From a virus, in the IMG/VR virus record IMGVR_UViG_3300034095_001343, positions 1 to 64,000 of that record: a DNA stretch of 64,000 nucleotides. One strand, 5' to 3'. How positions within the stretch are numbered: position 1 is the first letter of the stretch; the number at the start of each line of letters is the position of its first letter. Shown piece after piece: positions 1 to 64,000 of this stretch. Below the pieces are notes generated by a model. It was not told where the DNA came from. It was given only the letters and a program-made list of their open reading frames with translations, and made no database searches. A program made the position numbers and the translations under genes.

Positions 1-154
1 CCTTAAACTACCCCCCCCTCCCAATCCCTCATCTTTCTACCAACAAGTCATTTATATATTGCATTGTTAGGGGGTGCTATTGAACCGCTCCCCGGCTACA
101 ATCTGACAGGGGGATGTCCCCCATAAGTTTAACCTAAAAAAAAATAATTTAACT

Positions 155-493
155 ATGTCAAATTCTGTATTTTTTCGTAAAATTAAAGTCAATGCTGACA
201 CACAGAGTGCTGTCATCATTGTCTCCTCTGCACCCTTGATACAAACCAAGGCAGAGATTGCAGGATTCACTGTTGGTGCACGCACACAACAGAATCTGCA
301 ATTTGGCATTCTTGCTCTTACCGACCCTAAGACGGGCGAGAGCATGAAAGCCAATCATCCCACCATTAAAAGCTTGCAAGCAAAGCTTAATGTTGGGGAT
401 GAGATCCCAGGTTTCAGGATGAGCAACGTTGCTGTTGTTGATCAGAAAACCAGTGAGGCCCTTAAAGACCTCTTCTGGGTTGAACCTGCCTAA
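155..493 (+). CDS. Hypothetical early protein (112 aa)
   Basis: Clean ORF with AT-rich leader, followed by hairpins; no recognisable motif. Confidence 0.7.
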   Translation: MSNSVFFRKIKVNADTQSAVIIVSSAPLIQTKAEIAGFTVGARTQQNLQFGILALTDPKTGESMKANHPTIKSLQAKLNVGDEIPGFRMSNVAVVDQKTSEALKDLFWVEPA

Positions 494-562
494 AGCAGGG
501 ACTGGGGAAACCCAGTTGAACCCAGAAGTAACTGAGCATAGTTACTTGCTGGTATACATTCT

Positions 563-628
563 TACACCTGAGCATGTGTATAAACTGCTTTAATTTGAAC
601 TACACCTGAGTAAGTGTCTAAACTGCTC
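563..628 (+). ncRNA. Two tandem copies of a small H-type pseudoknot-like motif (563-589, 601-628)
   Basis: TACAC-CTG-AGCA-T-GTGTA-TAAAC-TGCT and TACAC-CTG-AGTA-A-GTGTC-TAAAC-TGCTC; ACAC/GTGT stem plus loop-tail pairing; T-tract follows. Confidence 0.5.
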
Positions 629-750
629 ATTTTTTTATTTGTATGTTGGTGATTGTTAGGGTGATACCTTCACACCCTACATATTAAAAAATTCTAGGTA
701 GCTTCATATCTTTGCTCTTTAAAGATATATATAGCTATCCAGTAAGATAT

Positions 751-860
751 TCTCTTTGTACACTCACTCTAAGGTGAGCAGTTGTAATAGAGTATAGATT
801 AAGGTTGGACATACAAGATGTCACGCGTCCCAACATCTATTACAACTAAGTGCAGAGGGA
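751..860 (+). ncRNA. Structured repeat element, copy 1 (three-helix shell with internal cargo)
   Basis: TCTCTTTGTAC/GTGCAGAGGGA, CTCAC/GTGAG and AGTTGTAATAGA/TCTATTACAACT pairings; homologous to 1264-1424. Confidence 0.65.
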
Positions 861-889
861 TTAATTAAAAACTTTAAATACTTAAGCCC

Positions 890-1102
890 ATGTTTATAAC
901 ATTTAAAACCCGAGCACAAGCCAAAAACTATATCAAAAGAAATAATCGTTATAATTATTCTCATAGTGAAGGCTGTGGTTGTTGTTACCAATATGGTAGT
1001 ATCTTTATTGATGGTAATAAAGTAGTTATCAGCAACAGTGGACAACACCAAGGAGCTTGCTATGCATCAGCTACCGTAATAGGTAAAATTAATGGTCGTT
1101 AG
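890..1102 (+). CDS. Hypothetical protein (70 aa, CGCC motif)
   Basis: ORF track; lies between the two structured repeats. Confidence 0.6.
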   Translation: MFITFKTRAQAKNYIKRNNRYNYSHSEGCGCCYQYGSIFIDGNKVVISNSGQHQGACYASATVIGKINGR

Positions 1103-1263
1103 GAGTGATGCCCTTGAATTGGTTCAGACTAAACCAATAGACTAAATTTCATACCCTAGTCAGATATGCCAAGGTTGAGCTTAATCTTTATAGATAAAGA
1201 ATGTCTATTAAATTGTTCTATAGTAACTACATCAAAACTTGCTATAGAACAAGTAAGCTACTA

Positions 1264-1424
1264 CCCTTTGCACACTCACTAGTGAGCAGTTGTAATACAA
1301 AGACTACATAATATTGGCTCAACCAGCTATAGAAAACGTTTACCACATACTGAGGAACAGTAGAAAGTGTGGAGTAGAAGTAAGTTTAGCGACTGAATTA
1401 TGTATTACAACTGAGTGTAGAGGG
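1264..1424 (+). ncRNA. Structured repeat element, copy 2
   Basis: CCCTTTGCAC/GTGTAGAGGG, CTCACTAGTGAG palindrome, CAGTTGTAATACA/TGTATTACAACTG; interior is longer than and different from copy 1. Confidence 0.65.
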
Positions 1425-1481
1425 AATAAAAAACTTAATAACTTTTAAAAATAACAGTAATTAACAATTAATAAATACAAC

Positions 1482-1724
1482 ATGAAACGGACATTTATCA
1501 CACTTATGGTAGCAGCCCTGCCTACCTTTTTTAGCTTATTTGTAGCGAGTCACATTGCTGCTGTCATTCTAATTTTTACCACAATATTGGCGGGTGCCGG
1601 TACCTCACTTATAGACCCAAAAGAGGATAGTTCATTAACTGATAGGGTGCTGTTGGGTTGGTGTGTTCACCTTGTTGGTATTTGCATCTCTATTGCATAC
1701 CACGGCCTACTTAAAAACAACTAA
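1482..1724 (+). CDS. Small membrane protein
   Basis: About 3 hydrophobic segments. Confidence 0.6.
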   Translation: MKRTFITLMVAALPTFFSLFVASHIAAVILIFTTILAGAGTSLIDPKEDSSLTDRVLLGWCVHLVGICISIAYHGLLKNN

Positions 1725-1726
1725 TT

Positions 1727-1975
1727 ATGAGAAAATTAATTTTATTAATCTGGCTAGCATACATTGTATTATTAGCTACTTTATTTGCCGCTCAATGGAA
1801 TTATAAGCAAGCAGTAAAAGCCTCTACTAACTCATGTGGTACTGACGTATGTATAGAGGAAACAATGTATGCATATGGTTTTCAAATAGAGTGGTACTTG
1901 GTTCCTACTTTAGCTAACAAATTAAGAGCTTTAAAATTCAGAACTATTAAAATAATTAAACAATCTATCACTTAA
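1727..1975 (+). CDS. Hypothetical protein with N-terminal TM/signal segment
   Basis: Hydrophobic N-terminus; operon spacing. Confidence 0.6.
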   Translation: MRKLILLIWLAYIVLLATLFAAQWNYKQAVKASTNSCGTDVCIEETMYAYGFQIEWYLVPTLANKLRALKFRTIKIIKQSIT

Positions 1976-1986
1976 AATCAAAATTT

Positions 1987-2265
1987 ATGAGAATTGTAGT
2001 ACTTAGACCAGAAATGTTTGTGTCCTATCAAAATGATATAGGACTAGCGTTATTCAGTAATTCAACCTACACTTGGTTTTTTAATGAAGGAGATTCACCT
2101 GTAAAGTTAAATACTAAACAAGTGGATTTCTTATCTAAAGATGAAATCTTAGAAGAGTTGGAAGAAAACACAGATCTATTAGAATTAGCCATCATACATG
2201 ATGCAGCAGAAGTTCAAGATAGAGATGATGAAGATTACTTAAATTATTGTTTAAGTTATGACTGA
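1987..2265 (+). CDS. Hypothetical acidic protein
   Basis: ORF track; operon spacing. Confidence 0.6.
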   Translation: MRIVVLRPEMFVSYQNDIGLALFSNSTYTWFFNEGDSPVKLNTKQVDFLSKDEILEELEENTDLLELAIIHDAAEVQDRDDEDYLNYCLSYD

Positions 2266-2528
2266 GAATGCTATTTACTATTATCAGAGAGACGGGAAAG
2301 AATTTAGTACCGTCTCTCTAAATGTAGCCATTATAAGAAGAGACATAGAAAGCTCTATTTATGTGCAACATGAGAACACATCAGAAAAAATCTTAATTAA
2401 TTTGAAATGATAAAATCAAAAATATCCTTTGCATTAGTACCTGCTTTAGGAGTTTTTATTGCATATAATACAAACTATAAAGCTCTGGAATTTTTATTCT
2501 TATTTGTTTATATCAAACTAGGTAGAAG

Positions 2529-3104
2529 ATGAATGATGAATGTAGACTTATTGCAATTGATGAGTTACATAAAAGAATATTAATCACCACTGACAATGAA
2601 GAAAAAACTATAAATACATACATAAGATTTTATAACTATACAAAAAAACAATCTTATCATATATCAAAAGATAAAACTTATACATCACTTAAACTTCACA
2701 CAAGTTTACCAAAGTGGATGCAAAAGAAATATCATGATATTTATTCTATAGTTACTTCAGAACCATATTATTTATTCCAATACATATCATTAATCTTCTA
2801 TATAGAATATCCTGATTATTTGTATATTATAAATATGCCCACGCAAATACAATATGTATATGGCGTTAACTATACCCAGGATGGTTTAAAGTTTATTTCT
2901 ACTTATGACATGATTCAAATTAAAAATAGGTTGAAAGATACTCACAAACAATTTACATCCATGTTTAAAGAATGCAATGATCTAAATAAGCTAATCAATA
3001 ATCCGTCTAATAAAACATATGAGATGCTTTCAAAACATCCAGCTTATAGACAGCATTTATTTGATCATACATGCACTCTAATTAATATTGGAGATCTTAT
3101 TTAA
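2529..3104 (+). CDS. Hypothetical protein (191 aa)
   Basis: ORF length. Confidence 0.6.
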   Translation: MNDECRLIAIDELHKRILITTDNEEKTINTYIRFYNYTKKQSYHISKDKTYTSLKLHTSLPKWMQKKYHDIYSIVTSEPYYLFQYISLIFYIEYPDYLYIINMPTQIQYVYGVNYTQDGLKFISTYDMIQIKNRLKDTHKQFTSMFKECNDLNKLINNPSNKTYEMLSKHPAYRQHLFDHTCTLINIGDLI

Positions 3105-3416
3105 TATTCCGGTATACCGGAGACTAACAATACCAGTAATATATTACTATAATAACACTAGTAGTATATAGCTATCGTTTGGTAAGTGGAGAATACTAAT
3201 GGGTCCGTAAGGCGTAAGTGGTTAACCAGCCCGTTTTTATTCATAATTTTTTTTATATGATAGATGAACAATACACAAAATGGTTAAAAGGATTAACTCC
3301 AGATAAACTATTCAGAGAAGAATACAACTTAAATTTTGTGCTTAATACAAATTCTATAACAACTAAATCAAAAATAAATGCTGAACGTAAGTTAAATCTA
3401 TTAAAAAAACTAATAA

Positions 3417-3923
3417 ATGATACATCTAGAAAAATCAATAATAGTGAAAATTATTGAAAAGTATATTAAATCGTCTAAAGCAACTGAAATTGCTAGTTTT
3501 ATTGTTAGTAATTCTGGTTCAGATCTTCTACATGGTTTTATAAGTATGCTTCTTACTGAAGAAAGTATCACACTTTTTCAACCAGGTGATTATTTTAAAA
3601 CAAAAGTTCCATATGGTCATAATGCTAAACACTTTTATGAAGATAAACTTATTGATCTAGGTTTATTTGAAAATGGTTATGTGTTTGGAAAGATAATAAA
3701 AAGTAATGATTGGCATAATGAACATGACCCTTATTATGTTACAATGAAATGCCAACTTTTTTACGGAGATGATTTACCATTTGAACATAATTTACGTATA
3801 TTTGACATTGAAAAAATTCAAAAATCTGAAATACCCCATTACAATGGCCAATATATCACCAGAATTATTGACGAGACATTTGAAAGAGTATCTGACATTG
3901 AAGAGCATAACGTCAATGAGTGA
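3417..3923 (+). CDS. Hypothetical protein (168 aa)
   Basis: ORF track. Confidence 0.65.
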   Translation: MIHLEKSIIVKIIEKYIKSSKATEIASFIVSNSGSDLLHGFISMLLTEESITLFQPGDYFKTKVPYGHNAKHFYEDKLIDLGLFENGYVFGKIIKSNDWHNEHDPYYVTMKCQLFYGDDLPFEHNLRIFDIEKIQKSEIPHYNGQYITRIIDETFERVSDIEEHNVNE

Positions 3924-4027
3924 CGCTATAGTTCCTTTATTTGGTAAATGGATGTCTACCAAGTATAATTGGACTAATGAAGAACTAATTATTGAACAAG
4001 ACTTAAATAAAGCTCTTACTTTAATTA

Positions 4028-4288
4028 ATGAACTTTATGTTCAAAAAATATAGTAGTTTTGGTATAGTTACTAAAAATATTATGACTGATCCTGATCTAA
4101 CTTTACAAGCAAAAGGATTATATGCAATACTTTGTACATATGCTAATAAGCAAAGACAATGTTATCCATCATTAAATACATTATCGGATATCAGTAATAA
4201 AAGTGTATCACAAGTATCTTCATATATAAAAGAGCTTAAATCTAAAGGTTATTTAATAAGAGTTGGAAAAGTTATAACTTTAAGATAG
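4028..4288 (+). CDS. Helix-turn-helix DNA-binding protein (phage replication-initiator-like wHTH)
   Basis: DPDLTLQAKGLYAILCTYA...CYPSLNTLSD...SVSQVSSYIKELKSKGYL pattern. Confidence 0.7.
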   Translation: MNFMFKKYSSFGIVTKNIMTDPDLTLQAKGLYAILCTYANKQRQCYPSLNTLSDISNKSVSQVSSYIKELKSKGYLIRVGKVITLR

Positions 4289-4390
4289 CTATATATCTGC
4301 TAAATTTTTTTTCTTTTTAAATATTATCTAAATATTTTAAAGTATAGTAATTTTATAAAATTGTAAATTTGATTATATTTTTTATATAAA

Positions 4391-4669
4391 ATGATCTTAC
4401 AATTGCCTAACGGGCGTATAATTGAACTATCTGTAGAAGAATATCTTGATATGTCTGAACAAGATTTACGAGATTTAAATTCATTAGGTAATCTATATAC
4501 CAAAGATTATGTTAATCCTTTTTATGGTTTATATTCTTCTAATACAAAAAAAATTGCTTTAGAAGATATTAGCAAAGAAGAAGAAAGTTTTCTTACAGAT
4601 GATGAAATAGATCTTCTGAGTAACAGGATTGACCTATATTATTTTCCGGAAGAGGGAGACCTTTTCTAA
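4391..4669 (+). CDS. Hypothetical protein
   Basis: ORF track. Confidence 0.65.
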   Translation: MILQLPNGRIIELSVEEYLDMSEQDLRDLNSLGNLYTKDYVNPFYGLYSSNTKKIALEDISKEEESFLTDDEIDLLSNRIDLYYFPEEGDLF

Positions 4670-4694
4670 TCATTAACAATTTAATTTAAAACCA

Positions 4695-5276
4695 ATGCAA
4701 AGCCCAGTTACAGTAGTTCCTGATGAGAATGGTATGATCATTCGTCAAAGCAAGAACAATCCAGAGTATGCCTATGTTATCTTAAAGCAAACTCGTAGTA
4801 TGATTCAGTCTAATCCTGCAAATATTAAAAATGTAGGATGGTTAAAAACCCAAAACATGACAACCCTTATTAAAGGTACCATGCAAGATCTTAAAGTTTT
4901 CGGTTTTACAAAAGACACTATTCTTCCAGGTAAAATTGTAGTTAAAGAATCAACTACACCTTTTAGTGAAGAAAATCCTGATCAGCATTTAAAAATTGCT
5001 GGTGATACAGGAGTTATTTGTTGTTTACACGGTGAACCTATTTATAGAATCACTTATTATACAACAAATCCCGATGAGCAAGATGAATTTATGCAACATG
5101 ATAATGTTGATGCAATTCGTCAAGCAAATGGTATTGTATCAGATAAAATTAAAAATTCAGTGAAAGAAACTGTTAAAATTCAGGAAACTTTTGATATCAC
5201 TGAAAATGATGAAATAACTGATATAACTGACGATTCTACAATTATAGATGAAGTAGAAGATACTTTTGAGCTTTAA
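4695..5276 (+). CDS. Hypothetical protein with acidic C-terminal tail (possible ssDNA-binding protein)
   Basis: Beta-rich N-terminus, acidic tail ending DTFEL, terminator downstream. Confidence 0.55.
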   Translation: MQSPVTVVPDENGMIIRQSKNNPEYAYVILKQTRSMIQSNPANIKNVGWLKTQNMTTLIKGTMQDLKVFGFTKDTILPGKIVVKESTTPFSEENPDQHLKIAGDTGVICCLHGEPIYRITYYTTNPDEQDEFMQHDNVDAIRQANGIVSDKIKNSVKETVKIQETFDITENDEITDITDDSTIIDEVEDTFEL

Positions 5277-5297
5277 AAATAAAAGTAATTCATGATT

Positions 5298-5330
5298 AAA
5301 AGAGGTAAGTTAATGCTTGCCTCTTTTTTT
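5298..5330 (+). terminator. Rho-independent terminator
   Basis: AAGAGGTAAG-ttaatg-CTTGCCTCTT followed by T-tract. Confidence 0.75.
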
Positions 5331-5359
5331 CTTTATATCCACAACTAAAAACCAAACTT

Positions 5360-5869
5360 ATGATAGCTTTAGAACAAATTGAACTAATTAAAAAACAACA
5401 GCAAGTAGAATTCCTTAAACTTAGAGAAGAAAGATATGCTTATTATGGTTTACTTCAAGAATATCAACTACACACTAAGGAAGAATTAATGAGATTAAAT
5501 TACACTAAACTAAACCCTAATCAACATTTCTTATTTAAACGTGTTCTTCACGGTTTAAATGTCTATACTCAAGAAGAGATAAATACTCTTCATTGGGACA
5601 AAAAACGTAGAATTAAAAAAGTATGGCAAAGAGGTCAAGAAATAATTAATATTTGGAAACAAGTTATTTCAAATAAAAAAATTAATGCTTATCTTCATAA
5701 TACTTTTGGAAAACATGTTAAAGCCATTACTGATATACCAGATGATGATTATCTACCTGATTATAAGAATACTCTAACTTTAAAAGATTTAGGTTTAACT
5801 TATGAAGATGTAATCTTAAAATTTATGGCAGAAGGTTTATTACCAAAAAATTTCTTAAGTTTGAAGTAA
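5360..5869 (+). CDS. Hypothetical protein (169 aa)
   Basis: ORF track. Confidence 0.7.
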   Translation: MIALEQIELIKKQQQVEFLKLREERYAYYGLLQEYQLHTKEELMRLNYTKLNPNQHFLFKRVLHGLNVYTQEEINTLHWDKKRRIKKVWQRGQEIINIWKQVISNKKINAYLHNTFGKHVKAITDIPDDDYLPDYKNTLTLKDLGLTYEDVILKFMAEGLLPKNFLSLK

Positions 5870-6138
5870 TGTTTTTGAAAAAAGTATCAAAAAAAATGGC
5901 TAAAACTAACTCTGAATATTCAAAGTTAAGATTAGAATATTTATATAAATATCCTATGTGTCAAGCTAAAATTTTTGAATGTACTTTAAAAGCAACTGAT
6001 ATTCATCATAAACAAGGCCGAGGAAAGTATCATTTAGATACAAGTACTTGGCTTTCTGTTTGTAGAAACTGTCACAATTATATTCATGATAAACTATCAT
6101 CTGAAGATGCTATAGAATTAGGACTTAAACTAAAATGA
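5869..6138 (+). CDS. Small Zn-binding HNH endonuclease
   Basis: CQ...C..KATDIHHKQGR...WLSVCRNCHNYIH. Confidence 0.75.
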   Translation: MFLKKVSKKMAKTNSEYSKLRLEYLYKYPMCQAKIFECTLKATDIHHKQGRGKYHLDTSTWLSVCRNCHNYIHDKLSSEDAIELGLKLK

Positions 6139-6593
6139 AAAAATTAATAACATTAATATTACTTCTACTAGGTGGAAGTGTTATAGCACAAAATTTAAAA
6201 TCAATTCCTAAATGTTCTGATTGTATAGAAAGTGAATACATTGTATTGCATAAATGGCAATGCCATTTAGGAAAAGATTATATTTTTTATACTTATTATT
6301 TTGATGATGGTGCTTATAGAATGAATCAAGCATTCAATATACTTAATACTATTTTATATGATAATGGATTAACATTCAGTAAACCAGATATTGATGATTC
6401 ACATATTAGTGATTTAGTTGATGATATATATGATTATACATATCTTGATTTAACAATTAAAATGGGAGCATCATATATGACAAAACTTTGGTATATTATT
6501 GGAACAAATAACTTAAAAACAAAAGTATATTTTGAGTTAAATGAAGAAATTAGAGGTATAAGTATAATAATATTAAAAGATTATGGAAAATAA
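6135..6593 (+). CDS. Secreted hypothetical protein
   Basis: Signal peptide MKKLITLILLLLGGSVIA. Confidence 0.6.
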   Translation: MKKLITLILLLLGGSVIAQNLKSIPKCSDCIESEYIVLHKWQCHLGKDYIFYTYYFDDGAYRMNQAFNILNTILYDNGLTFSKPDIDDSHISDLVDDIYDYTYLDLTIKMGASYMTKLWYIIGTNNLKTKVYFELNEEIRGISIIILKDYGK

Positions 6594-6789
6594 ACAAACA
6601 GCAGTAGAATGGTTAGAACAAAAACTTATTGAAAGTGGAGTTAATTTACTTTCAGAAGAAATTAAATTTTTTGAACAAGCCATAGAAATGGAAAAGCAAC
6701 AGATAATAGATGCTTGGATTGCAACTGATAATGAATTACAAAGAATAGTAGCCGAACAATACTACAATGAAACCTTTAAACCAAAATAA
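6583..6789 (+). CDS. Small phage protein (KQTAVEW-type family)
   Basis: KQTAVEWL...AIEMEKQQIIDAW...EQYYNETF pattern. Confidence 0.65.
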   Translation: MENKQTAVEWLEQKLIESGVNLLSEEIKFFEQAIEMEKQQIIDAWIATDNELQRIVAEQYYNETFKPK

Positions 6790-6790
6790 T

Positions 6791-7030
6791 ATGAACAAAG
6801 AAACATTAGAAGAAGCCGCTGAAAAATATGCTAATGAATTACCAGAACCTTATAATTATGGAATTAACTCAGATAAGAAAAAAGGTTTTATTGAGGGTGC
6901 TAAATGGCAACAAGAAAGAATGTATAGTGAGGAAGAAGTTAAACAAATAATAGAAGCAACTTTAATTGAGTATTCTGATTTTGTATTAGCTGATATACCA
7001 CAATGGTTTGAACAATTTAAAAAGAAATAA
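6791..7030 (+). CDS. Small phage protein (KETLEEAAE-type family)
   Basis: KETLEEAAEKY...FIEGAKWQQERMYSEEEV; start moved to ATG 6791. Confidence 0.65.
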   Translation: MNKETLEEAAEKYANELPEPYNYGINSDKKKGFIEGAKWQQERMYSEEEVKQIIEATLIEYSDFVLADIPQWFEQFKKK

Positions 7031-7031
7031 T

Positions 7032-7268
7032 ATGAAAACAATAGTATTAATTTTAGCCGTATTATCAGCATTTAGTTGTTCTGAAAAAGAACCACAACCA
7101 TGTAATTGCGGTATAGTTGCTAATGATGGTATTGATGGAAATTGCCATTGGATTGAAATTAGAAATAATTGTTCAGGCAATAAAAAGATATTCTGCATTG
7201 ATGAAGACAAATGGATGAATGCTCATCCCGGAACAGAATTTTGTATTACTAATATTAGTAGTTGGTAA
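7032..7268 (+). CDS. Cys-rich lipoprotein
   Basis: MKTIVLILAVLSAFSC lipobox; start at ATG 7032. Confidence 0.65.
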   Translation: MKTIVLILAVLSAFSCSEKEPQPCNCGIVANDGIDGNCHWIEIRNNCSGNKKIFCIDEDKWMNAHPGTEFCITNISSW

Positions 7269-7279
7269 TTAAAACAAAC

Positions 7280-7409
7280 AGTCAGGTGGCGGAATTGGTA
7301 GACGCTATGAATAAAGGTTAATAGTAAAGATAACGCGGAGTAACCTTGAAAAACCCGGTGAAAGTCCTGCTCATAAGTTATTATACAGGTTCGAATCCTG
7401 TCCTGACTA
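7280..7409 (+). ncRNA. tRNA-like RNA 1 (Leu-type D arm, canonical T arm, anticodon arm replaced by an insert)
   Basis: Acceptor AGTCAGG/CCTGACT-A; GGCGGAATTGGTAGACGC; ACAGG-TTCGAAT-CCTGT; 130 nt; no canonical 7-nt anticodon loop. Confidence 0.75.
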
Positions 7410-7424
7410 CTAAATTAAAAAATT

Positions 7425-7799
7425 ATGAAAATTGCAGTTATTGCTCACGACGGAAAAAAAGCTGACATGGTTGCCTTTGTTATGAAGAGATTAGAGTTCT
7501 TCAAAAGGGTTGATGTTATTGCAACGGGAACCACAGGAAGACATATTGAACACGCAGGATTGGATGTTGAATGTATGAAGTCAGGACCACTTGGTGGTGA
7601 TGCTCAAATTGCATCAATGATTGCCAACGGTGAAATATCTGGTGTTGTATTCTTTATTGACCCGTTGGAAGTTCATCCTCACCAAGTTGATGTGAATATG
7701 TTGTTAAGGATTTGTAATGTGTATAACACACCTTTGGCAACAAACTACATGACTGCATCATATATTATTTCAGGTTTAGAAAAAAAGTTGAATCAGTAG
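7425..7799 (+). CDS. mgsA: Methylglyoxal synthase
   Basis: IAHDGKK, ATGTTG, SGPLGGDAQI, DPL..HPH..DV..LLR, PLATN motifs. Confidence 0.95.
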   Translation: MKIAVIAHDGKKADMVAFVMKRLEFFKRVDVIATGTTGRHIEHAGLDVECMKSGPLGGDAQIASMIANGEISGVVFFIDPLEVHPHQVDVNMLLRICNVYNTPLATNYMTASYIISGLEKKLNQ

Positions 7800-7817
7800 T
7801 TGGTAATTAAAATAAAT

Positions 7818-7927
7818 AGTCAGGTGGCGGAACGGTAGACGCTACAAGTAAGTCCAACGATGACCTGAGGCATGATGACCGAAGGAGTTACTGGTTGGTA
7901 TTACAGGTTCGAATCCTGTCCTGACTA
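7818..7927 (+). ncRNA. tRNA-like RNA 2 (same shell, different insert)
   Basis: AGTCAGG-TGGCGGAACGGTAGACGC...ACAGGTTCGAATCCTGT-CCTGACTA; 110 nt. Confidence 0.75.
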
Positions 7928-7929
7928 CT

Positions 7930-8136
7930 AAGAATGAGAAAACTCTCTTACAGAGGACGGATTAGCACCGTTGAAAGAAACTTTGGCTCTTGGGAGTAAT
8001 TACCCAAATGAGATACATGCCCCAAAGTGAACTGTGATGGATCCTGCTCTGTAGTGCACTACAACAGGTAGACAGTAAACTATGTCTAATAAAAACTAGA
8101 AGCATGGTAGAACATGCAAGAGAGTTTCTTATTCTT
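7930..8136 (+). ncRNA. Putative ~205-nt multi-helix structured RNA
   Basis: 19-bp closing stem AAGAATGAGAAA(A)CTCTCTT/AAGAGAGTTTCTTATTCTT enclosing several hairpins; no credible ORF. Confidence 0.55.
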
Positions 8137-8189
8137 TTATAAATTTCACTGCTTATAATATTCAATTATAAGCTTAAACACTAATAATT

Positions 8190-8768
8190 ATGTTTTATAA
8201 ATATAACAAACAAAAACTATTATTTGAACCTGTTTATAGGGAAATAATAGTATTCGGAAGTATTTGCTTTATTATTGTAGTATCTACACTATTAAGTGGT
8301 ATTGTAGTAGGAAAAAATATTACAAAAGCGCAAATTATTGAGTTAGAAGGTGGTATTCATATAATAAGAGATAATGATCAGGTCTTCTCTAAAAACGATT
8401 TAATAGATATGATTAAAGAGTTAGATGTTAAATACCCTTATATAGTATTAGCACAATCTATTCTTGAAACCGGTCATTGGACATCTATAGTGTTTAAAGA
8501 GAATCATAATTTATTTGGAATGAAAATGGCCAATAAAAGAATTAAAACTGCTAAAGGAACACAACTTAATCATGCTTATTATAATAACTGGCAAGAAAGT
8601 GTCTATGATTATGCTTTTTATCAATGCAGATATTTAAGCAAAATTAATTCTGAACAAGAATATTATGATGCGTTAGATGCAACTTATGCAGAAGCATTTA
8701 AGTATTCTGAGAAGTTAAAAGAAATTATTAAAAATGAAAAATTAAAAGAAATTTTTTATCATGAATAA
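8190..8768 (+). CDS. GH73 glucosaminidase-family peptidoglycan hydrolase with N-terminal TM segment
   Basis: LAQSILETG...NLFGMK...YA motifs. Confidence 0.8.
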   Translation: MFYKYNKQKLLFEPVYREIIVFGSICFIIVVSTLLSGIVVGKNITKAQIIELEGGIHIIRDNDQVFSKNDLIDMIKELDVKYPYIVLAQSILETGHWTSIVFKENHNLFGMKMANKRIKTAKGTQLNHAYYNNWQESVYDYAFYQCRYLSKINSEQEYYDALDATYAEAFKYSEKLKEIIKNEKLKEIFYHE

Positions 8769-9849
8769 CAAAGACTCTATTCAAGAACAAGCCTTAAAAG
8801 AGATAGAAAAACACGAAAGATGCGGTGTAGGTATTTCAATGGGTGTTGGTAAGACAAGAATTGCCATAAAACATTTAATAAAAAACTTTCATCCTTTTGT
8901 AAAAGCTTTAGTTGTAATACCTAAATTATCTATTAAGGATTCTTGGGATGATGAACTAAAAAAAATGAATCTAGAAAAATTAAGCAGTCATATAGTATTT
9001 ACAACATATCTTTCTATAAACAAGCAGGATCCAACTGATTATGATATTGTCTATTTAGATGAATGTCATAGTCTTTTGGATACTCATGAAATGTTTTTAA
9101 AAAAGTTTAAAGGAAAAATTGTTGGTTTAACCGGTACACCACCCATTAGAAAGGAAAGTGAAAAATATAGGATGGTTTATAAATATTGTCCTATGGTATT
9201 TAATTTTTCTGTAGATCAAGCCACTGATCAAAAAATTCTAAATAATTATAAAATCTTTATTCATAAAATTGAACTAAGTAAATTACAAACATTAAAGAAG
9301 AAAAAGAAAAATGGTGGAGTGTGGTATACTTCTGAAAGAAATGATTATGAATATTTAACAAGACAATTAGCAGAAGCCACTACACCAAAACAAATGCAGT
9401 TTTTTTCTATTTTAAGAATGAGAGCAATGATGGATTATAACACTAAAGAAATGTATGTTAAAAGCATTTTAAAACAAGTAAATGATAAGTGTATTATATT
9501 TGCTAATACTCAAGAACAAGCTGATAGAATTTGTAAATATAGTTTTCATTCTAATAATATTAAGTCTGATGAGAATTTGCAATTATTTAAAGATTCTAGA
9601 ATACAAAAATTATCATGTGTTATGCAATTAAATGAAGGTGTCACTATTCCCAATTTAAAAGTTGGAATTATTATGCATTCATATGGTAATGAACGTAAAA
9701 GCAATCAGAGGATAGGTAGACTCCTCAGACTTAATCCTACTGAAACTGCATATATACACATTCTTTGCTATAAAGATACCATTGATGAAAAATGGATAAA
9801 CAATGCACTGGAAGGATTAGATCAAAGTAAAATTATAAATGTAAATTAA
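8761..9849 (+). CDS. Superfamily 2 DNA helicase
   Basis: MGVGKT, DECH, LTGTP, QRIGRLLR. Confidence 0.9.
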   Translation: MNNKDSIQEQALKEIEKHERCGVGISMGVGKTRIAIKHLIKNFHPFVKALVVIPKLSIKDSWDDELKKMNLEKLSSHIVFTTYLSINKQDPTDYDIVYLDECHSLLDTHEMFLKKFKGKIVGLTGTPPIRKESEKYRMVYKYCPMVFNFSVDQATDQKILNNYKIFIHKIELSKLQTLKKKKKNGGVWYTSERNDYEYLTRQLAEATTPKQMQFFSILRMRAMMDYNTKEMYVKSILKQVNDKCIIFANTQEQADRICKYSFHSNNIKSDENLQLFKDSRIQKLSCVMQLNEGVTIPNLKVGIIMHSYGNERKSNQRIGRLLRLNPTETAYIHILCYKDTIDEKWINNALEGLDQSKIINVN

Positions 9850-9853
9850 GATT

Positions 9854-10105
9854 ATGAACAAATTAAAACTATCAGCATCCAAAGAGATTTGGGATGAAAC
9901 CAACCCACTTCCATGCGTAAGAATAGCGTTTTTATCAGACTTCACGGATGGCAATTTATTGATTGATTGGGAGAAGTGGATTGACTATTGTCAAACATAT
10001 TATAAAGAAGAATGGGTACAAAAGCCAAATACGGTAATAGATTATGAAGGCACTTTGGAAGGTGCGAACAAATGGATATTACTTAATTTTATAAATTGGC
10101 TATGA
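9854..10105 (+). CDS. Hypothetical protein (first ORF of the attC-like array)
   Basis: ORF followed by GCACCTAAC site. Confidence 0.6.
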   Translation: MNKLKLSASKEIWDETNPLPCVRIAFLSDFTDGNLLIDWEKWIDYCQTYYKEEWVQKPNTVIDYEGTLEGANKWILLNFINWL

Positions 10106-10145
10106 TATGAATAGGAAACTGTTGCCTGATGTGAGCGGTAATTTT

Positions 10146-10204
10146 GCACCTAACGTTTTGCAGCTTGATAGGGCTATTACGCAAAACCCTTGTTATGTGC
10201 CGTT
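10146..10204 (+). repeat. attC-like site 1 (short, possibly hybrid)
   Basis: GCACCTAAC-GTTTTGC...GCAAAAC-CCTT-GTTATGTGC. Confidence 0.6.
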
Positions 10205-10216
10205 AAATTTAGAAAT

Positions 10217-10429
10217 ATGATAGGAGTACAAATAAAAAATGGCTTTATTGATTTTGCCAAAACAGACTTTGAATGTCCAATTTGTAAAAAGCAATACAAT
10301 GATAGGGATGATAAATACCTTGAACGATGCCAAAGAAACAAGCAAGGAATAACCAAAATAAAATGCGAATGTGGTAAGCCGTTTTTTATGACTTACAATT
10401 ATATGGGTGATGCTGTGTCGTTTGTATAA
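10217..10429 (+). CDS. Zn-ribbon hypothetical protein (cassette ORF)
   Basis: CPIC...CECG; bracketed by GTTATGTGCCGTT/AATGGCACATAAC. Confidence 0.65.
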   Translation: MIGVQIKNGFIDFAKTDFECPICKKQYNDRDDKYLERCQRNKQGITKIKCECGKPFFMTYNYMGDAVSFV

Positions 10430-10533
10430 TGGCACATAACGGTTGAGGCTAAGAGCAGTTGCCTTAAATACTGCTTAAAATTTGCACTATGCTTAATGGC
10501 AATTGCTTTTAGCCTTTGTTATCGGTTCGGTGC
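10428..10533 (+). repeat. attC-like site 2
   Basis: GCACATAAC-GGTTG-18 bp stem (AGGCTAAGAGCAGTTGCC/GGCAATTGCTTTTAGCCT)-TT-GTTATCGGT. Confidence 0.7.
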
Positions 10534-10549
10534 GGTAATTGAAACGAAA

Positions 10550-10681
10550 ATGACAGATAAAGAAATTTTAGAAATCGACTTTTATGACTTATGCGGATGC
10601 GCTGCATTATGGATGACTGATGAAGATAAGATTAAGTATTACAGGGAATGTATGAACGCAGCTTCAAGCACTGACCGATAA
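10550..10681 (+). CDS. Small hypothetical protein (cassette ORF, 43 aa)
   Basis: MTDKEILE...; stop codon overlaps ACCGATAAC. Confidence 0.5.
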   Translation: MTDKEILEIDFYDLCGCAALWMTDEDKIKYYRECMNAASSTDR

Positions 10682-10762
10682 CATAGATATTGGCGAACAT
10701 TTTACACGCATAACTGTGTCCAAGTAAAATTAGAAAAAAGAAATTATTAAACCCACATTAAA

Positions 10763-10969
10763 ATGAGTAAAACAAAACAATTATTTATGGAAATTAGAGA
10801 AAAAGAAGGAGATCAACATATGTTGGAAAATTCTTCTGTATTTAATTCAAACATATTATGTCCTAACTGTATGAAAAGGAATCTCCTGGAATACAGTCAT
10901 ATTGATCTATACTGTGAAGGATGTGGTCAAGAATTTATTAAAGTTGGAAAAGCAGTGAGATTTAAATAA
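10763..10969 (+). CDS. Zn-ribbon protein
   Basis: CPNC...CEGC. Confidence 0.65.
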   Translation: MSKTKQLFMEIREKEGDQHMLENSSVFNSNILCPNCMKRNLLEYSHIDLYCEGCGQEFIKVGKAVRFK

Positions 10970-10982
10970 ATTAAATCAAAAA

Positions 10983-11405
10983 TTATAATCTTGTTTTTAT
11001 ATTAGGTACTATAATAATTTGTACATCAAAAGTACGGGCATGCATAACATAATTTCCCCATACTTCAATATTTGCAATTTTTGTTTTTGCTATATAACCA
11101 AGACTTGTAGGAATTTGATAACCAATTGTTTTATCATAACTTCTTAACCAGAATGGTGAGATAAAGAATCCCTTATATTCAATAATATTTTGCCAATAAA
11201 AATTATTCCAAGCCGTGTTTAACGGATGATATATTAAACCAACTCTTGGACCAAAATTAAAATCTCCTTCTGTATAGATCTGTTGATAACTTATTTGAAT
11301 AGCAGCACCTTTATTATTTACAGTAAGTGCTGGCAAAAGTCTCTCTTCTTGTGCTTGAGATAATACAAAAGTAAAAACGAGCATTATAGTTAAGTAAATC
11401 TTCAT
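10983..11405 (-). CDS. Secreted or outer-membrane beta-rich protein
   Basis: Signal peptide; amphipathic beta strands; own promoter at 11412-11440 (-). Confidence 0.6.
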   Translation of the reverse strand: MKIYLTIMLVFTFVLSQAQEERLLPALTVNNKGAAIQISYQQIYTEGDFNFGPRVGLIYHPLNTAWNNFYWQNIIEYKGFFISPFWLRSYDKTIGYQIPTSLGYIAKTKIANIEVWGNYVMHARTFDVQIIIVPNIKTRL

Positions 11406-11524
11406 AATTATAATTTAGATATAAATTTTGAATAATGCAAGATTTAAAGATTAATTTTACATTAAATCTGTTATTTAACAATTTTTTAATAAAAATAATT
11501 AGTAATTAAAAAAAATAATTAAAT

Positions 11525-11863
11525 ATGATAAAATTAAATAAATCAGTTAATTCAATTAAAGTAATAAAAAGAAAAATAAATAACTTTCTTTACCCAATTG
11601 AAAATGACTTTAATATTGAATATATAAAAAAGAAAACGGCAGAAGAATGTTGTGAGCTTGCAACTGCTTTGATGCAAAATGTAAATAAAAAAAAAGCATT
11701 TAATGATCAGCAAATTGAAAATGAAATAGCTGATGTTTTAATGTGGATAAATGAATTAGCAAAATATTATGATTCAGATTATATTGGTGCTAGAATAGAG
11801 AAGAAAAAAAATAATTATTTTAAAGATGAAAAAGTACATCATAATTATCTCAGATCCTGGTGA
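11525..11863 (+). CDS. MazG-like NTP pyrophosphohydrolase
   Basis: EECCELA...IENEIADV (ExxE...ExxD). Confidence 0.7.
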   Translation: MIKLNKSVNSIKVIKRKINNFLYPIENDFNIEYIKKKTAEECCELATALMQNVNKKKAFNDQQIENEIADVLMWINELAKYYDSDYIGARIEKKKNNYFKDEKVHHNYLRSW

Positions 11864-11896
11864 TGAACAAGCTGGAAGCCATATTTTATTGGAAAT

Positions 11897-12280
11897 ATGA
11901 AAGATAATCTTTTTATGAAGCTTACTGTCAAAGATGGTGAGCTTTATTTTCCGTTAAAAGCTAATGAAACAAGGTTTAAAAACTTTCTAAAATCTATTCC
12001 TGATGGTGCTCATTTAGAATTATTTATTGGAGTTACTACAGATAAAGGTAGCAATGCACAACTTGCAAGAATACACGCCATGTGCAGAGAAATAGCTAAT
12101 GAACTTGGTTATACATTTGAAGAAATTAAACTTATGGTAAAAAGAAAGTCAGGTTTATGTTTTACAAGAAATAAAACAGAGTATTGTAAATCTTTTGCAG
12201 ACTGTGATAAATTAGAACTAAATCTTGCAATTCAAGCTTGTATTGAAATAGGAGATTTTAGTGAATTAAATTTGAGATAA
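11897..12280 (+). CDS. NinB-like recombination protein (tentative)
   Basis: S.AQLARIHAMCREIANELGYTFEEIK. Confidence 0.5.
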   Translation: MKDNLFMKLTVKDGELYFPLKANETRFKNFLKSIPDGAHLELFIGVTTDKGSNAQLARIHAMCREIANELGYTFEEIKLMVKRKSGLCFTRNKTEYCKSFADCDKLELNLAIQACIEIGDFSELNLR

Positions 12281-12685
12281 TAAATCATTTTTTGCTTCTT
12301 CATAAAGTTTTGTTACTTTACTTGAATCATTATTCATATATGCTTGAAGTATATCTTTAATTTTTGATTCATCAAAGGTAGTTGAAGATTTTTTAACTAA
12401 ATTTTGTTCAAAAGCAGCAGCCCTTAGTAATTGTTGTAATGCAAATAAAGTATACATATGAACTTCAAGTTCTTCAAGTTTAATTTCTTCGGGATTACTA
12501 CTGGTAAGAAGTTGTTCAAATTTATTAAACATTGTAGGAACAACAGATTTATCAGTAAAATGCTCTGTTAAAAAAAATAAAATAATTCTTTCTAGACCTA
12601 AAATAAAACCTGTATTAATTTCAAGACCTGTAACATTTTTTGTAAGGTCATATATTTCAATAGGTTGGATGTTTTTATCTGACAT
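12266..12685 (-). CDS. Hypothetical protein
   Basis: ORF; likely start MSDKNIQ at 12685. Confidence 0.6.
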   Translation of the reverse strand: MSDKNIQPIEIYDLTKNVTGLEINTGFILGLERIILFFLTEHFTDKSVVPTMFNKFEQLLTSSNPEEIKLEELEVHMYTLFALQQLLRAAAFEQNLVKKSSTTFDESKIKDILQAYMNNDSSKVTKLYEEAKNDLLSQI

Positions 12686-12706
12686 AAAATAAATTTTAAC
12701 AAAAAT

Positions 12707-13405
12707 ATGGAAAAAATAATAGAAATTCCAATCATCAAGCAAAAACTTTCTGAAATCATGATTAATCATAATTGGAAAGCTTTAGATTTTTTTCTTAATC
12801 AATTAGAATTTCAAATCTTAATAGAAAAATTAATTCAAGAACATACACTTGGCTATAAGTTTACTCCTAAACTAACTGAATGTTTTAATGGTATTTTAAC
12901 TTGTCCATCAAATGATGTTAAAGTATTAATTATTGGACAAGATCCATACCCTCAAAAAGATGTTGCTGATGGTATTGCTTTTAGTTGTAGTAAAACAATG
13001 AAAGAACAACCTTCATTAAAACATATTTTTAACGAAGTACAGAAATTATACCCTGAAGGATATAATAGAGACCCAAACTTAGAAAAATGGACCCGACAAG
13101 GTATAATTATGTTTAATACTGCACTTACATGTAGAGTTGGAGACATTGGTTCACATTATCACATTTGGAAAGGCTTTACAGCTTTTTTTCTTGAATACTT
13201 AAATAGATCTAATAAAGATTGCATAACCGTTCTTCTTGGTAAAAAAGCTGAAGAATGGTCTAAATATGTTAATAATCATGATGTTATAAAAGTAAGTCAT
13301 CCGGCATCTGCTGCTTATACAGGAGGTAACTGGGACAGCAATAATTTATTTGAAACTATCAACAAAAAGCTTCAAAAACTTGGCAAAAAGCCTATTATTT
13401 GGTAA
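12707..13405 (+). CDS. ung: Uracil-DNA glycosylase (family 1)
   Basis: GQDPY, ADGIAFS, PSL, SHPAS. Confidence 0.93.
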   Translation: MEKIIEIPIIKQKLSEIMINHNWKALDFFLNQLEFQILIEKLIQEHTLGYKFTPKLTECFNGILTCPSNDVKVLIIGQDPYPQKDVADGIAFSCSKTMKEQPSLKHIFNEVQKLYPEGYNRDPNLEKWTRQGIIMFNTALTCRVGDIGSHYHIWKGFTAFFLEYLNRSNKDCITVLLGKKAEEWSKYVNNHDVIKVSHPASAAYTGGNWDSNNLFETINKKLQKLGKKPIIW

Positions 13406-13410
13406 ATTTG
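13380..13410 (+). promoter_or_regulatory. Bacteroidota-type promoter
   Basis: TTG-N20-TAAATTTG. Confidence 0.55.
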
Positions 13411-13420
13411 ATAAAAAACT

Positions 13421-13861
13421 ATGAGTATAAAAATCAATTATTTGTATAAAGAAATACAAAAATTTAAAGATAAACTATATGAGAACTACAAAATTAAAGT
13501 TCATATATTTTTTGATGAGACAGAGTTAGTACGTCTTACACTAGAAGATCTTGAATCTATTCTAATTTTAAAGTTAAAAAAAAATTACCCTGATTTTAAA
13601 AAAATAACATACTTCAGAAATACTAAATCCAGAAAATATCATTTGGTATTATATTCACAATTATTTTCATATATAGCTAATAAAAAGTATAACTATTCAA
13701 AATCAGAAATTGCTAGATATATGTCAAAAGATCATAGTACAGTAATTCATAGTATTAAAAGTATCAATAATTACTTTGATACAGATCATAAACTTGTAAA
13801 AGAATTATATAATGAAATAAATGAATATGTGGGAATTATTACAAAAAATACTAGAATATAA
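13421..13861 (+). CDS. Protein with DnaA C-terminal (domain IV) HTH
   Basis: SKSEIARYMSKDHSTVIHSIK. Confidence 0.75.
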   Translation: MSIKINYLYKEIQKFKDKLYENYKIKVHIFFDETELVRLTLEDLESILILKLKKNYPDFKKITYFRNTKSRKYHLVLYSQLFSYIANKKYNYSKSEIARYMSKDHSTVIHSIKSINNYFDTDHKLVKELYNEINEYVGIITKNTRI

Positions 13862-14435
13862 AATATCACCTAATGCTTGTTTATTTTTATTTTCAATTAA
13901 AGAAAATGTTCAATGTCCTTTTATTAAACAAGAAGATTGTATTAATGAATTAATTGATGCTGAATTTATTACTTATAATATTGAAGATCAAAGAAAAGTA
14001 ATAGAAATTACAGGTGAAGGAATGTTTTTTATTAGTTTATTGGATAATTATTTTGTTAAAGCAAAAAAAAGGACAAATATTCAGCTAATGGGAAAAGAAT
14101 TTGTAGAAAACATTGAAACATACAGAGATAGTTTTCCAAAAGGTAAGTTACCAAGTGGTATGCCAGCCCGGAATAATACTAAAGCTTTAGGAGAATCATT
14201 CAGATGGTTCTTTGAAACTTTTGATTATAACTGGAATGAAGTACACAAAGCAACTAAGATGTATATCAATGAATACAAAGACAATAATTATCTTTATATG
14301 CAAACAAGTCAATACTTTATTGCAAAACAAGATAAGCATAAAGTTAAAAAATCAACTTTAGCTGATTATTGTGATATGGTTAGAGATGGTGTTACTATGG
14401 AAGAACCTAAATTTTTTAAAGATAAAGTAGTATGA
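13821..14435 (+). CDS. Hypothetical replication-associated protein
   Basis: Directly upstream of DnaB; ORF track. Confidence 0.6.
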   Translation: MNMWELLQKILEYKISPNACLFLFSIKENVQCPFIKQEDCINELIDAEFITYNIEDQRKVIEITGEGMFFISLLDNYFVKAKKRTNIQLMGKEFVENIETYRDSFPKGKLPSGMPARNNTKALGESFRWFFETFDYNWNEVHKATKMYINEYKDNNYLYMQTSQYFIAKQDKHKVKKSTLADYCDMVRDGVTMEEPKFFKDKVV

Positions 14436-15388
14436 GTATATCAGAAAAATTATGGGGTGGTCAACATGCTGCATTTAATGAAGCCTTAAAGTACATGAAA
14501 AATAGGCAGGCTGGTTTAGAAAAATCTATATATACACCTTGGCCTAAGTTTAATGATGCTACCGTTGATGGTTTAGAATGGAATAGTCTTACCGTTATTG
14601 CAGCAAGACCTGGTTCTGGTAAAACGCTTATTAAAGATCAAATTATTAGAGAATCCTTTGTACTTAATCCTTATGATGACTTCAGAGTTTTAGAATTTCA
14701 ATTTGAAATGGTTGGTAGAAATTCAGCTATTCGTGAATTTACTTCTATAACAGGCAAGCCTTATAAAGAATTAACCAGTGCAAATGGTTCTAAACTATCA
14801 AATAACACTCTTAATCAATGTTATGAATATGCAAAACTTAGAGTAAAATATCCTGTAGATGTCATTAGTACACCATTAACTGTAAATCAAATGAGAGAAC
14901 AAATTGATATGTATATGGAAACTCATAAAGGAAAAAAAACTATTATAACTCTTGATCATACATTACTTGTAAAAAGAGCTCCTTATCAAAAAGATAGATT
15001 AGATGTACTTTTTGAACTTGGTGAATTTTTTACGCAATGCAAAAGAGAATATCCATGCTTATTTATTGCTTTATCACAATTAAATAGAAACGTAGAAGAT
15101 CCTGAACGTGCAATAGATGGCAAATATGGAAATTACATTACTGAACAAGATATATTTGGTTCAGATGCAATGCTTCAACATGCTGATACTCTAATAGGTA
15201 TAAATCGTCCAGCTCATAGAAAAATCAGATTTTATGGACCGGATAGATTTATTATTGAAGATGACAGTGTGTTAGTATTTCATTTTCTTAAAGCAAGAAA
15301 TGGTGATACAAGGATGAGTTTTTTTAAAGGTTTATTTAGTCAAATGGAAATTATAGAAATGGAAACACCCTCATGTCAAATCAGATGA
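14432..15388 (+). CDS. dnaB: DnaB-like replicative helicase (C-terminal motor domain)
   Basis: AARPGSGKT, FEM, LSQLNR, SDAMLQHAD, KARNG. Confidence 0.9.
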   Translation: MSISEKLWGGQHAAFNEALKYMKNRQAGLEKSIYTPWPKFNDATVDGLEWNSLTVIAARPGSGKTLIKDQIIRESFVLNPYDDFRVLEFQFEMVGRNSAIREFTSITGKPYKELTSANGSKLSNNTLNQCYEYAKLRVKYPVDVISTPLTVNQMREQIDMYMETHKGKKTIITLDHTLLVKRAPYQKDRLDVLFELGEFFTQCKREYPCLFIALSQLNRNVEDPERAIDGKYGNYITEQDIFGSDAMLQHADTLIGINRPAHRKIRFYGPDRFIIEDDSVLVFHFLKARNGDTRMSFFKGLFSQMEIIEMETPSCQIR

Positions 15389-15915
15389 TAACTACCAAAA
15401 AAAATCAAAAACAAAGTCAAATGACTCCAGAAGAAAGAAAACAAAAAGTAAATTTATTAAAAAAAGAACATGAACCGTATTTTAATACTTTAGAAATACC
15501 TGATGTTTTATTTATTCCTAAAATGGCCTATAGACCATCTGATAAAGATGATCTGCATATTAGTTTCTTTTTAAGTGAACTTCAAAAAGCACAAGATATC
15601 TACACTGAATTTGTAAGTATTGATTATGATTGCGAAGATCCAAAAAGAACTCTATATCTTTTAAAATATAATCCTTATTGGAAAGAAGAGTATGAACTTA
15701 ATACATCTAATTCAGGATTTGAAAGATATTTAGTACCTGTATCTGAATTAAAGATTATAAATGATATTTCTAATAGAAATAATTCAGAAATTAAATCTAT
15801 TTTAAAAATTGAAGAACTACCAGATCCTGATGAAACATTTTCTTATTATGGATTAATTCAAGTTTTAGAAAAGATATCTAATTCATTAGAAAAGATTGAA
15901 CAAAAAATAAAATAA
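15373..15915 (+). CDS. Hypothetical protein
   Basis: ORF track. Confidence 0.65.
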   Translation: MSNQMITTKKNQKQSQMTPEERKQKVNLLKKEHEPYFNTLEIPDVLFIPKMAYRPSDKDDLHISFFLSELQKAQDIYTEFVSIDYDCEDPKRTLYLLKYNPYWKEEYELNTSNSGFERYLVPVSELKIINDISNRNNSEIKSILKIEELPDPDETFSYYGLIQVLEKISNSLEKIEQKIK

Positions 15916-16367
15916 TGATAGATAAAGAATTTGTACCATACGAGCCATCTCTAGCTTTAAAAGAATTAGGATTTGATGAACCTTGTTTAGGGTATTGGAG
16001 AAATGAAGATTTACCAAATACAATAACAATAGGTCGATACACTACTAAAGAAGATATGGAGTATGAAATTAGTGGTCAAGATGAGTGCCATAATTTTAAA
16101 AATATAATTGCTTTAGCACCAACCTACTCACAATGTTTTAGATGGTTTAGAGAGAAGTATGTGCTGTTAGGTTTTATAGAACCTGCAAATGGATATGAAG
16201 ATAAAAGTTTATTTGCATTTTATATTTGTGATGATGAGCAAAATATAATAAATGATGAACATTCATATTCAAAAGATAGCAGTTTACATTTTAAAACCTA
16301 CGAAGAAGCAGAACTTGAATGTCTTAAAAAACTAATTGAAATCTGTAAAACTAAAACCAATGAATAA
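15915..16367 (+). CDS. Hypothetical protein, tandem paralog A
   Basis: KEFVPYEPSLALKELGFDEPC / APTYSQCFRWFREKY / TYEEAELECLKKLIEI. Confidence 0.7.
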   Translation: MIDKEFVPYEPSLALKELGFDEPCLGYWRNEDLPNTITIGRYTTKEDMEYEISGQDECHNFKNIIALAPTYSQCFRWFREKYVLLGFIEPANGYEDKSLFAFYICDDEQNIINDEHSYSKDSSLHFKTYEEAELECLKKLIEICKTKTNE

Positions 16368-16779
16368 AGAATTTATCCCTTATGAACAATCATTAGCTCT
16401 TAAAGAACTTGGGTTTGATGAACCTTGTTTTGCTCTATGGTTTACTGAAAATAAACAACTGGTACAACAAATCTTTAATGATACAAGGCAGTATGATAAA
16501 GGTATGTTTATACAAGCACCAACTTACTCAGCAGCATTTAGATGGTTTAGAGAGAAGTATAATATACATGCAGAAATAACATGGTCTCCTTCTTATGAGT
16601 ATGATCCTGGAGAATGGTCTGATGCTATTTATGAAATAACTTTTGTAGATGTATCATATACTAAAGAATGGAAAGCTGAATCACCCGATATGCAAAGAGG
16701 TAATGGTAAACAGTTAACATTCGAAGAAGCAGAACAAGCATGCTTAGATAAACTAATAGAAATAGTAAAAACAAAATAA
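16360..16779 (+). CDS. Hypothetical protein, tandem paralog B
   Basis: Same three blocks as paralog A; start ATG 16360. Confidence 0.7.
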   Translation: MNKEFIPYEQSLALKELGFDEPCFALWFTENKQLVQQIFNDTRQYDKGMFIQAPTYSAAFRWFREKYNIHAEITWSPSYEYDPGEWSDAIYEITFVDVSYTKEWKAESPDMQRGNGKQLTFEEAEQACLDKLIEIVKTK

Positions 16780-18621
16780 TGGCACAATCAATTCTAGTAA
16801 TCGCTGAGTCCGGCTCAGGTAAATCAACATCCATTAGGAACTTAGATCCTAATGAAACATTAATCATTAACATTGCAAATAAACCTTTGCCTTTTAAAGG
16901 TTGGAAAAGTAAGTATGCACTTTTAGACAAAGAAAATCCTAAAGGAAATCTTTTAAATGTATCTTCTGGTCCTGGTGTATTAAAAGCAATGATGCATGTT
17001 AATGAGAAAATGCCACACATCAAGAACTTAGTTATTGATGATAAAAATTGCTAGTCATCATTAAATTACGTGAATCTGGGAAAGCCTTGTAGAAGGTAAC
17101 CCTGTTCCAAGTGCCATAGAAATATGGTAAAGGATCAACGACTAGTACATACAGTCTTACCAAGTGAAGTTGGAGACAATGAAGTACCAAGAGTGCGTAA
17201 CATAAAGGGAGGTCAACCTCATTAACTTTTATGAAGAGATAGTCTGGACTATAGATATAACTAAAATTAACATTTAAACTTGCAAATCGTCTGAAAAATT
17301 TGTATATTGCAGTATGGCTTACATATATACATTAGAACACCCTGTAAACTCAGAAATAAGATACATAGGTGTAACAATGAGAACGTTGCAATCAAGATTA
17401 TATGATCATTGCTCTTCATATTACCTTAAAAAAGTAAATAATAGAAGGGCAACGTGGATAAAATCATTGAAAAAGCAAAACTTAAAACCAATAATTAAAT
17501 TATTAGATGAAGTACCTGATGACAAAAGGTATGAAACAGAAATGTTTTACATAGAACAATTTAAACAATGGGGATTTGATTTAGTTAATTCTACTAAAGG
17601 TGGATCTGGAGGTACAACATATGTGCGTCCAAAATTTTACCATAAGGAAGAAACAAAGTTAAAAATAAGTAAGGCAAACACAAGATCTCATTCAACAGAA
17701 TGGATTGCTAATGCGGCAAAAGGAGCTTTTAAACCAATTACACAATATACTTTAGATGGTATAATACTAAAAAATTGGGATTCAACAACAACTGCAGCAC
17801 TAGCACTAGGTGATATAAATTATAAAAAAAATATATCATCTTGTTTAAGAGGTTTGCGTAATCATGCATATGGATTTAAATGGGAATATAAAACTATAGA
17901 TCTACAGGATAAAGAGCCTGTAGGGTAACAATATACGTGGCAGTATATGTCAAGCTTTGAGTATTTTGACAAAGCAAATGAGAAAGGGTGGAATTAATCA
18001 TGCCCTTGTAAAATCGCTTAAATTGCGGGGACATCCTAAAGTTCATAATACCAACTTAATATAGTAATATAATTAAGGGCATTGCTAATCACAATGATAT
18101 GGTAAAAAGTTATGAGATAATAATGGACAATCCGCAGCCAAGCTTCCTTGAAAAAGGATGAAGGTTCAGAGACTAAAGAGGCGAATTTTGTTTATAATTA
18201 AATGAAATATGATATAGTCCGGCTATATATGAAAGTATATGGAATCACCGATGATAAATTTACCTCTATTGCTGCAAACCTTGCAGCCGTTGCTAAAGCA
18301 CCAAAAGATCTCAGAGATAATCTCTATGTGTTTTTCTTAACACATTCAGAAGATAGCACTGATATTAATGGTAAACGTAAAATTAAAGCTAAAACTGTTG
18401 GAAAAATGATCGATAATTCCCTTACCTTAGAGGGCTTATTCTCAATTGTTTTATTTGGTAAAGTAATTAAAGAAGAAAATGGTAAAATGAACTATATGTT
18501 TGCAACACAAACAGATGGTGAGACAACCTGTAAATCCCCAATGGGTATGTTTGATGAAGAGATGATCCCGAATGATCTTCAATATGTCAAAGAATGTATC
18601 CAGAAGTATGAAAATGAATAA
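16779..18621 (+). CDS. AAA/Sak4-like P-loop ATPase, spliced: exons 16779-17042, 17938-17989, 18251-18621 (228 aa)
   Basis: Walker A AESGSGKS; joined exons read LVIDD|WQYMSSFEYFDKANEKG|YDKFTSIA; 687 nt in frame. Confidence 0.88.
17280..17309 (+). promoter_or_regulatory. Promoter for the intron-encoded endonuclease
   Basis: TTG-N20-TATATTG, 4 nt upstream of ATG. Confidence 0.5.
17314..17928 (+). CDS. GIY-YIG homing endonuclease with NUMOD1-like C-terminus
   Basis: YIYTL...IRYIGVT; KPITQYTLDG...AYGFKWEY; inside the P9 region of intron 1. Confidence 0.85.
   Translation: MAYIYTLEHPVNSEIRYIGVTMRTLQSRLYDHCSSYYLKKVNNRRATWIKSLKKQNLKPIIKLLDEVPDDKRYETEMFYIEQFKQWGFDLVNSTKGGSGGTTYVRPKFYHKEETKLKISKANTRSHSTEWIANAAKGAFKPITQYTLDGIILKNWDSTTTAALALGDINYKKNISSCLRGLRNHAYGFKWEYKTIDLQDKEPVG
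17990..18250 (+). mobile_element. Group I intron 2 (ORF-less, 261 nt)
   Basis: Exon AAGGGT pairs with IGS GCCCTT; AATCCGCAGCCAA core; GACTA/TAGTC P7; terminal G 18250. Confidence 0.88.
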
Positions 18622-18648
18622 TAATTTTAAATTTTAAAATCAAATCAA

Positions 18649-19314
18649 ATGTTTAGTACAAAAAACGTATCAGCAAACAAAGTAAGTCCAGTTATTGGAC
18701 CAGGTAATCACAAAGTAAAAATCAATAGCTTAAGCTTTGATCCTACTCCTTATGATCCACAAGCATTTAACATTACATTAAATGTAGAAACAGAACCAGT
18801 TAGTGGAGAATTTCAAGGTTTCTTAGTAGATGCTAACAATCCTAATGGTCCACGTTATGTAGGTCAAGTAGGACGTGTTAGAATGTCCCCGTATCCTTAT
18901 AAGGATACAACTCTTACTACAGGGAGAAAAATTGTAGCTGCAGATGAAATGGTAAAAGCAATTGCTTTCTTAGCAGATGTTACCGGTAAAAGAGATGAAG
19001 TAGATATGATTGAAGCTAATTCTCTTGAACAATTTTCAAAAGCTTGCTCTCAAATTTTCAAAAACACTGATTATATCAATGCTTGCATTGGTGGCCGTGA
19101 GTGGGAAAATAATGATGGTTATGTAAATGTAGATTTACACTTACCTCGTTTATCTAAAACAGGTTTACCACTTGAAGCTGTTGGTTCTACTGCAGGTAGA
19201 TTGCTTACTTTTAATTATGAGGAGCATGTAAGAAAACTTGTAAAGAAAGAATCAACATCTGCGGGTAATTTTGAACCTACAGATAGTAAAAACGGAGATG
19301 ATTTTGATCTATAA
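18649..19314 (+). CDS. Probable ssDNA-binding protein (acidic tail)
   Basis: Follows the Sak4-like ATPase; C-terminus GDDFDL; strong terminator downstream. Confidence 0.55.
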   Translation: MFSTKNVSANKVSPVIGPGNHKVKINSLSFDPTPYDPQAFNITLNVETEPVSGEFQGFLVDANNPNGPRYVGQVGRVRMSPYPYKDTTLTTGRKIVAADEMVKAIAFLADVTGKRDEVDMIEANSLEQFSKACSQIFKNTDYINACIGGREWENNDGYVNVDLHLPRLSKTGLPLEAVGSTAGRLLTFNYEEHVRKLVKKESTSAGNFEPTDSKNGDDFDL

Positions 19315-19330
19315 GTAGTACTGATAATTA

Positions 19331-19363
19331 AAAAAGGGAGGGTCTTTTGATCTTCCCTTTTTA
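19331..19363 (+). terminator. Rho-independent terminator
   Basis: AAAAAGGGAGGGTC-tttt-GATCTTCCCTTTTT. Confidence 0.75.
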
Positions 19364-19367
19364 ATTT

Positions 19368-20348
19368 ATGTTTAGCACAAAAAATATTATTGTTGAAATA
19401 AATCAAGTTCCAAGCTATTGGGCTTTTCAATACTATTTGCAAATTCATGAAAAACTTACAGGACAAAATATTAAAATAAAATCCGTTTGGAATTCTACAG
19501 AAAGAACTCCTAGTTTCTGCATCTATGTAGATAGATCTCAAATGCAGTATTTATTTAAAGATTTTTCAACTGGTAAGTTTGGTAATAAGATTACCCTAGT
19601 CATGGAGTTGTTTAATATTGACTATGCTACAGCTTGTGATAAACTTGTACATGATTATAATGTCTATATAAAGAATCAAGGAACTGAATCTATTGAGCTT
19701 AATCCAGATAATAAATGGGAACTAGGTAGTATTAGTCCAAGACAATGGAATACTTTAGATTCTGCTTATTGGTTGAGTTATAGGATAGGTAAAACAATGC
19801 TTGAAGAATATAATGTTAAGCCTCTTGAATACTATACTATGCTTAAAGATGAAGATGGAACTACCAGTAAATTAAAAATTGAAGGTGAGCACATTTATGC
19901 TTATTGTGATAACGATGGTATTCCTTATAAAATCTATCAACCTTTTAAAAAGAAGCATAAGTTTCATAAGCTCAAGTCACATATTCAAGGACTTGATCAA
20001 CTTAAATATAATCAACCTAATCTAGTTATTTGTTCATCCCTTAAAGATGCAATGTCTTTAAAAGGTTTTGGTTATAATATAGAAGTTATTGCACCTGACA
20101 GTGAAAATAGCATAATTAAAGCTTATATTATTCAAAATCTAAAAGAAAAATACAAAAAAATTATTACTCTTTTTGATAATGATGAAGCTGGTCATAAAGC
20201 TATTGAAAAATATATAGAAACATATGATATCAATGGCGTAAGTTTAACTATAAGTAAAGATGTATCAGATGCAGTAAAGGAATATGGTTTTATTACAACA
20301 CATGAACATTTAAAACCGCTTTTAAAAAAAGCATTATATAAAATATGA
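19368..20348 (+). CDS. DNA primase (DnaG/TOPRIM type)
   Basis: ERTPSF, FKDFSTG, SSLKDAM, LFDNDEAG, KDVSD. Confidence 0.85.
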   Translation: MFSTKNIIVEINQVPSYWAFQYYLQIHEKLTGQNIKIKSVWNSTERTPSFCIYVDRSQMQYLFKDFSTGKFGNKITLVMELFNIDYATACDKLVHDYNVYIKNQGTESIELNPDNKWELGSISPRQWNTLDSAYWLSYRIGKTMLEEYNVKPLEYYTMLKDEDGTTSKLKIEGEHIYAYCDNDGIPYKIYQPFKKKHKFHKLKSHIQGLDQLKYNQPNLVICSSLKDAMSLKGFGYNIEVIAPDSENSIIKAYIIQNLKEKYKKIITLFDNDEAGHKAIEKYIETYDINGVSLTISKDVSDAVKEYGFITTHEHLKPLLKKALYKI

Positions 20349-20722
20349 AATTTTTTATACCAGGAAGTGTACCGTCATCTAAAAATGGTAGACGGTGGAC
20401 AGGCAAATACTTTATTGCCAGTAAAACAGTAGTTAATTACAGAAAAATTGCTAAGCCTTATTATCTTCAATATGCTGATGCATTTAAAGCTGAATTAGCT
20501 AAGCACAAATTTCCTGTAGAAATAGGCCTAACATTTATTAGGGGAACCAAACATAAGTTTGATTATATTAATCCAGCACAAACTGTACAAGATGATATGG
20601 TTACATATGGCTGGATTGAAGACGATAATGTTGACTTCATTAAACCAGTGTTTTTTGATTATCAATATGATAAAAATAATCCAGGAGTAATAATTGAAAT
20701 AAATCCAAATGGCAAAACTTAA
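20345..20722 (+). CDS. RusA-like Holliday junction resolvase
   Basis: IPGSVPSSKN...FDYIN..QTVQDDM...GWIEDD. Confidence 0.7.
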   Translation: MKFFIPGSVPSSKNGRRWTGKYFIASKTVVNYRKIAKPYYLQYADAFKAELAKHKFPVEIGLTFIRGTKHKFDYINPAQTVQDDMVTYGWIEDDNVDFIKPVFFDYQYDKNNPGVIIEINPNGKT

Positions 20723-21074
20723 CCAAAACATGTTACCTCTTTTAGTAAACCTAAAAGATAAGGGCGTAACAAAAATTGAAATTACTTTTTCTGGTTCTGG
20801 TGATTCAGGAGATATTGATGAAGTAAATCTTTATGCAGATGATGATTATATATCCGATAGGAAAGATTATATATCTAATGAAGATTATAATACGTTAGAA
20901 AGTAACTGTTATACATTAATTGATGAATGTATTGAAGGAGCTGATTGGTATAATAATGAAGGCGGTTATGGCAAAATATACATTAATCTTGAGTCAATAA
21001 CAGCTGATGTAGAGTATAGTCAAAGAACTATAGATGACTATAGCTGGGAAGATGTATCAATATTTGATATATAA
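20709..21074 (+). CDS. Hypothetical acidic protein
   Basis: FSGSGDSGDI...DWYNNEGGYG pattern. Confidence 0.7.
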   Translation: MAKLNQNMLPLLVNLKDKGVTKIEITFSGSGDSGDIDEVNLYADDDYISDRKDYISNEDYNTLESNCYTLIDECIEGADWYNNEGGYGKIYINLESITADVEYSQRTIDDYSWEDVSIFDI

Positions 21075-21421
21075 TGGCCCATCCAAACTTGCATGCTAAA
21101 AGCTCTGCAAGAAAGTTTGGCGGTAAACCTGAGGAGTACTTGAAGTATCATGAGTGGTTTGATGAGACTAAAGCTTGGCTTGGTCATTCAAATCATAGGT
21201 TATTCCGTCATCATTCTGAAGGAATCTTTGAAGCAGAAAAAGTATTTGGAAAAAGTTTTATCAACTCAGATGGTAAAACTGTATATACAAGATATGTAGG
21301 TGAACAACATGTAAAGGAGGACTGTAATAATTATATTCCTTCAGCAAAAGAATGGATTGTTCATCTAAATAGTAAGTCCCGTCCAGATTGGATGAAAAAA
21401 ACTCTAGAAATAAATGACTAA
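21074..21421 (+). CDS. Hypothetical His-rich protein
   Basis: MAHP..HAKSS..KFGG...HRLFRHHSEG...EQHVKED. Confidence 0.7.
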   Translation: MAHPNLHAKSSARKFGGKPEEYLKYHEWFDETKAWLGHSNHRLFRHHSEGIFEAEKVFGKSFINSDGKTVYTRYVGEQHVKEDCNNYIPSAKEWIVHLNSKSRPDWMKKTLEIND

Positions 21422-21803
21422 TATGAAAATTTCCATTACAGAACTATTAGAATTAGAACGTATGCTTAATGCGGGTAATGAAGATTATGAAGTTGCAGTA
21501 AATAATATTAAAAATTTAAATTTTAATGTTATCTATATAATGTTACTTTCTAAAAATCTTAACTCTGATAAAAGACGAGAGTTCTTAAATTATTTTGAAA
21601 TTGACTCTGTTAATCTTGTAGAATTATCATTTAATAATCTATATAAAAAGATTAGCTTAAATGTAGAATTAATTCAGGATGAAATTCTCAAAGAGTACTT
21701 CCATCATTCTATTAAAAAATTAGTTACACAATCATTAGATGCACTATCATTACCAATATTGGATGCATCTATTAAAATTAAATGGCCTAAATGCAAGCAG
21801 TAA
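21414..21803 (+). CDS. Hypothetical protein
   Basis: ORF track. Confidence 0.6.
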   Translation: MTNMKISITELLELERMLNAGNEDYEVAVNNIKNLNFNVIYIMLLSKNLNSDKRREFLNYFEIDSVNLVELSFNNLYKKISLNVELIQDEILKEYFHHSIKKLVTQSLDALSLPILDASIKIKWPKCKQ

Positions 21804-24061
21804 TTGACAAGGTATCAAAAGCTTCTAAGCTATTGATATTTAGTGAACCTTTTTATGGATTGTTCTTGATTGGTCTTAACAAAAAATATAGAAAAGATAT
21901 TCCAACAGCTGGTGTCAGTAAAAATGGCATTGGTGTGCAGTTGGCTATTAATCCTGATTTTGTTAATCCTTTATCTGAAGAACACACAATTGGTCTTTTG
22001 AAGCATGAGCTCAATTAGGGCTCCTTATACAGTAATGTATATGTAAAACGTCTTAAATTGCCGGGGACCCCCTAAAGCTTTATCTACTAAGCATGCACCG
22101 TGAGGTAGTATGTGGCTGAATTAATTACTCAGATACAGTAAAAAAGATAAAGATGTCGAAATGGGAAATCCGCAGCCAAATTTCTTGGTTATATGATTTA
22201 TTTTTGGTATATTGTAGTATAAATACTTACATATATGAAAACAGAAATAGAACAAAAAGTAATTGATTATTATGTTACTGATAAATTATCAGGTAAAAAG
22301 ATTGCAAGTATTTTAACTATAAATGTTAAAACAGTATTTGCCATTTTAAAAAGAAACAATATAAAATCAAGAACTTCGTCTGAGTCAGCAATGAAATATA
22401 CTTGCCAAGATGACTTTTTTAATGTTATAAACACAGAAAAAAAAGCATATTGGTTAGGTGTTTTGTTTGCAGATGGTAATATTACAAAAAAAGCAAGTAA
22501 ATCTGGACAGATTATTTTTTCATCAAAAGACAAAGAATGGGTAGAACTATTCTTATTAGATATTGGTTCAAATAACTCTCCAAATTGTGAATATCAAAAA
22601 TTATACAAGAAGTATATATGGAAAGCTCAAATAACATCAGCTCAAATGTATAATGACTTAAATATTTTAGGATGTACACCAGCTAAAACTAAAACAATTA
22701 AAATACCTATACTAGATGTTTCTTTAATACATCATTTTGTTAGAGGTTATTTTGATGGTGATGGTACAGTTGGAACTTACAAAAATTTAAAAAATAGTGA
22801 TTGGAAAATCCTAAAATCAGGTTTTTGTTCAGGTTCAAAAGAATTTATAATTGACTTATTAAAAATATTACCAGTAAAAAATAAAACTATTAAACAAAGT
22901 AATGATTGTTATATTACACAGCATTCTTTGTATGATACACTTAATTTATATAACTTTATGTATGAAAATCATACATTATGTTTAGAAAGAAAGAAACAAG
23001 TTTTTATTAATTACTTAGACACATATAAACCAAGAAAGAGGTTCAACGACTACAATAGACCATCCTAATAAGGATGAAGGTATAGTCTGATCTCATGTGA
23101 AAACATGAGTTAACAAAAATGCTTACACATAGCCTTTGGTCACTTGACTGTTAAGGATATGTATCCAGACCACAGACTGTTTAATATTGCAGCTGACCTT
23201 GAGATCAATCAATATATTGATGAGAAGTGCTTACCTGAAGGAGGTTTAACACTGGATACATTTCCAGAATTGAATCTTCCTCCAAAGGCGGGTACAAAAA
23301 CATACTATGATTTGTTACAGCAAGCCCGTGATGATGGAACCTCAGAGACATTAAATAACATTCTTAGTCAGATGGATGGTGAAAGTATTTATGATCACAA
23401 GACATGGCAAGAATTTGATGATTTATCTGAAGCAGAAAAGAAGTTGATTGAAAAACAAATTGATCATCAAATTAAAGAAGCAGCTGAACAAACAGAAAAA
23501 AAACAAGGAGATTTACCCGGAGAACTGAAAGAAATCTTTAGAAGACTATTTACAATTGAACCTTCAAAGTTTGATTGGAAAGGTTATCTAAGAAGATTTA
23601 TTGGTAATTCATCTATTGTCTATACAAAAAAGTTAAGAAGAAAATATAACAAAAGATATATTGAAAATCCTGGCTTAAAAATTAAACACAAAAATCATAT
23701 TCTTGTTGGTGTAGATACTTCAGGTTCTGTAAGTAGTGATGAACTTAAAGAATTTATGAATGAGTTGAATCATATGCATAAAACTGGACATAAAATTACA
23801 GTTGCACAGTGTGATACTCAGATTAATTCTGTAGAAGATTTTAATCCTAAAAAAGACTGGAATATCAAAGGCCGGGGAGGTACTGATTTTCAACCAGTTA
23901 TTAATCATTATAATGAATTTAAGCGTTATACCGCACTTATATATTTAACAGATGGTGAATGTTCCGCTCCATTAGATTGTCCTAAGAATGCTTTATGGGT
24001 TCTTAGTAGTAAATCAAGCATGGTGGATTATTTACCAGGAAAAACAATTCAATTAAATTAA
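21791..24061 (+). CDS. Metallopeptidase-vWA domain protein, spliced: exons 21791-22011, 23122-24061 (386 aa)
   Basis: Joined exons give LLKHELLHIAFGH (HExxH); vWA MIDAS DTSGS, GGTDF, YLTDG. Confidence 0.88.
22012..23121 (+). mobile_element. Group I intron 3 (with LAGLIDADG homing endonuclease gene)
   Basis: Exon GAGCT pairs with IGS GGCTC; AATCCGCAGCCAA; TTTCTTGGTT/AACCAAGAAA stem flanking the ORF; GACTA/TAGTC; terminal G 23121. Confidence 0.88.
22235..23068 (+). CDS. LAGLIDADG homing endonuclease (two-motif, N-terminal HTH)
   Basis: AYWLGVLFADG and FVRGYFDGDG; promoter TTG-N20-TATATTG at 22185-22214. Confidence 0.9.
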   Translation: MKTEIEQKVIDYYVTDKLSGKKIASILTINVKTVFAILKRNNIKSRTSSESAMKYTCQDDFFNVINTEKKAYWLGVLFADGNITKKASKSGQIIFSSKDKEWVELFLLDIGSNNSPNCEYQKLYKKYIWKAQITSAQMYNDLNILGCTPAKTKTIKIPILDVSLIHHFVRGYFDGDGTVGTYKNLKNSDWKILKSGFCSGSKEFIIDLLKILPVKNKTIKQSNDCYITQHSLYDTLNLYNFMYENHTLCLERKKQVFINYLDTYKPRKRFNDYNRPS

Positions 24062-24063
24062 TT

Positions 24064-25335
24064 ATGGCACAAGTAAATTTAAACATTGACGACCTTAAGG
24101 GTTTCGTAAATCACATTATTCAAAACAACAGATTCTTACAAGAACAAGGAAAACCACCTGTAGCTGTTGAAGTTGTAGGAGAATCAGGAATTGGTAAAAC
24201 ATCTACCATTGTTGAACTAGCTAAAGAAAACAACTTAAACTTTGTAAAATTAAATTTAGCACAGATTGAAGAATTAGGAGATTTAGTGGGATTCCCTGTA
24301 CGTCAATTTCAGATGTATAAAGAACAAACAATTTCTTCTAATTCTGAAAATACACTTAATTATACAGCAGCACAAAGAGCTGCAGCATCAGCAGATGTAT
24401 CTAACATTAAAGGAAACCAAGTTAAAAAAATTGGTATATGGGTAGATGAACTTGCTGTTAGTGAGTATTTTAAGAACGGTTATAAAATGACAGGTAAGAA
24501 CAGAATGTCTTATTGTGCACCAGAGTGGATTGCTGATAAAAAAGAAGGTGGTATACTATTGTTAGATGATTTTAACAGAGCTGACCAAAGATTTTTACAA
24601 GCCACAATGGAGTTAATAGATAGACAAACTTATATCTCTTGGAGTCTTCCAAAAGACTGGCATATTATATTAACAAGTAATCCAGATAATGGAGATTATA
24701 TGGTTAATAGCATTGATGCTGCACAAAAAACAAGATATATTACAGCAAATCTAAAATTTGATGTAAATGTATGGGCACGTTGGGCAGAAGAAAGTGGTAT
24801 TGATACACGTTGTATCAACTTTTTGTTGATGCATCCTGAATTAATTACAACAGAAACTAATGCAAGATCTATTACAACTTTCTTTAATGCTATTTCTAGC
24901 TTTGAATCATTTCAGGATAACTTAAGCCTGATTCAAATGATTGGTGAAGGTTCTGTAGGTGATGCATTTGCAAGTATGTTTACTGTATTTATTAATAATA
25001 AATTAGATAGATTAGTTACTCCTAAAGATCTTTTGACACATGATAATGAGTCTTATATCTTGGGTGAACTTAATTCTTGTATTGGTAGTGGTGATAATTA
25101 TAGAGCAGATATTGCTTCTACACTTGCAACACGTCTTTCAAATTATGCTCTTGTTTATGCTAAAGATAATACAGTTACACAAAAAATAACAGATCGTATG
25201 ATATCCCTTTGTACTAAGGATTATTTTACAAATGATCTAAAGTATTTAATTGTACGTACTGTGTTTAATGGTAATAAACAAAAGTTTAATAAAATGATGA
25301 TGGACCCTAATATTATTAAAATGACTATAAAATAA
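24064..25335 (+). CDS. MoxR-like AAA+ ATPase
   Basis: GESGIGKT, LLLDDFNRA, TSNP; adjacent to the vWA gene. Confidence 0.8.
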   Translation: MAQVNLNIDDLKGFVNHIIQNNRFLQEQGKPPVAVEVVGESGIGKTSTIVELAKENNLNFVKLNLAQIEELGDLVGFPVRQFQMYKEQTISSNSENTLNYTAAQRAAASADVSNIKGNQVKKIGIWVDELAVSEYFKNGYKMTGKNRMSYCAPEWIADKKEGGILLLDDFNRADQRFLQATMELIDRQTYISWSLPKDWHIILTSNPDNGDYMVNSIDAAQKTRYITANLKFDVNVWARWAEESGIDTRCINFLLMHPELITTETNARSITTFFNAISSFESFQDNLSLIQMIGEGSVGDAFASMFTVFINNKLDRLVTPKDLLTHDNESYILGELNSCIGSGDNYRADIASTLATRLSNYALVYAKDNTVTQKITDRMISLCTKDYFTNDLKYLIVRTVFNGNKQKFNKMMMDPNIIKMTIK

Positions 25336-25336
25336 T

Positions 25337-26359
25337 ATGACAAGTAAATCTGTTTATCAAAATTTAGATCAAACAGTATTACAACACTTTGGATTAGAAA
25401 GTGCCCCTGTATATGGGGTACTTTCTTCCAATTTGGATACTGTTGAATCAGTAATATGTATACAAGATCCTGATATATACAATAATATAGAAAATACTCT
25501 TAAAAAAGAAACTCTCAGTACAAGCTGGAAGAATTATAAGAGAGCTTTTGTATTACCTAAATGTCCGGTATCTCTAGATAGAATAAAAGCTGCAGCAAAA
25601 GAGCACAATATTGTTATAGTAGGTGACTATAAAAAAGCTGATTTCATAATATCTCATAATGATATAAATGAATCAGTTAGTAACAGTGATACTATTAAAT
25701 CAACATTGCTTTTAGCTAAGCTTTGGAACTATAATTTAATTGATGATACATTAGGCAGACTTCCAATTGTAGATTCAAGCGGTATGTCTTTTATTTATGA
25801 TGACAAATGGACTAAGCATATAAGTATATGGAATTATAATACAAAATCTCTATATGATTCATGGATGATTACAGGTATGGCTATTGATATCGCTTACTTA
25901 TTAGAAACTGGATCTTTAGGAGGTACTGTTAATATTGATACTTTTATGCATTCATCTGCAACAATTCAAGATTTAACAGAAGAACTAGTTGAAACAATAA
26001 CAAACATGCTAAGTAGCTATAGTGATGATGATATTGAAATTGTAAGTAAATTATTACCAACAATTAATTTAAATGAAAATCATCATCTTCTTTGGTTATT
26101 ATTCAATAAAATAGATCATAAACTACGTCACTTTAATAGAAATAAAGATGTACAGTTTTGGTTGTCCCGTAAGAAATATAATTATGCAAATTTAGATGCT
26201 CAAGACCTTATCTTAAAACTAGAAACAGATAATTTATTAGATAAAAAAACATTTAAATTTTTAGAGCCAATTTGCAGAAAACAAATACAAATTTATAATA
26301 GAGATTTGTATGTATTTAATGTATCAGTTAAACCTAAATATCAAGAATATTTAAAATGA
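25337..26359 (+). CDS. Hypothetical protein (BRCT-like segment)
   Basis: KRAFVLPKCPVSLDRIK...IVGDYKKADFIIS. Confidence 0.65.
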   Translation: MTSKSVYQNLDQTVLQHFGLESAPVYGVLSSNLDTVESVICIQDPDIYNNIENTLKKETLSTSWKNYKRAFVLPKCPVSLDRIKAAAKEHNIVIVGDYKKADFIISHNDINESVSNSDTIKSTLLLAKLWNYNLIDDTLGRLPIVDSSGMSFIYDDKWTKHISIWNYNTKSLYDSWMITGMAIDIAYLLETGSLGGTVNIDTFMHSSATIQDLTEELVETITNMLSSYSDDDIEIVSKLLPTINLNENHHLLWLLFNKIDHKLRHFNRNKDVQFWLSRKKYNYANLDAQDLILKLETDNLLDKKTFKFLEPICRKQIQIYNRDLYVFNVSVKPKYQEYLK

Positions 26360-27477
26360 AATGTTATAGAATAAAAATAGACATAGATCATGTATCTCAA
26401 AAGCTTTTTATAAAATCATATACTTTAGATAAACCTATAGTTATATTTAAAAAGTATGATGATGATGATTTAAATATACCAATTAAAACAATTGATATTA
26501 ATTCATCTGATTTAAAAAATAAAAGTATTTTTAGATATCCAAAGTTAACTCTTCCAAGAAATAAAATAGATATTTTTAAAAAAAAGTATGATTTATCAAT
26601 AACTAGATCAAAAGATGAAGCAGACTATAAAATTATATCTAATGAATATTTAAAAACTTTAGTTAATACCTCATGGCATAAACATGTAGTTTTAACAGAT
26701 TTTGAAAATTATATTTATAAAACACTAGAGCATTGGAATGATGATACCATCTCTTTAATTAATAAAATTAAAGATGAATTAGATGAAAATGAAAAGTGTG
26801 CGCTAAGTATACAGGATTGTGTTAGTTATAGCTATTATCATAATGTTACTTATGAAATTTTACAAAATAGACCTACCATTGCTGGTAAAGTATATGAAAT
26901 TGAAAATGAAAATGATATTAAAGAAATATTAAGTTCAAATAATCTAATTTTTGATCATGTATTATGCTCTATGTCTACTGAAGACTCGGTTATTTTAACA
27001 GAAGTAGATTATTATAATATGCTTAAAATGATTGAAAGTAAATCTTCTGACAATATTAATTTAGTATTAGAAATAATGGCTAATAGTAATACTGAAAAAT
27101 CAATGGATATAATTGGTTTATTATTTTTTGAAAAATTCAACCTTCTAAAAGATATATCAACAAACTGGCAAAATGTAAATATAAAGACTTTAAGAAAAAG
27201 ATTATCTAAATTTATTCCATATGGTCAAGCTAATGTGCATTATTATGATCGTTTAACTAAACTTCTTATAAATGAAAAAGCCTTAACTGTATTTGCATTT
27301 AAAATAATATCCATTCAAATGTTAAATCATTTATCTAATGCCGTGGGCTTTGGAAAAAGTGTTTTTGATATAAGACTTGAAGATATTAAATTAAAATCTG
27401 AATATGAACAATGTTTAGTTTTAAATGAAAATGGTCAAAAAATTATTGAAAATACTACTTCATTTAATAAAATATAA
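26356..27477 (+). CDS. Hypothetical protein (BRCT-like segment, distant paralog of the previous gene)
   Basis: KSIFRYPKLTLPRNKID...ITRSKDEADYKIIS. Confidence 0.65.
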   Translation: MKCYRIKIDIDHVSQKLFIKSYTLDKPIVIFKKYDDDDLNIPIKTIDINSSDLKNKSIFRYPKLTLPRNKIDIFKKKYDLSITRSKDEADYKIISNEYLKTLVNTSWHKHVVLTDFENYIYKTLEHWNDDTISLINKIKDELDENEKCALSIQDCVSYSYYHNVTYEILQNRPTIAGKVYEIENENDIKEILSSNNLIFDHVLCSMSTEDSVILTEVDYYNMLKMIESKSSDNINLVLEIMANSNTEKSMDIIGLLFFEKFNLLKDISTNWQNVNIKTLRKRLSKFIPYGQANVHYYDRLTKLLINEKALTVFAFKIISIQMLNHLSNAVGFGKSVFDIRLEDIKLKSEYEQCLVLNENGQKIIENTTSFNKI

Positions 27478-27505
27478 ATAAGTATTTTAGAGAGTTCTTA
27501 TAATT

Positions 27506-27536
27506 AAAGGGGAGTTTTTTAAAATTCCCCTTTTTT
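27506..27536 (+). terminator. Rho-independent terminator
   Basis: AAAGGGGAGTTTT..AAAATTCCCCTTTTTT. Confidence 0.7.
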
Positions 27537-27623
27537 ATTATAATGTTCATTTAAAGTTACAATTAGTGCAATATTGTGCATTTAAATGAACATTATCTTT
27601 TAAAATTATTAAAAAATCAAGCT

Positions 27624-28631
27624 ATGGTGCATTATAATACACTTAAAGAAAAGGAGTTTTACTCCAAACCATTTAAATTTAGTTATTCATCATTGAATAA
27701 ACTAATATTCTCTCCCTCATTATTCTACAAAGATTATATACTTGGAGATAAAGAAGAGAGATTAGACAAGCATCTTATTGAAGGTAAGCTTATTCACTGT
27801 TTAGTTTTTGAACCAGAAAAACTAGAAACAAAATTTAAAATTATTCCAGGTAAGGTACCTACAGATAATGTCCGAAAAATCCTACATAAACTAGCAGAAA
27901 GAAGCTTAGTGAATGATAAATCCAACATTGATCTTATGTCTAAAGAACTTGAAGAAACTATTTTGGATATACTAAAAGAAGAAAATTTATATCAATCACT
28001 TAAGGAAGATTCAGCTAGAGTCATTAAGATTCAATGTGAAGAAAATTTAGAGTACTGGAATTTTATAAATAATCCTAAAGTAGATGTAATAGACCAAGAA
28101 ACATTACTTAGATGTCAAGAACAAAGTAATATTATATTACAAAATGAAAATGTCAAACTTATTTTTGCTAAAAAAGAAACAGATTTTGCATTAGATCCTA
28201 TTCAAACATTCTCAGAAAAATATTTAGAATGTGAACTTAATGAATTACCTTTTGGCTTAAAAGGTTATATTGACTTTTATCAAATTGATGATGATAATAA
28301 AGTAATTACAATTTGTGATCTTAAAACAACAGGTAAAGCTCTTATTGATTTTCCAGAGACAATTAATTTCTATAATTATTGGTTGCAAGCAGCTATATAT
28401 TCTAAATTAGTTTATGAAAATCTTCCGGAAGAAAAAAAAGATTATGACATTTTATTTAAATTTATTGTAATTGATCGTTATAATCAAGTTTATCCTTTTG
28501 ATGTATCACAATCAACTTTAGCAATTTGGGCAGATAATTTTAGGGATACAATTAATAAAGCATCTTATCATTATAAAAATAATAATTACTCATTACCTTA
28601 TGATTTTTTAACTGAAAAAATAATTTTATAA
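27624..28631 (+). CDS. PD-(D/E)XK exonuclease (RecE/exonuclease VIII-like)
   Basis: SYSSL, G.LIH, LKGYIDF, CDLKTT, YWLQAAIY. Confidence 0.85.
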   Translation: MVHYNTLKEKEFYSKPFKFSYSSLNKLIFSPSLFYKDYILGDKEERLDKHLIEGKLIHCLVFEPEKLETKFKIIPGKVPTDNVRKILHKLAERSLVNDKSNIDLMSKELEETILDILKEENLYQSLKEDSARVIKIQCEENLEYWNFINNPKVDVIDQETLLRCQEQSNIILQNENVKLIFAKKETDFALDPIQTFSEKYLECELNELPFGLKGYIDFYQIDDDNKVITICDLKTTGKALIDFPETINFYNYWLQAAIYSKLVYENLPEEKKDYDILFKFIVIDRYNQVYPFDVSQSTLAIWADNFRDTINKASYHYKNNNYSLPYDFLTEKIIL

Positions 28632-28632
28632 T

Positions 28633-29214
28633 ATGAGAATCGTATACACAGAGTATTTTCAGAAAAGTAAAGTTTTTTTATATCCGTTATTAGGATTGAA
28701 AAAGGGTTTAGAATATGTACCAATAAATACATTTATTTGTTGGGACATGTTATATGAAAGTAGTGACTATAAATTTATATGCGTGTATAATAATGAAAAA
28801 ACAATTGATTTTAAAAACTTTGAGTTAAAATATCTTAAAAATCATAGTTTTTTAGAATTTTATTATAATCTTGGTGATAAACAAATATATATTTTTGATA
28901 TGAAATCATACAAACATGATTATATGATGTTTGTATCTGGAAAATATTCTAAAATGTCTATAGGAGCAAAAAATAAAATTCTTCAATATTTTGGTGATAC
29001 CAATAAAGTATCAGAATATGTTGAAAGTTTTTTAAATCCCTCTGAATACCATGAAGTATACGCAGAAAGTTTAAATGTAGATATAAAGTTAATCATAAAA
29101 GTTTATGAAATTTGTAGTAAACCTAACTTAATTAAAGAAACATTTTTTAAAAAAATTCCTGAAGATCTTCAATTATTAAAAAATAAATCTATATTTTTGA
29201 AGCAAAACCACTAA
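28633..29214 (+). CDS. Hypothetical protein
   Basis: ORF track. Confidence 0.65.
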   Translation: MRIVYTEYFQKSKVFLYPLLGLKKGLEYVPINTFICWDMLYESSDYKFICVYNNEKTIDFKNFELKYLKNHSFLEFYYNLGDKQIYIFDMKSYKHDYMMFVSGKYSKMSIGAKNKILQYFGDTNKVSEYVESFLNPSEYHEVYAESLNVDIKLIIKVYEICSKPNLIKETFFKKIPEDLQLLKNKSIFLKQNH

Positions 29215-29215
29215 T

Positions 29216-29635
29216 ATGACAGAAAAATCATCGTTTGGAAAAAACATGATGCTGATTAGTTCAGCATTCAGAGGAGTTAAATCCTTTAGTATTATTCCAG
29301 TAACTCAAGATTGCCCTTATGTAGAGGCAATGTTTGATCCTACTTCGGGAATCCTTGCAGTAATTAGCAAGATTAAAAAACAAGCAATGCACATGGTGCC
29401 AAAGCTTGATGAAAACGGTCAGCCCGTTAGACTTAAAGCTCCAAACATGGAAACAGGTAAAACTGTAAAAGAGCAAAGAGTTCAAATTGAAACTTTTTCA
29501 GAAATTTATATTACTGAAAAAGATGAAATTGCACAATTTGTGTACATGTTTGCTGTAAATGTTGAGCAGTTTGATATTTCTCCTTTTTTTGTTGATGTGA
29601 AAGAAACAAAAACATCTAGTATTATAATGCCTTAA
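29216..29635 (+). CDS. Hypothetical protein
   Basis: ORF track. Confidence 0.7.
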   Translation: MTEKSSFGKNMMLISSAFRGVKSFSIIPVTQDCPYVEAMFDPTSGILAVISKIKKQAMHMVPKLDENGQPVRLKAPNMETGKTVKEQRVQIETFSEIYITEKDEIAQFVYMFAVNVEQFDISPFFVDVKETKTSSIIMP

Positions 29636-29825
29636 TTATTTATGAATACTTTTATAAAATTATTTGTAATTGTTTGCTGCGGAGAATTAACTCCATATAA
29701 CACTTATACATATCAAGCTAAATGTGTTAATGATAAAACAGAATATACTATTTATAGTCCTTATAAATATAATTCAGGTGACACATTAGTATATAAAAAA
29801 TAGTAATACAAACATATTTTAAAAT

Positions 29826-29860
29826 AAAATAAGGAATGCGTTGTGTTCCTTATTTTTTTT
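29826..29860 (+). terminator. Rho-independent terminator
   Basis: AAAATAAGGAATGC-gtt-GTGTTCCTTATTTTTTTT. Confidence 0.7.
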
Positions 29861-29881
29861 ATATAACTAATTATATTAAAT

Positions 29882-31885
29882 ATGAATCACTGGGTACATG
29901 ATTATGAAACATTAAAAAATTGCTTTGTTGCAGTATTTGAACATTATAAAAACTCAGAGAGAAAAGTTTTTATTGTTCATGATTTACAAAATGACTTTCA
30001 AAACTTTATAAATTTTTTAAAACAGAATGAAAAAAATAAGGAGTGGCATATATCTTACAATGGTTTAGCTTTTGATGCTCAGATAACACATTATATTATA
30101 GACAACCAAAATTTATGGATTAATCTAAGCGGTTGTCAAATTGCTGAAATCATTTATGCTTATGCCTCTAAATGTATAAGTAGAAGTAACACAAAAGAAT
30201 TTCATGATTATGCACTGTGGAATATGTGTATTGGTCAAATTGACTTGTTTAAAATGCATCACTGGGATAATCCTGCAAAGAGATCTAGTTTAAAATGGAT
30301 ACAGTATAGTATGGATTGGGATAACATTCTTGAAATGCCTATTCATCACAATACTTTGATTACAACTAAAGAACAGATAGATACTATTGTAGACTACTGC
30401 ATAAATGATGTGCAGTCTACCAAAGAAATATTTAAAAGATCAGAATCACAAATTAGATTAAGAAAAGAACTGACTAAGACATATGGTATTAATTTGTATA
30501 GTGCCTCAGAACCAAGGATAAGTAAAGAACTCTTTGCTTATTACATGTCTGAGAAACTAAATATACAGAAGAAAGATATTAAAGCAATGAGAACTTATAG
30601 AAATAAGATTAAGTTGGCAGATGTCATTCTACCTTATGTAAAGTTTAACTCACCTGAATTTAAATCCTTATTAGAAAGATTCCGGGCTGTTGAACTTAGT
30701 CCAGATAACTTAAAAGGCGGTTTTAAATACTCCGTTAACTATAAAGGTGTTACAACACATTTTGGTTTAGGCGGTGTTCATGGTGCTAGAAAAGCAGGTG
30801 TATATAAATCAGATGATGAATATGTAATTATGACTTCTGATGTAACAAGCTTTTATCCAAATCTTGTTATCAGGAATCAATGGGCACCAGGTCACTTTCC
30901 TAAGAAAGAATTTTGTAATCAATATGAATGGTTCTTTGAAGAAAGAAAAAAGATTCCTAAAAAGGACCCAATGAATTATGTTTATAAGATTATTTTAAAT
31001 TCTACTTTTGGTTTAAGTAATGATAAGAATAGTTTCTTCTATGATCCTGAACTTACTATGCAAATTACAATTAACGGTCAGTTAAGTTTGATGATGCTAT
31101 ATGAAATGATCATGGAAAGAATACCAAAGGCAATACCTCTAATGCAGAACACAGATGGTATAGAGACAAGAATTCCTAGAATTTACATTGATGAATACAT
31201 GAATATATGTAAAGAATGGGAACAGATTACTAATCTAGCTTTAGAACATGATGAATATCAAAAATTGATAATAGGTGATGTAAATAACTATATTGGTTTG
31301 AATAACTTTAAACAGGTTGATATCACTACATGGAGAAATGTTAAAAAAGAATACCCTCATTATGTATTTAAAGTTGAAGGTGATAAATTCATGTATGCAC
31401 CGGCTAAACTTAAAGGTAGATTTGACTTTTATGATTTAGCATTGCACAAGAATAAATCTAAATTAATTATACCTAAAGCTATCTACCATTATTTTATCCA
31501 TGATACTTTACCTCATGTTTATCTAGAACAAAACAAGAATATTCTTGATTATTGTATAGGTAGTAAATCTAAAGGTGAATGGAAACAAGTTGCTAAAGCA
31601 ATTAAAGATGGTAAATACTATGAAGAAGATCTTCAGAAGATTAACAGATACTATATTGCCAAAATGAGTGGAAATGAAGAAGTTAAAATAATAAAAGTAA
31701 ATACAATTGACAAAAGAGAAATTCAGCTTGAAGCTGGTAAATGGATGCAAAAGCTATTTAATAAAATAGATATCAAACCACAATGGGAAGATTATAATAT
31801 TGATAAAGAATATTATATTAACGCAATTGAATCAGAAATAAATAATATTATTAATACATCAGTAAATCAAATAAAACTTTTTTAA
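29882..31885 (+). CDS. DNA polymerase family B (crAss-type)
   Basis: Exonuclease DYET, YNG..FD, YC.ND; polymerase SDVTSFYPN, KIILNSTFG, NTDG. Confidence 0.92.
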   Translation: MNHWVHDYETLKNCFVAVFEHYKNSERKVFIVHDLQNDFQNFINFLKQNEKNKEWHISYNGLAFDAQITHYIIDNQNLWINLSGCQIAEIIYAYASKCISRSNTKEFHDYALWNMCIGQIDLFKMHHWDNPAKRSSLKWIQYSMDWDNILEMPIHHNTLITTKEQIDTIVDYCINDVQSTKEIFKRSESQIRLRKELTKTYGINLYSASEPRISKELFAYYMSEKLNIQKKDIKAMRTYRNKIKLADVILPYVKFNSPEFKSLLERFRAVELSPDNLKGGFKYSVNYKGVTTHFGLGGVHGARKAGVYKSDDEYVIMTSDVTSFYPNLVIRNQWAPGHFPKKEFCNQYEWFFEERKKIPKKDPMNYVYKIILNSTFGLSNDKNSFFYDPELTMQITINGQLSLMMLYEMIMERIPKAIPLMQNTDGIETRIPRIYIDEYMNICKEWEQITNLALEHDEYQKLIIGDVNNYIGLNNFKQVDITTWRNVKKEYPHYVFKVEGDKFMYAPAKLKGRFDFYDLALHKNKSKLIIPKAIYHYFIHDTLPHVYLEQNKNILDYCIGSKSKGEWKQVAKAIKDGKYYEEDLQKINRYYIAKMSGNEEVKIIKVNTIDKREIQLEAGKWMQKLFNKIDIKPQWEDYNIDKEYYINAIESEINNIINTSVNQIKLF

Positions 31886-31886
31886 T

Positions 31887-32189
31887 ATGGACTATTTTGA
31901 ATTAGAATGTGCAGTAGAAGAATGGGCTTTGGATAAGGGAATCTTGTCCAAAGCTACACCTATGGCTCAAGCTCTTAAGACTCTAGAAGAAACTACAGAG
32001 TTTTGTAGAGCAGTAAACAGTAATGACCGTGAAGAAATCATTGATGCAATGGGGGATATCATGGTTACTTTAATTATTCAGGCTAAAATGCAGAATCTTA
32101 AATTAGAGGAATGCCTTGAGTCTGCCTATAATGTTATCAGTAAACGTACTGGTGTTATGAAAAACGGACAATTTCATAAGGATAATTAA
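31887..32189 (+). CDS. MazG-like NTP pyrophosphohydrolase
   Basis: KTLEETTE...IIDAMGDIMVT...AYNVISKRTG. Confidence 0.8.
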   Translation: MDYFELECAVEEWALDKGILSKATPMAQALKTLEETTEFCRAVNSNDREEIIDAMGDIMVTLIIQAKMQNLKLEECLESAYNVISKRTGVMKNGQFHKDN

Positions 32190-32239
32190 TTTTTGTTTAA
32201 TAAATATTGTATATTTGTAAAATCTTAAACATTTAAATT

Positions 32240-32869
32240 ATGGGAAAAACAAATAAACAATGTATGATTGGTAAAAAATATGGTATACTAACAGTTATAT
32301 CTGAAATTGAAACCAGAAACAAAAATGGTCACATATTGTATAATGTACAGTGTGACTGTGGAAAAGAAAAACAAGTTTTAGGTGCATCATTAAGAAGTGG
32401 TGCATCTAGAAGTTGTAATAAATGTTCACTTCTAACAGGATCACATGGTATGTGGAAGTCTAGAGAATTTTCAATATGGCAATCTATGAAAGACAGATGT
32501 TATAATTCTAACAATCCTCGTTATAAAAACTATGGAGGAAGAGGAATTATTATCTGTGATAAATGGAAAGATTCATTTAGTAATTTTTATTTAGATATGG
32601 GAGAATCAAAAGATTTAACTATAGATAGAATAGATGTAAATGGAAATTATGATCCTAATAATTGTAGATGGGCTACACCAAAGATTCAAGCTAGAAATAG
32701 AACTAATAACAAAGTATATACGTACTTACAAGAAACTTTATGTATGTCAGAGTGGTGTGAAAAATTAAATATTTCAACCTCAACATTTAATAATAGAATT
32801 CTTAGAGGATGGTCTATAGAAAAAATAGTAAATACACCAATTAATATTAAAAATAGAAAAATAAATTAA
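32240..32869 (+). CDS. Free-standing HNH homing endonuclease
   Basis: CDCG, WQSMKDRC, YGGRGI, TIDRIDVNGNYDPNNCRWAT. Confidence 0.88.
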   Translation: MGKTNKQCMIGKKYGILTVISEIETRNKNGHILYNVQCDCGKEKQVLGASLRSGASRSCNKCSLLTGSHGMWKSREFSIWQSMKDRCYNSNNPRYKNYGGRGIIICDKWKDSFSNFYLDMGESKDLTIDRIDVNGNYDPNNCRWATPKIQARNRTNNKVYTYLQETLCMSEWCEKLNISTSTFNNRILRGWSIEKIVNTPINIKNRKIN

Positions 32870-32871
32870 TT

Positions 32872-33174
32872 ATGAAATATAGAAAGAAACCAGTAGTAAT
32901 TGAAGCAATTCAATATAATGGAATGAACTCAGCTGAAATAGCTGAATTTATGGGTGTTATGATTAGAACTAAAACAGTTCCTTTAGAAGGAACTCCTTCT
33001 GGTAAAGTTACAATAGAAACATTAGAAGGAACTATGACTGCCTCAGAAAATGATTATATCATCAAAGGAGTCCAAGGAGAATATTATCCATGTAAACCAG
33101 ACATCTTTGAATTGACTTATGAAAAAGTAGAAGATAATCTAATAAATGGACAATTTGTAAAAGATGTCAAATAA
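32872..33174 (+). CDS. Conserved phage protein (KYRKKPVVIEA family)
   Basis: IETLEG.M.A...DYIIKGVQGEYYPCKPDIF. Confidence 0.75.
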   Translation: MKYRKKPVVIEAIQYNGMNSAEIAEFMGVMIRTKTVPLEGTPSGKVTIETLEGTMTASENDYIIKGVQGEYYPCKPDIFELTYEKVEDNLINGQFVKDVK

Positions 33175-33559
33175 TCAGCAATTAGTTTACAACTCTGTTA
33201 CATGTCAAGAGTGTGATGAAACAATCGTAAGTTATCATAGACATGACTATAAAACCTGTTCATGCCCTAATCAAGCAACGGTAGACGGAGGTACAGATTA
33301 TTTAAGATATGGTGCAAAAGACATGAGTAAAATCAAAATCTTTGCAGTATATGATGATGATCCGTATGAAACTGTCAGACAGTATGCTACACGCGGTAGC
33401 AGAGGAACAGATGGTAAGCAGCCACTTAAATGGATTCCATTATCTGAAATGGAAGATGATCACTTAGAAGCTGTTTTAGATTATGGTGGTGCTGAATGGC
33501 ACATAAATCTTATTAGGAAAGAGATTCAATATAGAAAAGAAAATGGAATTACAATCTAA
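33164..33559 (+). CDS. Zn-binding hypothetical protein
   Basis: CQEC...HRHDYKTCSC...VDGG. Confidence 0.7.
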   Translation: MSNNQQLVYNSVTCQECDETIVSYHRHDYKTCSCPNQATVDGGTDYLRYGAKDMSKIKIFAVYDDDPYETVRQYATRGSRGTDGKQPLKWIPLSEMEDDHLEAVLDYGGAEWHINLIRKEIQYRKENGITI

Positions 33560-33884
33560 AAAGCTTAGTAATCATGAAGTAGCCACAGGTTTAGCAATGG
33601 TGGGTATTTCTGTATCTAAAAATGTAGCTGGTCTAATTCAAGATACAATACACGCCTTGATTGATCAGGGTGATCAGTTTGATTTAAACACTGCAGTAAG
33701 TATTCAGTCTAATTATAATTCTGATGAGACCGTTATAGGAGAGTTAAATGCTCAATATAGAGTACTTAGTGAGTTATATAGTCCCAAAAGTAAACATAAG
33801 ACTCAGATCAATATTGGTTTACTTTTGAATGATATTCTAAAACAAATTGAAAATATTAATAAAAATGAAACAGATAAAACGTAG
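33543..33884 (+). CDS. Hypothetical protein
   Basis: ORF track. Confidence 0.6.
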   Translation: MELQSKKLSNHEVATGLAMVGISVSKNVAGLIQDTIHALIDQGDQFDLNTAVSIQSNYNSDETVIGELNAQYRVLSELYSPKSKHKTQINIGLLLNDILKQIENINKNETDKT

Positions 33885-34107
33885 AAACCTAAGTGGTGTT
33901 TACATCTTCCATAAATTTGAAGATGAAGAAAGTAGAGAACCAACTTGCTTTGAAGATTGCCCTGAAGAAAAACAAGATGAATGGTTAAATTCTCTTGATC
34001 CAGAATCAGTAAAAAATCTAGCCAAACATCTATCTGGAACATTAAGAAAATTAGGTGATCACTTTGACATTTTAGTTGGTGAAGAAGATGAACTTGATAG
34101 GGATTAG
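33865..34107 (+). CDS. Hypothetical protein
   Basis: Start ATG 33865. Confidence 0.6.
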   Translation: MKQIKRRNLSGVYIFHKFEDEESREPTCFEDCPEEKQDEWLNSLDPESVKNLAKHLSGTLRKLGDHFDILVGEEDELDRD

Positions 34108-34786
34108 TGGTAAAGCGGGTTCTGGGAAAGATACAACCGGTGAAATAATTCAAAAACTGTGTCTTAGTAATAAAGGTCCGCAATTTGAAATTAAAAAGTT
34201 TGCTGGCAAACTAAAACAAACAGCATCTCTTCTTACAGGTATACCTATAGAAAAGTTTGAAGATCAAGAATTTAAAAAAACAATTCTTGGATCTGAGTGG
34301 GGCAAACCTACTAAACAAAATCCTTTAAATGCAATTGAACCTTTTAAAGATATCACCTTTGTTGAGATGATGTCTGTAAGAGATCTATTACAAAAACTAG
34401 GAACTGAAGCTATGAGAAATGGTCTTCATGAAAATACTTGGGTAAATGCTTTGTTTGCTGATTATGAAGAAAAATTTGCTAATAAAGGTATTGGTGGATT
34501 TCATGATCCTATAACATATAAAAGATCATTAGGTTTTCCTAATTGGATTATCACTGATGTTAGATTTCCAAATGAATTTAAAGCAATCAAAGAAAAAGGT
34601 GGTATTGTAATTAGAGTTAACCGTCCTGGCCATAGTAATTCTATGAAAGAACTTGCTGAAGCTCATCCAAGTGAAACAGCTTTAGATGGACATGACTTTG
34701 ATTATGTTATTGAAAATGATGGCAATCTTGAGAAACTCATTGACAAAGTAAAGAAGATTTTATTAACTGAAAATATTATCAAGTAA
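34088..34786 (+). CDS. Deoxynucleoside monophosphate kinase
   Basis: IGISGKAGSGKDT, RDLLQKLGTE, ITDVRFPNE, HPSETALD. Confidence 0.88.
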   Translation: MNLIGISGKAGSGKDTTGEIIQKLCLSNKGPQFEIKKFAGKLKQTASLLTGIPIEKFEDQEFKKTILGSEWGKPTKQNPLNAIEPFKDITFVEMMSVRDLLQKLGTEAMRNGLHENTWVNALFADYEEKFANKGIGGFHDPITYKRSLGFPNWIITDVRFPNEFKAIKEKGGIVIRVNRPGHSNSMKELAEAHPSETALDGHDFDYVIENDGNLEKLIDKVKKILLTENIIK

Positions 34787-35211
34787 TGACATTCAATATT
34801 GATTTTGATGGAACAGTTGTAACACACGACTTTCCACGTGTAGGTAAAGATATAGGAGCAGTACCAGTACTTAAAAAACTAGTTGCTGCAGGTCATCATT
34901 TGATTTTATTTACAATGAGAGATGATAGATTAGAAAAGAATGATCCAGGAGATCCTTTAATACAAGATGTTACAGGTACATTTTTGACCGATGCTGTTAA
35001 CTGGTTTAAAGAAAATGATATCCCTTTATATGGAATCCAAACAAATCCAACACAAAAGAACTGGACTAATAGTCCTAAGTCTTTTGCAGAAGTTATGATT
35101 GATGATTCGGCTTTAGGGTGTCCTTTAAAGTATAATCCTGAACTTTCTTATAGAGCCTTTGTAGATTGGGTTAAAATTGAAAAATTACTAATTGAAAGAA
35201 AACTTATCTAA
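34786..35211 (+). CDS. HAD-superfamily phosphatase
   Basis: IDFDGTVV, LFTMR, K..A...IDD. Confidence 0.8.
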   Translation: MTFNIDFDGTVVTHDFPRVGKDIGAVPVLKKLVAAGHHLILFTMRDDRLEKNDPGDPLIQDVTGTFLTDAVNWFKENDIPLYGIQTNPTQKNWTNSPKSFAEVMIDDSALGCPLKYNPELSYRAFVDWVKIEKLLIERKLI

Positions 35212-35865
35212 ATGAAAAGTAATAACAAAAAAAGTAAATTTTATAAAGTACCTACACTCAAACAACGTTTAGAAGATCTGAAATATTTCTTTTTATTCTG
35301 GAGAGGACGTAATAAAGGTATGGTCTATACTCGTAATATTAAATTAGATGACTTTAGATACATCTTTTTTGCTAAAAGGTTTGAGAAATATGGTTATTTA
35401 GGAACAGATCTTTATGATACAGTAGGTGTTTATTTTAAGGCATTATACCCATTAGTATTAGCTATGGATTATGAAGCTAAACCTAAATTCTGTCCAAGAT
35501 GGTTTCTTAGATTTTTACATGTGTTCGGTAGTGACAGATCCATTGTAAGAGTCCGCAACTGGACTTTACATAACTTGCTACGTAAACTAACTAGAGGTAT
35601 TGCTTTTATTGACTGGAAGACTAAGTGGGAAAATTATGACCTACGGATTTCTATTCATGGACCTCAACATCTGCAAAACTTAGCTGATGACATAGAACAC
35701 GGCTTTTATTCTAGAGGTAAACAGCAAGATTTAGTAGATAAGATTAAAAAAATAGATCCTAATGCATCTATTGTCTGGGGAAGTATTGATAAGTTAGAAA
35801 AGCAACTAGAGACTTTAAACAGAGAAACTGATTATGATAATTATTGGCATAATGAAGACATTTAA
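35212..35865 (+). CDS. Hypothetical protein
   Basis: ORF track. Confidence 0.65.
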   Translation: MKSNNKKSKFYKVPTLKQRLEDLKYFFLFWRGRNKGMVYTRNIKLDDFRYIFFAKRFEKYGYLGTDLYDTVGVYFKALYPLVLAMDYEAKPKFCPRWFLRFLHVFGSDRSIVRVRNWTLHNLLRKLTRGIAFIDWKTKWENYDLRISIHGPQHLQNLADDIEHGFYSRGKQQDLVDKIKKIDPNASIVWGSIDKLEKQLETLNRETDYDNYWHNEDI

Positions 35866-36052
35866 TATAAACTTTTATAACTTCTTTCAAAAAAAACAAG
35901 GACAGAGACAATACCCGTATGTGTATTTTTATCCAATCCCTCTATTTGCAATTTCAAAGACAAAACCAAAAGAATTAAAAGTTCATTTAGGCTGGCTTTA
36001 TTTTACAGTGCTATTTACTTATAACAAATGACAAAATCAGATTTATTTAAAT

Positions 36053-36083
36053 TTGTCTGTTTGAGTTCTAATTACTATATTTA
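36053..36083 (+). promoter_or_regulatory. Bacteroidota-type promoter
   Basis: TTG-N20-TATATTTA. Confidence 0.45.
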
Positions 36084-36103
36084 CACAATAAAAGTTTAAA
36101 CCA

Positions 36104-36952
36104 ATGGGATACAAAAAACCAACAGAAGTCTCTAGAAATATTCTAGAATCAGCATGTCTGCCTAATCACGCAGACTCTTACACAGTTATATCACATAAAT
36201 TTGTGATAGATAACACAATCAAGCTCTTAAATGATAGTGGTTTTAGAATCACTAAAGAATTTTACAGAGCTAATCAAGAAGCAAATGTTGCACAGGGCAT
36301 ATATCATATTATTCCAGCAACACTTGACTCAACAATAAATAATGAATCAGAATTAGGAATGATGTTTGCCTGGACTAATTCATATGATAAATCTATTAGA
36401 TTCCAATGTTCTATTGGTGCATATGTAATGGTTTGTTATAATGGTATGGTTTGTGGTGAAATAGATTTTGCTAGAAAACATACAGGAAATGCTGATTCAG
36501 ATATTATTTCACAAATTTCAAGTCAAATTAAAAATGCAGAAAAGACTTTTAAAAGTATTTTAGCAGATAAAGAAAATCTTAAAAAAGTTAGTCTATCTAA
36601 AAAAAGACAGGCAGAACTAATAGGTAGACTTTATTATGAGGAAGAATTACTTGAACCAACGCAGCTTACAATAATAAAATCTGAGATGGAAAAAGCTAGT
36701 TTTAATTATAATGTTAGTCAAGATAATGCTTGGGCTTTTTATAATCATGTTACACATGCCTTTAAAAAGACTCATCCTCGTACTTGGTTAGCAAATACAA
36801 AAAAATTTCATAATTTTATTACAGTTGAATTTTTAAACAATAATAATTTTAATTACAATGATACAATTCAAATTGCAGACTTTGATATAGTAACTGATGA
36901 TTATCATATTAATGTAGATATAGAAGCTAATCTTTCTAGTATTGAATATTAA
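36104..36952 (+). CDS. DUF932-like phage/plasmid protein
   Basis: NSYDKS...VCYNGM...RKHTG...NAWAFYNHVT. Confidence 0.75.
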   Translation: MGYKKPTEVSRNILESACLPNHADSYTVISHKFVIDNTIKLLNDSGFRITKEFYRANQEANVAQGIYHIIPATLDSTINNESELGMMFAWTNSYDKSIRFQCSIGAYVMVCYNGMVCGEIDFARKHTGNADSDIISQISSQIKNAEKTFKSILADKENLKKVSLSKKRQAELIGRLYYEEELLEPTQLTIIKSEMEKASFNYNVSQDNAWAFYNHVTHAFKKTHPRTWLANTKKFHNFITVEFLNNNNFNYNDTIQIADFDIVTDDYHINVDIEANLSSIEY

Positions 36953-37123
36953 AATAATCAACTGTGTCAATATGGATTATTATAAATCTAGTTATTGGAA
37001 TTTTAATAATTAAAATTTTATTAAAAAATAAAAACAGGTTCAATTAGGTTAAACAAATAGGGAAAACCAACTGGAATAGTTTACCTGTTCTATTCCACTT
37101 CCCTAATTTAATAAATCAAAAAA

Positions 37124-37408
37124 ATGAAAAAAGAAGATAAGATAAGTAAAATTATGATGAATATATATTATGAACTTTATGCTGCAGCAACTCCTTCTAT
37201 TGATTTTGAATTATTAATGGAAAAATCTCCTAGAAATGAAAAAGGTCAGATTATTATACCTTATGATGATTATGAAATTGAAGAAAGTATCTATAATGAA
37301 ATAATTAAAAATATAATTAATGCAACAAAATTAACAAAATATCAAAAAGATGCAATAATTAAAAGTATTTACTTAGGTTGTTCTCCTAGATTTAAAAAAA
37401 TAGATTAA
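37124..37408 (+). CDS. Hypothetical protein
   Basis: Last + strand ORF before the convergent late block. Confidence 0.65.
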   Translation: MKKEDKISKIMMNIYYELYAAATPSIDFELLMEKSPRNEKGQIIIPYDDYEIEESIYNEIIKNIINATKLTKYQKDAIIKSIYLGCSPRFKKID

Positions 37409-37710
37409 CCTTTCTTCCATTTCTTACTAGAAGATGCCGTCTTACTTGGACTCCATTTTACTTTGTCTGACCAATAAGCTGCTGACATCTTTCCTTTTGA
37501 AATGTTCTTTCCATGCCTAGACTTAAAAGCTTCTCTCTGACCTACAGTTTGGTTAGTCTTAACCCCCTGTTGTCCAAATCTAATAGTTTTAGTTGTATCA
37601 CCTTCCTTAGCTACAACAATATGTGACTTAGTAGGATGTGATGGTGTACGTTTGGGTTGATTATACCCGGATACACCGGCTTTTTCTAATCTTGAATCTT
37701 TCTTTTTCAT
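37405..37710 (-). CDS. Small basic phage protein
   Basis: Lys-rich; TIRFGQQG...FKSRH...SAAYWS. Confidence 0.75.
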   Translation of the reverse strand: MKKKDSRLEKAGVSGYNQPKRTPSHPTKSHIVVAKEGDTTKTIRFGQQGVKTNQTVGQREAFKSRHGKNISKGKMSAAYWSDKVKWSPSKTASSSKKWKKG

Positions 37711-37821
37711 ATTACATTAGTTCAATAACATGGTATTCATTGCATATCTTCTGTCTTTGTTTCTTGGTTACAATACAAGAAGTAAAAAGAATAGATAGAG
37801 CTAATGTGACTATTAGTTTTT

Positions 37822-39162
37822 TCATCGGCTTACTTCTTCCCAGTCTATAGAGGCATAAGCACTTTCACCACCAGAAGTTGTTGCTACAGCTACTTCAAAT
37901 GTTAGTTCATAAGCTACACCAGTAAAAGGATTTCTTTCTAATTGGTTAGCAAAAAGAGCCTGTTTTAATATATCAAGAGAAGGAGAGCCTTGATTAGAAG
38001 AATTAATATATCCACTAGCTAAAATCCTACCTCCTGTTACACTAGTTCCTGTAAGGTTATATTCTACAGAGGAATCACCTGGAGCATTAAACCAAGTTCC
38101 ACCAGAAGTTATAGCTCCGTTCACTACTCTCCATTGGTAGTTTTTACCATTGCCTGTTCCTAAGAAAGAAATAGCAGTTGCAATAATAATAGCATCAAGT
38201 CTAGTAGATTGTAACCTAATAGTTAATATAGGGTAATATGTACCAGCTACAGCAAAAGTTCTAGGTGCAGTAATAGGAACACCAATTGCTTGTTGTGCTC
38301 CTCTAAGTTCGTAACCTCCTTCTGAGATTACAGTAGAACAGATTTGCTTAAATGTAGAAGAACCGGTGGTACCTGCTGTATTAAATATCTCATAACAGAT
38401 AGGAAGAGAAGCAGTAGTAATATAAGTACTAGTAATTAAATTGGCGTGATGGAAAGTATGACAAACAATAAACTGTCCGTTAATTACAAATCCCATTCTA
38501 ACTGAACCAACACCTAACCACTCAAAGTCAGCCCATAAGATTTGAGCTTTAGTTAAATCTAAAGTAAGTCCTGAAGGACCAGTACCGTTTAACTTATCTC
38601 CATTCCAAGCAGACTGTACAACAGGAGTATTTACAACAGCTCCTGTTACAGAAGACCTTTCTACTAATTGAACTGTGGTTCCTACTTGTTCTAAATAATA
38701 ACCATTACTAGTTCCAAAGTATCCAACACGTTGAGTAAGTCCTGCTTTAGCAGAACTCATTACAAATGTATTAAGAACTAAAAGAGATTTACCAGGCTGA
38801 TAAGAGAAAACTTTAATAGTCTCTCTAAGTACTGAAGAACCTGAAGCTGCTGTTACGTTTAAGTCAATAAGTCCTTCGTTAGCATTAAACACTGAAGTAC
38901 CTCCAGTAGCAGTAGAAGTAGCCCAGAGTCCGTTATCATCAAATCTATGGCTTGAATCAAATAAAGTAAAAGGAGAAGATGTTCTCAGTCTGCCAAAAGA
39001 ATCCAAATAAGTTGGGTTAAATGAAATAGCTTCTGTAGTTTGGTTATTAATACTTGTATCAATATCAACTAGTTTCTTAAGCATTTCATAATGCCAAGTA
39101 TACCATTCTGGATGTTGACCATAACCATCTAGGTAGAATCTTCTTTTTGGATCAAGTGTCAT
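37822..39162 (-). CDS. Putative virion structural protein (beta-rich)
   Basis: DSFGRLRTSSPFTLFDS...YQPGKS...FEWLGVG; late block. Confidence 0.65.
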   Translation of the reverse strand: MTLDPKRRFYLDGYGQHPEWYTWHYEMLKKLVDIDTSINNQTTEAISFNPTYLDSFGRLRTSSPFTLFDSSHRFDDNGLWATSTATGGTSVFNANEGLIDLNVTAASGSSVLRETIKVFSYQPGKSLLVLNTFVMSSAKAGLTQRVGYFGTSNGYYLEQVGTTVQLVERSSVTGAVVNTPVVQSAWNGDKLNGTGPSGLTLDLTKAQILWADFEWLGVGSVRMGFVINGQFIVCHTFHHANLITSTYITTASLPICYEIFNTAGTTGSSTFKQICSTVISEGGYELRGAQQAIGVPITAPRTFAVAGTYYPILTIRLQSTRLDAIIIATAISFLGTGNGKNYQWRVVNGAITSGGTWFNAPGDSSVEYNLTGTSVTGGRILASGYINSSNQGSPSLDILKQALFANQLERNPFTGVAYELTFEVAVATTSGGESAYASIDWEEVSR

Positions 39163-39335
39163 TACTTTTTATTAATTTTATTTTGTACTTTCTTTGGAAG
39201 CTCTTTTAAATGAAAAAGATCCACACTTGATTTAGTATGAGTTTTTCCCGTCATAATTCTACCACTACTATCTTTATGAGTATTCTTCCCTTTATAAAGA
39301 GTTCCATCTTTTTTATAATGTGGTACACCTTTCAT
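39162..39335 (-). CDS. Small basic protein (57 aa, absent from ORF track)
   Basis: MKGVPHYKKDGTLYKG...MTGKTHTKSS; fills the gap with overlapping start/stop. Confidence 0.65.
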   Translation of the reverse strand: MKGVPHYKKDGTLYKGKNTHKDSSGRIMTGKTHTKSSVDLFHLKELPKKVQNKINKK

Positions 39336-39574
39336 CTTTTTTTACCTTTATGTAATCCATGACTAGCAAATTGCTTTCCACTTTTACTAGCCTCTCTTTT
39401 TTTAGCATTAGCAGTTGCAAGTTTTTGTCTACCTGCAGAAGTGCTTTTTAATTTAGAAATAGTTGCAGAAGGAGCATATACCTCACCCGTTTCACCAGAA
39501 GGTTTACCAGAAGGAGTTCTCCATTTTTGTTTGGTCCATCTGTCTAGACTCTTTTGTGGTGCCGCTTTTCCCAT
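39332..39574 (-). CDS. Small basic protein
   Basis: QKSLDRWTKQKWRT..GKPS..TGE. Confidence 0.7.
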   Translation of the reverse strand: MGKAAPQKSLDRWTKQKWRTPSGKPSGETGEVYAPSATISKLKSTSAGRQKLATANAKKREASKSGKQFASHGLHKGKKR

Positions 39575-39813
39575 TACTTCATTTTACTTGAAGCAATACT
39601 ATTAAGTTCTTTTACTTTTTCAACTGCCATTTTTTTGACATCTGCCATAAGTTTAGAATCTTTTTGAATCTCAACAGCTCTTTGCAGAGTACTCATTGCA
39701 GATTCAATTTCCCATTTTCTTTGTTCTGCTTTACCACCAAAAAGGGAAATACCAACTGAAGAACTTTTCTTAGTTGGTGTTGATTTTTTAGTTGTTGATT
39801 TTTTAGTTGCCAT
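39574..39813 (-). CDS. Small basic protein
   Basis: TKKS repeats; coupled start/stop. Confidence 0.65.
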   Translation of the reverse strand: MATKKSTTKKSTPTKKSSSVGISLFGGKAEQRKWEIESAMSTLQRAVEIQKDSKLMADVKKMAVEKVKELNSIASSKMK

Positions 39814-40076
39814 TACTTCTTAGTTTTATAAGTAAGAGCTTTAGTTTTAATAGCTCCACCCATTTTCTTTTTTTCAGATAATCTGATTTTGCGGTCTTCA
39901 ACTTTAGCTGCTCTACCTAAAAGTCTATCAGCTTTTTTATCTCTACCTTCATCTACAGCTTTATTTCCTTTACTAACAAGCTCATTTTCTTTTTTTTGCA
40001 GTCTTGCTATTTTTTTTATAGGATTTTTTGCACTATCAGACATTCCACCCATTTGCATTTTTTTTATTGTTTTCAT
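39813..40076 (-). CDS. Small basic protein with xxMGG motifs
   Basis: KMQMGG, KKKMGG. Confidence 0.65.
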   Translation of the reverse strand: MKTIKKMQMGGMSDSAKNPIKKIARLQKKENELVSKGNKAVDEGRDKKADRLLGRAAKVEDRKIRLSEKKKMGGAIKTKALTYKTKK

Positions 40077-40104
40077 AATTTTTTAGTAATTTTTCTTATG
40101 ATTA

Positions 40105-40290
40105 TTATTTTTTAGTTTTATATCCGCCACCAGCGGCTTTATACTCTTTTGCAAGCATTTGTGCTTTTCTAGCAGACCATTGTCCTGGATTACCACCTTT
40201 AGAACCAGATTTGATCTTTTCAAATAAAGATTTTCTCATACCCGGTTTAGTATAATTACCTGCTTCGTTTACTTTACTTTTAGATTGCAT
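40105..40290 (-). CDS. Small basic protein
   Basis: NYTKP.MRK...GG.PGQWSARKAQ...GGGYK. Confidence 0.7.
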   Translation of the reverse strand: MQSKSKVNEAGNYTKPGMRKSLFEKIKSGSKGGNPGQWSARKAQMLAKEYKAAGGGYKTKK

Positions 40291-40510
40291 TGTTTCCTAC
40301 TTTAAATAAACCAAGAGTAATACCTTCTAATAAGGAATTTTTAGCCCATAAAAATACCCAACCTAATAATGATATAGGTATAATTGTAGACCAAGCAGCA
40401 AAATCTTTCTCATGAAATAAATTCATAACAATCATTATTAATGATCCAATCAAAAATAATACACCAATAAAAGTTGTTATACCCTCTCTTAATCTATGCT
40501 TTGCTGTCAT
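40280..40510 (-). CDS. Holin candidate (2 TM segments)
   Basis: Two hydrophobic helices; next to the spanin-like gene. Confidence 0.45.
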   Translation of the reverse strand: MTAKHRLREGITTFIGVLFLIGSLIMIVMNLFHEKDFAAWSTIIPISLLGWVFLWAKNSLLEGITLGLFKVGNNAI

Positions 40511-41010
40511 CCTATTAATCTTTTTATAAACGTTAATATTGTTTTTCTATATGTAATAATTCCAAGCAATGTAATTAAAAAAGACCAAATAATTAAAGGA
40601 AATTTCCACCAATAGCTTTTATAAATAATTACCGGTTTTTCTACCTGCACTTCTTTTGTTCTATAACGGATCTCAGTATTACCTGGTACATGAACTTTAA
40701 TTGTATCTATTCTAGCTTTAGTTTTTAATCTATTATTCTTTAAATTTAGTTCTAAATTAACAAGCTTTCCCTGAAGACTAAATATTTCTACAATCTTTAC
40801 TTTTCCTAAACTGTCACATTCAAGTAAAGCTTCAATATAGGAACTATCTGCTTTAACATTAACAATAGTATCCTTTATGTAAATACTATCTCTTATAAAT
40901 TCAGTAGTATGTGTTTTACATTCATTACATATTATTTCTCTTTGTTCTTTTGTTATAAAACAAGAAGACAAAAGACTACTACCTATTAATATAATAAGGG
41001 TATTTTTCAT
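40507..41010 (-). CDS. Lipoprotein with C-terminal TM segment (unimolecular spanin-like)
   Basis: Lipobox LLSSC; C-terminal WWKFPLIIWSFLITLLGII. Confidence 0.6.
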   Translation of the reverse strand: MKNTLIILIGSSLLSSCFITKEQREIICNECKTHTTEFIRDSIYIKDTIVNVKADSSYIEALLECDSLGKVKIVEIFSLQGKLVNLELNLKNNRLKTKARIDTIKVHVPGNTEIRYRTKEVQVEKPVIIYKSYWWKFPLIIWSFLITLLGIITYRKTILTFIKRLIG

Positions 41011-41031
41011 TATTTTAGATACTAAGTTTTA

Positions 41032-41373
41032 TTATACTGTTACAACCTCAATATTATCAGCACCATATATAGGTGTAAGGGTATCCACTACAAACTCAAT
41101 TAACATGGCCTCCGCTGCCTCTGTTTCATATCTTAAAACTGCCAGCTCTCCTGTTAGTGTGGTGTTAAAATCTGATACATTTGGAATGGATGTTTTTCCA
41201 TCTAAAAACGCCTGCTCATTTTGATACAATAGAGTTGCTACTTGGGTGGGGATATACCCATCTTTTTGGCTTTTGTTATCTGTGTATGCCTCGGCAATTA
41301 CTAAGATACTTCCACTTGCTACGACCATACCGCTAGACAAGTTTACTTCTGAATTAATTTTTACTGTTTTCAT
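41032..41373 (-). CDS. Hypothetical (tail-associated) protein
   Basis: ORF in the tail-fibre cluster. Confidence 0.6.
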   Translation of the reverse strand: MKTVKINSEVNLSSGMVVASGSILVIAEAYTDNKSQKDGYIPTQVATLLYQNEQAFLDGKTSIPNVSDFNTTLTGELAVLRYETEAAEAMLIEFVVDTLTPIYGADNIEVVTV

Positions 41374-41398
41374 TTTTATTTGTTTTTTATTTTTATGA

Positions 41399-41635
41399 TT
41401 ATACTATTTCTGGCAAATTTACTTCAAATTCTGTTGGTTGTCCTAATATTGGAACAAGAGATACATCATACATAATATACCAAAATACAGGCACATTTAA
41501 ACCTGCATATAAGTAATTTGTCCAATGTGTAGTAGTATCACTTTCATTTGCAGGAATACCATGATAAACATCACACGCACTTATAGCATCTTTTGCATCT
41601 TGTTCTGTGTTGTATTTATATCCGTTATATACCAT
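41399..41635 (-). CDS. Hypothetical (tail fibre accessory) protein
   Basis: ORF in the tail-fibre cluster. Confidence 0.6.
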   Translation of the reverse strand: MVYNGYKYNTEQDAKDAISACDVYHGIPANESDTTTHWTNYLYAGLNVPVFWYIMYDVSLVPILGQPTEFEVNLPEIV

Positions 41636-42500
41636 AATATGCCCTAATATTATTTACAATGTTTACTTCATTTGATGAATTGTCTCCACTAAACATTACT
41701 ACCTCTTGAATTTGTCCGTCTAAAAAGTCCTGACTGTTATTATTTAATGAACCAAGTCCTAATTTTACTAATGTTGTTCTTGGTGTGCCTGAATAGGTGG
41801 CAGTATTATTCGCTCCACTGTTTAATCCTGCACGTATTTGAGTTCCAACTTTTGATGTTTTAAATACATATTGAGTATTTGCGGAAACTGTTGGGCTATT
41901 TACTGTAGTAAATGAACCTGCTGTATTAAAAAATAAATTTCTTACAACATTTGTAGATCTATAAATATATTGAGCCACTCTACCATTAGGTAAAACTAAG
42001 TCATCTTGGTCTAATATTGAACAATTTAAGGGAGCCGTTGTATTTACTAAACCAACTGCACACGCTAAAAATTCCCCATTTTGTACACTAACCCCTGCAG
42101 ATGTAAGTAATCCTGTACTTGATGCAGATATAAATTGACAAGATGCTAATAGATTTATAGTATTTAAAACTCCTGATATTACAATTTTTGGCTGCTTTAA
42201 TGCAGTAGTTTGTAACACATCATAAGTAGACCCTCCCACCTGCGAATACCACTTTACTACAAATCCATCTGTAGCAGAACAGAATGATAGCAAACTTGCT
42301 GTATCTAAAACATTTGCAACAAAACCTATGTCTGATTCTGCATTATCACTTGAACGTCTTACACGAATTGCCGCTCCTCCATAAGCATTTGTCAACTTTC
42401 TTAAAGAATATGCAGCCGTGCTATTTGGATATAAATCCAATAACAACGGGGTTGCAGGTGTTGCTGAAGTAGCTAATATGCCGTTTATTGCTAATATCAT
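41625..42500 (-). CDS. Tail-associated lectin/concanavalin-like protein
   Basis: AAYSLRKL...AIRVRRSSDNAESDIGF...DGFVVKWY...GQIQEVV. Confidence 0.65.
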   Translation of the reverse strand: MILAINGILATSATPATPLLLDLYPNSTAAYSLRKLTNAYGGAAIRVRRSSDNAESDIGFVANVLDTASLLSFCSATDGFVVKWYSQVGGSTYDVLQTTALKQPKIVISGVLNTINLLASCQFISASSTGLLTSAGVSVQNGEFLACAVGLVNTTAPLNCSILDQDDLVLPNGRVAQYIYRSTNVVRNLFFNTAGSFTTVNSPTVSANTQYVFKTSKVGTQIRAGLNSGANNTATYSGTPRTTLVKLGLGSLNNNSQDFLDGQIQEVVMFSGDNSSNEVNIVNNIRAYYGI

Positions 42501-42501
42501 T

Positions 42502-45039
42502 TTATACCGCTATATCTCCAAACAAATACCATTCATTTGTAGCAATCTTAATCAATGTTGCTCCGCTATATTGACCGCTTAATTTCAACTTGCCTCCATT
42601 ACTTCTAATTGTCACCCCACCTGTTGCTACAACTGTTGTCTGTCCTGCACCATATTGTGAGATTAATATCTGTGTGCCTACGCTATATGCAACTGTGCTA
42701 TCCAATGGAACAGTTAAATTGTTTGCACTTCCCACATTCATCTCCACTAATTTATTTGCATCACCAAGAACTAAAGTATATGATGCAGCTTGTCTGTTGG
42801 TAGTAACTAATTTTGTGTCTTCCCACGCAGTACCGTTATAAAAATTATTTGAATTTGTTGTTGTGTTGTATATCTCAAGTCCTGTTGCCGGAGATACTAT
42901 AGCATTTCTTTGGGTTGTAGTCATTCTTGGCATCAAAAACCCTTGTGTGGTACTATCTGCTTGAAGGACTGCACTTGCATTTACTGCCGATGTATTGAAA
43001 TATCCGCCTCCGGTAACACTTTCAAAAGCTCTGTGATCTATTGTGCCGGTTAATGTCGGGTTGTGGTATATTCCCCTAAATATTTTTGTCCCGGTCTGCA
43101 AGTTCATATTAATTGCCGGATTAATCTCGATTTGGTTTACTGTTACGTTAGTTGCAGGTAATACGGCAATATATCCTTGATTTACTTCAACGTGTTTTCT
43201 GGTTCCGGCTGTAATTGCTATTGTATTAACCGTAGTATTTCCAATAGTCACCCAACCAATATTTGCATTTACCGGCTGAATAGCTACACCAGTAGCATTC
43301 CCCTCAATAGTTAATACACTATTGTTAAGAGTAGTTATTGTATTTGGAACAAAAATAGTATTAGTATCTAATCTTAATACACCTGTACTTCCATTATTAA
43401 CTTGAAACCTTGTACCAGCAGGGTGTCCAAAACTACCACCACCAAACTTTACCGCACCATCATCTCTGATTTGCAGCGTATCATTCCCGGCACTATCTGT
43501 ATTGATCTGACTAAAAGTAGCCGTTGTTGTTCCACTTCCTTTAATTAATGTTTGTTGACCAAATCGTTGCCAAGCTGCACCATCATAAATGTCCGTTGTT
43601 TTTGTTGTGGTATTATAGATACTTAACCCGATTGCAGGTGTGGCTATGGCATTTCTTTGTGCCGTTGTCATTCGTGGCATTAAAAAACCTTGTGTAGTGC
43701 TATCTGCTTGCAATACTGCGCTGGCATTTACAGAGGTTGTATTAAAATGCCCTCCTCCGGATGATGATTCAAAGGCTCTGTGGCTTGTTACTCCTGTTAC
43801 TGTTGGATTATGATAAAATCCTCTAACTATTTTTGTCCCAGTACCGGTGGTGAGATTTATTACATTCTCACTTTTTAAGATATTTACTTCAGGATTTGTA
43901 GATACAGCAAAAGCAGTCCAGTTTCTTGTGAATCTTATAAAATTAAATTCTCCACTATAGGGAGCTGTGTTAACTTCTGAACCTCCAAAGTCTATGGTTG
44001 CAGAGTTGGGGTTTCCATTTCTAAAAGTAATACTTCCGGTTGGTTGTAATAGGCCATTCATAGAGCGCAAAACTGCACTATCTCCAAAAACACAATCACT
44101 TTGCGAAACTGCCAAACATACGTTGTCTGCTTGGTCTTTTACTTGAAATCTGACACTGAAGCTAAGGGCTCCATTAGGCCCAACAAATGCTGTCCCATCA
44201 TCTCGAACGGAAAACTGCAAAACATTAGAGCTATTGGTTATTATTTGACTAAATGTCGCTGATGTTGCTCCACTGCCTTTTATATTTAATTTTGCAGCTC
44301 CTCCAACAGCTACTCCAATACTCATTCTGGTGTTTGCGGTGTCAAATTGTAAAAGACTATTTTTTGCCAGCTGAATTGCAGAATCTACAAAGAGCATATC
44401 TCCGGAGGCTGCTCCAGATACTGCGTCTCCTATGGCTATCCCTCCAACACTTGATGAAGCAATGGTTATAATTCCATCTGCTGACGTTCCCGTAGTTGTT
44501 AATGTTATTCCACTACCTTCTACTAATTTTACACTTCCACCTGTTGCAGATAAAGTTGCTGTATGTGAAGTTGCATCTGATGTGTTAGCTAAGGTCTGAT
44601 TTCCGCTATTTGTTCCGCTTGTATTGCCTATTACTGTTAATTGTGCATCTGTTACATAGTTCTTATTAGTACTTGCTGCTATATCTGCTGTGGTTGCATC
44701 TGCACCTGCTGTTACAAGTCCTTTGGCATCATAGGTTATCTTGGTCTTTGTTGCACCCGTGATAGCTGCATTTTCATCAACCTTGCTATCTAATGCACTT
44801 TGTAAATCGGTTTGTAATGAAAGTGTACCCGTAATGCTACCCCATGTAAGAGAAGTAGAGCTTGCAATCCAAGTTTTAAGAGTTTTTAAACTCATTATAA
44901 ATGGTTGCATTCTGGGATTTGGCTTTAAAGCCTCTTGCGGATTATCAAAAGCAGCTAAAATGATATAATCATCATTTTTTGGAGACTTTGTTTGTTTTCT
45001 TTTAAGTAACCCTAATATGTCTTGAAGTACAGTATTCAT
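42502..45039 (-). CDS. Tail fibre protein with internal ~249-aa duplication
   Basis: T/S/G-rich; two STTQGFLMPRMTT.QRNAI..PA.GL.IYNTT units. Confidence 0.8.
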   Translation of the reverse strand: MNTVLQDILGLLKRKQTKSPKNDDYIILAAFDNPQEALKPNPRMQPFIMSLKTLKTWIASSTSLTWGSITGTLSLQTDLQSALDSKVDENAAITGATKTKITYDAKGLVTAGADATTADIAASTNKNYVTDAQLTVIGNTSGTNSGNQTLANTSDATSHTATLSATGGSVKLVEGSGITLTTTGTSADGIITIASSSVGGIAIGDAVSGAASGDMLFVDSAIQLAKNSLLQFDTANTRMSIGVAVGGAAKLNIKGSGATSATFSQIITNSSNVLQFSVRDDGTAFVGPNGALSFSVRFQVKDQADNVCLAVSQSDCVFGDSAVLRSMNGLLQPTGSITFRNGNPNSATIDFGGSEVNTAPYSGEFNFIRFTRNWTAFAVSTNPEVNILKSENVINLTTGTGTKIVRGFYHNPTVTGVTSHRAFESSSGGGHFNTTSVNASAVLQADSTTQGFLMPRMTTAQRNAIATPAIGLSIYNTTTKTTDIYDGAAWQRFGQQTLIKGSGTTTATFSQINTDSAGNDTLQIRDDGAVKFGGGSFGHPAGTRFQVNNGSTGVLRLDTNTIFVPNTITTLNNSVLTIEGNATGVAIQPVNANIGWVTIGNTTVNTIAITAGTRKHVEVNQGYIAVLPATNVTVNQIEINPAINMNLQTGTKIFRGIYHNPTLTGTIDHRAFESVTGGGYFNTSAVNASAVLQADSTTQGFLMPRMTTTQRNAIVSPATGLEIYNTTTNSNNFYNGTAWEDTKLVTTNRQAASYTLVLGDANKLVEMNVGSANNLTVPLDSTVAYSVGTQILISQYGAGQTTVVATGGVTIRSNGGKLKLSGQYSGATLIKIATNEWYLFGDIAV

Positions 45040-45040
45040 T

Positions 45041-45358
45041 TTAATAACTATTTAAAGTGGATCTTTTCCAGGTATTTAATGCTACGCAAATATAAATAAA
45101 ATTTGCATCAATTTTAATATCTCCTGGTTGTCCAGAAGATGTTGATATACTAACAGTGCCTTGTGAAATCTTTGTAGAAGGAATGGCAGCTATATCAGAA
45201 AGCTTAGCTAAACGTACACTTCTATAAGGAACTGGTGAAGCAACACCTACCATATCAGGTTCTTCATGAACTCCAACCACAAAAACATCATTGGCTTTAA
45301 GTTCTTTAACGTATTGCTTCTTTTTTAATAATAAAAGTATATCTGTTAAAATATTCAT
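45041..45358 (-). CDS. Short tail-associated protein sharing its N-terminus with the tail fibre
   Basis: MNILTDILLLLKKKQ vs MNTVLQDILGLLKRKQ; C-terminal GDIKIDANFIYICVALNTWKR. Confidence 0.65.
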   Translation of the reverse strand: MNILTDILLLLKKKQYVKELKANDVFVVGVHEEPDMVGVASPVPYRSVRLAKLSDIAAIPSTKISQGTVSISTSSGQPGDIKIDANFIYICVALNTWKRSTLNSY

Positions 45359-45660
45359 TTCTTATAACCATTTATTCTAGAAGGCATGCTACCACCAATT
45401 TGTTTCTTTTTTAAGTTTTTCATATCACCACCACACTTATAACAAGGTTTTGGCATATTACCTCCCATTCTCATCTTCTCTACAAAATCTTCCGACATGT
45501 CAATGGTACCACCCATTTGCATAAGTTTACCAAGAAACTTTTCACCTCCCATTTTCTTAAAGCCCATTTTATTACGGACTTCAGTTGGAAGTTTGCCTAA
45601 GCTTTTTTCTTTTCCAGTAGGAACATTTTTAAGTTCCGAACCCATTTTGTATTTTTTCAT
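45355..45660 (-). CDS. Small basic protein with repeated xxxGG motifs
   Basis: KKMGG, MQMGG, MRMGG, YKCGG, KQIGG. Confidence 0.65.
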   Translation of the reverse strand: MKKYKMGSELKNVPTGKEKSLGKLPTEVRNKMGFKKMGGEKFLGKLMQMGGTIDMSEDFVEKMRMGGNMPKPCYKCGGDMKNLKKKQIGGSMPSRINGYKK

Positions 45661-45670
45661 TGTTTTGATT

Positions 45671-45820
45671 TTAATATATATCTAAGGTCAAAGTTATAAA
45701 TAATAAATAAAATGTCAAAGTAAAAAATGGTTGTTCTTCAGTTGGATTAACTGTATCCCACCCTAAAGCAAATCTATCATGAGGCCAATGAAAAGCTATT
45801 TCTAAAATAAAATTTGTCAT
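45671..45820 (-). CDS. Small protein (49 aa, absent from ORF track)
   Basis: MTNFILEIAFHWPHDRFALGW...; fills the gap. Confidence 0.55.
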   Translation of the reverse strand: MTNFILEIAFHWPHDRFALGWDTVNPTEEQPFFTLTFYLLFITLTLDIY

Positions 45821-45823
45821 AAA

Positions 45824-45973
45824 TTATCTACCTTGACTTCTATAAGGTTTTTTATAGAGTTTACTATTTTTATTCTTACTATTTTTTGTTTTACTATGAA
45901 CACCAGGTCTGGAAATCTTTGGACGTGTCTTAAAAGTAACAGAACCTAATGATGATTTTTTACTTGCTGCCAT
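45824..45973 (-). CDS. Small basic protein (49 aa, absent from ORF track)
   Basis: RPGVHSKTK.SKNK.SK.YKKPYRSQGR. Confidence 0.6.
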   Translation of the reverse strand: MAASKKSSLGSVTFKTRPKISRPGVHSKTKNSKNKNSKLYKKPYRSQGR

Positions 45974-45975
45974 TT

Positions 45976-46176
45976 TTATTTTCTTTTAATATTTTTCCAC
46001 ATAGCAGCTGCAGCCACTTTTTTTCCTGCCTCTTCTGATCCATATTTCTTAGATGCTTTGGCTGCAATTTTTTCAAAGGTCTTACCTTTTTTACCAATAT
46101 CTTTACCAGCTCTAGCAGCTTTAGCAACACTACTTCTTTGTGATTTAGTAGTTCCTGAAGATGGTTTATTTTTCAT
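45976..46176 (-). CDS. Small basic protein
   Basis: KDIGKKGKTFEKIA...YGSEEAGKKVAAAAMWK. Confidence 0.65.
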   Translation of the reverse strand: MKNKPSSGTTKSQRSSVAKAARAGKDIGKKGKTFEKIAAKASKKYGSEEAGKKVAAAAMWKNIKRK

Positions 46177-46182
46177 ATTATA

Positions 46183-46431
46183 TTAAATTTTAGGTTTTCT
46201 ACCTTTCCGTTTTTCTCCTTTAAGACTGTTACCAACATCTTCCAACTGAGTACCAACTTCTTTAAGAGTTTTTTTTACATCTTCTAATTCAACAGTAACA
46301 GCTTTAGTTCTAGCTTTAACTTCATTAGTTACACTAATAGCTTTTTCATCAATAGTTGTTTTAGACCAAATCCAGTTCCATCCTTTTTGTAAGGAGAATG
46401 TCCAAATAGCATGTAAGACTTTTTTAATCAT
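46183..46431 (-). CDS. Hypothetical coiled-coil protein
   Basis: Start ATG 46431, downstream of a promoter motif. Confidence 0.55.
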   Translation of the reverse strand: MIKKVLHAIWTFSLQKGWNWIWSKTTIDEKAISVTNEVKARTKAVTVELEDVKKTLKEVGTQLEDVGNSLKGEKRKGRKPKI

Positions 46432-46451
46432 TATGAATTGTTTTATATAAT

Positions 46452-46481
46452 CAATATACAAAAAATTTTGAAAAAAATCAA
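46452..46481 (-). promoter_or_regulatory. Bacteroidota-type promoter
   Basis: TTG-N20-TATATTG on the minus strand. Confidence 0.5.
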
Positions 46482-46482
46482 A

Positions 46483-46797
46483 CTAAATATTTTTAAGCCT
46501 CTCGTTTTCTTTTTCTAAAAAAGTAACCTTAACACGTAGTTCACTTATTTCCCTTGTTAAAGAAAGAATCTGATTTCTCATTTCATCTTTCTCTTCAGAG
46601 CTTTGCTGCAGAAGTTGTTCAAGTCTTTTCACTCTATCTCTTAAATCATCCCTATACATATTATGATCATTTTTTTGATCTTCTGTATTCTTTGCTTTTA
46701 ATTTCATTTTTACTTCATAGAATTTCCAAGCTCCTGCTGAAAATAAGACTGTTACTATTGTAACAATAACGGTTGTAATACTATCTAGGGTAGCCAT
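46483..46797 (-). CDS. TM-anchored coiled-coil protein (holin/lysis-associated candidate)
   Basis: N-terminal TM segment followed by heptad repeats. Confidence 0.6.
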   Translation of the reverse strand: MATLDSITTVIVTIVTVLFSAGAWKFYEVKMKLKAKNTEDQKNDHNMYRDDLRDRVKRLEQLLQQSSEEKDEMRNQILSLTREISELRVKVTFLEKENERLKNI

Positions 46798-47165
46798 TCT
46801 TTATATTTTAAATAATAATGATTACTTAATCTTTTTAAATTAAAAAATGCACTTATTGATACAAGAACCCATCCCCAATGTGTAGGATCTTTAGGTAATT
46901 TACCAATAAGAAAATAATATGTAATTACGACTATTGAAAATAAAAAGACACCTAAACCAAGTGTCTTTCTTATTTTAATAGTGTGTAAACAGGCACCTTT
47001 AATGGATGCAAAACCTATTAAAACACTAGGAATGATAAGCCAAAGATTAAAGTTACAATCTAATGTATGTACAATTGGAAAAAATATTAACCATATAATA
47101 CCCTGAGTGATTTCAGTTGGCTCAGAGTCATAATAAGTTAATATTGTACGTAATCTTGATAACAT
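46785..47165 (-). CDS. Membrane protein (~4 TM segments)
   Basis: Hydrophobic segments. Confidence 0.6.
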   Translation of the reverse strand: MLSRLRTILTYYDSEPTEITQGIIWLIFFPIVHTLDCNFNLWLIIPSVLIGFASIKGACLHTIKIRKTLGLGVFLFSIVVITYYFLIGKLPKDPTHWGWVLVSISAFFNLKRLSNHYYLKYKEWLP

Positions 47166-47265
47166 TTGACTTAAATTACTTGTGTAATTTATTTATACTA
47201 TAATATACAAATAAATTATTTCTCTTCATACAAAAAACCCCATTAAAATTTTTAAATTTGCAATT

Positions 47266-47460
47266 ATGAATAAAGTTGACAAAGTAATGTTTGACCATAA
47301 AGTTGATGTTACATTTTTACCAAAGGAACCCCTTTTTGGAATTAAGGGTATAAACTGTGAGGTCTTATGCATCGATGATGTTTATAGACCTGTTTACGGA
47401 TTTGAAATAGGATTACTTTTTTTTAAATTTTCTTATGTACATCTTTTTTGGAAAGATTAG
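47266..47460 (+). CDS. Hypothetical protein
   Basis: ORF track. Confidence 0.5.
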   Translation: MNKVDKVMFDHKVDVTFLPKEPLFGIKGINCEVLCIDDVYRPVYGFEIGLLFFKFSYVHLFWKD

Positions 47461-47492
47461 ATGAAAAGATAAAAAAAATTATTAAATTCAAT

Positions 47493-47538
47493 AAAGAGCT
47501 GTGCAATTCTGTAAGGATATACTGCACAGCTCTTTTTT
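47493..47538 (+). terminator. Hairpin plus T-tract just upstream of nrdB
   Basis: AAAGAGCTGTGCA...TGCACAGCTCTTTTTT. Confidence 0.6.
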
Positions 47539-47560
47539 ATATAGAAACAATAAAACAAAT

Positions 47561-49522
47561 ATGAAAGCAAACATTTTTGAACCAAGATTAAACATTTTAC
47601 CTTATGAATACCCTCAGTTATTAGCATATAAAGATGCTATTCGTCACTCTTACTGGATTGATACTGAGTATAATTTTACTACAGATATTGATGACTTTAG
47701 AGTAAAAGTTACAGATAGTGAAAGAGAAGTTATTAAAAGAACAATGTTAGCCATTGCGCAGATTGAAGTTAATGTAAAAACTTTCTGGGCTGATATGTAT
47801 AAGCGTATGCCTATCACAGAAATAGGAGATGTAGGTATGACCTTTGCTGAATGTCATGGTGAAGGTACAGAAATACTAACCTTAAAGGGTTGGATAGACT
47901 TTAAGAATATTACTAACAATACAGAAGTTATTCAGTATGATATAGAAACTGATACAATGACATCTGTTTTACCAACTAATATAATAAATAAACCTTACAA
48001 AGGGAAAATGCATAGGATTAAAAACCAAACATACAATGCATTGCTAACTCCTAATCATAACATTATATATAGGACAAGAAGTGGTAATGTTATGAAAAAG
48101 ACCATTAAAGAAATCACTAAATTTAATAGTGATATGAAATTACCTTTTTCAGGAAAACTTCTCCATGATGGAATACAAGAGTTAACACCTATTGAAAGAT
48201 TAAGAATTGCTATACAAGCTGATGGATCTTCTAGATTTTGGAATAAGAATGGTGAGAAGATAAGAAGAGGATTAGAAACAAATAGTCATACTTATGAAAT
48301 TTCAGTTAAAAAAGAGAGAAAGAAACTTAGACTAAAAAATCTTATAATAGAATCAGGATTAACATACAGAGAATTTGAAGTATCAAGACCTGAATATGTA
48401 AAGTATGAAATAGATTTTCCTACTGATTATGATTTAAAACAGTTTAATTGGGTTGATTTATCAGATAAATCTCAGAATTGGTGTAACCATTTTATTGAAG
48501 AATTGATTGAGTGGGATGGAACAAGATTGGAAGGTAAGGGTAATGCTAAGAATTGTCTTATGAAATATTCTACTACTAATAAATTATGTGCTGATAAGGT
48601 TCAAGCTGTAGGTATTTTAGCAGGTTACAGAACTAATATAAATACTAAAACAGATAATAGAAAAGATTCATATAAAGATATTTATACTGTAAGTTTTGTA
48701 AATACAGAAAATTATTCATCAATAACATATACACCTACTATTGAGGATTATGATGGTAATATATACTGTGTAACTGTTCCAACGGGATGCATTGTAACTA
48801 GATATAATAATAAAGTTTTAATTTCAGGAAACTCAGAAGTTCGTCACAAAGATGCATATGCAAGACTGCTTAGAATTCTAGGTTTAGAAGATGAGTTTAA
48901 AACAGTAATTGAAATACCAGCTATTGAAGGTAGAATCAAATACCTAAAGAAGTACTTAGACGGTTCCCGCAGTAAGGATAATAAGATGTATACTAAATCT
49001 GTGCTATTATTTTCTCTATTCATTGAGCACGTTAGTTTGTTTAGTCAGTTCTTAATTATGATGTCTTTCAATAAGGAAAAGAATCTTTTTAAAGGTATCT
49101 CAAATGTTGTTGAGGCTACCAGCAAAGAAGAGGATATTCACGGTAATTTTGGTGTTGAGATTATTAATATCATTAAGTCTGAAAATCCTGAATGGTTTGA
49201 TACAGATTTTGAAGAGTTAATTTACTCCGCCTGTTTGAAAGCTTATGCCGCTGAATGCGGTATATTAGACTGGATTTTTGAAAAGGGTGAGTTAGAGTTT
49301 CTAAATAAGGAAACTATTCAAGAATTTATTAAGAATAGATTTAATAATTCTCTTAGAAAGATTAACATGCAGCCCTTATTTGAAATTAATACCAATTCGT
49401 TAGAATCAACAAAATGGTTTGAGGTAGAGATTACCGCAACTAAAGAGGGTGACTTCTTTTATAAAAAACAAATAGACTATAACAAAAAATCTAAAGCAAT
49501 TACAGAAGATGACTTATTTTAA
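47561..49522 (+). CDS. nrdB: Ribonucleotide reductase class I beta subunit containing an intein
   Basis: IAQIEV, (intein)SEVRH, IEHVSLFSQF, EEDIH, DFFYK; start ATG 47561. Confidence 0.92.
   Translation: MKANIFEPRLNILPYEYPQLLAYKDAIRHSYWIDTEYNFTTDIDDFRVKVTDSEREVIKRTMLAIAQIEVNVKTFWADMYKRMPITEIGDVGMTFAECHGEGTEILTLKGWIDFKNITNNTEVIQYDIETDTMTSVLPTNIINKPYKGKMHRIKNQTYNALLTPNHNIIYRTRSGNVMKKTIKEITKFNSDMKLPFSGKLLHDGIQELTPIERLRIAIQADGSSRFWNKNGEKIRRGLETNSHTYEISVKKERKKLRLKNLIIESGLTYREFEVSRPEYVKYEIDFPTDYDLKQFNWVDLSDKSQNWCNHFIEELIEWDGTRLEGKGNAKNCLMKYSTTNKLCADKVQAVGILAGYRTNINTKTDNRKDSYKDIYTVSFVNTENYSSITYTPTIEDYDGNIYCVTVPTGCIVTRYNNKVLISGNSEVRHKDAYARLLRILGLEDEFKTVIEIPAIEGRIKYLKKYLDGSRSKDNKMYTKSVLLFSLFIEHVSLFSQFLIMMSFNKEKNLFKGISNVVEATSKEEDIHGNFGVEIINIIKSENPEWFDTDFEELIYSACLKAYAAECGILDWIFEKGELEFLNKETIQEFIKNRFNNSLRKINMQPLFEINTNSLESTKWFEVEITATKEGDFFYKKQIDYNKKSKAITEDDLF
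47852..48832 (+). mobile_element. Intein (327 aa) with LAGLIDADG-type endonuclease domain
   Basis: FAE|CHGEGTEILT...TPNH...IYCVTVPTG...ISGN|SEVRH; IAIQADG and LIEWDG motifs. Confidence 0.9.
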
Positions 49523-49526
49523 AAAT

Positions 49527-51152
49527 ATGGAAAGAAAGAAATATTATTGGCTCAATGAAGATAGCCGTACATTTTTATCAAGGGGTTACATTAATGAAAC
49601 TCCTGAACAACGTATACATGATATTGCAGTAATAGCTGAAAAGTATCTTAAGGTTAATGGCTTTGCTAAAAAGTTTGAAGACTACATGGCCAGAGGTTTT
49701 TATAGTTTATCTACCCCGGTATGGATTAACTTTGGTAAACAAAAAGGTTTGCCTATTAGTTGCTATGGTTCTAATGTGGATGACAATCTTGATAGCATAT
49801 TAAATGCAGGGCGTGAGATTGGTATGATGTCTAAGTATGGAGGGGGAACCTCTGTTTTTTTAGGAAACATTAGACCAAGAGGTAGTGCAATAACAACAGG
49901 TGGCACTGCAGATGGGCCCGTGCATTATGCTAGAATCTATGATACAGTCGTAGATGTATGTAAACAATCTGAAGCAAGACGTGGAGCTTGTGCTGCATGG
50001 TTACCTGTTGAGCATGCAGACATACTTGAGTTCTTAGAGATTGGCGGAGAAGGAAACCCTATTCAAAACTTACAGTTTGGTGTTACAGTCACTGACAAAT
50101 GGATTGAAGAAATGAAAGCTGGAGATTCTGACAAACGTAAAGTCTGGGCCAAGATAATTCAAAAAAGAAATGAGTTTGGTTTTCCTTACATTATGTTCAA
50201 GGACAATACCAATAACAATTCACCGTATAAAGAATTAGGATATGATATTACAGCAAGTAACTTATGTTCTGAAATTCAATTACCAACTGATTCATTCAAT
50301 TCATTTGTATGTTGTTTAGGATCTATTAACCTTTTACACTGGGATGAGATTGTTAAAACAGATGCTATTGAAACTTATACATTATTCTTAAATGCAGTAA
50401 TTGAAGAATTTATTACTAAATCTAAAGCAATGCCTGGAATGTCTAGAGCACATAGTTTTGCAAAAGAACATAGAGCAATTGGATTAGGTGTACTAGGATG
50501 GCATTCATATTTGCAATCTCAACTTATTGAGTTTGAATCAATGGAAGCTAAATTTTTAAATGTCCAAGTTTTTAAAATACTTAAAGAAAGATCTGAGGCT
50601 GCATCGAGAGAACTATGTGAAATTGGTAATGTAAAGTCAATTAGACCAGGATATGCAAATACTACACTAATTGCAATTGCTCCAACAAAATCTAGTTCAT
50701 TCATACATGGACAAGTATCTATGGGTATTGAACCAATCAAATCAAATTACTTTATAAAGGATTTGGCTAAGTCTAAGACTATCTACAAGAATCCTTTTTT
50801 AGAATGTGAATTAGAAAAGTATGGTTTGAATACACCTGAAACATGGGAAAGTATTTTAAAGAAAGATGGGTCAGTTCAACATTTAGATTTCCCTACTAAA
50901 AAAGTATTTAAATCATTTATTGAGATTAGCCCTAAAGAAGTTATTATACAAGCTGCTGCAAGACAAAAGTTTATTGATCAATCACAGTCATTAAATATAA
51001 TGATTCATCCATCAGTACCAGCTAAAGATATTAACCAGCTTTATTTATTTGCACATGAGACGGGAGTTAAAACTCTTTACTATCAATTTAGTCAAAGTTC
51101 AGCACAAGCATTCTCAAGAAATATATTAGAATGCGCAAGCTGTGAAGCATAA
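49527..51152 (+). CDS. nrdA: Ribonucleotide reductase class I alpha subunit (no ATP cone)
   Basis: PISC, SNLCSEI, CCLGS, APTKSSS, KTLYY, C-terminal CASCE. Confidence 0.93.
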   Translation: MERKKYYWLNEDSRTFLSRGYINETPEQRIHDIAVIAEKYLKVNGFAKKFEDYMARGFYSLSTPVWINFGKQKGLPISCYGSNVDDNLDSILNAGREIGMMSKYGGGTSVFLGNIRPRGSAITTGGTADGPVHYARIYDTVVDVCKQSEARRGACAAWLPVEHADILEFLEIGGEGNPIQNLQFGVTVTDKWIEEMKAGDSDKRKVWAKIIQKRNEFGFPYIMFKDNTNNNSPYKELGYDITASNLCSEIQLPTDSFNSFVCCLGSINLLHWDEIVKTDAIETYTLFLNAVIEEFITKSKAMPGMSRAHSFAKEHRAIGLGVLGWHSYLQSQLIEFESMEAKFLNVQVFKILKERSEAASRELCEIGNVKSIRPGYANTTLIAIAPTKSSSFIHGQVSMGIEPIKSNYFIKDLAKSKTIYKNPFLECELEKYGLNTPETWESILKKDGSVQHLDFPTKKVFKSFIEISPKEVIIQAAARQKFIDQSQSLNIMIHPSVPAKDINQLYLFAHETGVKTLYYQFSQSSAQAFSRNILECASCEA

Positions 51153-51209
51153 TTTTAAGGGGGAAGATATAAACCATGTAGGTTGAAAATCTGAACCCCT
51201 TATAATTTC

Positions 51210-54200
51210 TTATTTAATATAGAAGTTGGTCAGATTTAAGAATTCATTGTATTTCTTAATTGAATATAATATAGGCACTACATCTGCCCAGTTTTTATAA
51301 AGTTTTATTTCTCTCTTTCTAGTTCCTCTTTGATAAACATAATCTGAATCTAAGTAGAAATCTTCTTTACCTTCAACCAGATAAGCAAGCGGTGTCATTA
51401 CACTTAAAGATAATGCTTCACCAAACTCACCCAAGGTTCTTGTTGATGCAATAGGAGATTTAAACATTTGATAGATTTGCTGAGCACCTATAGGAGTAAA
51501 TAGAATAAGTTCCTTATAAGTTCTATCTGCTTGATATCTCATAAAGTTTTCCATTCTCTTTTCAAACTCAGTATCATCATCATCATCTGAGAACATTGCT
51601 GCAAGAATACCATTAAGAGCAACTGTCACCATGATGATTCCAATTTCTCCTAAAGTTCTATAGGCACCAAACAGTTTGTCTCTGGCTCTTTGATCTCTCT
51701 GTGAACCATCTCCAGTATAACCATATTGCTCCATAAAGTTCTCACTATGCTTACCAAATTCAAGTTGAAACGTAGCAAGCTGTTTTGTGCTATAAGCTAA
51801 AAATTTCCAGAAGGCTCTATATCTACCTTCCATCCATCCTAAGTTTTCATCAAAGTATTCTCTACGAAATCTTGCTTTAATTGCTGGAGCAACCCACTTG
51901 TGAAATTGTGCAGCAAGTCTACCAACAGCATATGATTGAATAACCATTCTATCATCCTTAGCATAGTTACCGTGAATTTGTTTATTCACTTCACGGATCT
52001 TATTTCTAAGTTGATATCTAAAGTCATTAGTGTATTTGACTTCTTTAATTACTTTAGGCTTTCCTTCATCATCAACATTCTTTCTATCAAGGGTTACAAT
52101 TGTATCATAACCATCTTTTAGTTTTGCTTCTTTTGTTTCTGAATCAAATTCAAAAGCATCATACATAGAGATGATATCTCCAGTTGCTTTATTCATGATC
52201 ATGGTATCTATAAGGATAGCCATACCAATCTTAGTCTGAACATTGTATTCAGCCATATCTTGAAGTACATAACCAAAGTCAGCAGCTTTTCTAAACCAAG
52301 ACTTGCCAATAGGCTCAGGACCAAATTGACTTTCACGTATGTCAGATTTAGCATCCATCATTCTAAATAAATCAACTAAAGCTTCATACTTACTTGAAGG
52401 CTCTTCAGGATCATAATCTGATTTATTAAAAGGTTTCTTTGCAACAGCTCCCAATCTTACTACAAGATCTGGCAAAGCTCTTTTGTTAAATTCAAACTCA
52501 GCTCTAGCATATGAAGAACCAGCAAAGAATCTTTGACCCAGTGCTTCAATAGTATTGTTAATTCTACCTAAAGCATAGTTATTAAAGTTACCAAATGGGT
52601 TAAATGCCACATAAGATAAAGATGAATATTCCATCAAACCGTCAGTAACTTTTTCTAAGAAGCCTTTAGTGATTCTATCATTGTCATAGTATACCATTGA
52701 CATCCACTTCTTAGCTCTCTTAACTACGTTACTTTCAGCTCCACCTTTTTTACCTTTTGGTATGAACTTACCTTTTACCCACTTTCCTAATGTTACTCCA
52801 GGATCTGCAGGTTGGTAACTACGTTGTTCAAGAACTTTAATGAAAGCTTTAAAGGTGTCTTCAACTGTAGACATCACTTCATAATGTTCAGCCATTGAAC
52901 TGAATCTCATGAGGGCCGTACCCATATCTTTATTAATCTCACCTTTAGAAGGTCTTGCTTGAATAGTTGCAAGTCTTCCTTTTAAAATAGGCATTTGATT
53001 ATCATAGGCATCTCTAGTTACAAAACCTTTCTTTCTGTTATTTTCTAATGCAGTAATCTCTGCATTAATTGCAGCAAGCTCTTCATCTGTTCTTGCTCTT
53101 CCTGTATAGAAGATAGGAAGCTGATCAATAAGATTACCTTCTTCATCTAATACAATACCTCTCTGTTCTGCAGTTTCTGATACAAGATTGTTAACACTTC
53201 TTGTAGCCTTAGACCAAAGCTTACCTACAATATTAGGTTTAGCTTTTATATCTTGGAATAATTTACCTTTTACTACGGGCACATTACCTAACATTTGAGA
53301 TCTATATCCCATAGGTAATTTGCCAAGTAATTGATTTTCATAGTAATTTACAAATGCTAAATAAAACTCTTTTTGAGTTTGACCTAATGCATCTGAAGGA
53401 TTCATAATTTTTTCATACTTTTCACTTACCATTCTCTCACCAGTACGCAGATTATAATCATTTGCAATACGGTTTTGTGGTTTAACAGCATGGAACACAG
53501 ACTCTCTTACAATTGCTCCAGTAAAATTACCATTCTGATCTTTTTTAGCATATGTATATTCAACTTCATTAAAATACTTAGCTAAGTAAACTTGATAAGC
53601 TCTGTCAGATACACCAGCCTTTCTTCTCCATACAGGTTTGCCATTAACCGGAACATAGTATTGGAACTTAGCTCTTTCAGTTTTAAACTCATCAGTGTAT
53701 TTATGGAAGTCCCCATCCATAAGTTTATCATCTAGACCCACTCTTTCAGCAGCCCAGAATGCAGCATACTCAGACTTAGCCTTAGCAAGTTTAATGTTAA
53801 ACTCTAAATCTTCTTTTTTAGCAGTTGCTGCTTCACTTACATCTCTATATTCTAAGGCATTACCATTTTCATCATAGAGTTTATCTCTAAGCTCCTGTTG
53901 CTTTTTATAGTATTGTCTACCTAATCTTTGAACATATCTTCCGTTAAATTCACCATCATCGTCAAACTCAAGCATGAAGTCATACATTTCTTGAGTATTC
54001 TTATTAGGAGATAGTTTCTGAAGTCTTGATGCTAGACCTGCAATAGTTCTGTTTCTTGTTTCTACATTATCCAAAAGCTCTTGCTTTTTAGTCTTGTAGA
54101 TTTTATCCATTACTGCAAGAATAGTATCTCTTGAAGTTGCTAGATCACCAGTACCCAGTTCCATATAATCTATATCACGGGCATGCTTCATTAAATCATT

Positions 54201-56939
54201 TAAAACATCATCGGTTAAGTCATCTCTTGTTGACCAATTCTTAATCTGTGCTTTTACATAATTTGTAATAGCTTCATTGATAAGACCTTCTTGCTTTGAG
54301 TTACTAACACCCAAATTATTCAATTGAGTTTGTAACTGTAAGATTAAAGATTTCTGTGTAGCATTGATACCTTCAAGATCTTTTACAGAATATAATCCTT
54401 CAAAAGTTTTAATGAATCTATTGAAGTTAAGAACGTATGTAATGTATTCTGATTTGTCAAAGTTATCTACATTGTTTACATAGTCTGTAAAGTTTTTAAT
54501 CTGCTTGAAAGCATCTCTTAATAACTCTGTAAATAGTGCAGCACGTGCCTTAGGACCTTCAGCCATTGCTAAGCTAATGGCAGATAGAGCATTAAGAATA
54601 TTTTCTTCAGTTTGCTCTCTAGTTCTATCAATATAGATAGCACTTTTAATCTGCTCCATTGCTTTAAGCTTTGTTGTCAAAGCCATTCTATAGTTTTCTA
54701 AAGCTTGTGTAATAACTTCATACTCAGTATATGGATCAGCAAAGTCTGTATCTTCTGGCATCTTTTCAGCATCTGTTAATTCTGAATCCCAGTTAACAGC
54801 ATTGTCTAATGCATCATCAATGTTTTTCTCTAAATCTTCTAATGAAATTGAGTCAACATTTTTTGGAACAAGAAGATCAACATATAAACTATTTTGACTT
54901 GCAGGATGAGCCACCCATTCATCAGATCTAAACTCACCAGTGAATTCTTGCTGAGCATCTTTACCTTTGATACCAACTTGAATGTGGAAAGTAGAAGCAC
55001 CCATTTCACTCATGTCTACTTCATAACCCATATTTTCAAGCATCCTTCTATACATGTTTACTTGAATACCCTGTTGAGCTCTTGTAGAAAGACTTTCAAT
55101 CCCTGCCTTTTTAAGATCACTATTTTCTCCTAGTTTATATTCTTGGTCATACTTAAGTTTACCTTGAAGTCCTACTTTAGTTTTAGCTTGCTCACTTAAC
55201 ACCATATCTCTTACAGAGTTCTTGCTTGTCTTAAGATCAACAATTCTAAGTTTACCATCTGGCAAAACAACAAGAATGTCAATTGATCCGGCAGTCTTTG
55301 ACTTCTGGTCATAAACAACAACTTGAGGAACGGCAACACCGCCACCTCTAGTAATCTCTCTAAGATTTTCTTGTAATTGTAAATAAGCTTTCTCAGCTTG
55401 TTCTCTATTAAGAACTTTCATTTGAGAAAAGACTTCATCTAATTGTTTATCTGAAGTTAATCCTTGCAATAACTTATCAAAGTCATTACCCAGATCAATG
55501 TTCAGTTTCTTATTAAACATATCTTCTTCAGAAAGCTTTCCTTTAATTCTTTCTGTAGTAGAACTGAAAGTCTCAGTTGTATCTAATAAGTTATAGTATA
55601 CATGATTCTCTTCATTAAGAACAACAATTGGTCCTTCAAATCCGGCAGCCATTGAACCAACTTCTTCTTTTGTAGTTTGTGCTTGATGGAATAGTCTATT
55701 GATTATTTCAGCTTGAATTGCATTTGATTGTCTTGTAGCATAATCTACAGTAGACTGAAGTTCAGGAGTTAAAGAAAATCTAATCTTAGCATCTGCTCTA
55801 GCCGCTGCGTTAAACTGAATACCAGAAGTATTTAACAACTTAGCAATATCAGATAAAGTAGTTGTAGGTTTAATGTCTTGAAGATTAATTCTCACAACTT
55901 CAGAAGGTGTTTGAGATGGTTGAACAACTTCAGAACTTCTTAAAGAAGATATATTAATACCTGTAATATATTTATGAAGATTGTTTATAATATCAGCAAA
56001 CCAATCCAAAAACTCTTTTACTCTTTCTTTAAAGGTCTTGGTTGGATTTTCTTCATATTCTTTTTTGAAGTGTCTTGTCAAAGCTTGTGTAACAAGTTCA
56101 AGATCTCTGTGTCTTTGATTAAAACCACGTTTCTCACTATAAGCATCTTCAATTTGCTGACTTAATACTGGAAACATAGTCTTTGCTTCTGATAGTAATG
56201 AATCAAACAAAGCTTTATTATCTACAAACAAAGCATCTGTAAATGGGTGAAGTATCTCTTCAATAGCTGTCTCATCTGTAACACGTCCTCTAATTAAAAC
56301 AACTTTATTTGATAGAGGATTGAAATAAGAATTTACTTTTTCAAAAGGTACATTAGCTTTTTGAAATTCTGAAAGACTATTATAATAAGCTTGTGCCTCA
56401 GCAACTGAAACTAACTCTACTTCAACATTAGGAAACATTCTCATTAAATGAGTAACAACGTGTCTACTTCTAGTTTGATCCCAACCTCTTGTTGATTGCA
56501 TCATATCTTTAGAAGTAAATACATTCTCATCTACAGTAATTTTAACTAAATTTGCAGTAGGTTGAAAATTAACAGCCTTCTCAGGAATGTTATTAATATC
56601 AAGATATCTTTTTACTTTGTTCAGATTACTTTGCAAAACTTGAGCATCATAAGCTCTAGTTTGTCTGTTAGAGTTATTTATATAATATAAATTACCAATC
56701 TTGATAATTAAGTTCTTCCTAGATAAATTACCCAGAATAGCTTCTGCAAAATTTCTTTGCTGAATGTTAAAAGCAATTTTCTTATCCTTTAAGAATTGTT
56801 TTGCTTGTCCAACTGTAGGAAAAGCTTCACTATTATTTACATTTTGCCAAGACGTAATTATTCCATCAACCTGTATATTGCTACTGAAAGCACCTAATAA
56901 GTTTTTATATTCTTGGGTATTTCTATTAAAACATGCCAT
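51210..56939 (-). CDS. Giant virion (likely ejected) protein with PD-(D/E)XK nuclease-like and degenerate zincin-like domains
   Basis: 1909 aa; AGSIDIL...IVDLKTSK...Q..MY; TAIEEILHPF; next to the vRNAP gene. Confidence 0.7.
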   Translation of the reverse strand: MACFNRNTQEYKNLLGAFSSNIQVDGIITSWQNVNNSEAFPTVGQAKQFLKDKKIAFNIQQRNFAEAILGNLSRKNLIIKIGNLYYINNSNRQTRAYDAQVLQSNLNKVKRYLDINNIPEKAVNFQPTANLVKITVDENVFTSKDMMQSTRGWDQTRSRHVVTHLMRMFPNVEVELVSVAEAQAYYNSLSEFQKANVPFEKVNSYFNPLSNKVVLIRGRVTDETAIEEILHPFTDALFVDNKALFDSLLSEAKTMFPVLSQQIEDAYSEKRGFNQRHRDLELVTQALTRHFKKEYEENPTKTFKERVKEFLDWFADIINNLHKYITGINISSLRSSEVVQPSQTPSEVVRINLQDIKPTTTLSDIAKLLNTSGIQFNAAARADAKIRFSLTPELQSTVDYATRQSNAIQAEIINRLFHQAQTTKEEVGSMAAGFEGPIVVLNEENHVYYNLLDTTETFSSTTERIKGKLSEEDMFNKKLNIDLGNDFDKLLQGLTSDKQLDEVFSQMKVLNREQAEKAYLQLQENLREITRGGGVAVPQVVVYDQKSKTAGSIDILVVLPDGKLRIVDLKTSKNSVRDMVLSEQAKTKVGLQGKLKYDQEYKLGENSDLKKAGIESLSTRAQQGIQVNMYRRMLENMGYEVDMSEMGASTFHIQVGIKGKDAQQEFTGEFRSDEWVAHPASQNSLYVDLLVPKNVDSISLEDLEKNIDDALDNAVNWDSELTDAEKMPEDTDFADPYTEYEVITQALENYRMALTTKLKAMEQIKSAIYIDRTREQTEENILNALSAISLAMAEGPKARAALFTELLRDAFKQIKNFTDYVNNVDNFDKSEYITYVLNFNRFIKTFEGLYSVKDLEGINATQKSLILQLQTQLNNLGVSNSKQEGLINEAITNYVKAQIKNWSTRDDLTDDVLNDLMKHARDIDYMELGTGDLATSRDTILAVMDKIYKTKKQELLDNVETRNRTIAGLASRLQKLSPNKNTQEMYDFMLEFDDDGEFNGRYVQRLGRQYYKKQQELRDKLYDENGNALEYRDVSEAATAKKEDLEFNIKLAKAKSEYAAFWAAERVGLDDKLMDGDFHKYTDEFKTERAKFQYYVPVNGKPVWRRKAGVSDRAYQVYLAKYFNEVEYTYAKKDQNGNFTGAIVRESVFHAVKPQNRIANDYNLRTGERMVSEKYEKIMNPSDALGQTQKEFYLAFVNYYENQLLGKLPMGYRSQMLGNVPVVKGKLFQDIKAKPNIVGKLWSKATRSVNNLVSETAEQRGIVLDEEGNLIDQLPIFYTGRARTDEELAAINAEITALENNRKKGFVTRDAYDNQMPILKGRLATIQARPSKGEINKDMGTALMRFSSMAEHYEVMSTVEDTFKAFIKVLEQRSYQPADPGVTLGKWVKGKFIPKGKKGGAESNVVKRAKKWMSMVYYDNDRITKGFLEKVTDGLMEYSSLSYVAFNPFGNFNNYALGRINNTIEALGQRFFAGSSYARAEFEFNKRALPDLVVRLGAVAKKPFNKSDYDPEEPSSKYEALVDLFRMMDAKSDIRESQFGPEPIGKSWFRKAADFGYVLQDMAEYNVQTKIGMAILIDTMIMNKATGDIISMYDAFEFDSETKEAKLKDGYDTIVTLDRKNVDDEGKPKVIKEVKYTNDFRYQLRNKIREVNKQIHGNYAKDDRMVIQSYAVGRLAAQFHKWVAPAIKARFRREYFDENLGWMEGRYRAFWKFLAYSTKQLATFQLEFGKHSENFMEQYGYTGDGSQRDQRARDKLFGAYRTLGEIGIIMVTVALNGILAAMFSDDDDDTEFEKRMENFMRYQADRTYKELILFTPIGAQQIYQMFKSPIASTRTLGEFGEALSLSVMTPLAYLVEGKEDFYLDSDYVYQRGTRKREIKLYKNWADVVPILYSIKKYNEFLNLTNFYIK

Positions 56940-56942
56940 ATG

Positions 56943-59900
56943 TCAAAGATAACAATTATTAAAGTGATCTAAAAATTCTTGTTCATTTGTGAACTCACTA
57001 TTTTCAAACAACTCAATAAAATCTTCAAGGTCTTGCACCTTAAATTTCATATCTGGATTGTCTCTGTGAGCTTTAAGTTTGTTTCTATTATCTAATGCCG
57101 CCTGACTAAATGGATCATCAATATTTGAATCCCACCAAGTAGAAAGCTCTGGATATTTATTTTCACCAGCATCATTATCAGCAAGTAGATTATTGAAGAA
57201 TGAGTTAGCTGAGATATCAATTGCTCCACTAAGATCAATTAAATCTTCACCACCAGTTTCATCAACTTCAGGTTCTACAAGATCTTGATTTTCAATTGAT
57301 TCTGCAGACTCACTTACTTTACTAATATTCTCACCATTAACTTGGATACCTTTTTCAGTAGCTACTACACTAGAACCTGCTGAAATTTTTACACCTTTTT
57401 CCAAATCAATGTTATCTAATACTGAGTCAATATCAATTGAATCAAAAGCTGCATCTAAAGGATCTGAAGAGTTTACACTATTTACAAAGCTTCTTAATTT
57501 TTTTGTAGTAGGTCTTTCTCCAAACATAAATCCAATTGGATTCTGAGCAGTTGAACCTTTTATGTCTACTTCAACGTATTCAGCATAACTACCAACAGCC
57601 TTATTATTAAAATTGATTAAATTTTCTGCTGGGAATAAGCTTTGTGTTTTTGCAAGTACATAGTATCTATACTCAGCTTTATATTCTGATCCAACATTTT
57701 GTCTAACAACCATTGGGAATTCTACTTCAGTGTGATAGTCAGAACCTTTCTTAAGATTGATATTCTTAAAACCCGCCTTAATTAATTCTTCTTTGTTTTT
57801 ATCAAAAGTATCCGCCAATTGCTTAGTTAATTTAGAAACAGGTGGAGTATTTCTTACTGAAGAAACATTGTTTGTTTTATCAAGTCTAGAAATACCAGCA
57901 TATAAATCTACAACTAATCTTCGTACCAAGCCTGAAGCATTTACGTGAACAGGAGCTCTTAAGATAGCAGGATCTGCAACTTTTGCAGCTTTCTTTTCTT
58001 CTGCAGACTTCTTAGCCTTAGGATCAATGTTATATTGAAGATCTTGTAAAAGTTTTGCTTTTACATATTCAAATACAACCGGACTATTCTTTTTAAAGTC
58101 TGCAAGTTCTGGTGCTGAAATCAAATCTTTTGCAAAAATAACTTGCTTTCTTTCTGCAATCATATTTGTTAACTGCTCTACTTGCTCATCAAAGATTGTA
58201 ATAAAGTCTCCTGCTTCAGCATTTGTGTAGTAAGAAGACTCTATTCTATTCATATCCTTTTTGAAGAACAAGCCAAATGCATTATCCAAACCTCTAACTG
58301 AGCTATTACCAACACTACCTTGTTTTGCAACGTTATCTCCAAATACATAAATGGCTTCAGGATTAGATGTTGCAAGTGCTTTAGTAAATACTTTAGGCTC
58401 AATAGTAATACCTTTTGTTTCTGGAGCATAGATTGCAGCTCTTACTTTTTTAATCACATAAGCATTAGGAGCTGAAGTTAGATAACCTTGCATGAAATCA
58501 ATAACCAAATCATCCAGCTGCATACCAAATGTTGACTGAAATACAGTATCATTAGGTCTTTCTATTGCTGCTTGTACAGTATCAATATGAGATAAGTAAC
58601 CATCAAGAGCAATTGGAGCTACAGATTCTACAATAGATTTATAACCATACTGAAGACCATCTTTAACCATCATATAATGAACAAGTGTCTTTGCATCAGA
58701 TCTTGTTAAAGGATTTGCATACAAAGTCATAAAGCCATTTTGGATATCTAGCTTTTGTGAATCATTATATCTTAAGAATGTATTTGCTCCCGCTAAATTT
58801 AAACCAGTCTTATTACCTTTCAAATTTGCTTTCTCTGTGATGATAAAAGACTTTAAGAAATAATTATTAGCACCTTCTTCAGTTGCTCTAAGTCTGTCTA
58901 ATACTGCGGTTATATTCTCAACACCATCTTGATTATAAATTAATCCATTAGTAAGAGTAGCTACAGACTGTGCGTTATTAACTAAACCATTATGCATGTA
59001 AGCCTTAATAGTTAAGTATGATAAAAAGTCTCTAGCAATTTTAGTTTTAGTTTTATCTCTTAGTTCATAAGGTAGATTGTTTACAGTACTTTGGTAAACT
59101 ACTTCATCAGTTACTCTTCTAAATAGAGGGCTTGCTGAAAGAACCACTTTAGGTAATAAGAAATTAGTAAACTCCTGGAATCTTTCAAGATAACCAGCTT
59201 GCCATGTTTCACCTTTAAATATAGGTCTAGCATCAATCATTGGTCTATTAACACCTAATGCTAAGAACTCTTTGTCAGATAAGTTAAGACCTAACTTTTC
59301 TGTTGCTTCATTTCTCTTATCAATTGCTTCAAGACCTTGACCTAAACCATTGGTAAGATTTATGATGTCTCCCATATATTTTGTAGTGTTAGATAAACTA
59401 GCAGCATTTAAGAATTGTTCTAAGATTGAAATTTCTTCAATCACCTGCATTTTTGTAATCTCACCATTTTCTCTAAGTTCAGCCATATCAGCTTTAGTAG
59501 CAGTTGCTTTAATTAAAGGAGTGTCAATTGCTTCCATCAAAGAATTTTGAGTAACAGAAGTTCTTATCTTTTCTTCTTTCTTCTCAAGAAATGCTGTTTG
59601 TAATGCTATAATTCTTTCTTCTACAATACTTCTTGCATATACTTTTTTATCTGCAGAAGCATTAGCTTCCATAAAATAAGCTTGTCTAATAACAGGGTGG
59701 TTAACCAAAAGAACTGAAGTCTTTACAGGAACGCCTAAAGCTATTAGATTAGCTACAATAGAAAGAGCATTGATATTAAGACCAAGCTTAGCCAAAAGTC
59801 TTTCTTTAGCGTTATCCGTTGCTGCAGTAATTAAAGCAGATAAGATATACTGAGTTCTTTGACCTTGACTACCATCTTCATTTAACTCAAATGTATTTCT

Positions 59901-62900
59901 AAAGTTGCTGAATGTAACTCCTCCAAATTCAATTTGAGGCAATACTTCTTCACCGCCAACTTTAGTGCTGGCAATTTTTACATCATACTCTTGAAGAAGA
60001 TTTAAGTATAGGTTAGGTAATACAACCGCACCAATTGATCTAGAACCTTCTTTGTTGTTAGCAAACATTCTAAGCTTGCCGTATAGGTTGTCTACATCAA
60101 TACCTTCTTCTTCAGACAAAGCGGCCCATTCAGGAAGTTCTGTCTTAAGTTCATCCCAAAGATCCTTTAAAACTTCTATATCTGCAGCCTCATAAGAAAT
60201 TGCCACAGCTGTTCTTTGTTTACCGTTTTTATCCAACGCAGGCTTACCAGTATTTACAGTAGTTGTTTTACCATTCTTATCTAGGAATAAAGGTTTTCTT
60301 TCTGTAACATGGTCATTACCCATAAGAGCAACTTTGTAATCAAGAATATCATTGTTGATTGCTGCAGCATATGGTTCATGTCCAAATTTTTTCTTATAAG
60401 TCTTATATTGAGCTAAAGTAACAGGCATTCCTAATACTAAAAGAGCATTTATTGAATCTTCTTTTAAACCACGACTTTGAGCAGTTAATAAATCTGAATT
60501 TGTAATGCTTATATTCTTACCCGTACCCCTTCCATTATATTTATATAATGCTTCTCCATATATAGAATCTGAATCTTTTACTTTTTCGTTTACATATCTA
60601 ACATAATCTAAATATTTATTATCTTCTGTTTTAGCTTTACCATATTCAAAGAACTCTCCATTCTTTTCATAAAACTCTTTAAACTGCATGTAAACCTTAT
60701 CAATATCAAAGTCAGCTCCTGATATCTCAATAAGTTCTCTTGCAAACACACCAGAAGAACCATAAGCGGCAGGCATAAAGTCTATCCACTTAACGTTATA
60801 AGTTGAATGGTTATCTTGTGAAGGAATACGTACAGCAAACATTTTACCTACAACATCAGGAATAGATTTTCCTTTAAGTTGTAATTCTTTCATCACTTCT
60901 TTGTGATGAGGTGGTAATAACATCTCACCATACTTTTGTCCTGTTGCTTTTCCTTTTGAGTCATACTCTTTCATGTTATGTCTCAAACGGTCAATAATAA
61001 CAACACCGGCACCTTTAGATTTTTTTACTGCATCTTTAAGACCTGCAATATTTTCATCATTACCAGGATAAGAACCTTCATCAATATTAAATAGAATGTC
61101 AGGCTTACTAGCCATAGCTTCATATTGTGCTTCAGTAATAATCTCATGTTTATCTGGCATACCGTTTTCATCTACAGAAAGAACTCTTCTGTAAACTCTT
61201 ATACCATAGTCAGAAACCAATGATACTGTTGCACCAGGTACCTTCTCATTAAATACACTCTTACTAAAATAGCTCATAAATAAATTCAAGAACTTATCAT
61301 AAGTAAGAGGGTTGTTAAGATTATACTTTTGATTTCCTGATTCATCAAGTGAGAATAGTTCCATCAAATGACTTGAAGAACCTGTAGATGCAAGACTGGC
61401 TTCAGCATATCTTAAGTATGTATAAAGATCTGCAGTAATAGCATTTTCTTTAATACTCTTCTGAAGTTCATCCATTGCGTAGTCTACATCAAAAGAGAAT
61501 ACTAAATTTCTCTTGTTGATATAATTCAAGTTACCTCTATCTCTAGTTGCTTTGTGATAAGCAGCTCTTACCTCACCTAATGTTAATTTCTCACCATTGA
61601 TGATTACTTCTGTTGAATCATTTTGTTCTGAAGTAACCAAGGTCTTAACCTGAGTAGGATCTGTTATAACAGTTTTGTTAGATGGGTTGATTACCTGCAA
61701 TCCTAAATAATTAGCATCAAGAGTAACAGATTGATCTTGCCCTAATGGAGTTGTTGTTCCAGTAACACCATGAATGTTAGATACATTCTTTTGCATCATC
61801 TTTAAGGCTGATCTTGGAGCAGCTACTGAAACTGTATCATTTTCTTTTTCAAATGCTTCAAGCTTAACTCTTAAGTTATGTAAAGCAAGTTTGTTAGGTT
61901 TAGGAATAGTGTAGTTACCTTCAGAATCTTTCAATGAAGTAAACTGTGGTAATAATGGGAATGCAGACATCTTAACAAATGTTTTACCATCTGCATATAC
62001 AAGCTTCTGAGAGTTGAGCATTTCTTGTCTCTTAGCATATCCTGTAGATTCTTCTGTCCCAAAAATATCCTCAGCACTAATATCCTCACCTCTTTCAATT
62101 CTATCAAACAATTCTGCTTGAGCCGGAGTAAGTTTACCAAAACCATATTGGAAGTTACGGAAAGCTTTAGTAGTCATCCATAACTGAGCATCCGCATTCT
62201 TAACTTCACCTACATTGTATGTTGCATTAACAATAGGTTCTGTTAATTCAAACAATGAGATTTCTTGTAATGGTTTAAAAATACCATACTCTGGTGCAGC
62301 TACTGTACTTGCAGCACTATAGTAAGATGCAGATTGTGCTTTTGCTCTTTTAATTTCATCAACAGCATCTTTCAAACTATAAGCACTATCACCTAACAAA
62401 ATCTGATTGATAGCTGTGGTATTAATATAATCATTAAAGAAGATCTGCTTTAAGTTGTATTCAGTATCTTCAGGAATAATGTTTAGTAATCTAGCAGATT
62501 TTTGGGCATCTCCAGTTACTGCACCACCTGCTGTCTGAATACCATTGGTTAAGAAAGTTCCTAACCCACCTTGTGAATCAACAACTTTCTTGTTAGTTTT
62601 TGAACCAACAAGTTCATCTAGTGTAATATTAAACTCTGCAAATTCTTGGTCCATTCTATTTTGCAAGAATGCTTTCAACTCTGATTCCTTTATACCAAGC
62701 TTTTGGATAGCTTCAGCAAAAGTTAATCCTGCAAACTCTGGAGAACGTGCAGCTTCGGTTAGTTTATTTACGTAACCTTCTACTTCAAATCCACCAACAA
62801 GACCTGCAACTTGTTCCATTAAATTAGCTTCTCCAGCTTCCATCAAATCATACATGTACATAGGTTTCTTACCTTGTAAGAAATTTTGCTCATTGCTTGA

Positions 62901-64000
62901 CTCTACATAGAACTTCTTAGTTCCAATACGTACTTCATATTTGAACTGATCATTTTGAATAAGTGAAATAGAACCCTTAAGATCTTCAAAGATTCTTTCT
63001 CTATTCTCAGGAGTAACTCTTACCAAACCTCTACCAATAATTCTCTTTGGTACATTCTTATCTCCATCTTTAGTTTTTACAATAGCATCACGGACAACAC
63101 CTGTAGATGTAAAACCAATAAACTGTTCTGCAGCTTTTTTATCATATACAAGAGAAGTCTGATCTCCTTTTTCAATTCTCGCTAACTTGATATCAGAAGT
63201 TTGAATTGTAACAATACCTTGACGGCTTTCTTTCTTCTGACCTAGTGGACTTAAAAGAACACCTGTTTTATGGAAGTTGAAAGCTCTAGCTTTATTTACA
63301 CTATCACTTGCTACATTGATAGGAATGATTTCTTCAGTTCCTGTCTCTGCATTTGGAATTGCGAGTGCGTTATATCCAACATGTAACTCTTGAGTTGCAG
63401 TTTCAGGATTAGATTCTCTTTGTATTCTTGCAAATTCTACAGCAACATTATTCAATATAGCATCAAGAGCTTCTTCTGTTAAAATAGTTTTCCCCCCTTT
63501 TTTATCTACAGCTTTAAATACAGGAAGAGTAATCATGTCACCAGTATTTGATGCTTCAAGTACACGTAAAAGTACTGGAGCTAATGTAGCAACCTCTATA
63601 GTTCCATCTTCTTTTGTCCAGGAAACAGTATTAACTTTTCCAGTCAAAGGATCTACAGCATATGTGTAAGAGTTAATCAAGTTAAGAATAAACTCTCTTG
63701 GAGTTGAATCACCATAGGTTGTGCCTGATGACGGAGTTCTACCTGAAGTTTCAGACATCAAACCATTTTCATCTACATCTATATTTCCTGTTTTTGAACC
63801 GGCAATTCTTAGAATTCTTAATCTACCTTCTGCAGAAAGCTGTTTAAAAGCCTCACTGTTTAATAAAAAGTTATTTATAAGATACTCATCTGAATTCTTA
63901 AGTTCTTCAATCTTAGAACCTTCACCGGCAACATCATTCAATGCAGCTATTTGTTTCAGGTGAAATGAAGGTAATTGGTGAGCATATACCAAGTCTCCAT
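56943..64000 (-). CDS. Virion RNA polymerase, crAss-like (5'-partial, runs off the window)
   Basis: RIPSQ and GADFDIDK (DFDID at 60699-60713); frame open to the window edge. Confidence 0.88.
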   Translation of the reverse strand, partial: GDLVYAHQLPSFHLKQIAALNDVAGEGSKIEELKNSDEYLINNFLLNSEAFKQLSAEGRLRILRIAGSKTGNIDVDENGLMSETSGRTPSSGTTYGDSTPREFILNLINSYTYAVDPLTGKVNTVSWTKEDGTIEVATLAPVLLRVLEASNTGDMITLPVFKAVDKKGGKTILTEEALDAILNNVAVEFARIQRESNPETATQELHVGYNALAIPNAETGTEEIIPINVASDSVNKARAFNFHKTGVLLSPLGQKKESRQGIVTIQTSDIKLARIEKGDQTSLVYDKKAAEQFIGFTSTGVVRDAIVKTKDGDKNVPKRIIGRGLVRVTPENRERIFEDLKGSISLIQNDQFKYEVRIGTKKFYVESSNEQNFLQGKKPMYMYDLMEAGEANLMEQVAGLVGGFEVEGYVNKLTEAARSPEFAGLTFAEAIQKLGIKESELKAFLQNRMDQEFAEFNITLDELVGSKTNKKVVDSQGGLGTFLTNGIQTAGGAVTGDAQKSARLLNIIPEDTEYNLKQIFFNDYINTTAINQILLGDSAYSLKDAVDEIKRAKAQSASYYSAASTVAAPEYGIFKPLQEISLFELTEPIVNATYNVGEVKNADAQLWMTTKAFRNFQYGFGKLTPAQAELFDRIERGEDISAEDIFGTEESTGYAKRQEMLNSQKLVYADGKTFVKMSAFPLLPQFTSLKDSEGNYTIPKPNKLALHNLRVKLEAFEKENDTVSVAAPRSALKMMQKNVSNIHGVTGTTTPLGQDQSVTLDANYLGLQVINPSNKTVITDPTQVKTLVTSEQNDSTEVIINGEKLTLGEVRAAYHKATRDRGNLNYINKRNLVFSFDVDYAMDELQKSIKENAITADLYTYLRYAEASLASTGSSSHLMELFSLDESGNQKYNLNNPLTYDKFLNLFMSYFSKSVFNEKVPGATVSLVSDYGIRVYRRVLSVDENGMPDKHEIITEAQYEAMASKPDILFNIDEGSYPGNDENIAGLKDAVKKSKGAGVVIIDRLRHNMKEYDSKGKATGQKYGEMLLPPHHKEVMKELQLKGKSIPDVVGKMFAVRIPSQDNHSTYNVKWIDFMPAAYGSSGVFARELIEISGADFDIDKVYMQFKEFYEKNGEFFEYGKAKTEDNKYLDYVRYVNEKVKDSDSIYGEALYKYNGRGTGKNISITNSDLLTAQSRGLKEDSINALLVLGMPVTLAQYKTYKKKFGHEPYAAAINNDILDYKVALMGNDHVTERKPLFLDKNGKTTTVNTGKPALDKNGKQRTAVAISYEAADIEVLKDLWDELKTELPEWAALSEEEGIDVDNLYGKLRMFANNKEGSRSIGAVVLPNLYLNLLQEYDVKIASTKVGGEEVLPQIEFGGVTFSNFRNTFELNEDGSQGQRTQYILSALITAATDNAKERLLAKLGLNINALSIVANLIALGVPVKTSVLLVNHPVIRQAYFMEANASADKKVYARSIVEERIIALQTAFLEKKEEKIRTSVTQNSLMEAIDTPLIKATATKADMAELRENGEITKMQVIEEISILEQFLNAASLSNTTKYMGDIINLTNGLGQGLEAIDKRNEATEKLGLNLSDKEFLALGVNRPMIDARPIFKGETWQAGYLERFQEFTNFLLPKVVLSASPLFRRVTDEVVYQSTVNNLPYELRDKTKTKIARDFLSYLTIKAYMHNGLVNNAQSVATLTNGLIYNQDGVENITAVLDRLRATEEGANNYFLKSFIITEKANLKGNKTGLNLAGANTFLRYNDSQKLDIQNGFMTLYANPLTRSDAKTLVHYMMVKDGLQYGYKSIVESVAPIALDGYLSHIDTVQAAIERPNDTVFQSTFGMQLDDLVIDFMQGYLTSAPNAYVIKKVRAAIYAPETKGITIEPKVFTKALATSNPEAIYVFGDNVAKQGSVGNSSVRGLDNAFGLFFKKDMNRIESSYYTNAEAGDFITIFDEQVEQLTNMIAERKQVIFAKDLISAPELADFKKNSPVVFEYVKAKLLQDLQYNIDPKAKKSAEEKKAAKVADPAILRAPVHVNASGLVRRLVVDLYAGISRLDKTNNVSSVRNTPPVSKLTKQLADTFDKNKEELIKAGFKNINLKKGSDYHTEVEFPMVVRQNVGSEYKAEYRYYVLAKTQSLFPAENLINFNNKAVGSYAEYVEVDIKGSTAQNPIGFMFGERPTTKKLRSFVNSVNSSDPLDAAFDSIDIDSVLDNIDLEKGVKISAGSSVVATEKGIQVNGENISKVSESAESIENQDLVEPEVDETGGEDLIDLSGAIDISANSFFNNLLADNDAGENKYPELSTWWDSNIDDPFSQAALDNRNKLKAHRDNPDMKFKVQDLEDFIELFENSEFTNEQEFLDHFNNCYL

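Follow-up and report, generated by a model that had tools for sequence, protein, structure and literature searches.

Two elements of a phage genome as probable pseudoknot-free derivatives of a twister ribozyme lineage

Why should a phage carry, at two sites near the end of its genome, the same structural shell around sequences that have nothing in common? The window analysed here covers the initial 64 kb of an IMG/VR virus record of 114,929 bp (~30% G+C), and its elements A (751–860, + strand) and B (1264–1424, + strand) have one three-way-junction shell in common and enclose unrelated interiors. An earlier sequence-only reading had described this shell and proposed that it might be a scaffold RNA presenting guide or decoy sequences, a hairpin promoter for a virion RNA polymerase as in phage N4, or a site of cassette recombination. 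On direct reading its description held in full: the shell consensus is exact at both sites and the positions are correct; the interiors (44 nt in A, 101 nt in B) bear no relation to each other; substitutions in the stems keep pairing through G·U (U759·G852 in A, G1270·U1418 in B); and after each element come an A-rich leader and then a small ORF, at 890–1102 (70 aa) and 1482–1724 (80 aa). The elements sit near the genome end, in a region that resembles one of early genes, with giant ORFs on the − strand. Four helices make up each element, namely an outer helix (CYCUU/GAGGG), a 5-bp helix (UGYAC/GUGYA), a side hairpin and a long stem (CAGUUGUAAUA with its complement), and they are listed here under the names of their twister equivalents (P2, P4, P5).

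751–756, + strand: A, outer helix 5' strand UCUCUU, pairing with GAGGGA at 855–860 (sequence and MFE fold)
757–761, + strand: A, P2-equivalent 5' strand UGUAC, pairing with GUGCA at 850–854 (sequence and fold)
763–767 with 774–778, + strand: A, P4-equivalent hairpin CUCAC/GUGAG with loop UCUAAG (sequence and fold)
779–848, + strand: A, P5-equivalent region, with stem 780–791 paired to 836–847 (inverted repeat I16 and fold)
792–835, + strand: A, variable interior of 44 nt, enclosed by the P5-equivalent stem
850–860, + strand: A, 3' strand with GUGCA (850–854), G855-A856 and GGG (857–859) (sequence and fold)
861–889, + strand: A, A-rich leader without a Shine-Dalgarno sequence
890–1102, + strand: A, downstream ORF of 70 aa, without a family match
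1264–1268, + strand: B, outer helix 5' strand CCCUU, pairing with 1420–1424 (sequence and fold)
1269–1273, + strand: B, P2 5' strand UGCAC, pairing with GUGUA at 1415–1419
1275–1278 with 1283–1286, + strand: B, P4-equivalent hairpin CUCA/UGAG with loop CUAG (sequence and fold)
1287–1299 with 1401–1413, + strand: B, P5-equivalent stem enclosing the 101-nt interior (inverted repeat I10 and fold)
1415–1424, + strand: B, 3' strand GUGUA followed by G1420-A1421-GGG, paired with 1264–1268
1425–1481, + strand: B, A-rich leader
1482–1724, + strand: B, downstream ORF of 80 aa, without a family match

The 18-nt 3' consensus of the shell occurs twice in the window against 0.12 occurrences expected, which excludes chance, and A and B are the only copies of the shell in the entire 114,929-bp genome. 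Both fold far better than shuffled sequence on the + strand (z = −5.3 for A and −4.3 for B; on the − strand, −2.6 and −1.9). Their interiors had no significant match or complement elsewhere in the genome, nor any significant match in the ~350 loci collected. In B, the 34-nt 5' half is 100% identical to that of elements at loci L035 and L317, whose interiors differ, and its leader opens with ~20 nt matching a module which relatives extend into a hairpin with a UUCCCAAG loop, an extension missing from B. A consensus scan of the flanks of A and B found neither a Bacteroidota-type or sigma-70 promoter nor an intrinsic terminator; the leaders without a Shine-Dalgarno sequence suggest that the host may belong to the Bacteroidota.

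The shell is by no means private to this genome. A 19-nt pattern from its 3' half has at least 119 exact-match loci in IMG/VR, where ~2 are expected by chance, although the conservation of the 3' strand among these loci is partly a product of their having been gathered by this fixed pattern. A 20-mer from the same half is confined to 6 small MAG contigs in a set of 185,579 prokaryote genomes, a majority-form query had zero matches in 50,697 cultured-phage records, and a full-text search of the literature for the conserved 3' motif returned chance primer matches only. Rfam searches of 19 related loci gave no match to the element, their only hits being neighbouring tRNAs and two sub-threshold canonical twisters. 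The lineage is phage-only, drawn mostly from freshwater metagenomes, uncatalogued and missed by Rfam models, and because those models are blind to it, annotation pipelines miss it as well.

From these loci we extracted 96 distinct elements, whose interiors range from 22 to 220 nt and have no conserved motif; in minimal relatives (63–68 nt) the P5 stem is capped by a short loop and carries no cargo at all. Complete genomes of 124–127 kb have one or two copies each. An ORF lies downstream on the same strand for 92 of 116 elements, at distances with a sharp minimum of about 30 nt (median 84 nt), and other elements precede a tRNA, a hammerhead-like sequence or another copy of the element. No single protein family accompanies the element. 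A link to Y RNA and Ro, raised by DUF2828/DUF7788 'RNA-binding protein' genes downstream of the elements in L105 and L203, was rejected, since even the top neighbour cluster lies near only 20 of 114 elements.

In the majority form of the family, a short helix is followed by UAA, by UGCA(C), by a short junction (CAUAA or similar) and by a 5-bp hairpin with loop UUCCCAAGG; then come a long variable stem, a single A, (G)UGCA, G-A, GGG and the 3' strand of the short helix. Compared block by block, the Rfam twister-P1 consensus has this order too, as do two canonical twisters that lie on contigs of the present set (L203, 3715–3779; L157, 855–923; UAA-UGCA...UGCA-GAKGG). Twister ribozymes require P1, P2 and P4, with P0, P3 and P5 as optional helices, and two pseudoknots join conserved nucleotides of L1 and L4 at a U|A step beside P1 (PMC5408937); natural twisters bearing extra domains at P5 are on record (PMC5052635). 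We infer that the majority form is a type P1 twister in which the outer strands would be P1, UAA the cleavage site, UGCA/UGCA P2 and the hairpin P4 with its loop L4; the CCC of L4 would form pseudoknot T2 with the 3' GGG, and the variable stem, the "cargo" of the sequence-only reading, would be the optional P5.

P1, U|AA, P2, P4/L4, G-A-GGG and T2 are all present in canonical order and with covariation. With the twister class (CL00120; Roth et al. 2014 via PMC5408937) the majority form shares P1, U|AA, P2, P4 with its UCCCAAG loop, G-A followed by GGG, pseudoknot T2, a variable P5 and the canonical order, whereas it differs from the Rfam twister seeds in having no P3, a long P5, a T1 of CC × GG instead of GC × GC and possibly a P2 of five pairs. 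The absent P3, the inserted P5 and the CC × GG T1 are the likely reasons why Rfam misses the lineage; because Rfam is silent (E ≤ 10) even on minimal relatives, the family assignment rests on the block comparison and on covariation. The form labelled '5'-truncated' proved to be the majority form interrupted inside L4 by a conserved insertion of 64–191 nt with a two-hairpin fold, which leaves the 5' part 80–205 nt upstream.

Covariance model R1, built from 31 majority-form sequences, gathered 97 hits (alignment A3), the nested helices of which were aligned to the model. Across these 97 sequences, 96.9% of cells are paired and 20 of 26 pairs show two-sided changes, values that none of 500 shuffles attained. 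The covariation in homologues that the sequence-only reading had suggested looking for is there: two-sided changes occur in P1, P2, P4, P5 and T2, all five pairs of P4 covary among relatives, and P2 appears as UGCGU/ACGCA, UGUGU/ACACA and UGUAC/GUACA. T2 and P1 lie outside model R1 and so provide independent tests. In T2, C:G has changed to A:U at two positions, in four sequences each (e.g., L179, L213, L006); P1 uses several pair types (AU 40, UA 17, GC 12), and a separate test on 83 flank pairs found 2.70 contiguous pairs against 1.35 ± 0.11 when flanks were shuffled. The unpaired UAA (kept in 94–96 of the 97) and G-A (95–97) are nearly invariant. The candidate partners of T1, the CC after P2 and the GG that ends L4, are likewise invariant and so offer no variation by which to test their pairing, except that the first C shows covariation with the base just before the 3' strand of P2 (in 6 of 97 sequences C:G has become U:A) and may instead form a fifth P2 pair. 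P4 is free to vary in sequence; 90–100% conservation is seen in P2 and over the first nine P5 pairs. This exceeds what pairing needs, such that a purely structural role leaves it unexplained, and it hints at a partner that reads the sequence or at homogenisation by recombination.

A and B depart from this arrangement and belong to a rare nested form, in which CYC-UU (or, in a sister subclass, CCC-AA) stands in place of P1 and UAA and pairs with G-A-GGG, and in which L4 has lost CCC and AAGG, often leaving just a CC/GG mini-hairpin beside an orphaned GAG. One diagnostic pattern matches 19 nested-form loci. The side hairpin of the window elements is rarer, occurring in only 4 IMG/VR contigs and 12 metagenome contigs, and the window-like elements comprise nine distinct ones with the same or nearly the same shell, each with its own interior. 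Model R1, although made of majority-form members only, matches A and B and nothing else in the 115-kb genome (754–866, 47.7 bits, E = 4.8e-10; 1266–1431, 46.9 bits, E = 8.2e-10). The nested outer helix forms 4.84 of 7 pairs against 4.35 ± 0.13 with shuffled partners (maximum 4.79 in 2000 shuffles), a modest covariation signal in a sample of ~25–43 sequences, nine of them window-like; compensatory forms include UUUCUU/GAGAAA and CCAU/AUGG. Cells of the G·U type outnumber those of the A·C type by 45 to 14, an excess that points to an RNA of the + strand. On the R1 score of ~47 bits, the outer-helix pairing, the G·U excess and the constancy of shells around different interiors, the nested form appears to be maintained.

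What A and B retain of a twister is the P2 sequence, the P4 helix, the base of P5, the single-A junction and the G-A-GGG strand; what they lack is the scissile UAA (and hence A1), the L4 consensus, T1 and T2. Directly 5' of P2 they have C754-U755-U756 and C1266-U1267-U1268, paired with G-A-G. G-A followed by GGG does stand 3' of P2, but base-paired instead of looped: in A, G855-A856 occupies the positions of the twister general-base G and its neighbour and pairs in nested fashion with 751–756, within a 3' strand that resembles the ...GAGGG... of the Rfam twister-P1 consensus. The P4 helix is present and ends in loops UCUAAG and CUAG, not in the conserved UCCCAAG(C/G), and the GGG that would make T2 is taken up in a nested helix with the 5' CYC. 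Twister models in Rfam gave no match at E ≤ 10 in positions 500–1600 and none at the gathering threshold across the window. The sequence-only reading had stated that a match to an already described motif would refute it, and the answer is divided: the family is twister-like, but A and B fail the features that define a twister.

With UAA replaced and the CCC and AAGG of the P4 loop lost, neither a pseudoknot nor the active site can form in A and B. A survey of 2,625 natural twisters found most imperfections to be tolerated, except those in catalytic residues and pseudoknots (PMC11662667), and because A1, T1 and T2 are all absent here, no twister-type cleavage is expected; we predict that A and B do not self-cleave as twisters. 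Nor do they fit the twister-sister ribozyme, a twister relative without pseudoknots and with a multi-helix junction, which has a conserved twister-like P4 terminal loop and is cleaved at C|A in the P1–P2 internal loop (PMC6154101). Like twister-sister (RF02681), A and B are pseudoknot-free multi-helix junctions, but their P4 loops (UCUAAG, CUAG) are unconserved and their P1–P2 loop is closed by pairs, and RF02681 had no match at E ≤ 10 in positions 500–1600 of the window. Other self-cleaving RNAs (HDV-like, hammerhead, hairpin, pistol and hatchet ribozymes), three-way-junction riboswitches and flavivirus-type exonuclease-resistant RNA were set aside, their helix order or core nucleotides being unfit and Rfam silent.

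We hold with moderate confidence that A and B are pseudoknot-free derivatives of a phage twister lineage, probably kept as non-cutting 5' UTR structures. Both would be transcribed from the + strand, and their lineage of origin would be a type P1 twister without P3 and with a long optional P5; the shell would correspond to P2, P4, the P5 base and the G-A-GGG strand, and the cargo to the free distal part of P5. The majority form would cut itself at U|AA just 5' of P2 and leave a folded ribozyme with a 5'-OH at the head of the downstream message. Two changes would have led from that form to A and B: UAA, including the general-acid A1, became CYCUU, paired with GAGGG, and the P4 loop lost CCC and AAGG. 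What persists would be a stably folded rod with a side branch, within the 5' UTRs of small early genes. Homologues of the window gene at 155–493 in L094, L123, L062 and L074 are each followed by a complete twister-like element, so that the nested form occupies the site that the full form takes in relatives.

The role that A and B retain may be structural, in protecting or insulating the 5' region of the downstream mRNA. Alternatively, a long near-perfect duplex might be cut by host RNase III, which would take over from self-cleavage at that site of the genome; the outer helix together with P2 and P5 forms a duplex of ~25–30 bp, near-perfect in relatives without the hairpin, such as L350. The RNase III hairpins of T7-type early mRNAs and the PeSL cassettes (mobile promoter/stem-loop) of T4-type phages are intergenic, serve in the processing or stabilisation of messages and delimit gene modules that are shuffled. 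A and B resemble them as structured intergenic elements between small early genes, but have no sequence relationship to them, and the RNase III role is suggested here by the long near-perfect duplex.

A different account would place the function in the DNA, the shell being a portable block of homology through which co-infecting phages recombine and shuffle interiors and small early genes, with RNA secondary; the mobile regulatory cassettes of T4-type phages offer a comparison. Several observations speak for such exchange. Interiors at 83–98% identity recur in unrelated flanks with different 5' shells (L071/L175, L140/L193, L005/L126, and also L360/L215), L217 resembles what a deletion by recombination of the two tandem L074 copies would leave, an isolated 3' half lies after an ORF in L094 (~12440–12465), the 34-nt 5' half of B is shared with L035 and L317 around different interiors, and the shell is conserved far beyond pairing needs. 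To this extent the recombination proposed by the sequence-only reading is plausible, as homologous exchange via the shell that carries like interiors into unrelated flanks. Of integron-type sites there is no sign: A and B resemble integron attC sites, which act as folded single strands, in having imperfect inverted repeats round a variable centre, but their arms CAGTTGTAA / TTACAACTG do not fit RYYYAAC/GTTRRRY, no integron integrase was found among the neighbouring ORF clusters, and the RNA pseudoknot of relatives together with G·U pairs on one strand speaks for RNA rather than an attC-type site. The same covarying helices and one-strand G·U pairs indicate selection on RNA against the homology block in general, the most conserved positions of the majority form are unpaired catalytic-site nucleotides, and recombination is perhaps a consequence of the conservation and not its function. 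We judge this account unlikely as the primary explanation, although it is compatible with a maintained twister derivative. Somewhat harder still to accept is that A and B are decaying, functionless remnants of twisters once active at the same positions. The catalytic features are indeed gone, the module after B is truncated relative to its relatives, and degenerate relatives exist (L186 11418–11528 and L276 3686–3873 without GGG; L360 with an unpaired outer helix). Decay, however, is at odds with a shell that is the same or nearly so over nine window-like elements with unrelated interiors, with an outer helix that shows compensatory changes and pairs above shuffled partners, and with four intact helices in both copies that fold far above shuffles.

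That A and B still cleave themselves seems very unlikely. Such activity would call for a new, pseudoknot-free arrangement of the core, in which the T2 strand CCC had moved 5' and T1 had collapsed into a small hairpin, and there are features that could be read in this way: G-A still follows P2, what would be the T1 partners (CC...GG) make up a small hairpin in many nested variants, beside a conserved unpaired GAG, the sister subclass has A-A opposite G-A (CCC-AA-UGCAC), and permuted hammerheads that swap nested and pseudoknotted helices are known (PMC10085705). But the A1 position is a U paired with G-A in both elements, which turns the loop around the scissile bond into a continuous helix, the conserved adenines of L4 are lost, high-throughput tests found twisters intolerant of pseudoknot or catalytic-residue loss (PMC11662667), and directed searches did not find non-circular twister permutations (PMC10085705). 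The remaining functions put forward by the sequence-only reading deserve almost no credence. A guide or decoy scaffold, or an N4-like promoter, could draw on the conserved shell with unrelated interiors and on the early-gene-like region at the genome end with its giant − strand ORFs. A scaffold RNA family in the wider sense does stand, as a single-stranded RNA of the + strand with a conserved shell and a free interior, on the evidence of G·U pairs and covariation; its use as guide or decoy does not. The shell is the P2/P4/P5 junction of a twister lineage and the interior the distal part of an optional P5; minimal relatives have no interior whatever, the interiors of the others span 22–220 nt with no motif in common, and those of A and B have nothing in the genome that they match or complement significantly. 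The virion-RNAP promoters of N4 are short DNA hairpins with a 5–7 bp stem and a 3-nt loop, reiterated before early genes. In A and B the side-hairpin loops are of 6 and 4 nt (4–6 nt in all), and there are two copies per 115 kb, as there are one or two in complete genomes of relatives, which in addition have an RNA pseudoknot supported by compensatory changes.

Returning to a maintained, non-cutting twister derivative, we also consider a more specific version of it, possible but on balance doubtful: selection would have converted a natural ribozyme with two pseudoknots into the nested variant, whose fold is nested throughout, preserves the helices of both pseudoknots as local ones and does the same job free of cleavage. 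T2 would have become the CCC:GGG extension of P2, and T1 the small CC:GG hairpin beside the orphaned GAG; where relatives cut themselves, a host enzyme (e.g., RNase III) would cut this variant, or it would serve as a pure 5' protective fold. The A-A subclass might even be a new catalytic topology without pseudoknots.

As a lineage, this large group of putative phage twisters with a pseudoknot-free variant appears to be new, whereas the type P1 twister with an optional P5 was already known. Lineage and nested variant bear on what twister ribozymes do for bacteria and phages, given that related phages carry at one position a complete twister, a twister with a two-hairpin insertion in L4, or a pseudoknot-free element without the catalytic adenine. 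This natural series lends itself to asking whether the phage needs the act of cleavage, the fold at the 5' end, or some partner able to read the oddly conserved sequence of P2 and P5. It also provides a concrete case of a ribozyme scaffold retained after apparent loss of catalysis, and the same shells may serve as recombination handles in mosaic early regions. If the nested fold is indeed a selected conversion, the biological job of the phage twister would be achievable without catalysis.

In twister-like elements from several of the related loci (L-numbers denote contigs carrying elements of the same lineage), loop L4 of the P4 hairpin is interrupted by a conserved insertion of 64-191 nt that forms two hairpins, starting with GUGGAUAUAAAGACUUCUUAG and finishing with UUAAUCAG, immediately 5' of CUCCCAAGG. 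Such L4-site insertions are absent from the optional stems given in the twister review (PMC5408937). Located 3' of several elements is a further module, consisting in order of an A-run, CUUAAUAAC, a hairpin with a UUCCCAAG loop, GAGGGCAC and a U-run that is able to pair with the A-run; the whole looks like a miniature twister-like unit. The sites of the two features, each labelled by the one it carries, are:

L191 1690-1955, minus strand: L4-interrupted twister-like element
L074 8245-8570: L4-interrupted twister-like element
L102, L193, L144, L204 and others: L4-interrupted twister-like elements
L035 12641-12680: downstream module
L191 ~1660-1700, minus strand: downstream module
L364, L221, L222 and L151: downstream module
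Window 1426-1445: downstream module 3' of element B, a nested form, with just its first ~20 nt retained

At L094 (12440-12465), a solo copy of the conserved 3' half of the shell (UUAUAACUGAGUGCAGAGGG) lies exactly where a small ORF 3' of a complete element reaches its stop codon, and looks like the footprint of cassette-like recombination. Sub-threshold matches to canonical twisters were found near two other elements, ~110 nt upstream in L157 (855-923) and, in L203 (3715-3779), ~2.7 kb 3' of the 752-974 element. Separately, a hammerhead-like core (CUGAUGAG ... CGAAAC) is present in L172 (~2738-2780), immediately 3' of a nested-form element. Proteins with DUF2828 and DUF7788 (PHROG 850, "RNA-binding protein") are encoded 3' of the elements in L105 (838-2301) and L203 (1333-2739), an association that was seen in a few contigs and is not general.

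Elsewhere in the window, freshwater-1 RNA (Rfam RF02979), a motif without known function, was detected at 8033-8094 with 78.4 bits, exceeding the gathering score. ORFs 17314-17928 and 18202-18621 flank a group I intron at 17955-18241, which scores 56.1 bits with RF00028. At 7280-7409, Rfam matches a tRNA over 130 nt where ARAGORN made no call; this may represent an intron-containing tRNA. The ribonucleotide reductase small subunit (47501-49522) has a weak match to an intein-splicing domain inserted in its N-terminal half, and two giant ORFs of 1909 and >2349 aa occupy 51210-63998 on the minus strand, the latter with DUF7831 as its sole match. Cellulophaga phage phi14:2 and several Vibrio phages have DNA polymerases that share ~33% identity with the one encoded here.

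Near the start of the window, 5' of the first gene, window 45-150 is G+C-rich with GGGG/CCCC hairpins and has no match in Rfam. Conserved counterparts in L094, L123, L074 and L062 share 68-76% nucleotide identity with this stretch and are contig-internal rather than terminal; the stretch may be a structured leader. Farther downstream, a ~27-nt motif is repeated in tandem (563-589 and 601-627) as ACAC-CUGAGCAU-GUGU followed by AAACUGCU, and kindred copies lie directly 5' of twister-like elements in L140, L181, L123, L189, L120 and L094. Because both its stem (ACAC/GUGU, UAC/GUA, AUC/GAU and GUAAC/GUUAC) and its loop-to-3' pairing (GAGCA/UGCUC versus AAGCA/UGCUU) covary among related copies, the sequence comparison points to a putative H-type pseudoknot RNA or promoter-proximal signal that would often be the ribozyme's partner.

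Follow-up and report, generated by a model that had tools for sequence, protein, structure and literature searches.

A short, partly decayed integron-type cassette array in the genome of a lake-water phage that lacks a recombinase of its own

The window analysed here is a stretch of 64,000 nucleotides (positions 1 to 64,000 of the IMG/VR virus record IMGVR_UViG_3300034095_001343) from a 115-kb phage genome of lake water. Positions 10151-10714 are a small integron-type cassette array, short and partly decayed, which carries two small mobile gene cassettes. The array and its surroundings consist of the following features:

8761..9849, plus strand: superfamily-2 DNA helicase (PHROG 16, E 6e-31; Pfam ResIII and Helicase_C), conserved backbone and left border of a hypervariable slot, kept in 28 related viral contigs
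9854..10105, plus strand: 83-aa ORF, a gene of the variable slot and not a cassette, missing from 28 relatives
10107..10220, plus strand: ORF of 37 codons that overlaps site 1 and is unlikely to be a gene
10151..10195, plus strand: site 1, a crippled attC-like site (merely 16.6 bits against the site model)
10154..10439, plus strand: cassette A, 286 nt from TAA|C to TAA|C, with crippled site 1, 5' arm, 70-aa gene and 3' arm
10192..10205, plus strand: 5' arm of cassette A, 14 nt, beginning GTTATGTGCC, pairs with 10427-10440
10217..10429, plus strand: 70-aa zinc-ribbon protein (CxxC...CxC), cargo of cassette A
10427..10440, plus strand: 14-nt 3' arm of cassette A with GGCACATAAC at its end; the TAAC therein (10437-10440) serves as crossover box for site 2
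10437..10521, plus strand: site 2, attC-like, intact and 85 nt long
10440..10681, plus strand: cassette B, 242 nt, with site 2, 5' arm, 43-aa gene and 3' arm (10518-10533 pairs with 10668-10682)
10550..10681, plus strand: 43-aa protein, cargo of cassette B
10679..10682, plus strand: terminal bare TAAC, an attI- or attG-like array end with no hairpin behind it
10683..10714, plus strand: 32-nt stretch with another TAAC at its end, perhaps what is left of a third cassette
10763..10969, plus strand: 68-aa zinc-ribbon gene, conserved backbone and right border of the replaced stretch, present in 16 related loci

Site 2 displays the complete layout: TAAC is followed by a 5-nt spacer (GGTTG), an imperfect 18-23-bp stem (10446-10468 with 10493-10515) with its loop, a 2-nt spacer (TT) and GTTA. 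The stem, for which the first-pass annotation had given 18 bp, folds with -17.5 kcal/mol (z = -3.3). The site scores 72.5 bits against the site model R1 on the plus strand and 19.9 bits on the minus strand, and near-identical copies are present in 31 viral contigs. The interlocking of the outer arms described in the same annotation was recovered at both cassettes. The arms of cassette A are 93% complementary over 14 nt with a G.T as the single exception, and those of cassette B (beginning GTTATCGG and ending ACCGATAAC) pair with one bulged T and one G.T. Both arm pairs have their G.T at flank position 7, where it is conserved in 75% of the site family. The stop codon of the cassette B gene is the TAA of the terminal TAAC. 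The block is also richer in GC than its flanks, as had been noted (0.33-0.375 over 9800-10700 vs 0.22-0.30).

Site 1 had been taken for a hybrid site. Comparison with intact versions at three loci (L145, L095 and L052), which form a 20-bp stem, reveals instead an internally deleted site: TAAC and the start of the spacer are kept, followed directly by the loop end, the right arm and the GTTA core, with the left arm and the greater part of the loop missing. The alignment with L052 begins at 10166, and in lake-metagenome contigs the intact loop sequence continues upstream of 10164. At the other end of cassette A, identity with L052 stops exactly at ...GGCACATAACG (10441), and in L145 and L095 the arms of cassette A surround two other ORFs. 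The 37-codon ORF across site 1 has matches to its 3' half only, and elsewhere this half corresponds to the conserved right hairpin arm in front of differing ORFs.

In 28 relatives that share the flanking helicase and Zn-ribbon genes the whole block is missing, and the hypervariable slot holds other, unrelated fillings. Of the three ORF cassettes initially claimed, the 70-aa and 43-aa genes stand and the 83-aa ORF does not, its homologues (10 clusters, 63-77% identity) being found without any site; the sole recovered context, a metagenome locus (L228), has different surroundings and neither TAAC nor GTTA site. A search among viral contigs for relatives of this ORF that might display an empty site returned none. 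The joint 10154-10683 was considered as an empty site as well, and it leaves a 30-codon frame open, but chance suffices to explain this. For 10683-10714 as a truncated site, no similar left arm was found among the array loci. Joints skipping a cassette did not occur in contigs from four lake-water runs, which are contigs rather than reads and as such uninformative on excision.

The sites of the window belong to a large family. Two short DNA patterns alone retrieved more than 150 array-bearing viral contigs, and a site finder built on a pairing rule detected 537 sites in 150 viral contigs (1.34 Mb) compared to 37 in shuffled sequences, with up to 14 sites per locus and nearly always on one strand. 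Sites have a median length of 89 nt (5-95% range 48-128 nt, with the 85 nt of site 2 well inside) and spacers of 5 nt on one side and 1-3 nt on the other. A model made from 26 other contigs matches the sites of the window at E 1e-11. The stem covariation score is 0.637 vs 0.176 in shuffles, with none of 500 shuffles reaching the observed value and slid partners scoring 0.07-0.14. Stem cells are paired in 95.5% of cases, a percentage inflated because the finder demanded pairing, and 13 of 15 stem pairs are altered on both sides; at stem positions outside the criterion of the finder, 212 G.T stand against 16 C.A, a bias in favour of the gene-sense strand. The first 15 stem pairs are free of bulges and display G.T, T.T and C.A irregularities conserved at fixed positions, which may take the role of extrahelical bases.

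Two further properties of the family concern the cassette rather than the site. The 8 nt after the GTTA of one site pair with the 8 nt before the TAAC of the next in 66% of 347 adjacent site pairs, compared to 2.2% in random pairs and 2.6% for the flanks of a hairpin's own site. The two ends of a cassette consequently match each other, which would imply a circular intermediate. The first-pass annotation had also proposed looking for the cassettes in other genomes with different neighbours. There, the similarity between contigs breaks at TAAC(G): it begins at the T of TAAC and stops at the C or G of TAACG. Among 144 unique similarity ends, 37 fall at the TAAC box next to the 5-nt spacer and seven at the GTTA box. 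The crossover is placed within the TAAC(G) of the long-spacer box, resolved to the box and not to the bond. As this box lies upstream of the hairpin, a cassette consists of a hairpin and the ORF downstream of it, and not, as previously assumed, of an ORF and the site behind it. The initial reading of an integron-like array with attC-style sites in a phage devoid of integrase is upheld at its core by the interlock across the family, the covariation and the breakpoints in the core boxes.

The cassettes of the window derive from a very large and barely described pool in Bacteroidota-type phages. This differs from the earlier suggestion of captured Bacteroidota cassettes: among 185,579 bacterial species genomes, the 70-aa family is found in just two, both MAG contigs. 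The family comprises 49 homologue clusters (54-96% identity) with four invariant cysteines, and its gene was recovered from 12 unrelated viral contigs, with several copies within arrays. It is likewise present in arrays of unrelated complete phage genomes, of which one (G001) has at least seven cassettes and another (G002) five sites; the array of G002 ends as that of the window does, in a bare TAAC without hairpin. Between the array-bearing phages G000 (the phage of the window) to G004, the 70-aa gene is the sole shared protein, and a search of these phages for a common phage-encoded recombinase found none. Its fold was predicted by AlphaFold with a pLDDT of 66.7 and found no match in the PDB with Foldseek at E <= 0.001. 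INPHARED phages gave no match either by DNA (9000-11500) or by protein (70-aa gene), and PHROGs and Pfam yielded nothing usable for the small ORFs. The 43-aa family (13 homologue clusters, 73-97% identity, mainly 42-48 aa) combines a conserved core of 36 aa, which includes a CGC motif, with a variable tail for which the arm supplies the coding sequence. Hairpin-less, "domesticated" copies are known for both cargo genes (L030 and L229), and the copy of the 43-aa gene in L229 has retained GTTA..TAAC remnants but no hairpin.

No tyrosine recombinase was found anywhere in the 99%-complete genome, in agreement with the integrase-free array of the first-pass annotation. The phage has no PF00589 match (controls 14 of 14), and tblastn with bacterial IntI and phage recombinases returned only hits with E > 0.2. 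Activity of the array in this genome would thus hang on an outside enzyme. In 13 of the 150 array loci a gene for an IntI/Xer-like recombinase of 265-298 aa follows immediately past the bare-TAAC end, at a distance of 55-80 nt from the bare TAAC in L198 and L177. This short phage recombinase is devoid of profile positions ~182-238 of the IntI model. In the Bacteroidota, the TIGR02249 integron integrase scores above the curated cut-off in 113 of 401 sampled genomes, and the arrays adjoining it consist of sites of the form TAAC-6nt-stem..stem-2nt-GTTA with interlocked flanks. The phage-site model matches these intI-adjacent bacterial sites marginally (E 0.01-0.4) and always antisense to the genes. 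It also matches sites around methyltransferase genes in the Polaribacter phage P12002L (E 1.5e-4 to 4e-3). A strict energy filter misses AT-rich bacterial sites.

Integrons are regarded as bacterial devices, and attC clusters borne by phages are on record solely as rare fragments. Integron attC sites are imperfect palindromes of about 55-140 nt ending in an inverse core (..AAC) and a core (GTT..), in which the structure with its R and L stems, unpaired central spacer and variable terminal loop is conserved over the sequence. Crossover takes place at G|TT, equivalent to AA|C on the bottom strand, and extrahelical bases mark this strand as the recombining one. Each gene precedes its attC, with its reading direction pointing away from attI/Pc. 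Groups of two or more neighbouring attC sites that have no integrase in their vicinity are termed CALINs.

The phage arrays resemble chromosomal integrons in their AAC/GTT cores, in the single-strand hairpin with R and L boxes, asymmetric unpaired spacer and 20-80-nt loop, in co-oriented arrays of units of 300-1000 bp with one small ORF each, in cassette ends that pair with each other and not with those of the neighbour, in the crossover within the core box by the long spacer, and in the bare core box that ends the array on the recombinase side. They differ in the strand of their cargo. In phages, the canonical bottom strand carries the genes, downstream of the site, in 183 cases against 2, opposite to the genes of the examined bacterial arrays, which are canonical. 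It follows that the plus strand of the window corresponds to the canonical bottom strand of attC, and this accounts for its spacers and G.T wobbles. The geometry had been described as non-canonical (5-nt vs 2-nt spacers, G.T on the top strand), but the attC sites beside Bacteroidota TIGR02249 integrases have the same spacer asymmetry when read antisense to their genes. Further differences are the phage arms, which reach 11 nt past the core with a conserved T.T/G.T irregularity at positions 6-7 as opposed to 7 nt in the bacterial arrays, and extrahelical bases, which are present as a bulged G in the bacterial sites beside intI and were not seen as bulges in phage sites. A complete integron has an intI gene with the IntI-specific insertion and an attI next to the array; both integrase and attI are absent from the genome of the window array. 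With an intact site (72.5 bits) and a degenerate one (16.6 bits) 286 nt apart, a terminal core box and no integrase, it corresponds to a CALIN, strictly with a single detector-grade site.

Phage CALINs constitute the closest published case. Qi et al. 2023 (Front Microbiol 14:1091391, PMC9892861) describe attC-type sites and cassettes in virulent phages without integrase, 17 CALINs in 10,705 genomes, treated as rare integron fragments possibly carrying bacterial cassettes. In the sections consulted there is mention neither of an inverted gene polarity or a flank rule, nor of abundance among uncultured phages, cargo confined to phages or a short recombinase. Predicted attC sites of P12002L are published there as a CALIN, and one of two tested was recombined by IntI1; these sites may differ from those matched by our model. 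IntI can insert cassettes outside attI, at double-stranded genomic GWT sites (attG), and attC is readily lost by slippage (Loot et al., bioRxiv 10.1101/2022.09.11.507474). Such insertion leaves a bare junction on one side and an attC on the other, comparable to 10679-10682, and the slippage noted there parallels the loss in site 1. It was, however, demonstrated in E. coli with IntI1-3 and not for phage DNA or Bacteroidota enzymes. In T4-type phages, promoter-early stem-loops (PeSLs) are repeated hairpin motifs that likewise flank small ORFs in hyperplastic regions and are tied to shuffling (Arbiol et al. 2010, PMC2839356; Comeau et al. 2014, PMC4122927). PeSLs are promoter/terminator motifs thought to act through homology, in contrast to the phage arrays, with their attC geometry, paired unit flanks and junctions limited to a 4-5-nt core.

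We consider integron-type cassettes that sit in a hypervariable slot in the genome of a lytic-type phage to be the probable explanation of the locus with good confidence, even if the fact that only one of the three window sites is intact counts against it. A unit would comprise one small gene and one folded-DNA site of attC type (a TAAC box and 5-nt spacer, a long imperfect stem with its variable loop, then a 1-3-nt spacer and a GTTA box), between arms that would base-pair with each other once the cassette is a free circle. A tyrosine recombinase related to integron integrases or Xer may bind the hairpin of the gene-sense strand and exchange strands in the TAA|C box adjoining the 5-nt spacer, so that cassettes would come and go there as circles. 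Since the phage carries no such enzyme, it would have to be supplied in trans, either as the integron integrase of the host or as the short Xer-like recombinase of a co-infecting phage. Cassette A, whose site lost its left arm, would be fixed in place, and cassette B, its site being intact, might yet recombine with the TAAC junction at the array end. No TAAC is present at the left end of the block (9850-9853), hence the block as a whole probably arrived by ordinary recombination between relatives.

Beyond the single locus, the opinion that Bacteroidota phages maintain an integron-like system of their own, with a pool of hundreds or more small genes in attC-type cassettes of inverted polarity, the gene-sense strand being the one that recombines, and with short Xer-like recombinases without the IntI insertion, and perhaps using host IntI too, appears to us evenly balanced between true and false. 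If true, lytic phages could swap accessory and counter-defence genes in co-infection, and the window array would be a worn-out outpost of this exchange. The arrays of up to 14 cassettes in more than 150 viral contigs, a cargo near-absent from bacterial genomes and a uniformly reversed polarity change the picture of integrons as bacterial property, and together suggest a parallel cassette economy for small early genes, run by the phages of a major bacterial phylum. Such an economy would supply a concrete, testable mechanism for phage "hyperplastic regions", allow the cataloguing of exchangeable phage accessory genes, and offer a natural comparison for the evolution of attC sites and integrases from Xer-type systems. 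The window instance is small and decayed, and its value is that of a well delimited example in which one intact and one deleted site are seen together with a terminal junction.

Inverted repeats arising by chance among AT-rich small ORFs have to be considered, as 17 inverted-repeat pairs of like size lie within 1.2 kb. Across the 115 kb there are two instances of the strict TAAC-stem-GTTA pattern, which equals the shuffle expectation (2.5 genome-wide); both matches, however, are in the array, 286 nt apart, and no other site was found anywhere in the genome. Anchored GTTA..TAAC pairs with flanks at least 9/10 complementary number one among 866 in the genome (shuffle mean 0.11), and a 9/10 match is reached in 11% of shuffled genomes. 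Statistics from this single genome alone are thus only suggestive, and it is the family level that goes beyond chance: the family-specific G.T in both window pairs and the match to a model from other contigs, along with the family statistics, breakpoints and covariation, refute coincidence, to which we assign a practically negligible probability. It is also unlikely, though much less remote, that the structures act at the RNA level, as 5'-UTR hairpins and long-range stems closing ORFs (in processing, stability or as promoter/terminator), shuffled by homologous recombination between hairpins. They lie on the gene-sense strand, 5' of each ORF, and because the folding strand is the mRNA strand, an RNA hairpin would account for the G.U bias and the covariation just as well. 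A/T-rich motifs are common to the loops, and sites of a 120-128-nt class have the ORF start within the loop; as a promoter the loop was rejected, its common motif being present in ~15% of non-redundant sites and unlike the Bacteroidota -7 consensus. The lack of a recombinase in this phage and the PeSL cassettes as published precedent for modular shuffling in hyperplastic regions (PMC2839356, PMC4122927) point in the same direction. Breakpoints, however, crowd in an invariant box of 4-5 nt whose adjoining hairpins are dissimilar, a length insufficient for homologous recombination. The same geometry and orientation recur at cassettes beside true integron integrases, where the sites are antisense to the genes and cannot act in mRNA. 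Moreover, related phage arrays end next to a tyrosine recombinase, IntI1 recombined a predicted attC of P12002L, a genome with model-matched family members (PMC9892861), and a search of Rfam gave sub-threshold chance matches and no family.

The integron-type reading has to be weighed further against an inert relic, in which the cassettes were assembled in another, recombinase-bearing phage, the block 9854-10714 entered by ordinary recombination in the helicase and Zn-ribbon genes, and the array is now immobile. We regard this as possible and hold it tentatively, as a minority view of some weight. It touches the present activity only, the origin and mechanism being those of the integron-type reading. 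The internal deletion of site 1, the bare TAAC as last site, the left block edge at the helicase stop without TAAC, the other fillings of the slot in 28 relatives, the lack of both a recombinase and a further site in 115 kb, and the hairpin-less copies of both cargo genes are all consistent with immobility. By contrast, site 2 is intact and scores at the level of the best family members. Contigs from lake metagenomes have 10678/9-10714 in common with the window and part from it at either TAAC box, and as they join other sequences exactly at these positions, exchange at the boxes takes place in the same habitat.

The array at 10151-10714 of the window, which a first-pass annotation had read as integron-like, with attC-style cassettes and no integrase, is a small, decayed instance of such an array. 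Every repeat pointed out there was found: the arms 10192-10205 and 10427-10440 are complementary over 14 nt (93%), 10514-10526 is complementary to 10674-10686, where one bulged T extends the pairing to 10518-10533 / 10668-10682, and an imperfect 23-nt stem is formed by 10446-10468 and 10493-10515. The folding of the hairpin 10437-10521 exceeds that of shuffles (z = -3.3). The block is likewise GC-rich as described, with a GC content of 0.33-0.375 in the array region versus 0.22-0.30 in its surroundings. By themselves, however, single-genome statistics of the window array are only suggestive. An anchored flank match of 9/10 occurs once, versus 0.11 in shuffled genomes, and the two strict TAAC-stem-GTTA motifs (2.5 expected genome-wide) both lie at the array, 286 nt apart.

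Genes and sites at the array (plus strand unless stated)
8761-9849: conserved SF2 helicase gene, upstream of the array ORFs
9854-10105: 83-aa ORF
10107-10220: 37-codon ORF
10151-10195: site 1
10217-10429: 70-aa zinc-ribbon ORF (with site 1, cassette A)
10437-10521: site 2
10550-10681: 43-aa ORF (with site 2, cassette B)
10679-10682: bare terminal TAAC
10763-10969: conserved 68-aa Zn-ribbon gene, 3' of the array ORFs
10983-11405, minus strand: 140-aa ORF with an N-terminal signal-like segment

Similar sites, which the annotation had proposed to look for, are abundant elsewhere. When a site was defined as TAAC, a 5-nt spacer, 10 or more pairs out of 12, a 1-3-nt spacer and GTTA, 1.34 Mb of retrieved viral loci hold 537 sites versus 37 in shuffles, with a maximum of 14 per locus and a nearly always uniform strand; in the median, a unit measures 435 bp and a site 89 nt. 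Of two short site-derived patterns, one matched at least 120 viral contigs and the other 31. Covariation is strong: for 27 diverse aligned sites, the window's among them, the score is 0.637, versus 0.176 in shuffles (0 of 500 as high) and 0.07-0.14 with slid partners. The complete 42.9-kb phage G001, which has terminal repeats, possesses at least seven small ORFs, each with a 90-125-nt TAAC...GTTA hairpin upstream, and two further array-bearing phages, G002 and G004, have five and two sites.

The cargo is largely known from phages. The 70-aa protein, with at least 49 homologue clusters and four invariant cysteines, was found on 12 viral contigs that belong to unrelated phages, several of which have its gene in clean arrays (G001, G002 and G004), but among 185,579 genomes of bacterial species in only two, both times on MAG contigs. 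The array-bearing phages with this gene have no other protein in common. The 43-aa ORF is a real gene; across its 13 homologue clusters the core is conserved and the tail changes along with the arm, and one copy, at locus L229, has no hairpin. Homologues of the 83-aa ORF exist without sites.

The cassette structure is evident from the flanks. Across the ORF, the 8 nt after GTTA and the 8 nt before the next TAAC are complementary at 6 or more positions in 66% of 347 adjacent site pairs; when pairs are drawn at random the share is 2.2%, and between the two flanks of one hairpin it is 2.6%. Positions 1-5 are complementary in 78-90% of cases and positions 8-11 in 66-74%; at position 7 a G.T is conserved, and T.T is frequent at position 6. 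Cassettes A and B, whose arms had been said to interlock, both follow this pattern exactly. Because the flanks pair across the ORF, each unit is a circular permutation of a circle with one complete long hairpin. Contigs with one common unit and different neighbours, also suggested as a check, match from the T of the TAAC that precedes the unit through the C or G of the TAACG that follows it; outside these limits they are unrelated. Among the 144 unique similarity ends of all contig pairs, 37 lie at the TAAC box beside the 5-nt spacer versus 7 at the GTTA box. Cassette A and its copy at locus L052 encode 70-aa proteins that are 76% identical, and their DNA is alike through the 3' arm to ...GGCACATAACG (10441) and unrelated after. 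Since similarity ends at TAAC boxes, a cassette consists of the hairpin together with the gene downstream of it. Arrays open with a full hairpin and close with a bare ...TAAC, an ending seen at 10679-10682 and in G002.

Integron integrases are common in Bacteroidota, the phylum of the Chitinophaga-labelled MAG G005: among 401 sampled genomes, 113 gave scores above the cut-off of the curated model TIGR02249, the highest being 497 bits. At three loci with a full-length integron integrase (L222, L225, L226) an array of more than a dozen cassettes adjoins. Sites beside bacterial intI consist of TAAC, a 6-nt spacer (GACCCY), the two stem halves, a 2-nt spacer (TT) and GTTA; the left arm begins GCGTTTAAG and the flanks interlock over 7 nt. 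In this reading, the cassette genes of bacterial integrons lie on the opposite strand and are read away from intI, the textbook arrangement, whereas the gene of phage arrays lies on the TAAC-5nt strand in 183 of 185 clear cases. It follows that the gene-sense strand of the phages is the bottom strand of a canonical attC site, with TAA|C as the canonical R' box, which reads G|TT on the complementary strand. The 5- versus 2-nt spacers and top-strand G.T wobbles, earlier regarded as non-canonical geometry, are thus present but canonical, as the plus strand of the window is the attC bottom strand. At positions outside the criterion of the site finder, G.T exceeds C.A by 212 to 16.

We ran a covariance model built from phage sites on the window, the genome, and phage and bacterial targets. 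Site 2 scored 72.5 bits on the plus strand versus 19.9 on the minus strand, and site 1 scored 16.6 bits; the rest of the full record (G000) gave no match at E <= 0.1. Chromosomal attC sites at L224, L226 and L219 were matched with E 0.01-0.4, in every case antisense to their genes, and around methyltransferase genes of Polaribacter phage P12002L the model matched three sites (E 1.5e-4 to 4e-3). In the genome of this cultured phage (L227, NC_028924; 38035-38936, 32223-32281 and 30008-30056 (-)), family sites bracket DNA methyltransferase and Mom-like genes, with the gene polarity of other phage arrays. Qi et al. (PMC9892861) name P12002L among phages with an integrase-less attC cluster and report that, of two attC sites tested from this phage, IntI1 recombined one.

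The claim that no integrase is in view holds for the whole genome. The domain PF00589 is absent from G000 and from four further array-bearing phage records (controls 14/14), and tblastn searches of G000, in which bacterial IntI and phage recombinases served as queries, gave no match. By contrast, 13 of 150 array loci encode a tyrosine recombinase of 265-298 aa (L198:4370-5173; L201:10186-11025; L057:6297-7193; L133:9456-10253; 9 more loci). Its gene lies on the gene strand, 55-80 nt past the bare-TAAC end, placed as intI is beside attI in integrons. These proteins are 25-33% identical to bacterial IntI; their best model is XerA/integron-integrase (178-206 bits, below its cut-off), and TIGR02249 matches in two pieces, skipping profile positions ~182-238. 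The short phage recombinases are consequently Xer-like and appear to lack the IntI insertion.

Site 2 of the window is intact. Site 1, which had seemed a hybrid, is a deletion product. Its intact versions at L145, L095 and L052 comprise TAAC, a 5-nt spacer (GGTTT), a 20-bp stem round a loop, one T and a GTTA core that runs on into the cassette arm (GTTATGTGCC...), while site 1 has only the loop end and right arm after the TAAC box and spacer start. In lake-metagenome contigs the intact loop continues upstream of 10164. At L145 and L095, intact versions and the same arms enclose ORFs other than the 70-aa gene. In all, one hairpin and arm pair (5' arm from GTTATGTGCC, 3' arm to GGCACATAAC) surrounds three unrelated ORFs in different phages (L145:2109-2198; L095 ~2250-2310; L052 ~4890-4980; window 10166-10205). 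Cassettes that differ in cargo thus share site families, which is also the case in sedentary chromosomal integrons.

Lake contigs join other sequences at 10678/9 and 10714, both TAAC boxes. The intervening 32 nt may represent what is left of a cassette, for which a search for a similar site among the collected loci gave no support. The right-edge stretches 10679-10714, with TAAC boxes at both ends, and 10734-10772 recur in lake-water metagenome contigs with differing flanks.

The parent record is a 114,929-bp virus, 99% complete, of which the window is the first 64 kb. Helicase, 68-aa gene, MazG and the next gene are common to 28 related viral contigs, none of which has the 83-, 70-, 43- or 140-aa ORFs. 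Across these phages the helicase-to-MazG space is a hypervariable slot (window 9850-11620; loci L002-L029), measuring ~20 bp in L012-L018 and 1.76 kb in the window phage. In the closest relatives (L002, L003, L005) one unrelated 78-aa ORF fills it, and L002 has an extra 2.5-kb insert. As the left edge of the window's whole variable block has no TAAC box, the block probably came to this backbone when related phages recombined in the ordinary way. The 140-aa ORF has no family match; adjoining it, GC falls to 12% at 11400-11520, which may be a divergent promoter region.

The anatomy, covariation, flank rule, crossover box, strand and array polarity of the sites are established here, as is a recombinase absent from G000 and present beside related arrays and in host-phylum chromosomes. 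By analogy with established integron biology, the bottom strand would fold and be bound by a tyrosine recombinase, single strands would be exchanged at AA|C, and the cassettes would take circular form. Loot et al. (bioRxiv 10.1101/2022.09.11.507474) described cassette insertion at GWT sites outside attI, which would explain the bare junction, and attC loss by slippage, which would explain site 1. One idea for the reversed polarity is that, where genes are co-oriented with replication, a bottom strand that coincides with the gene-sense strand would lie on the lagging-strand template and would be the non-template strand in transcription bubbles, free to fold in both settings. The literature searched yielded only Qi et al. 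(2023, PMC9892861) on attC clusters in phages, of which they count 17 among 10,705 genomes, together with the PeSL work on phages of the T4 type (PMC2839356, PMC4122927); our search returned no paper on inverted polarity, extended arms, phage-restricted cargo, the abundance of such arrays in uncultured phages or the short recombinase.

In G001 (L042-L044), three site groups lie at 221-888, 11645-12822 and 40235-42790, on one strand throughout. In its 120-128-nt site class the cassette ORF begins within the hairpin loop and runs through the right arm; a lipoprotein-type signal peptide is encoded by one of these ORFs. About 15% of phage sites (e.g., L145:2140-2165) contain a recurrent A/T-rich motif in the loop (approximately AACTTAAAATTAAC), and chromosomal attC loops (L222 sites) display a similar GTTAAAATTAATAA in identical orientation relative to the spacer asymmetry.
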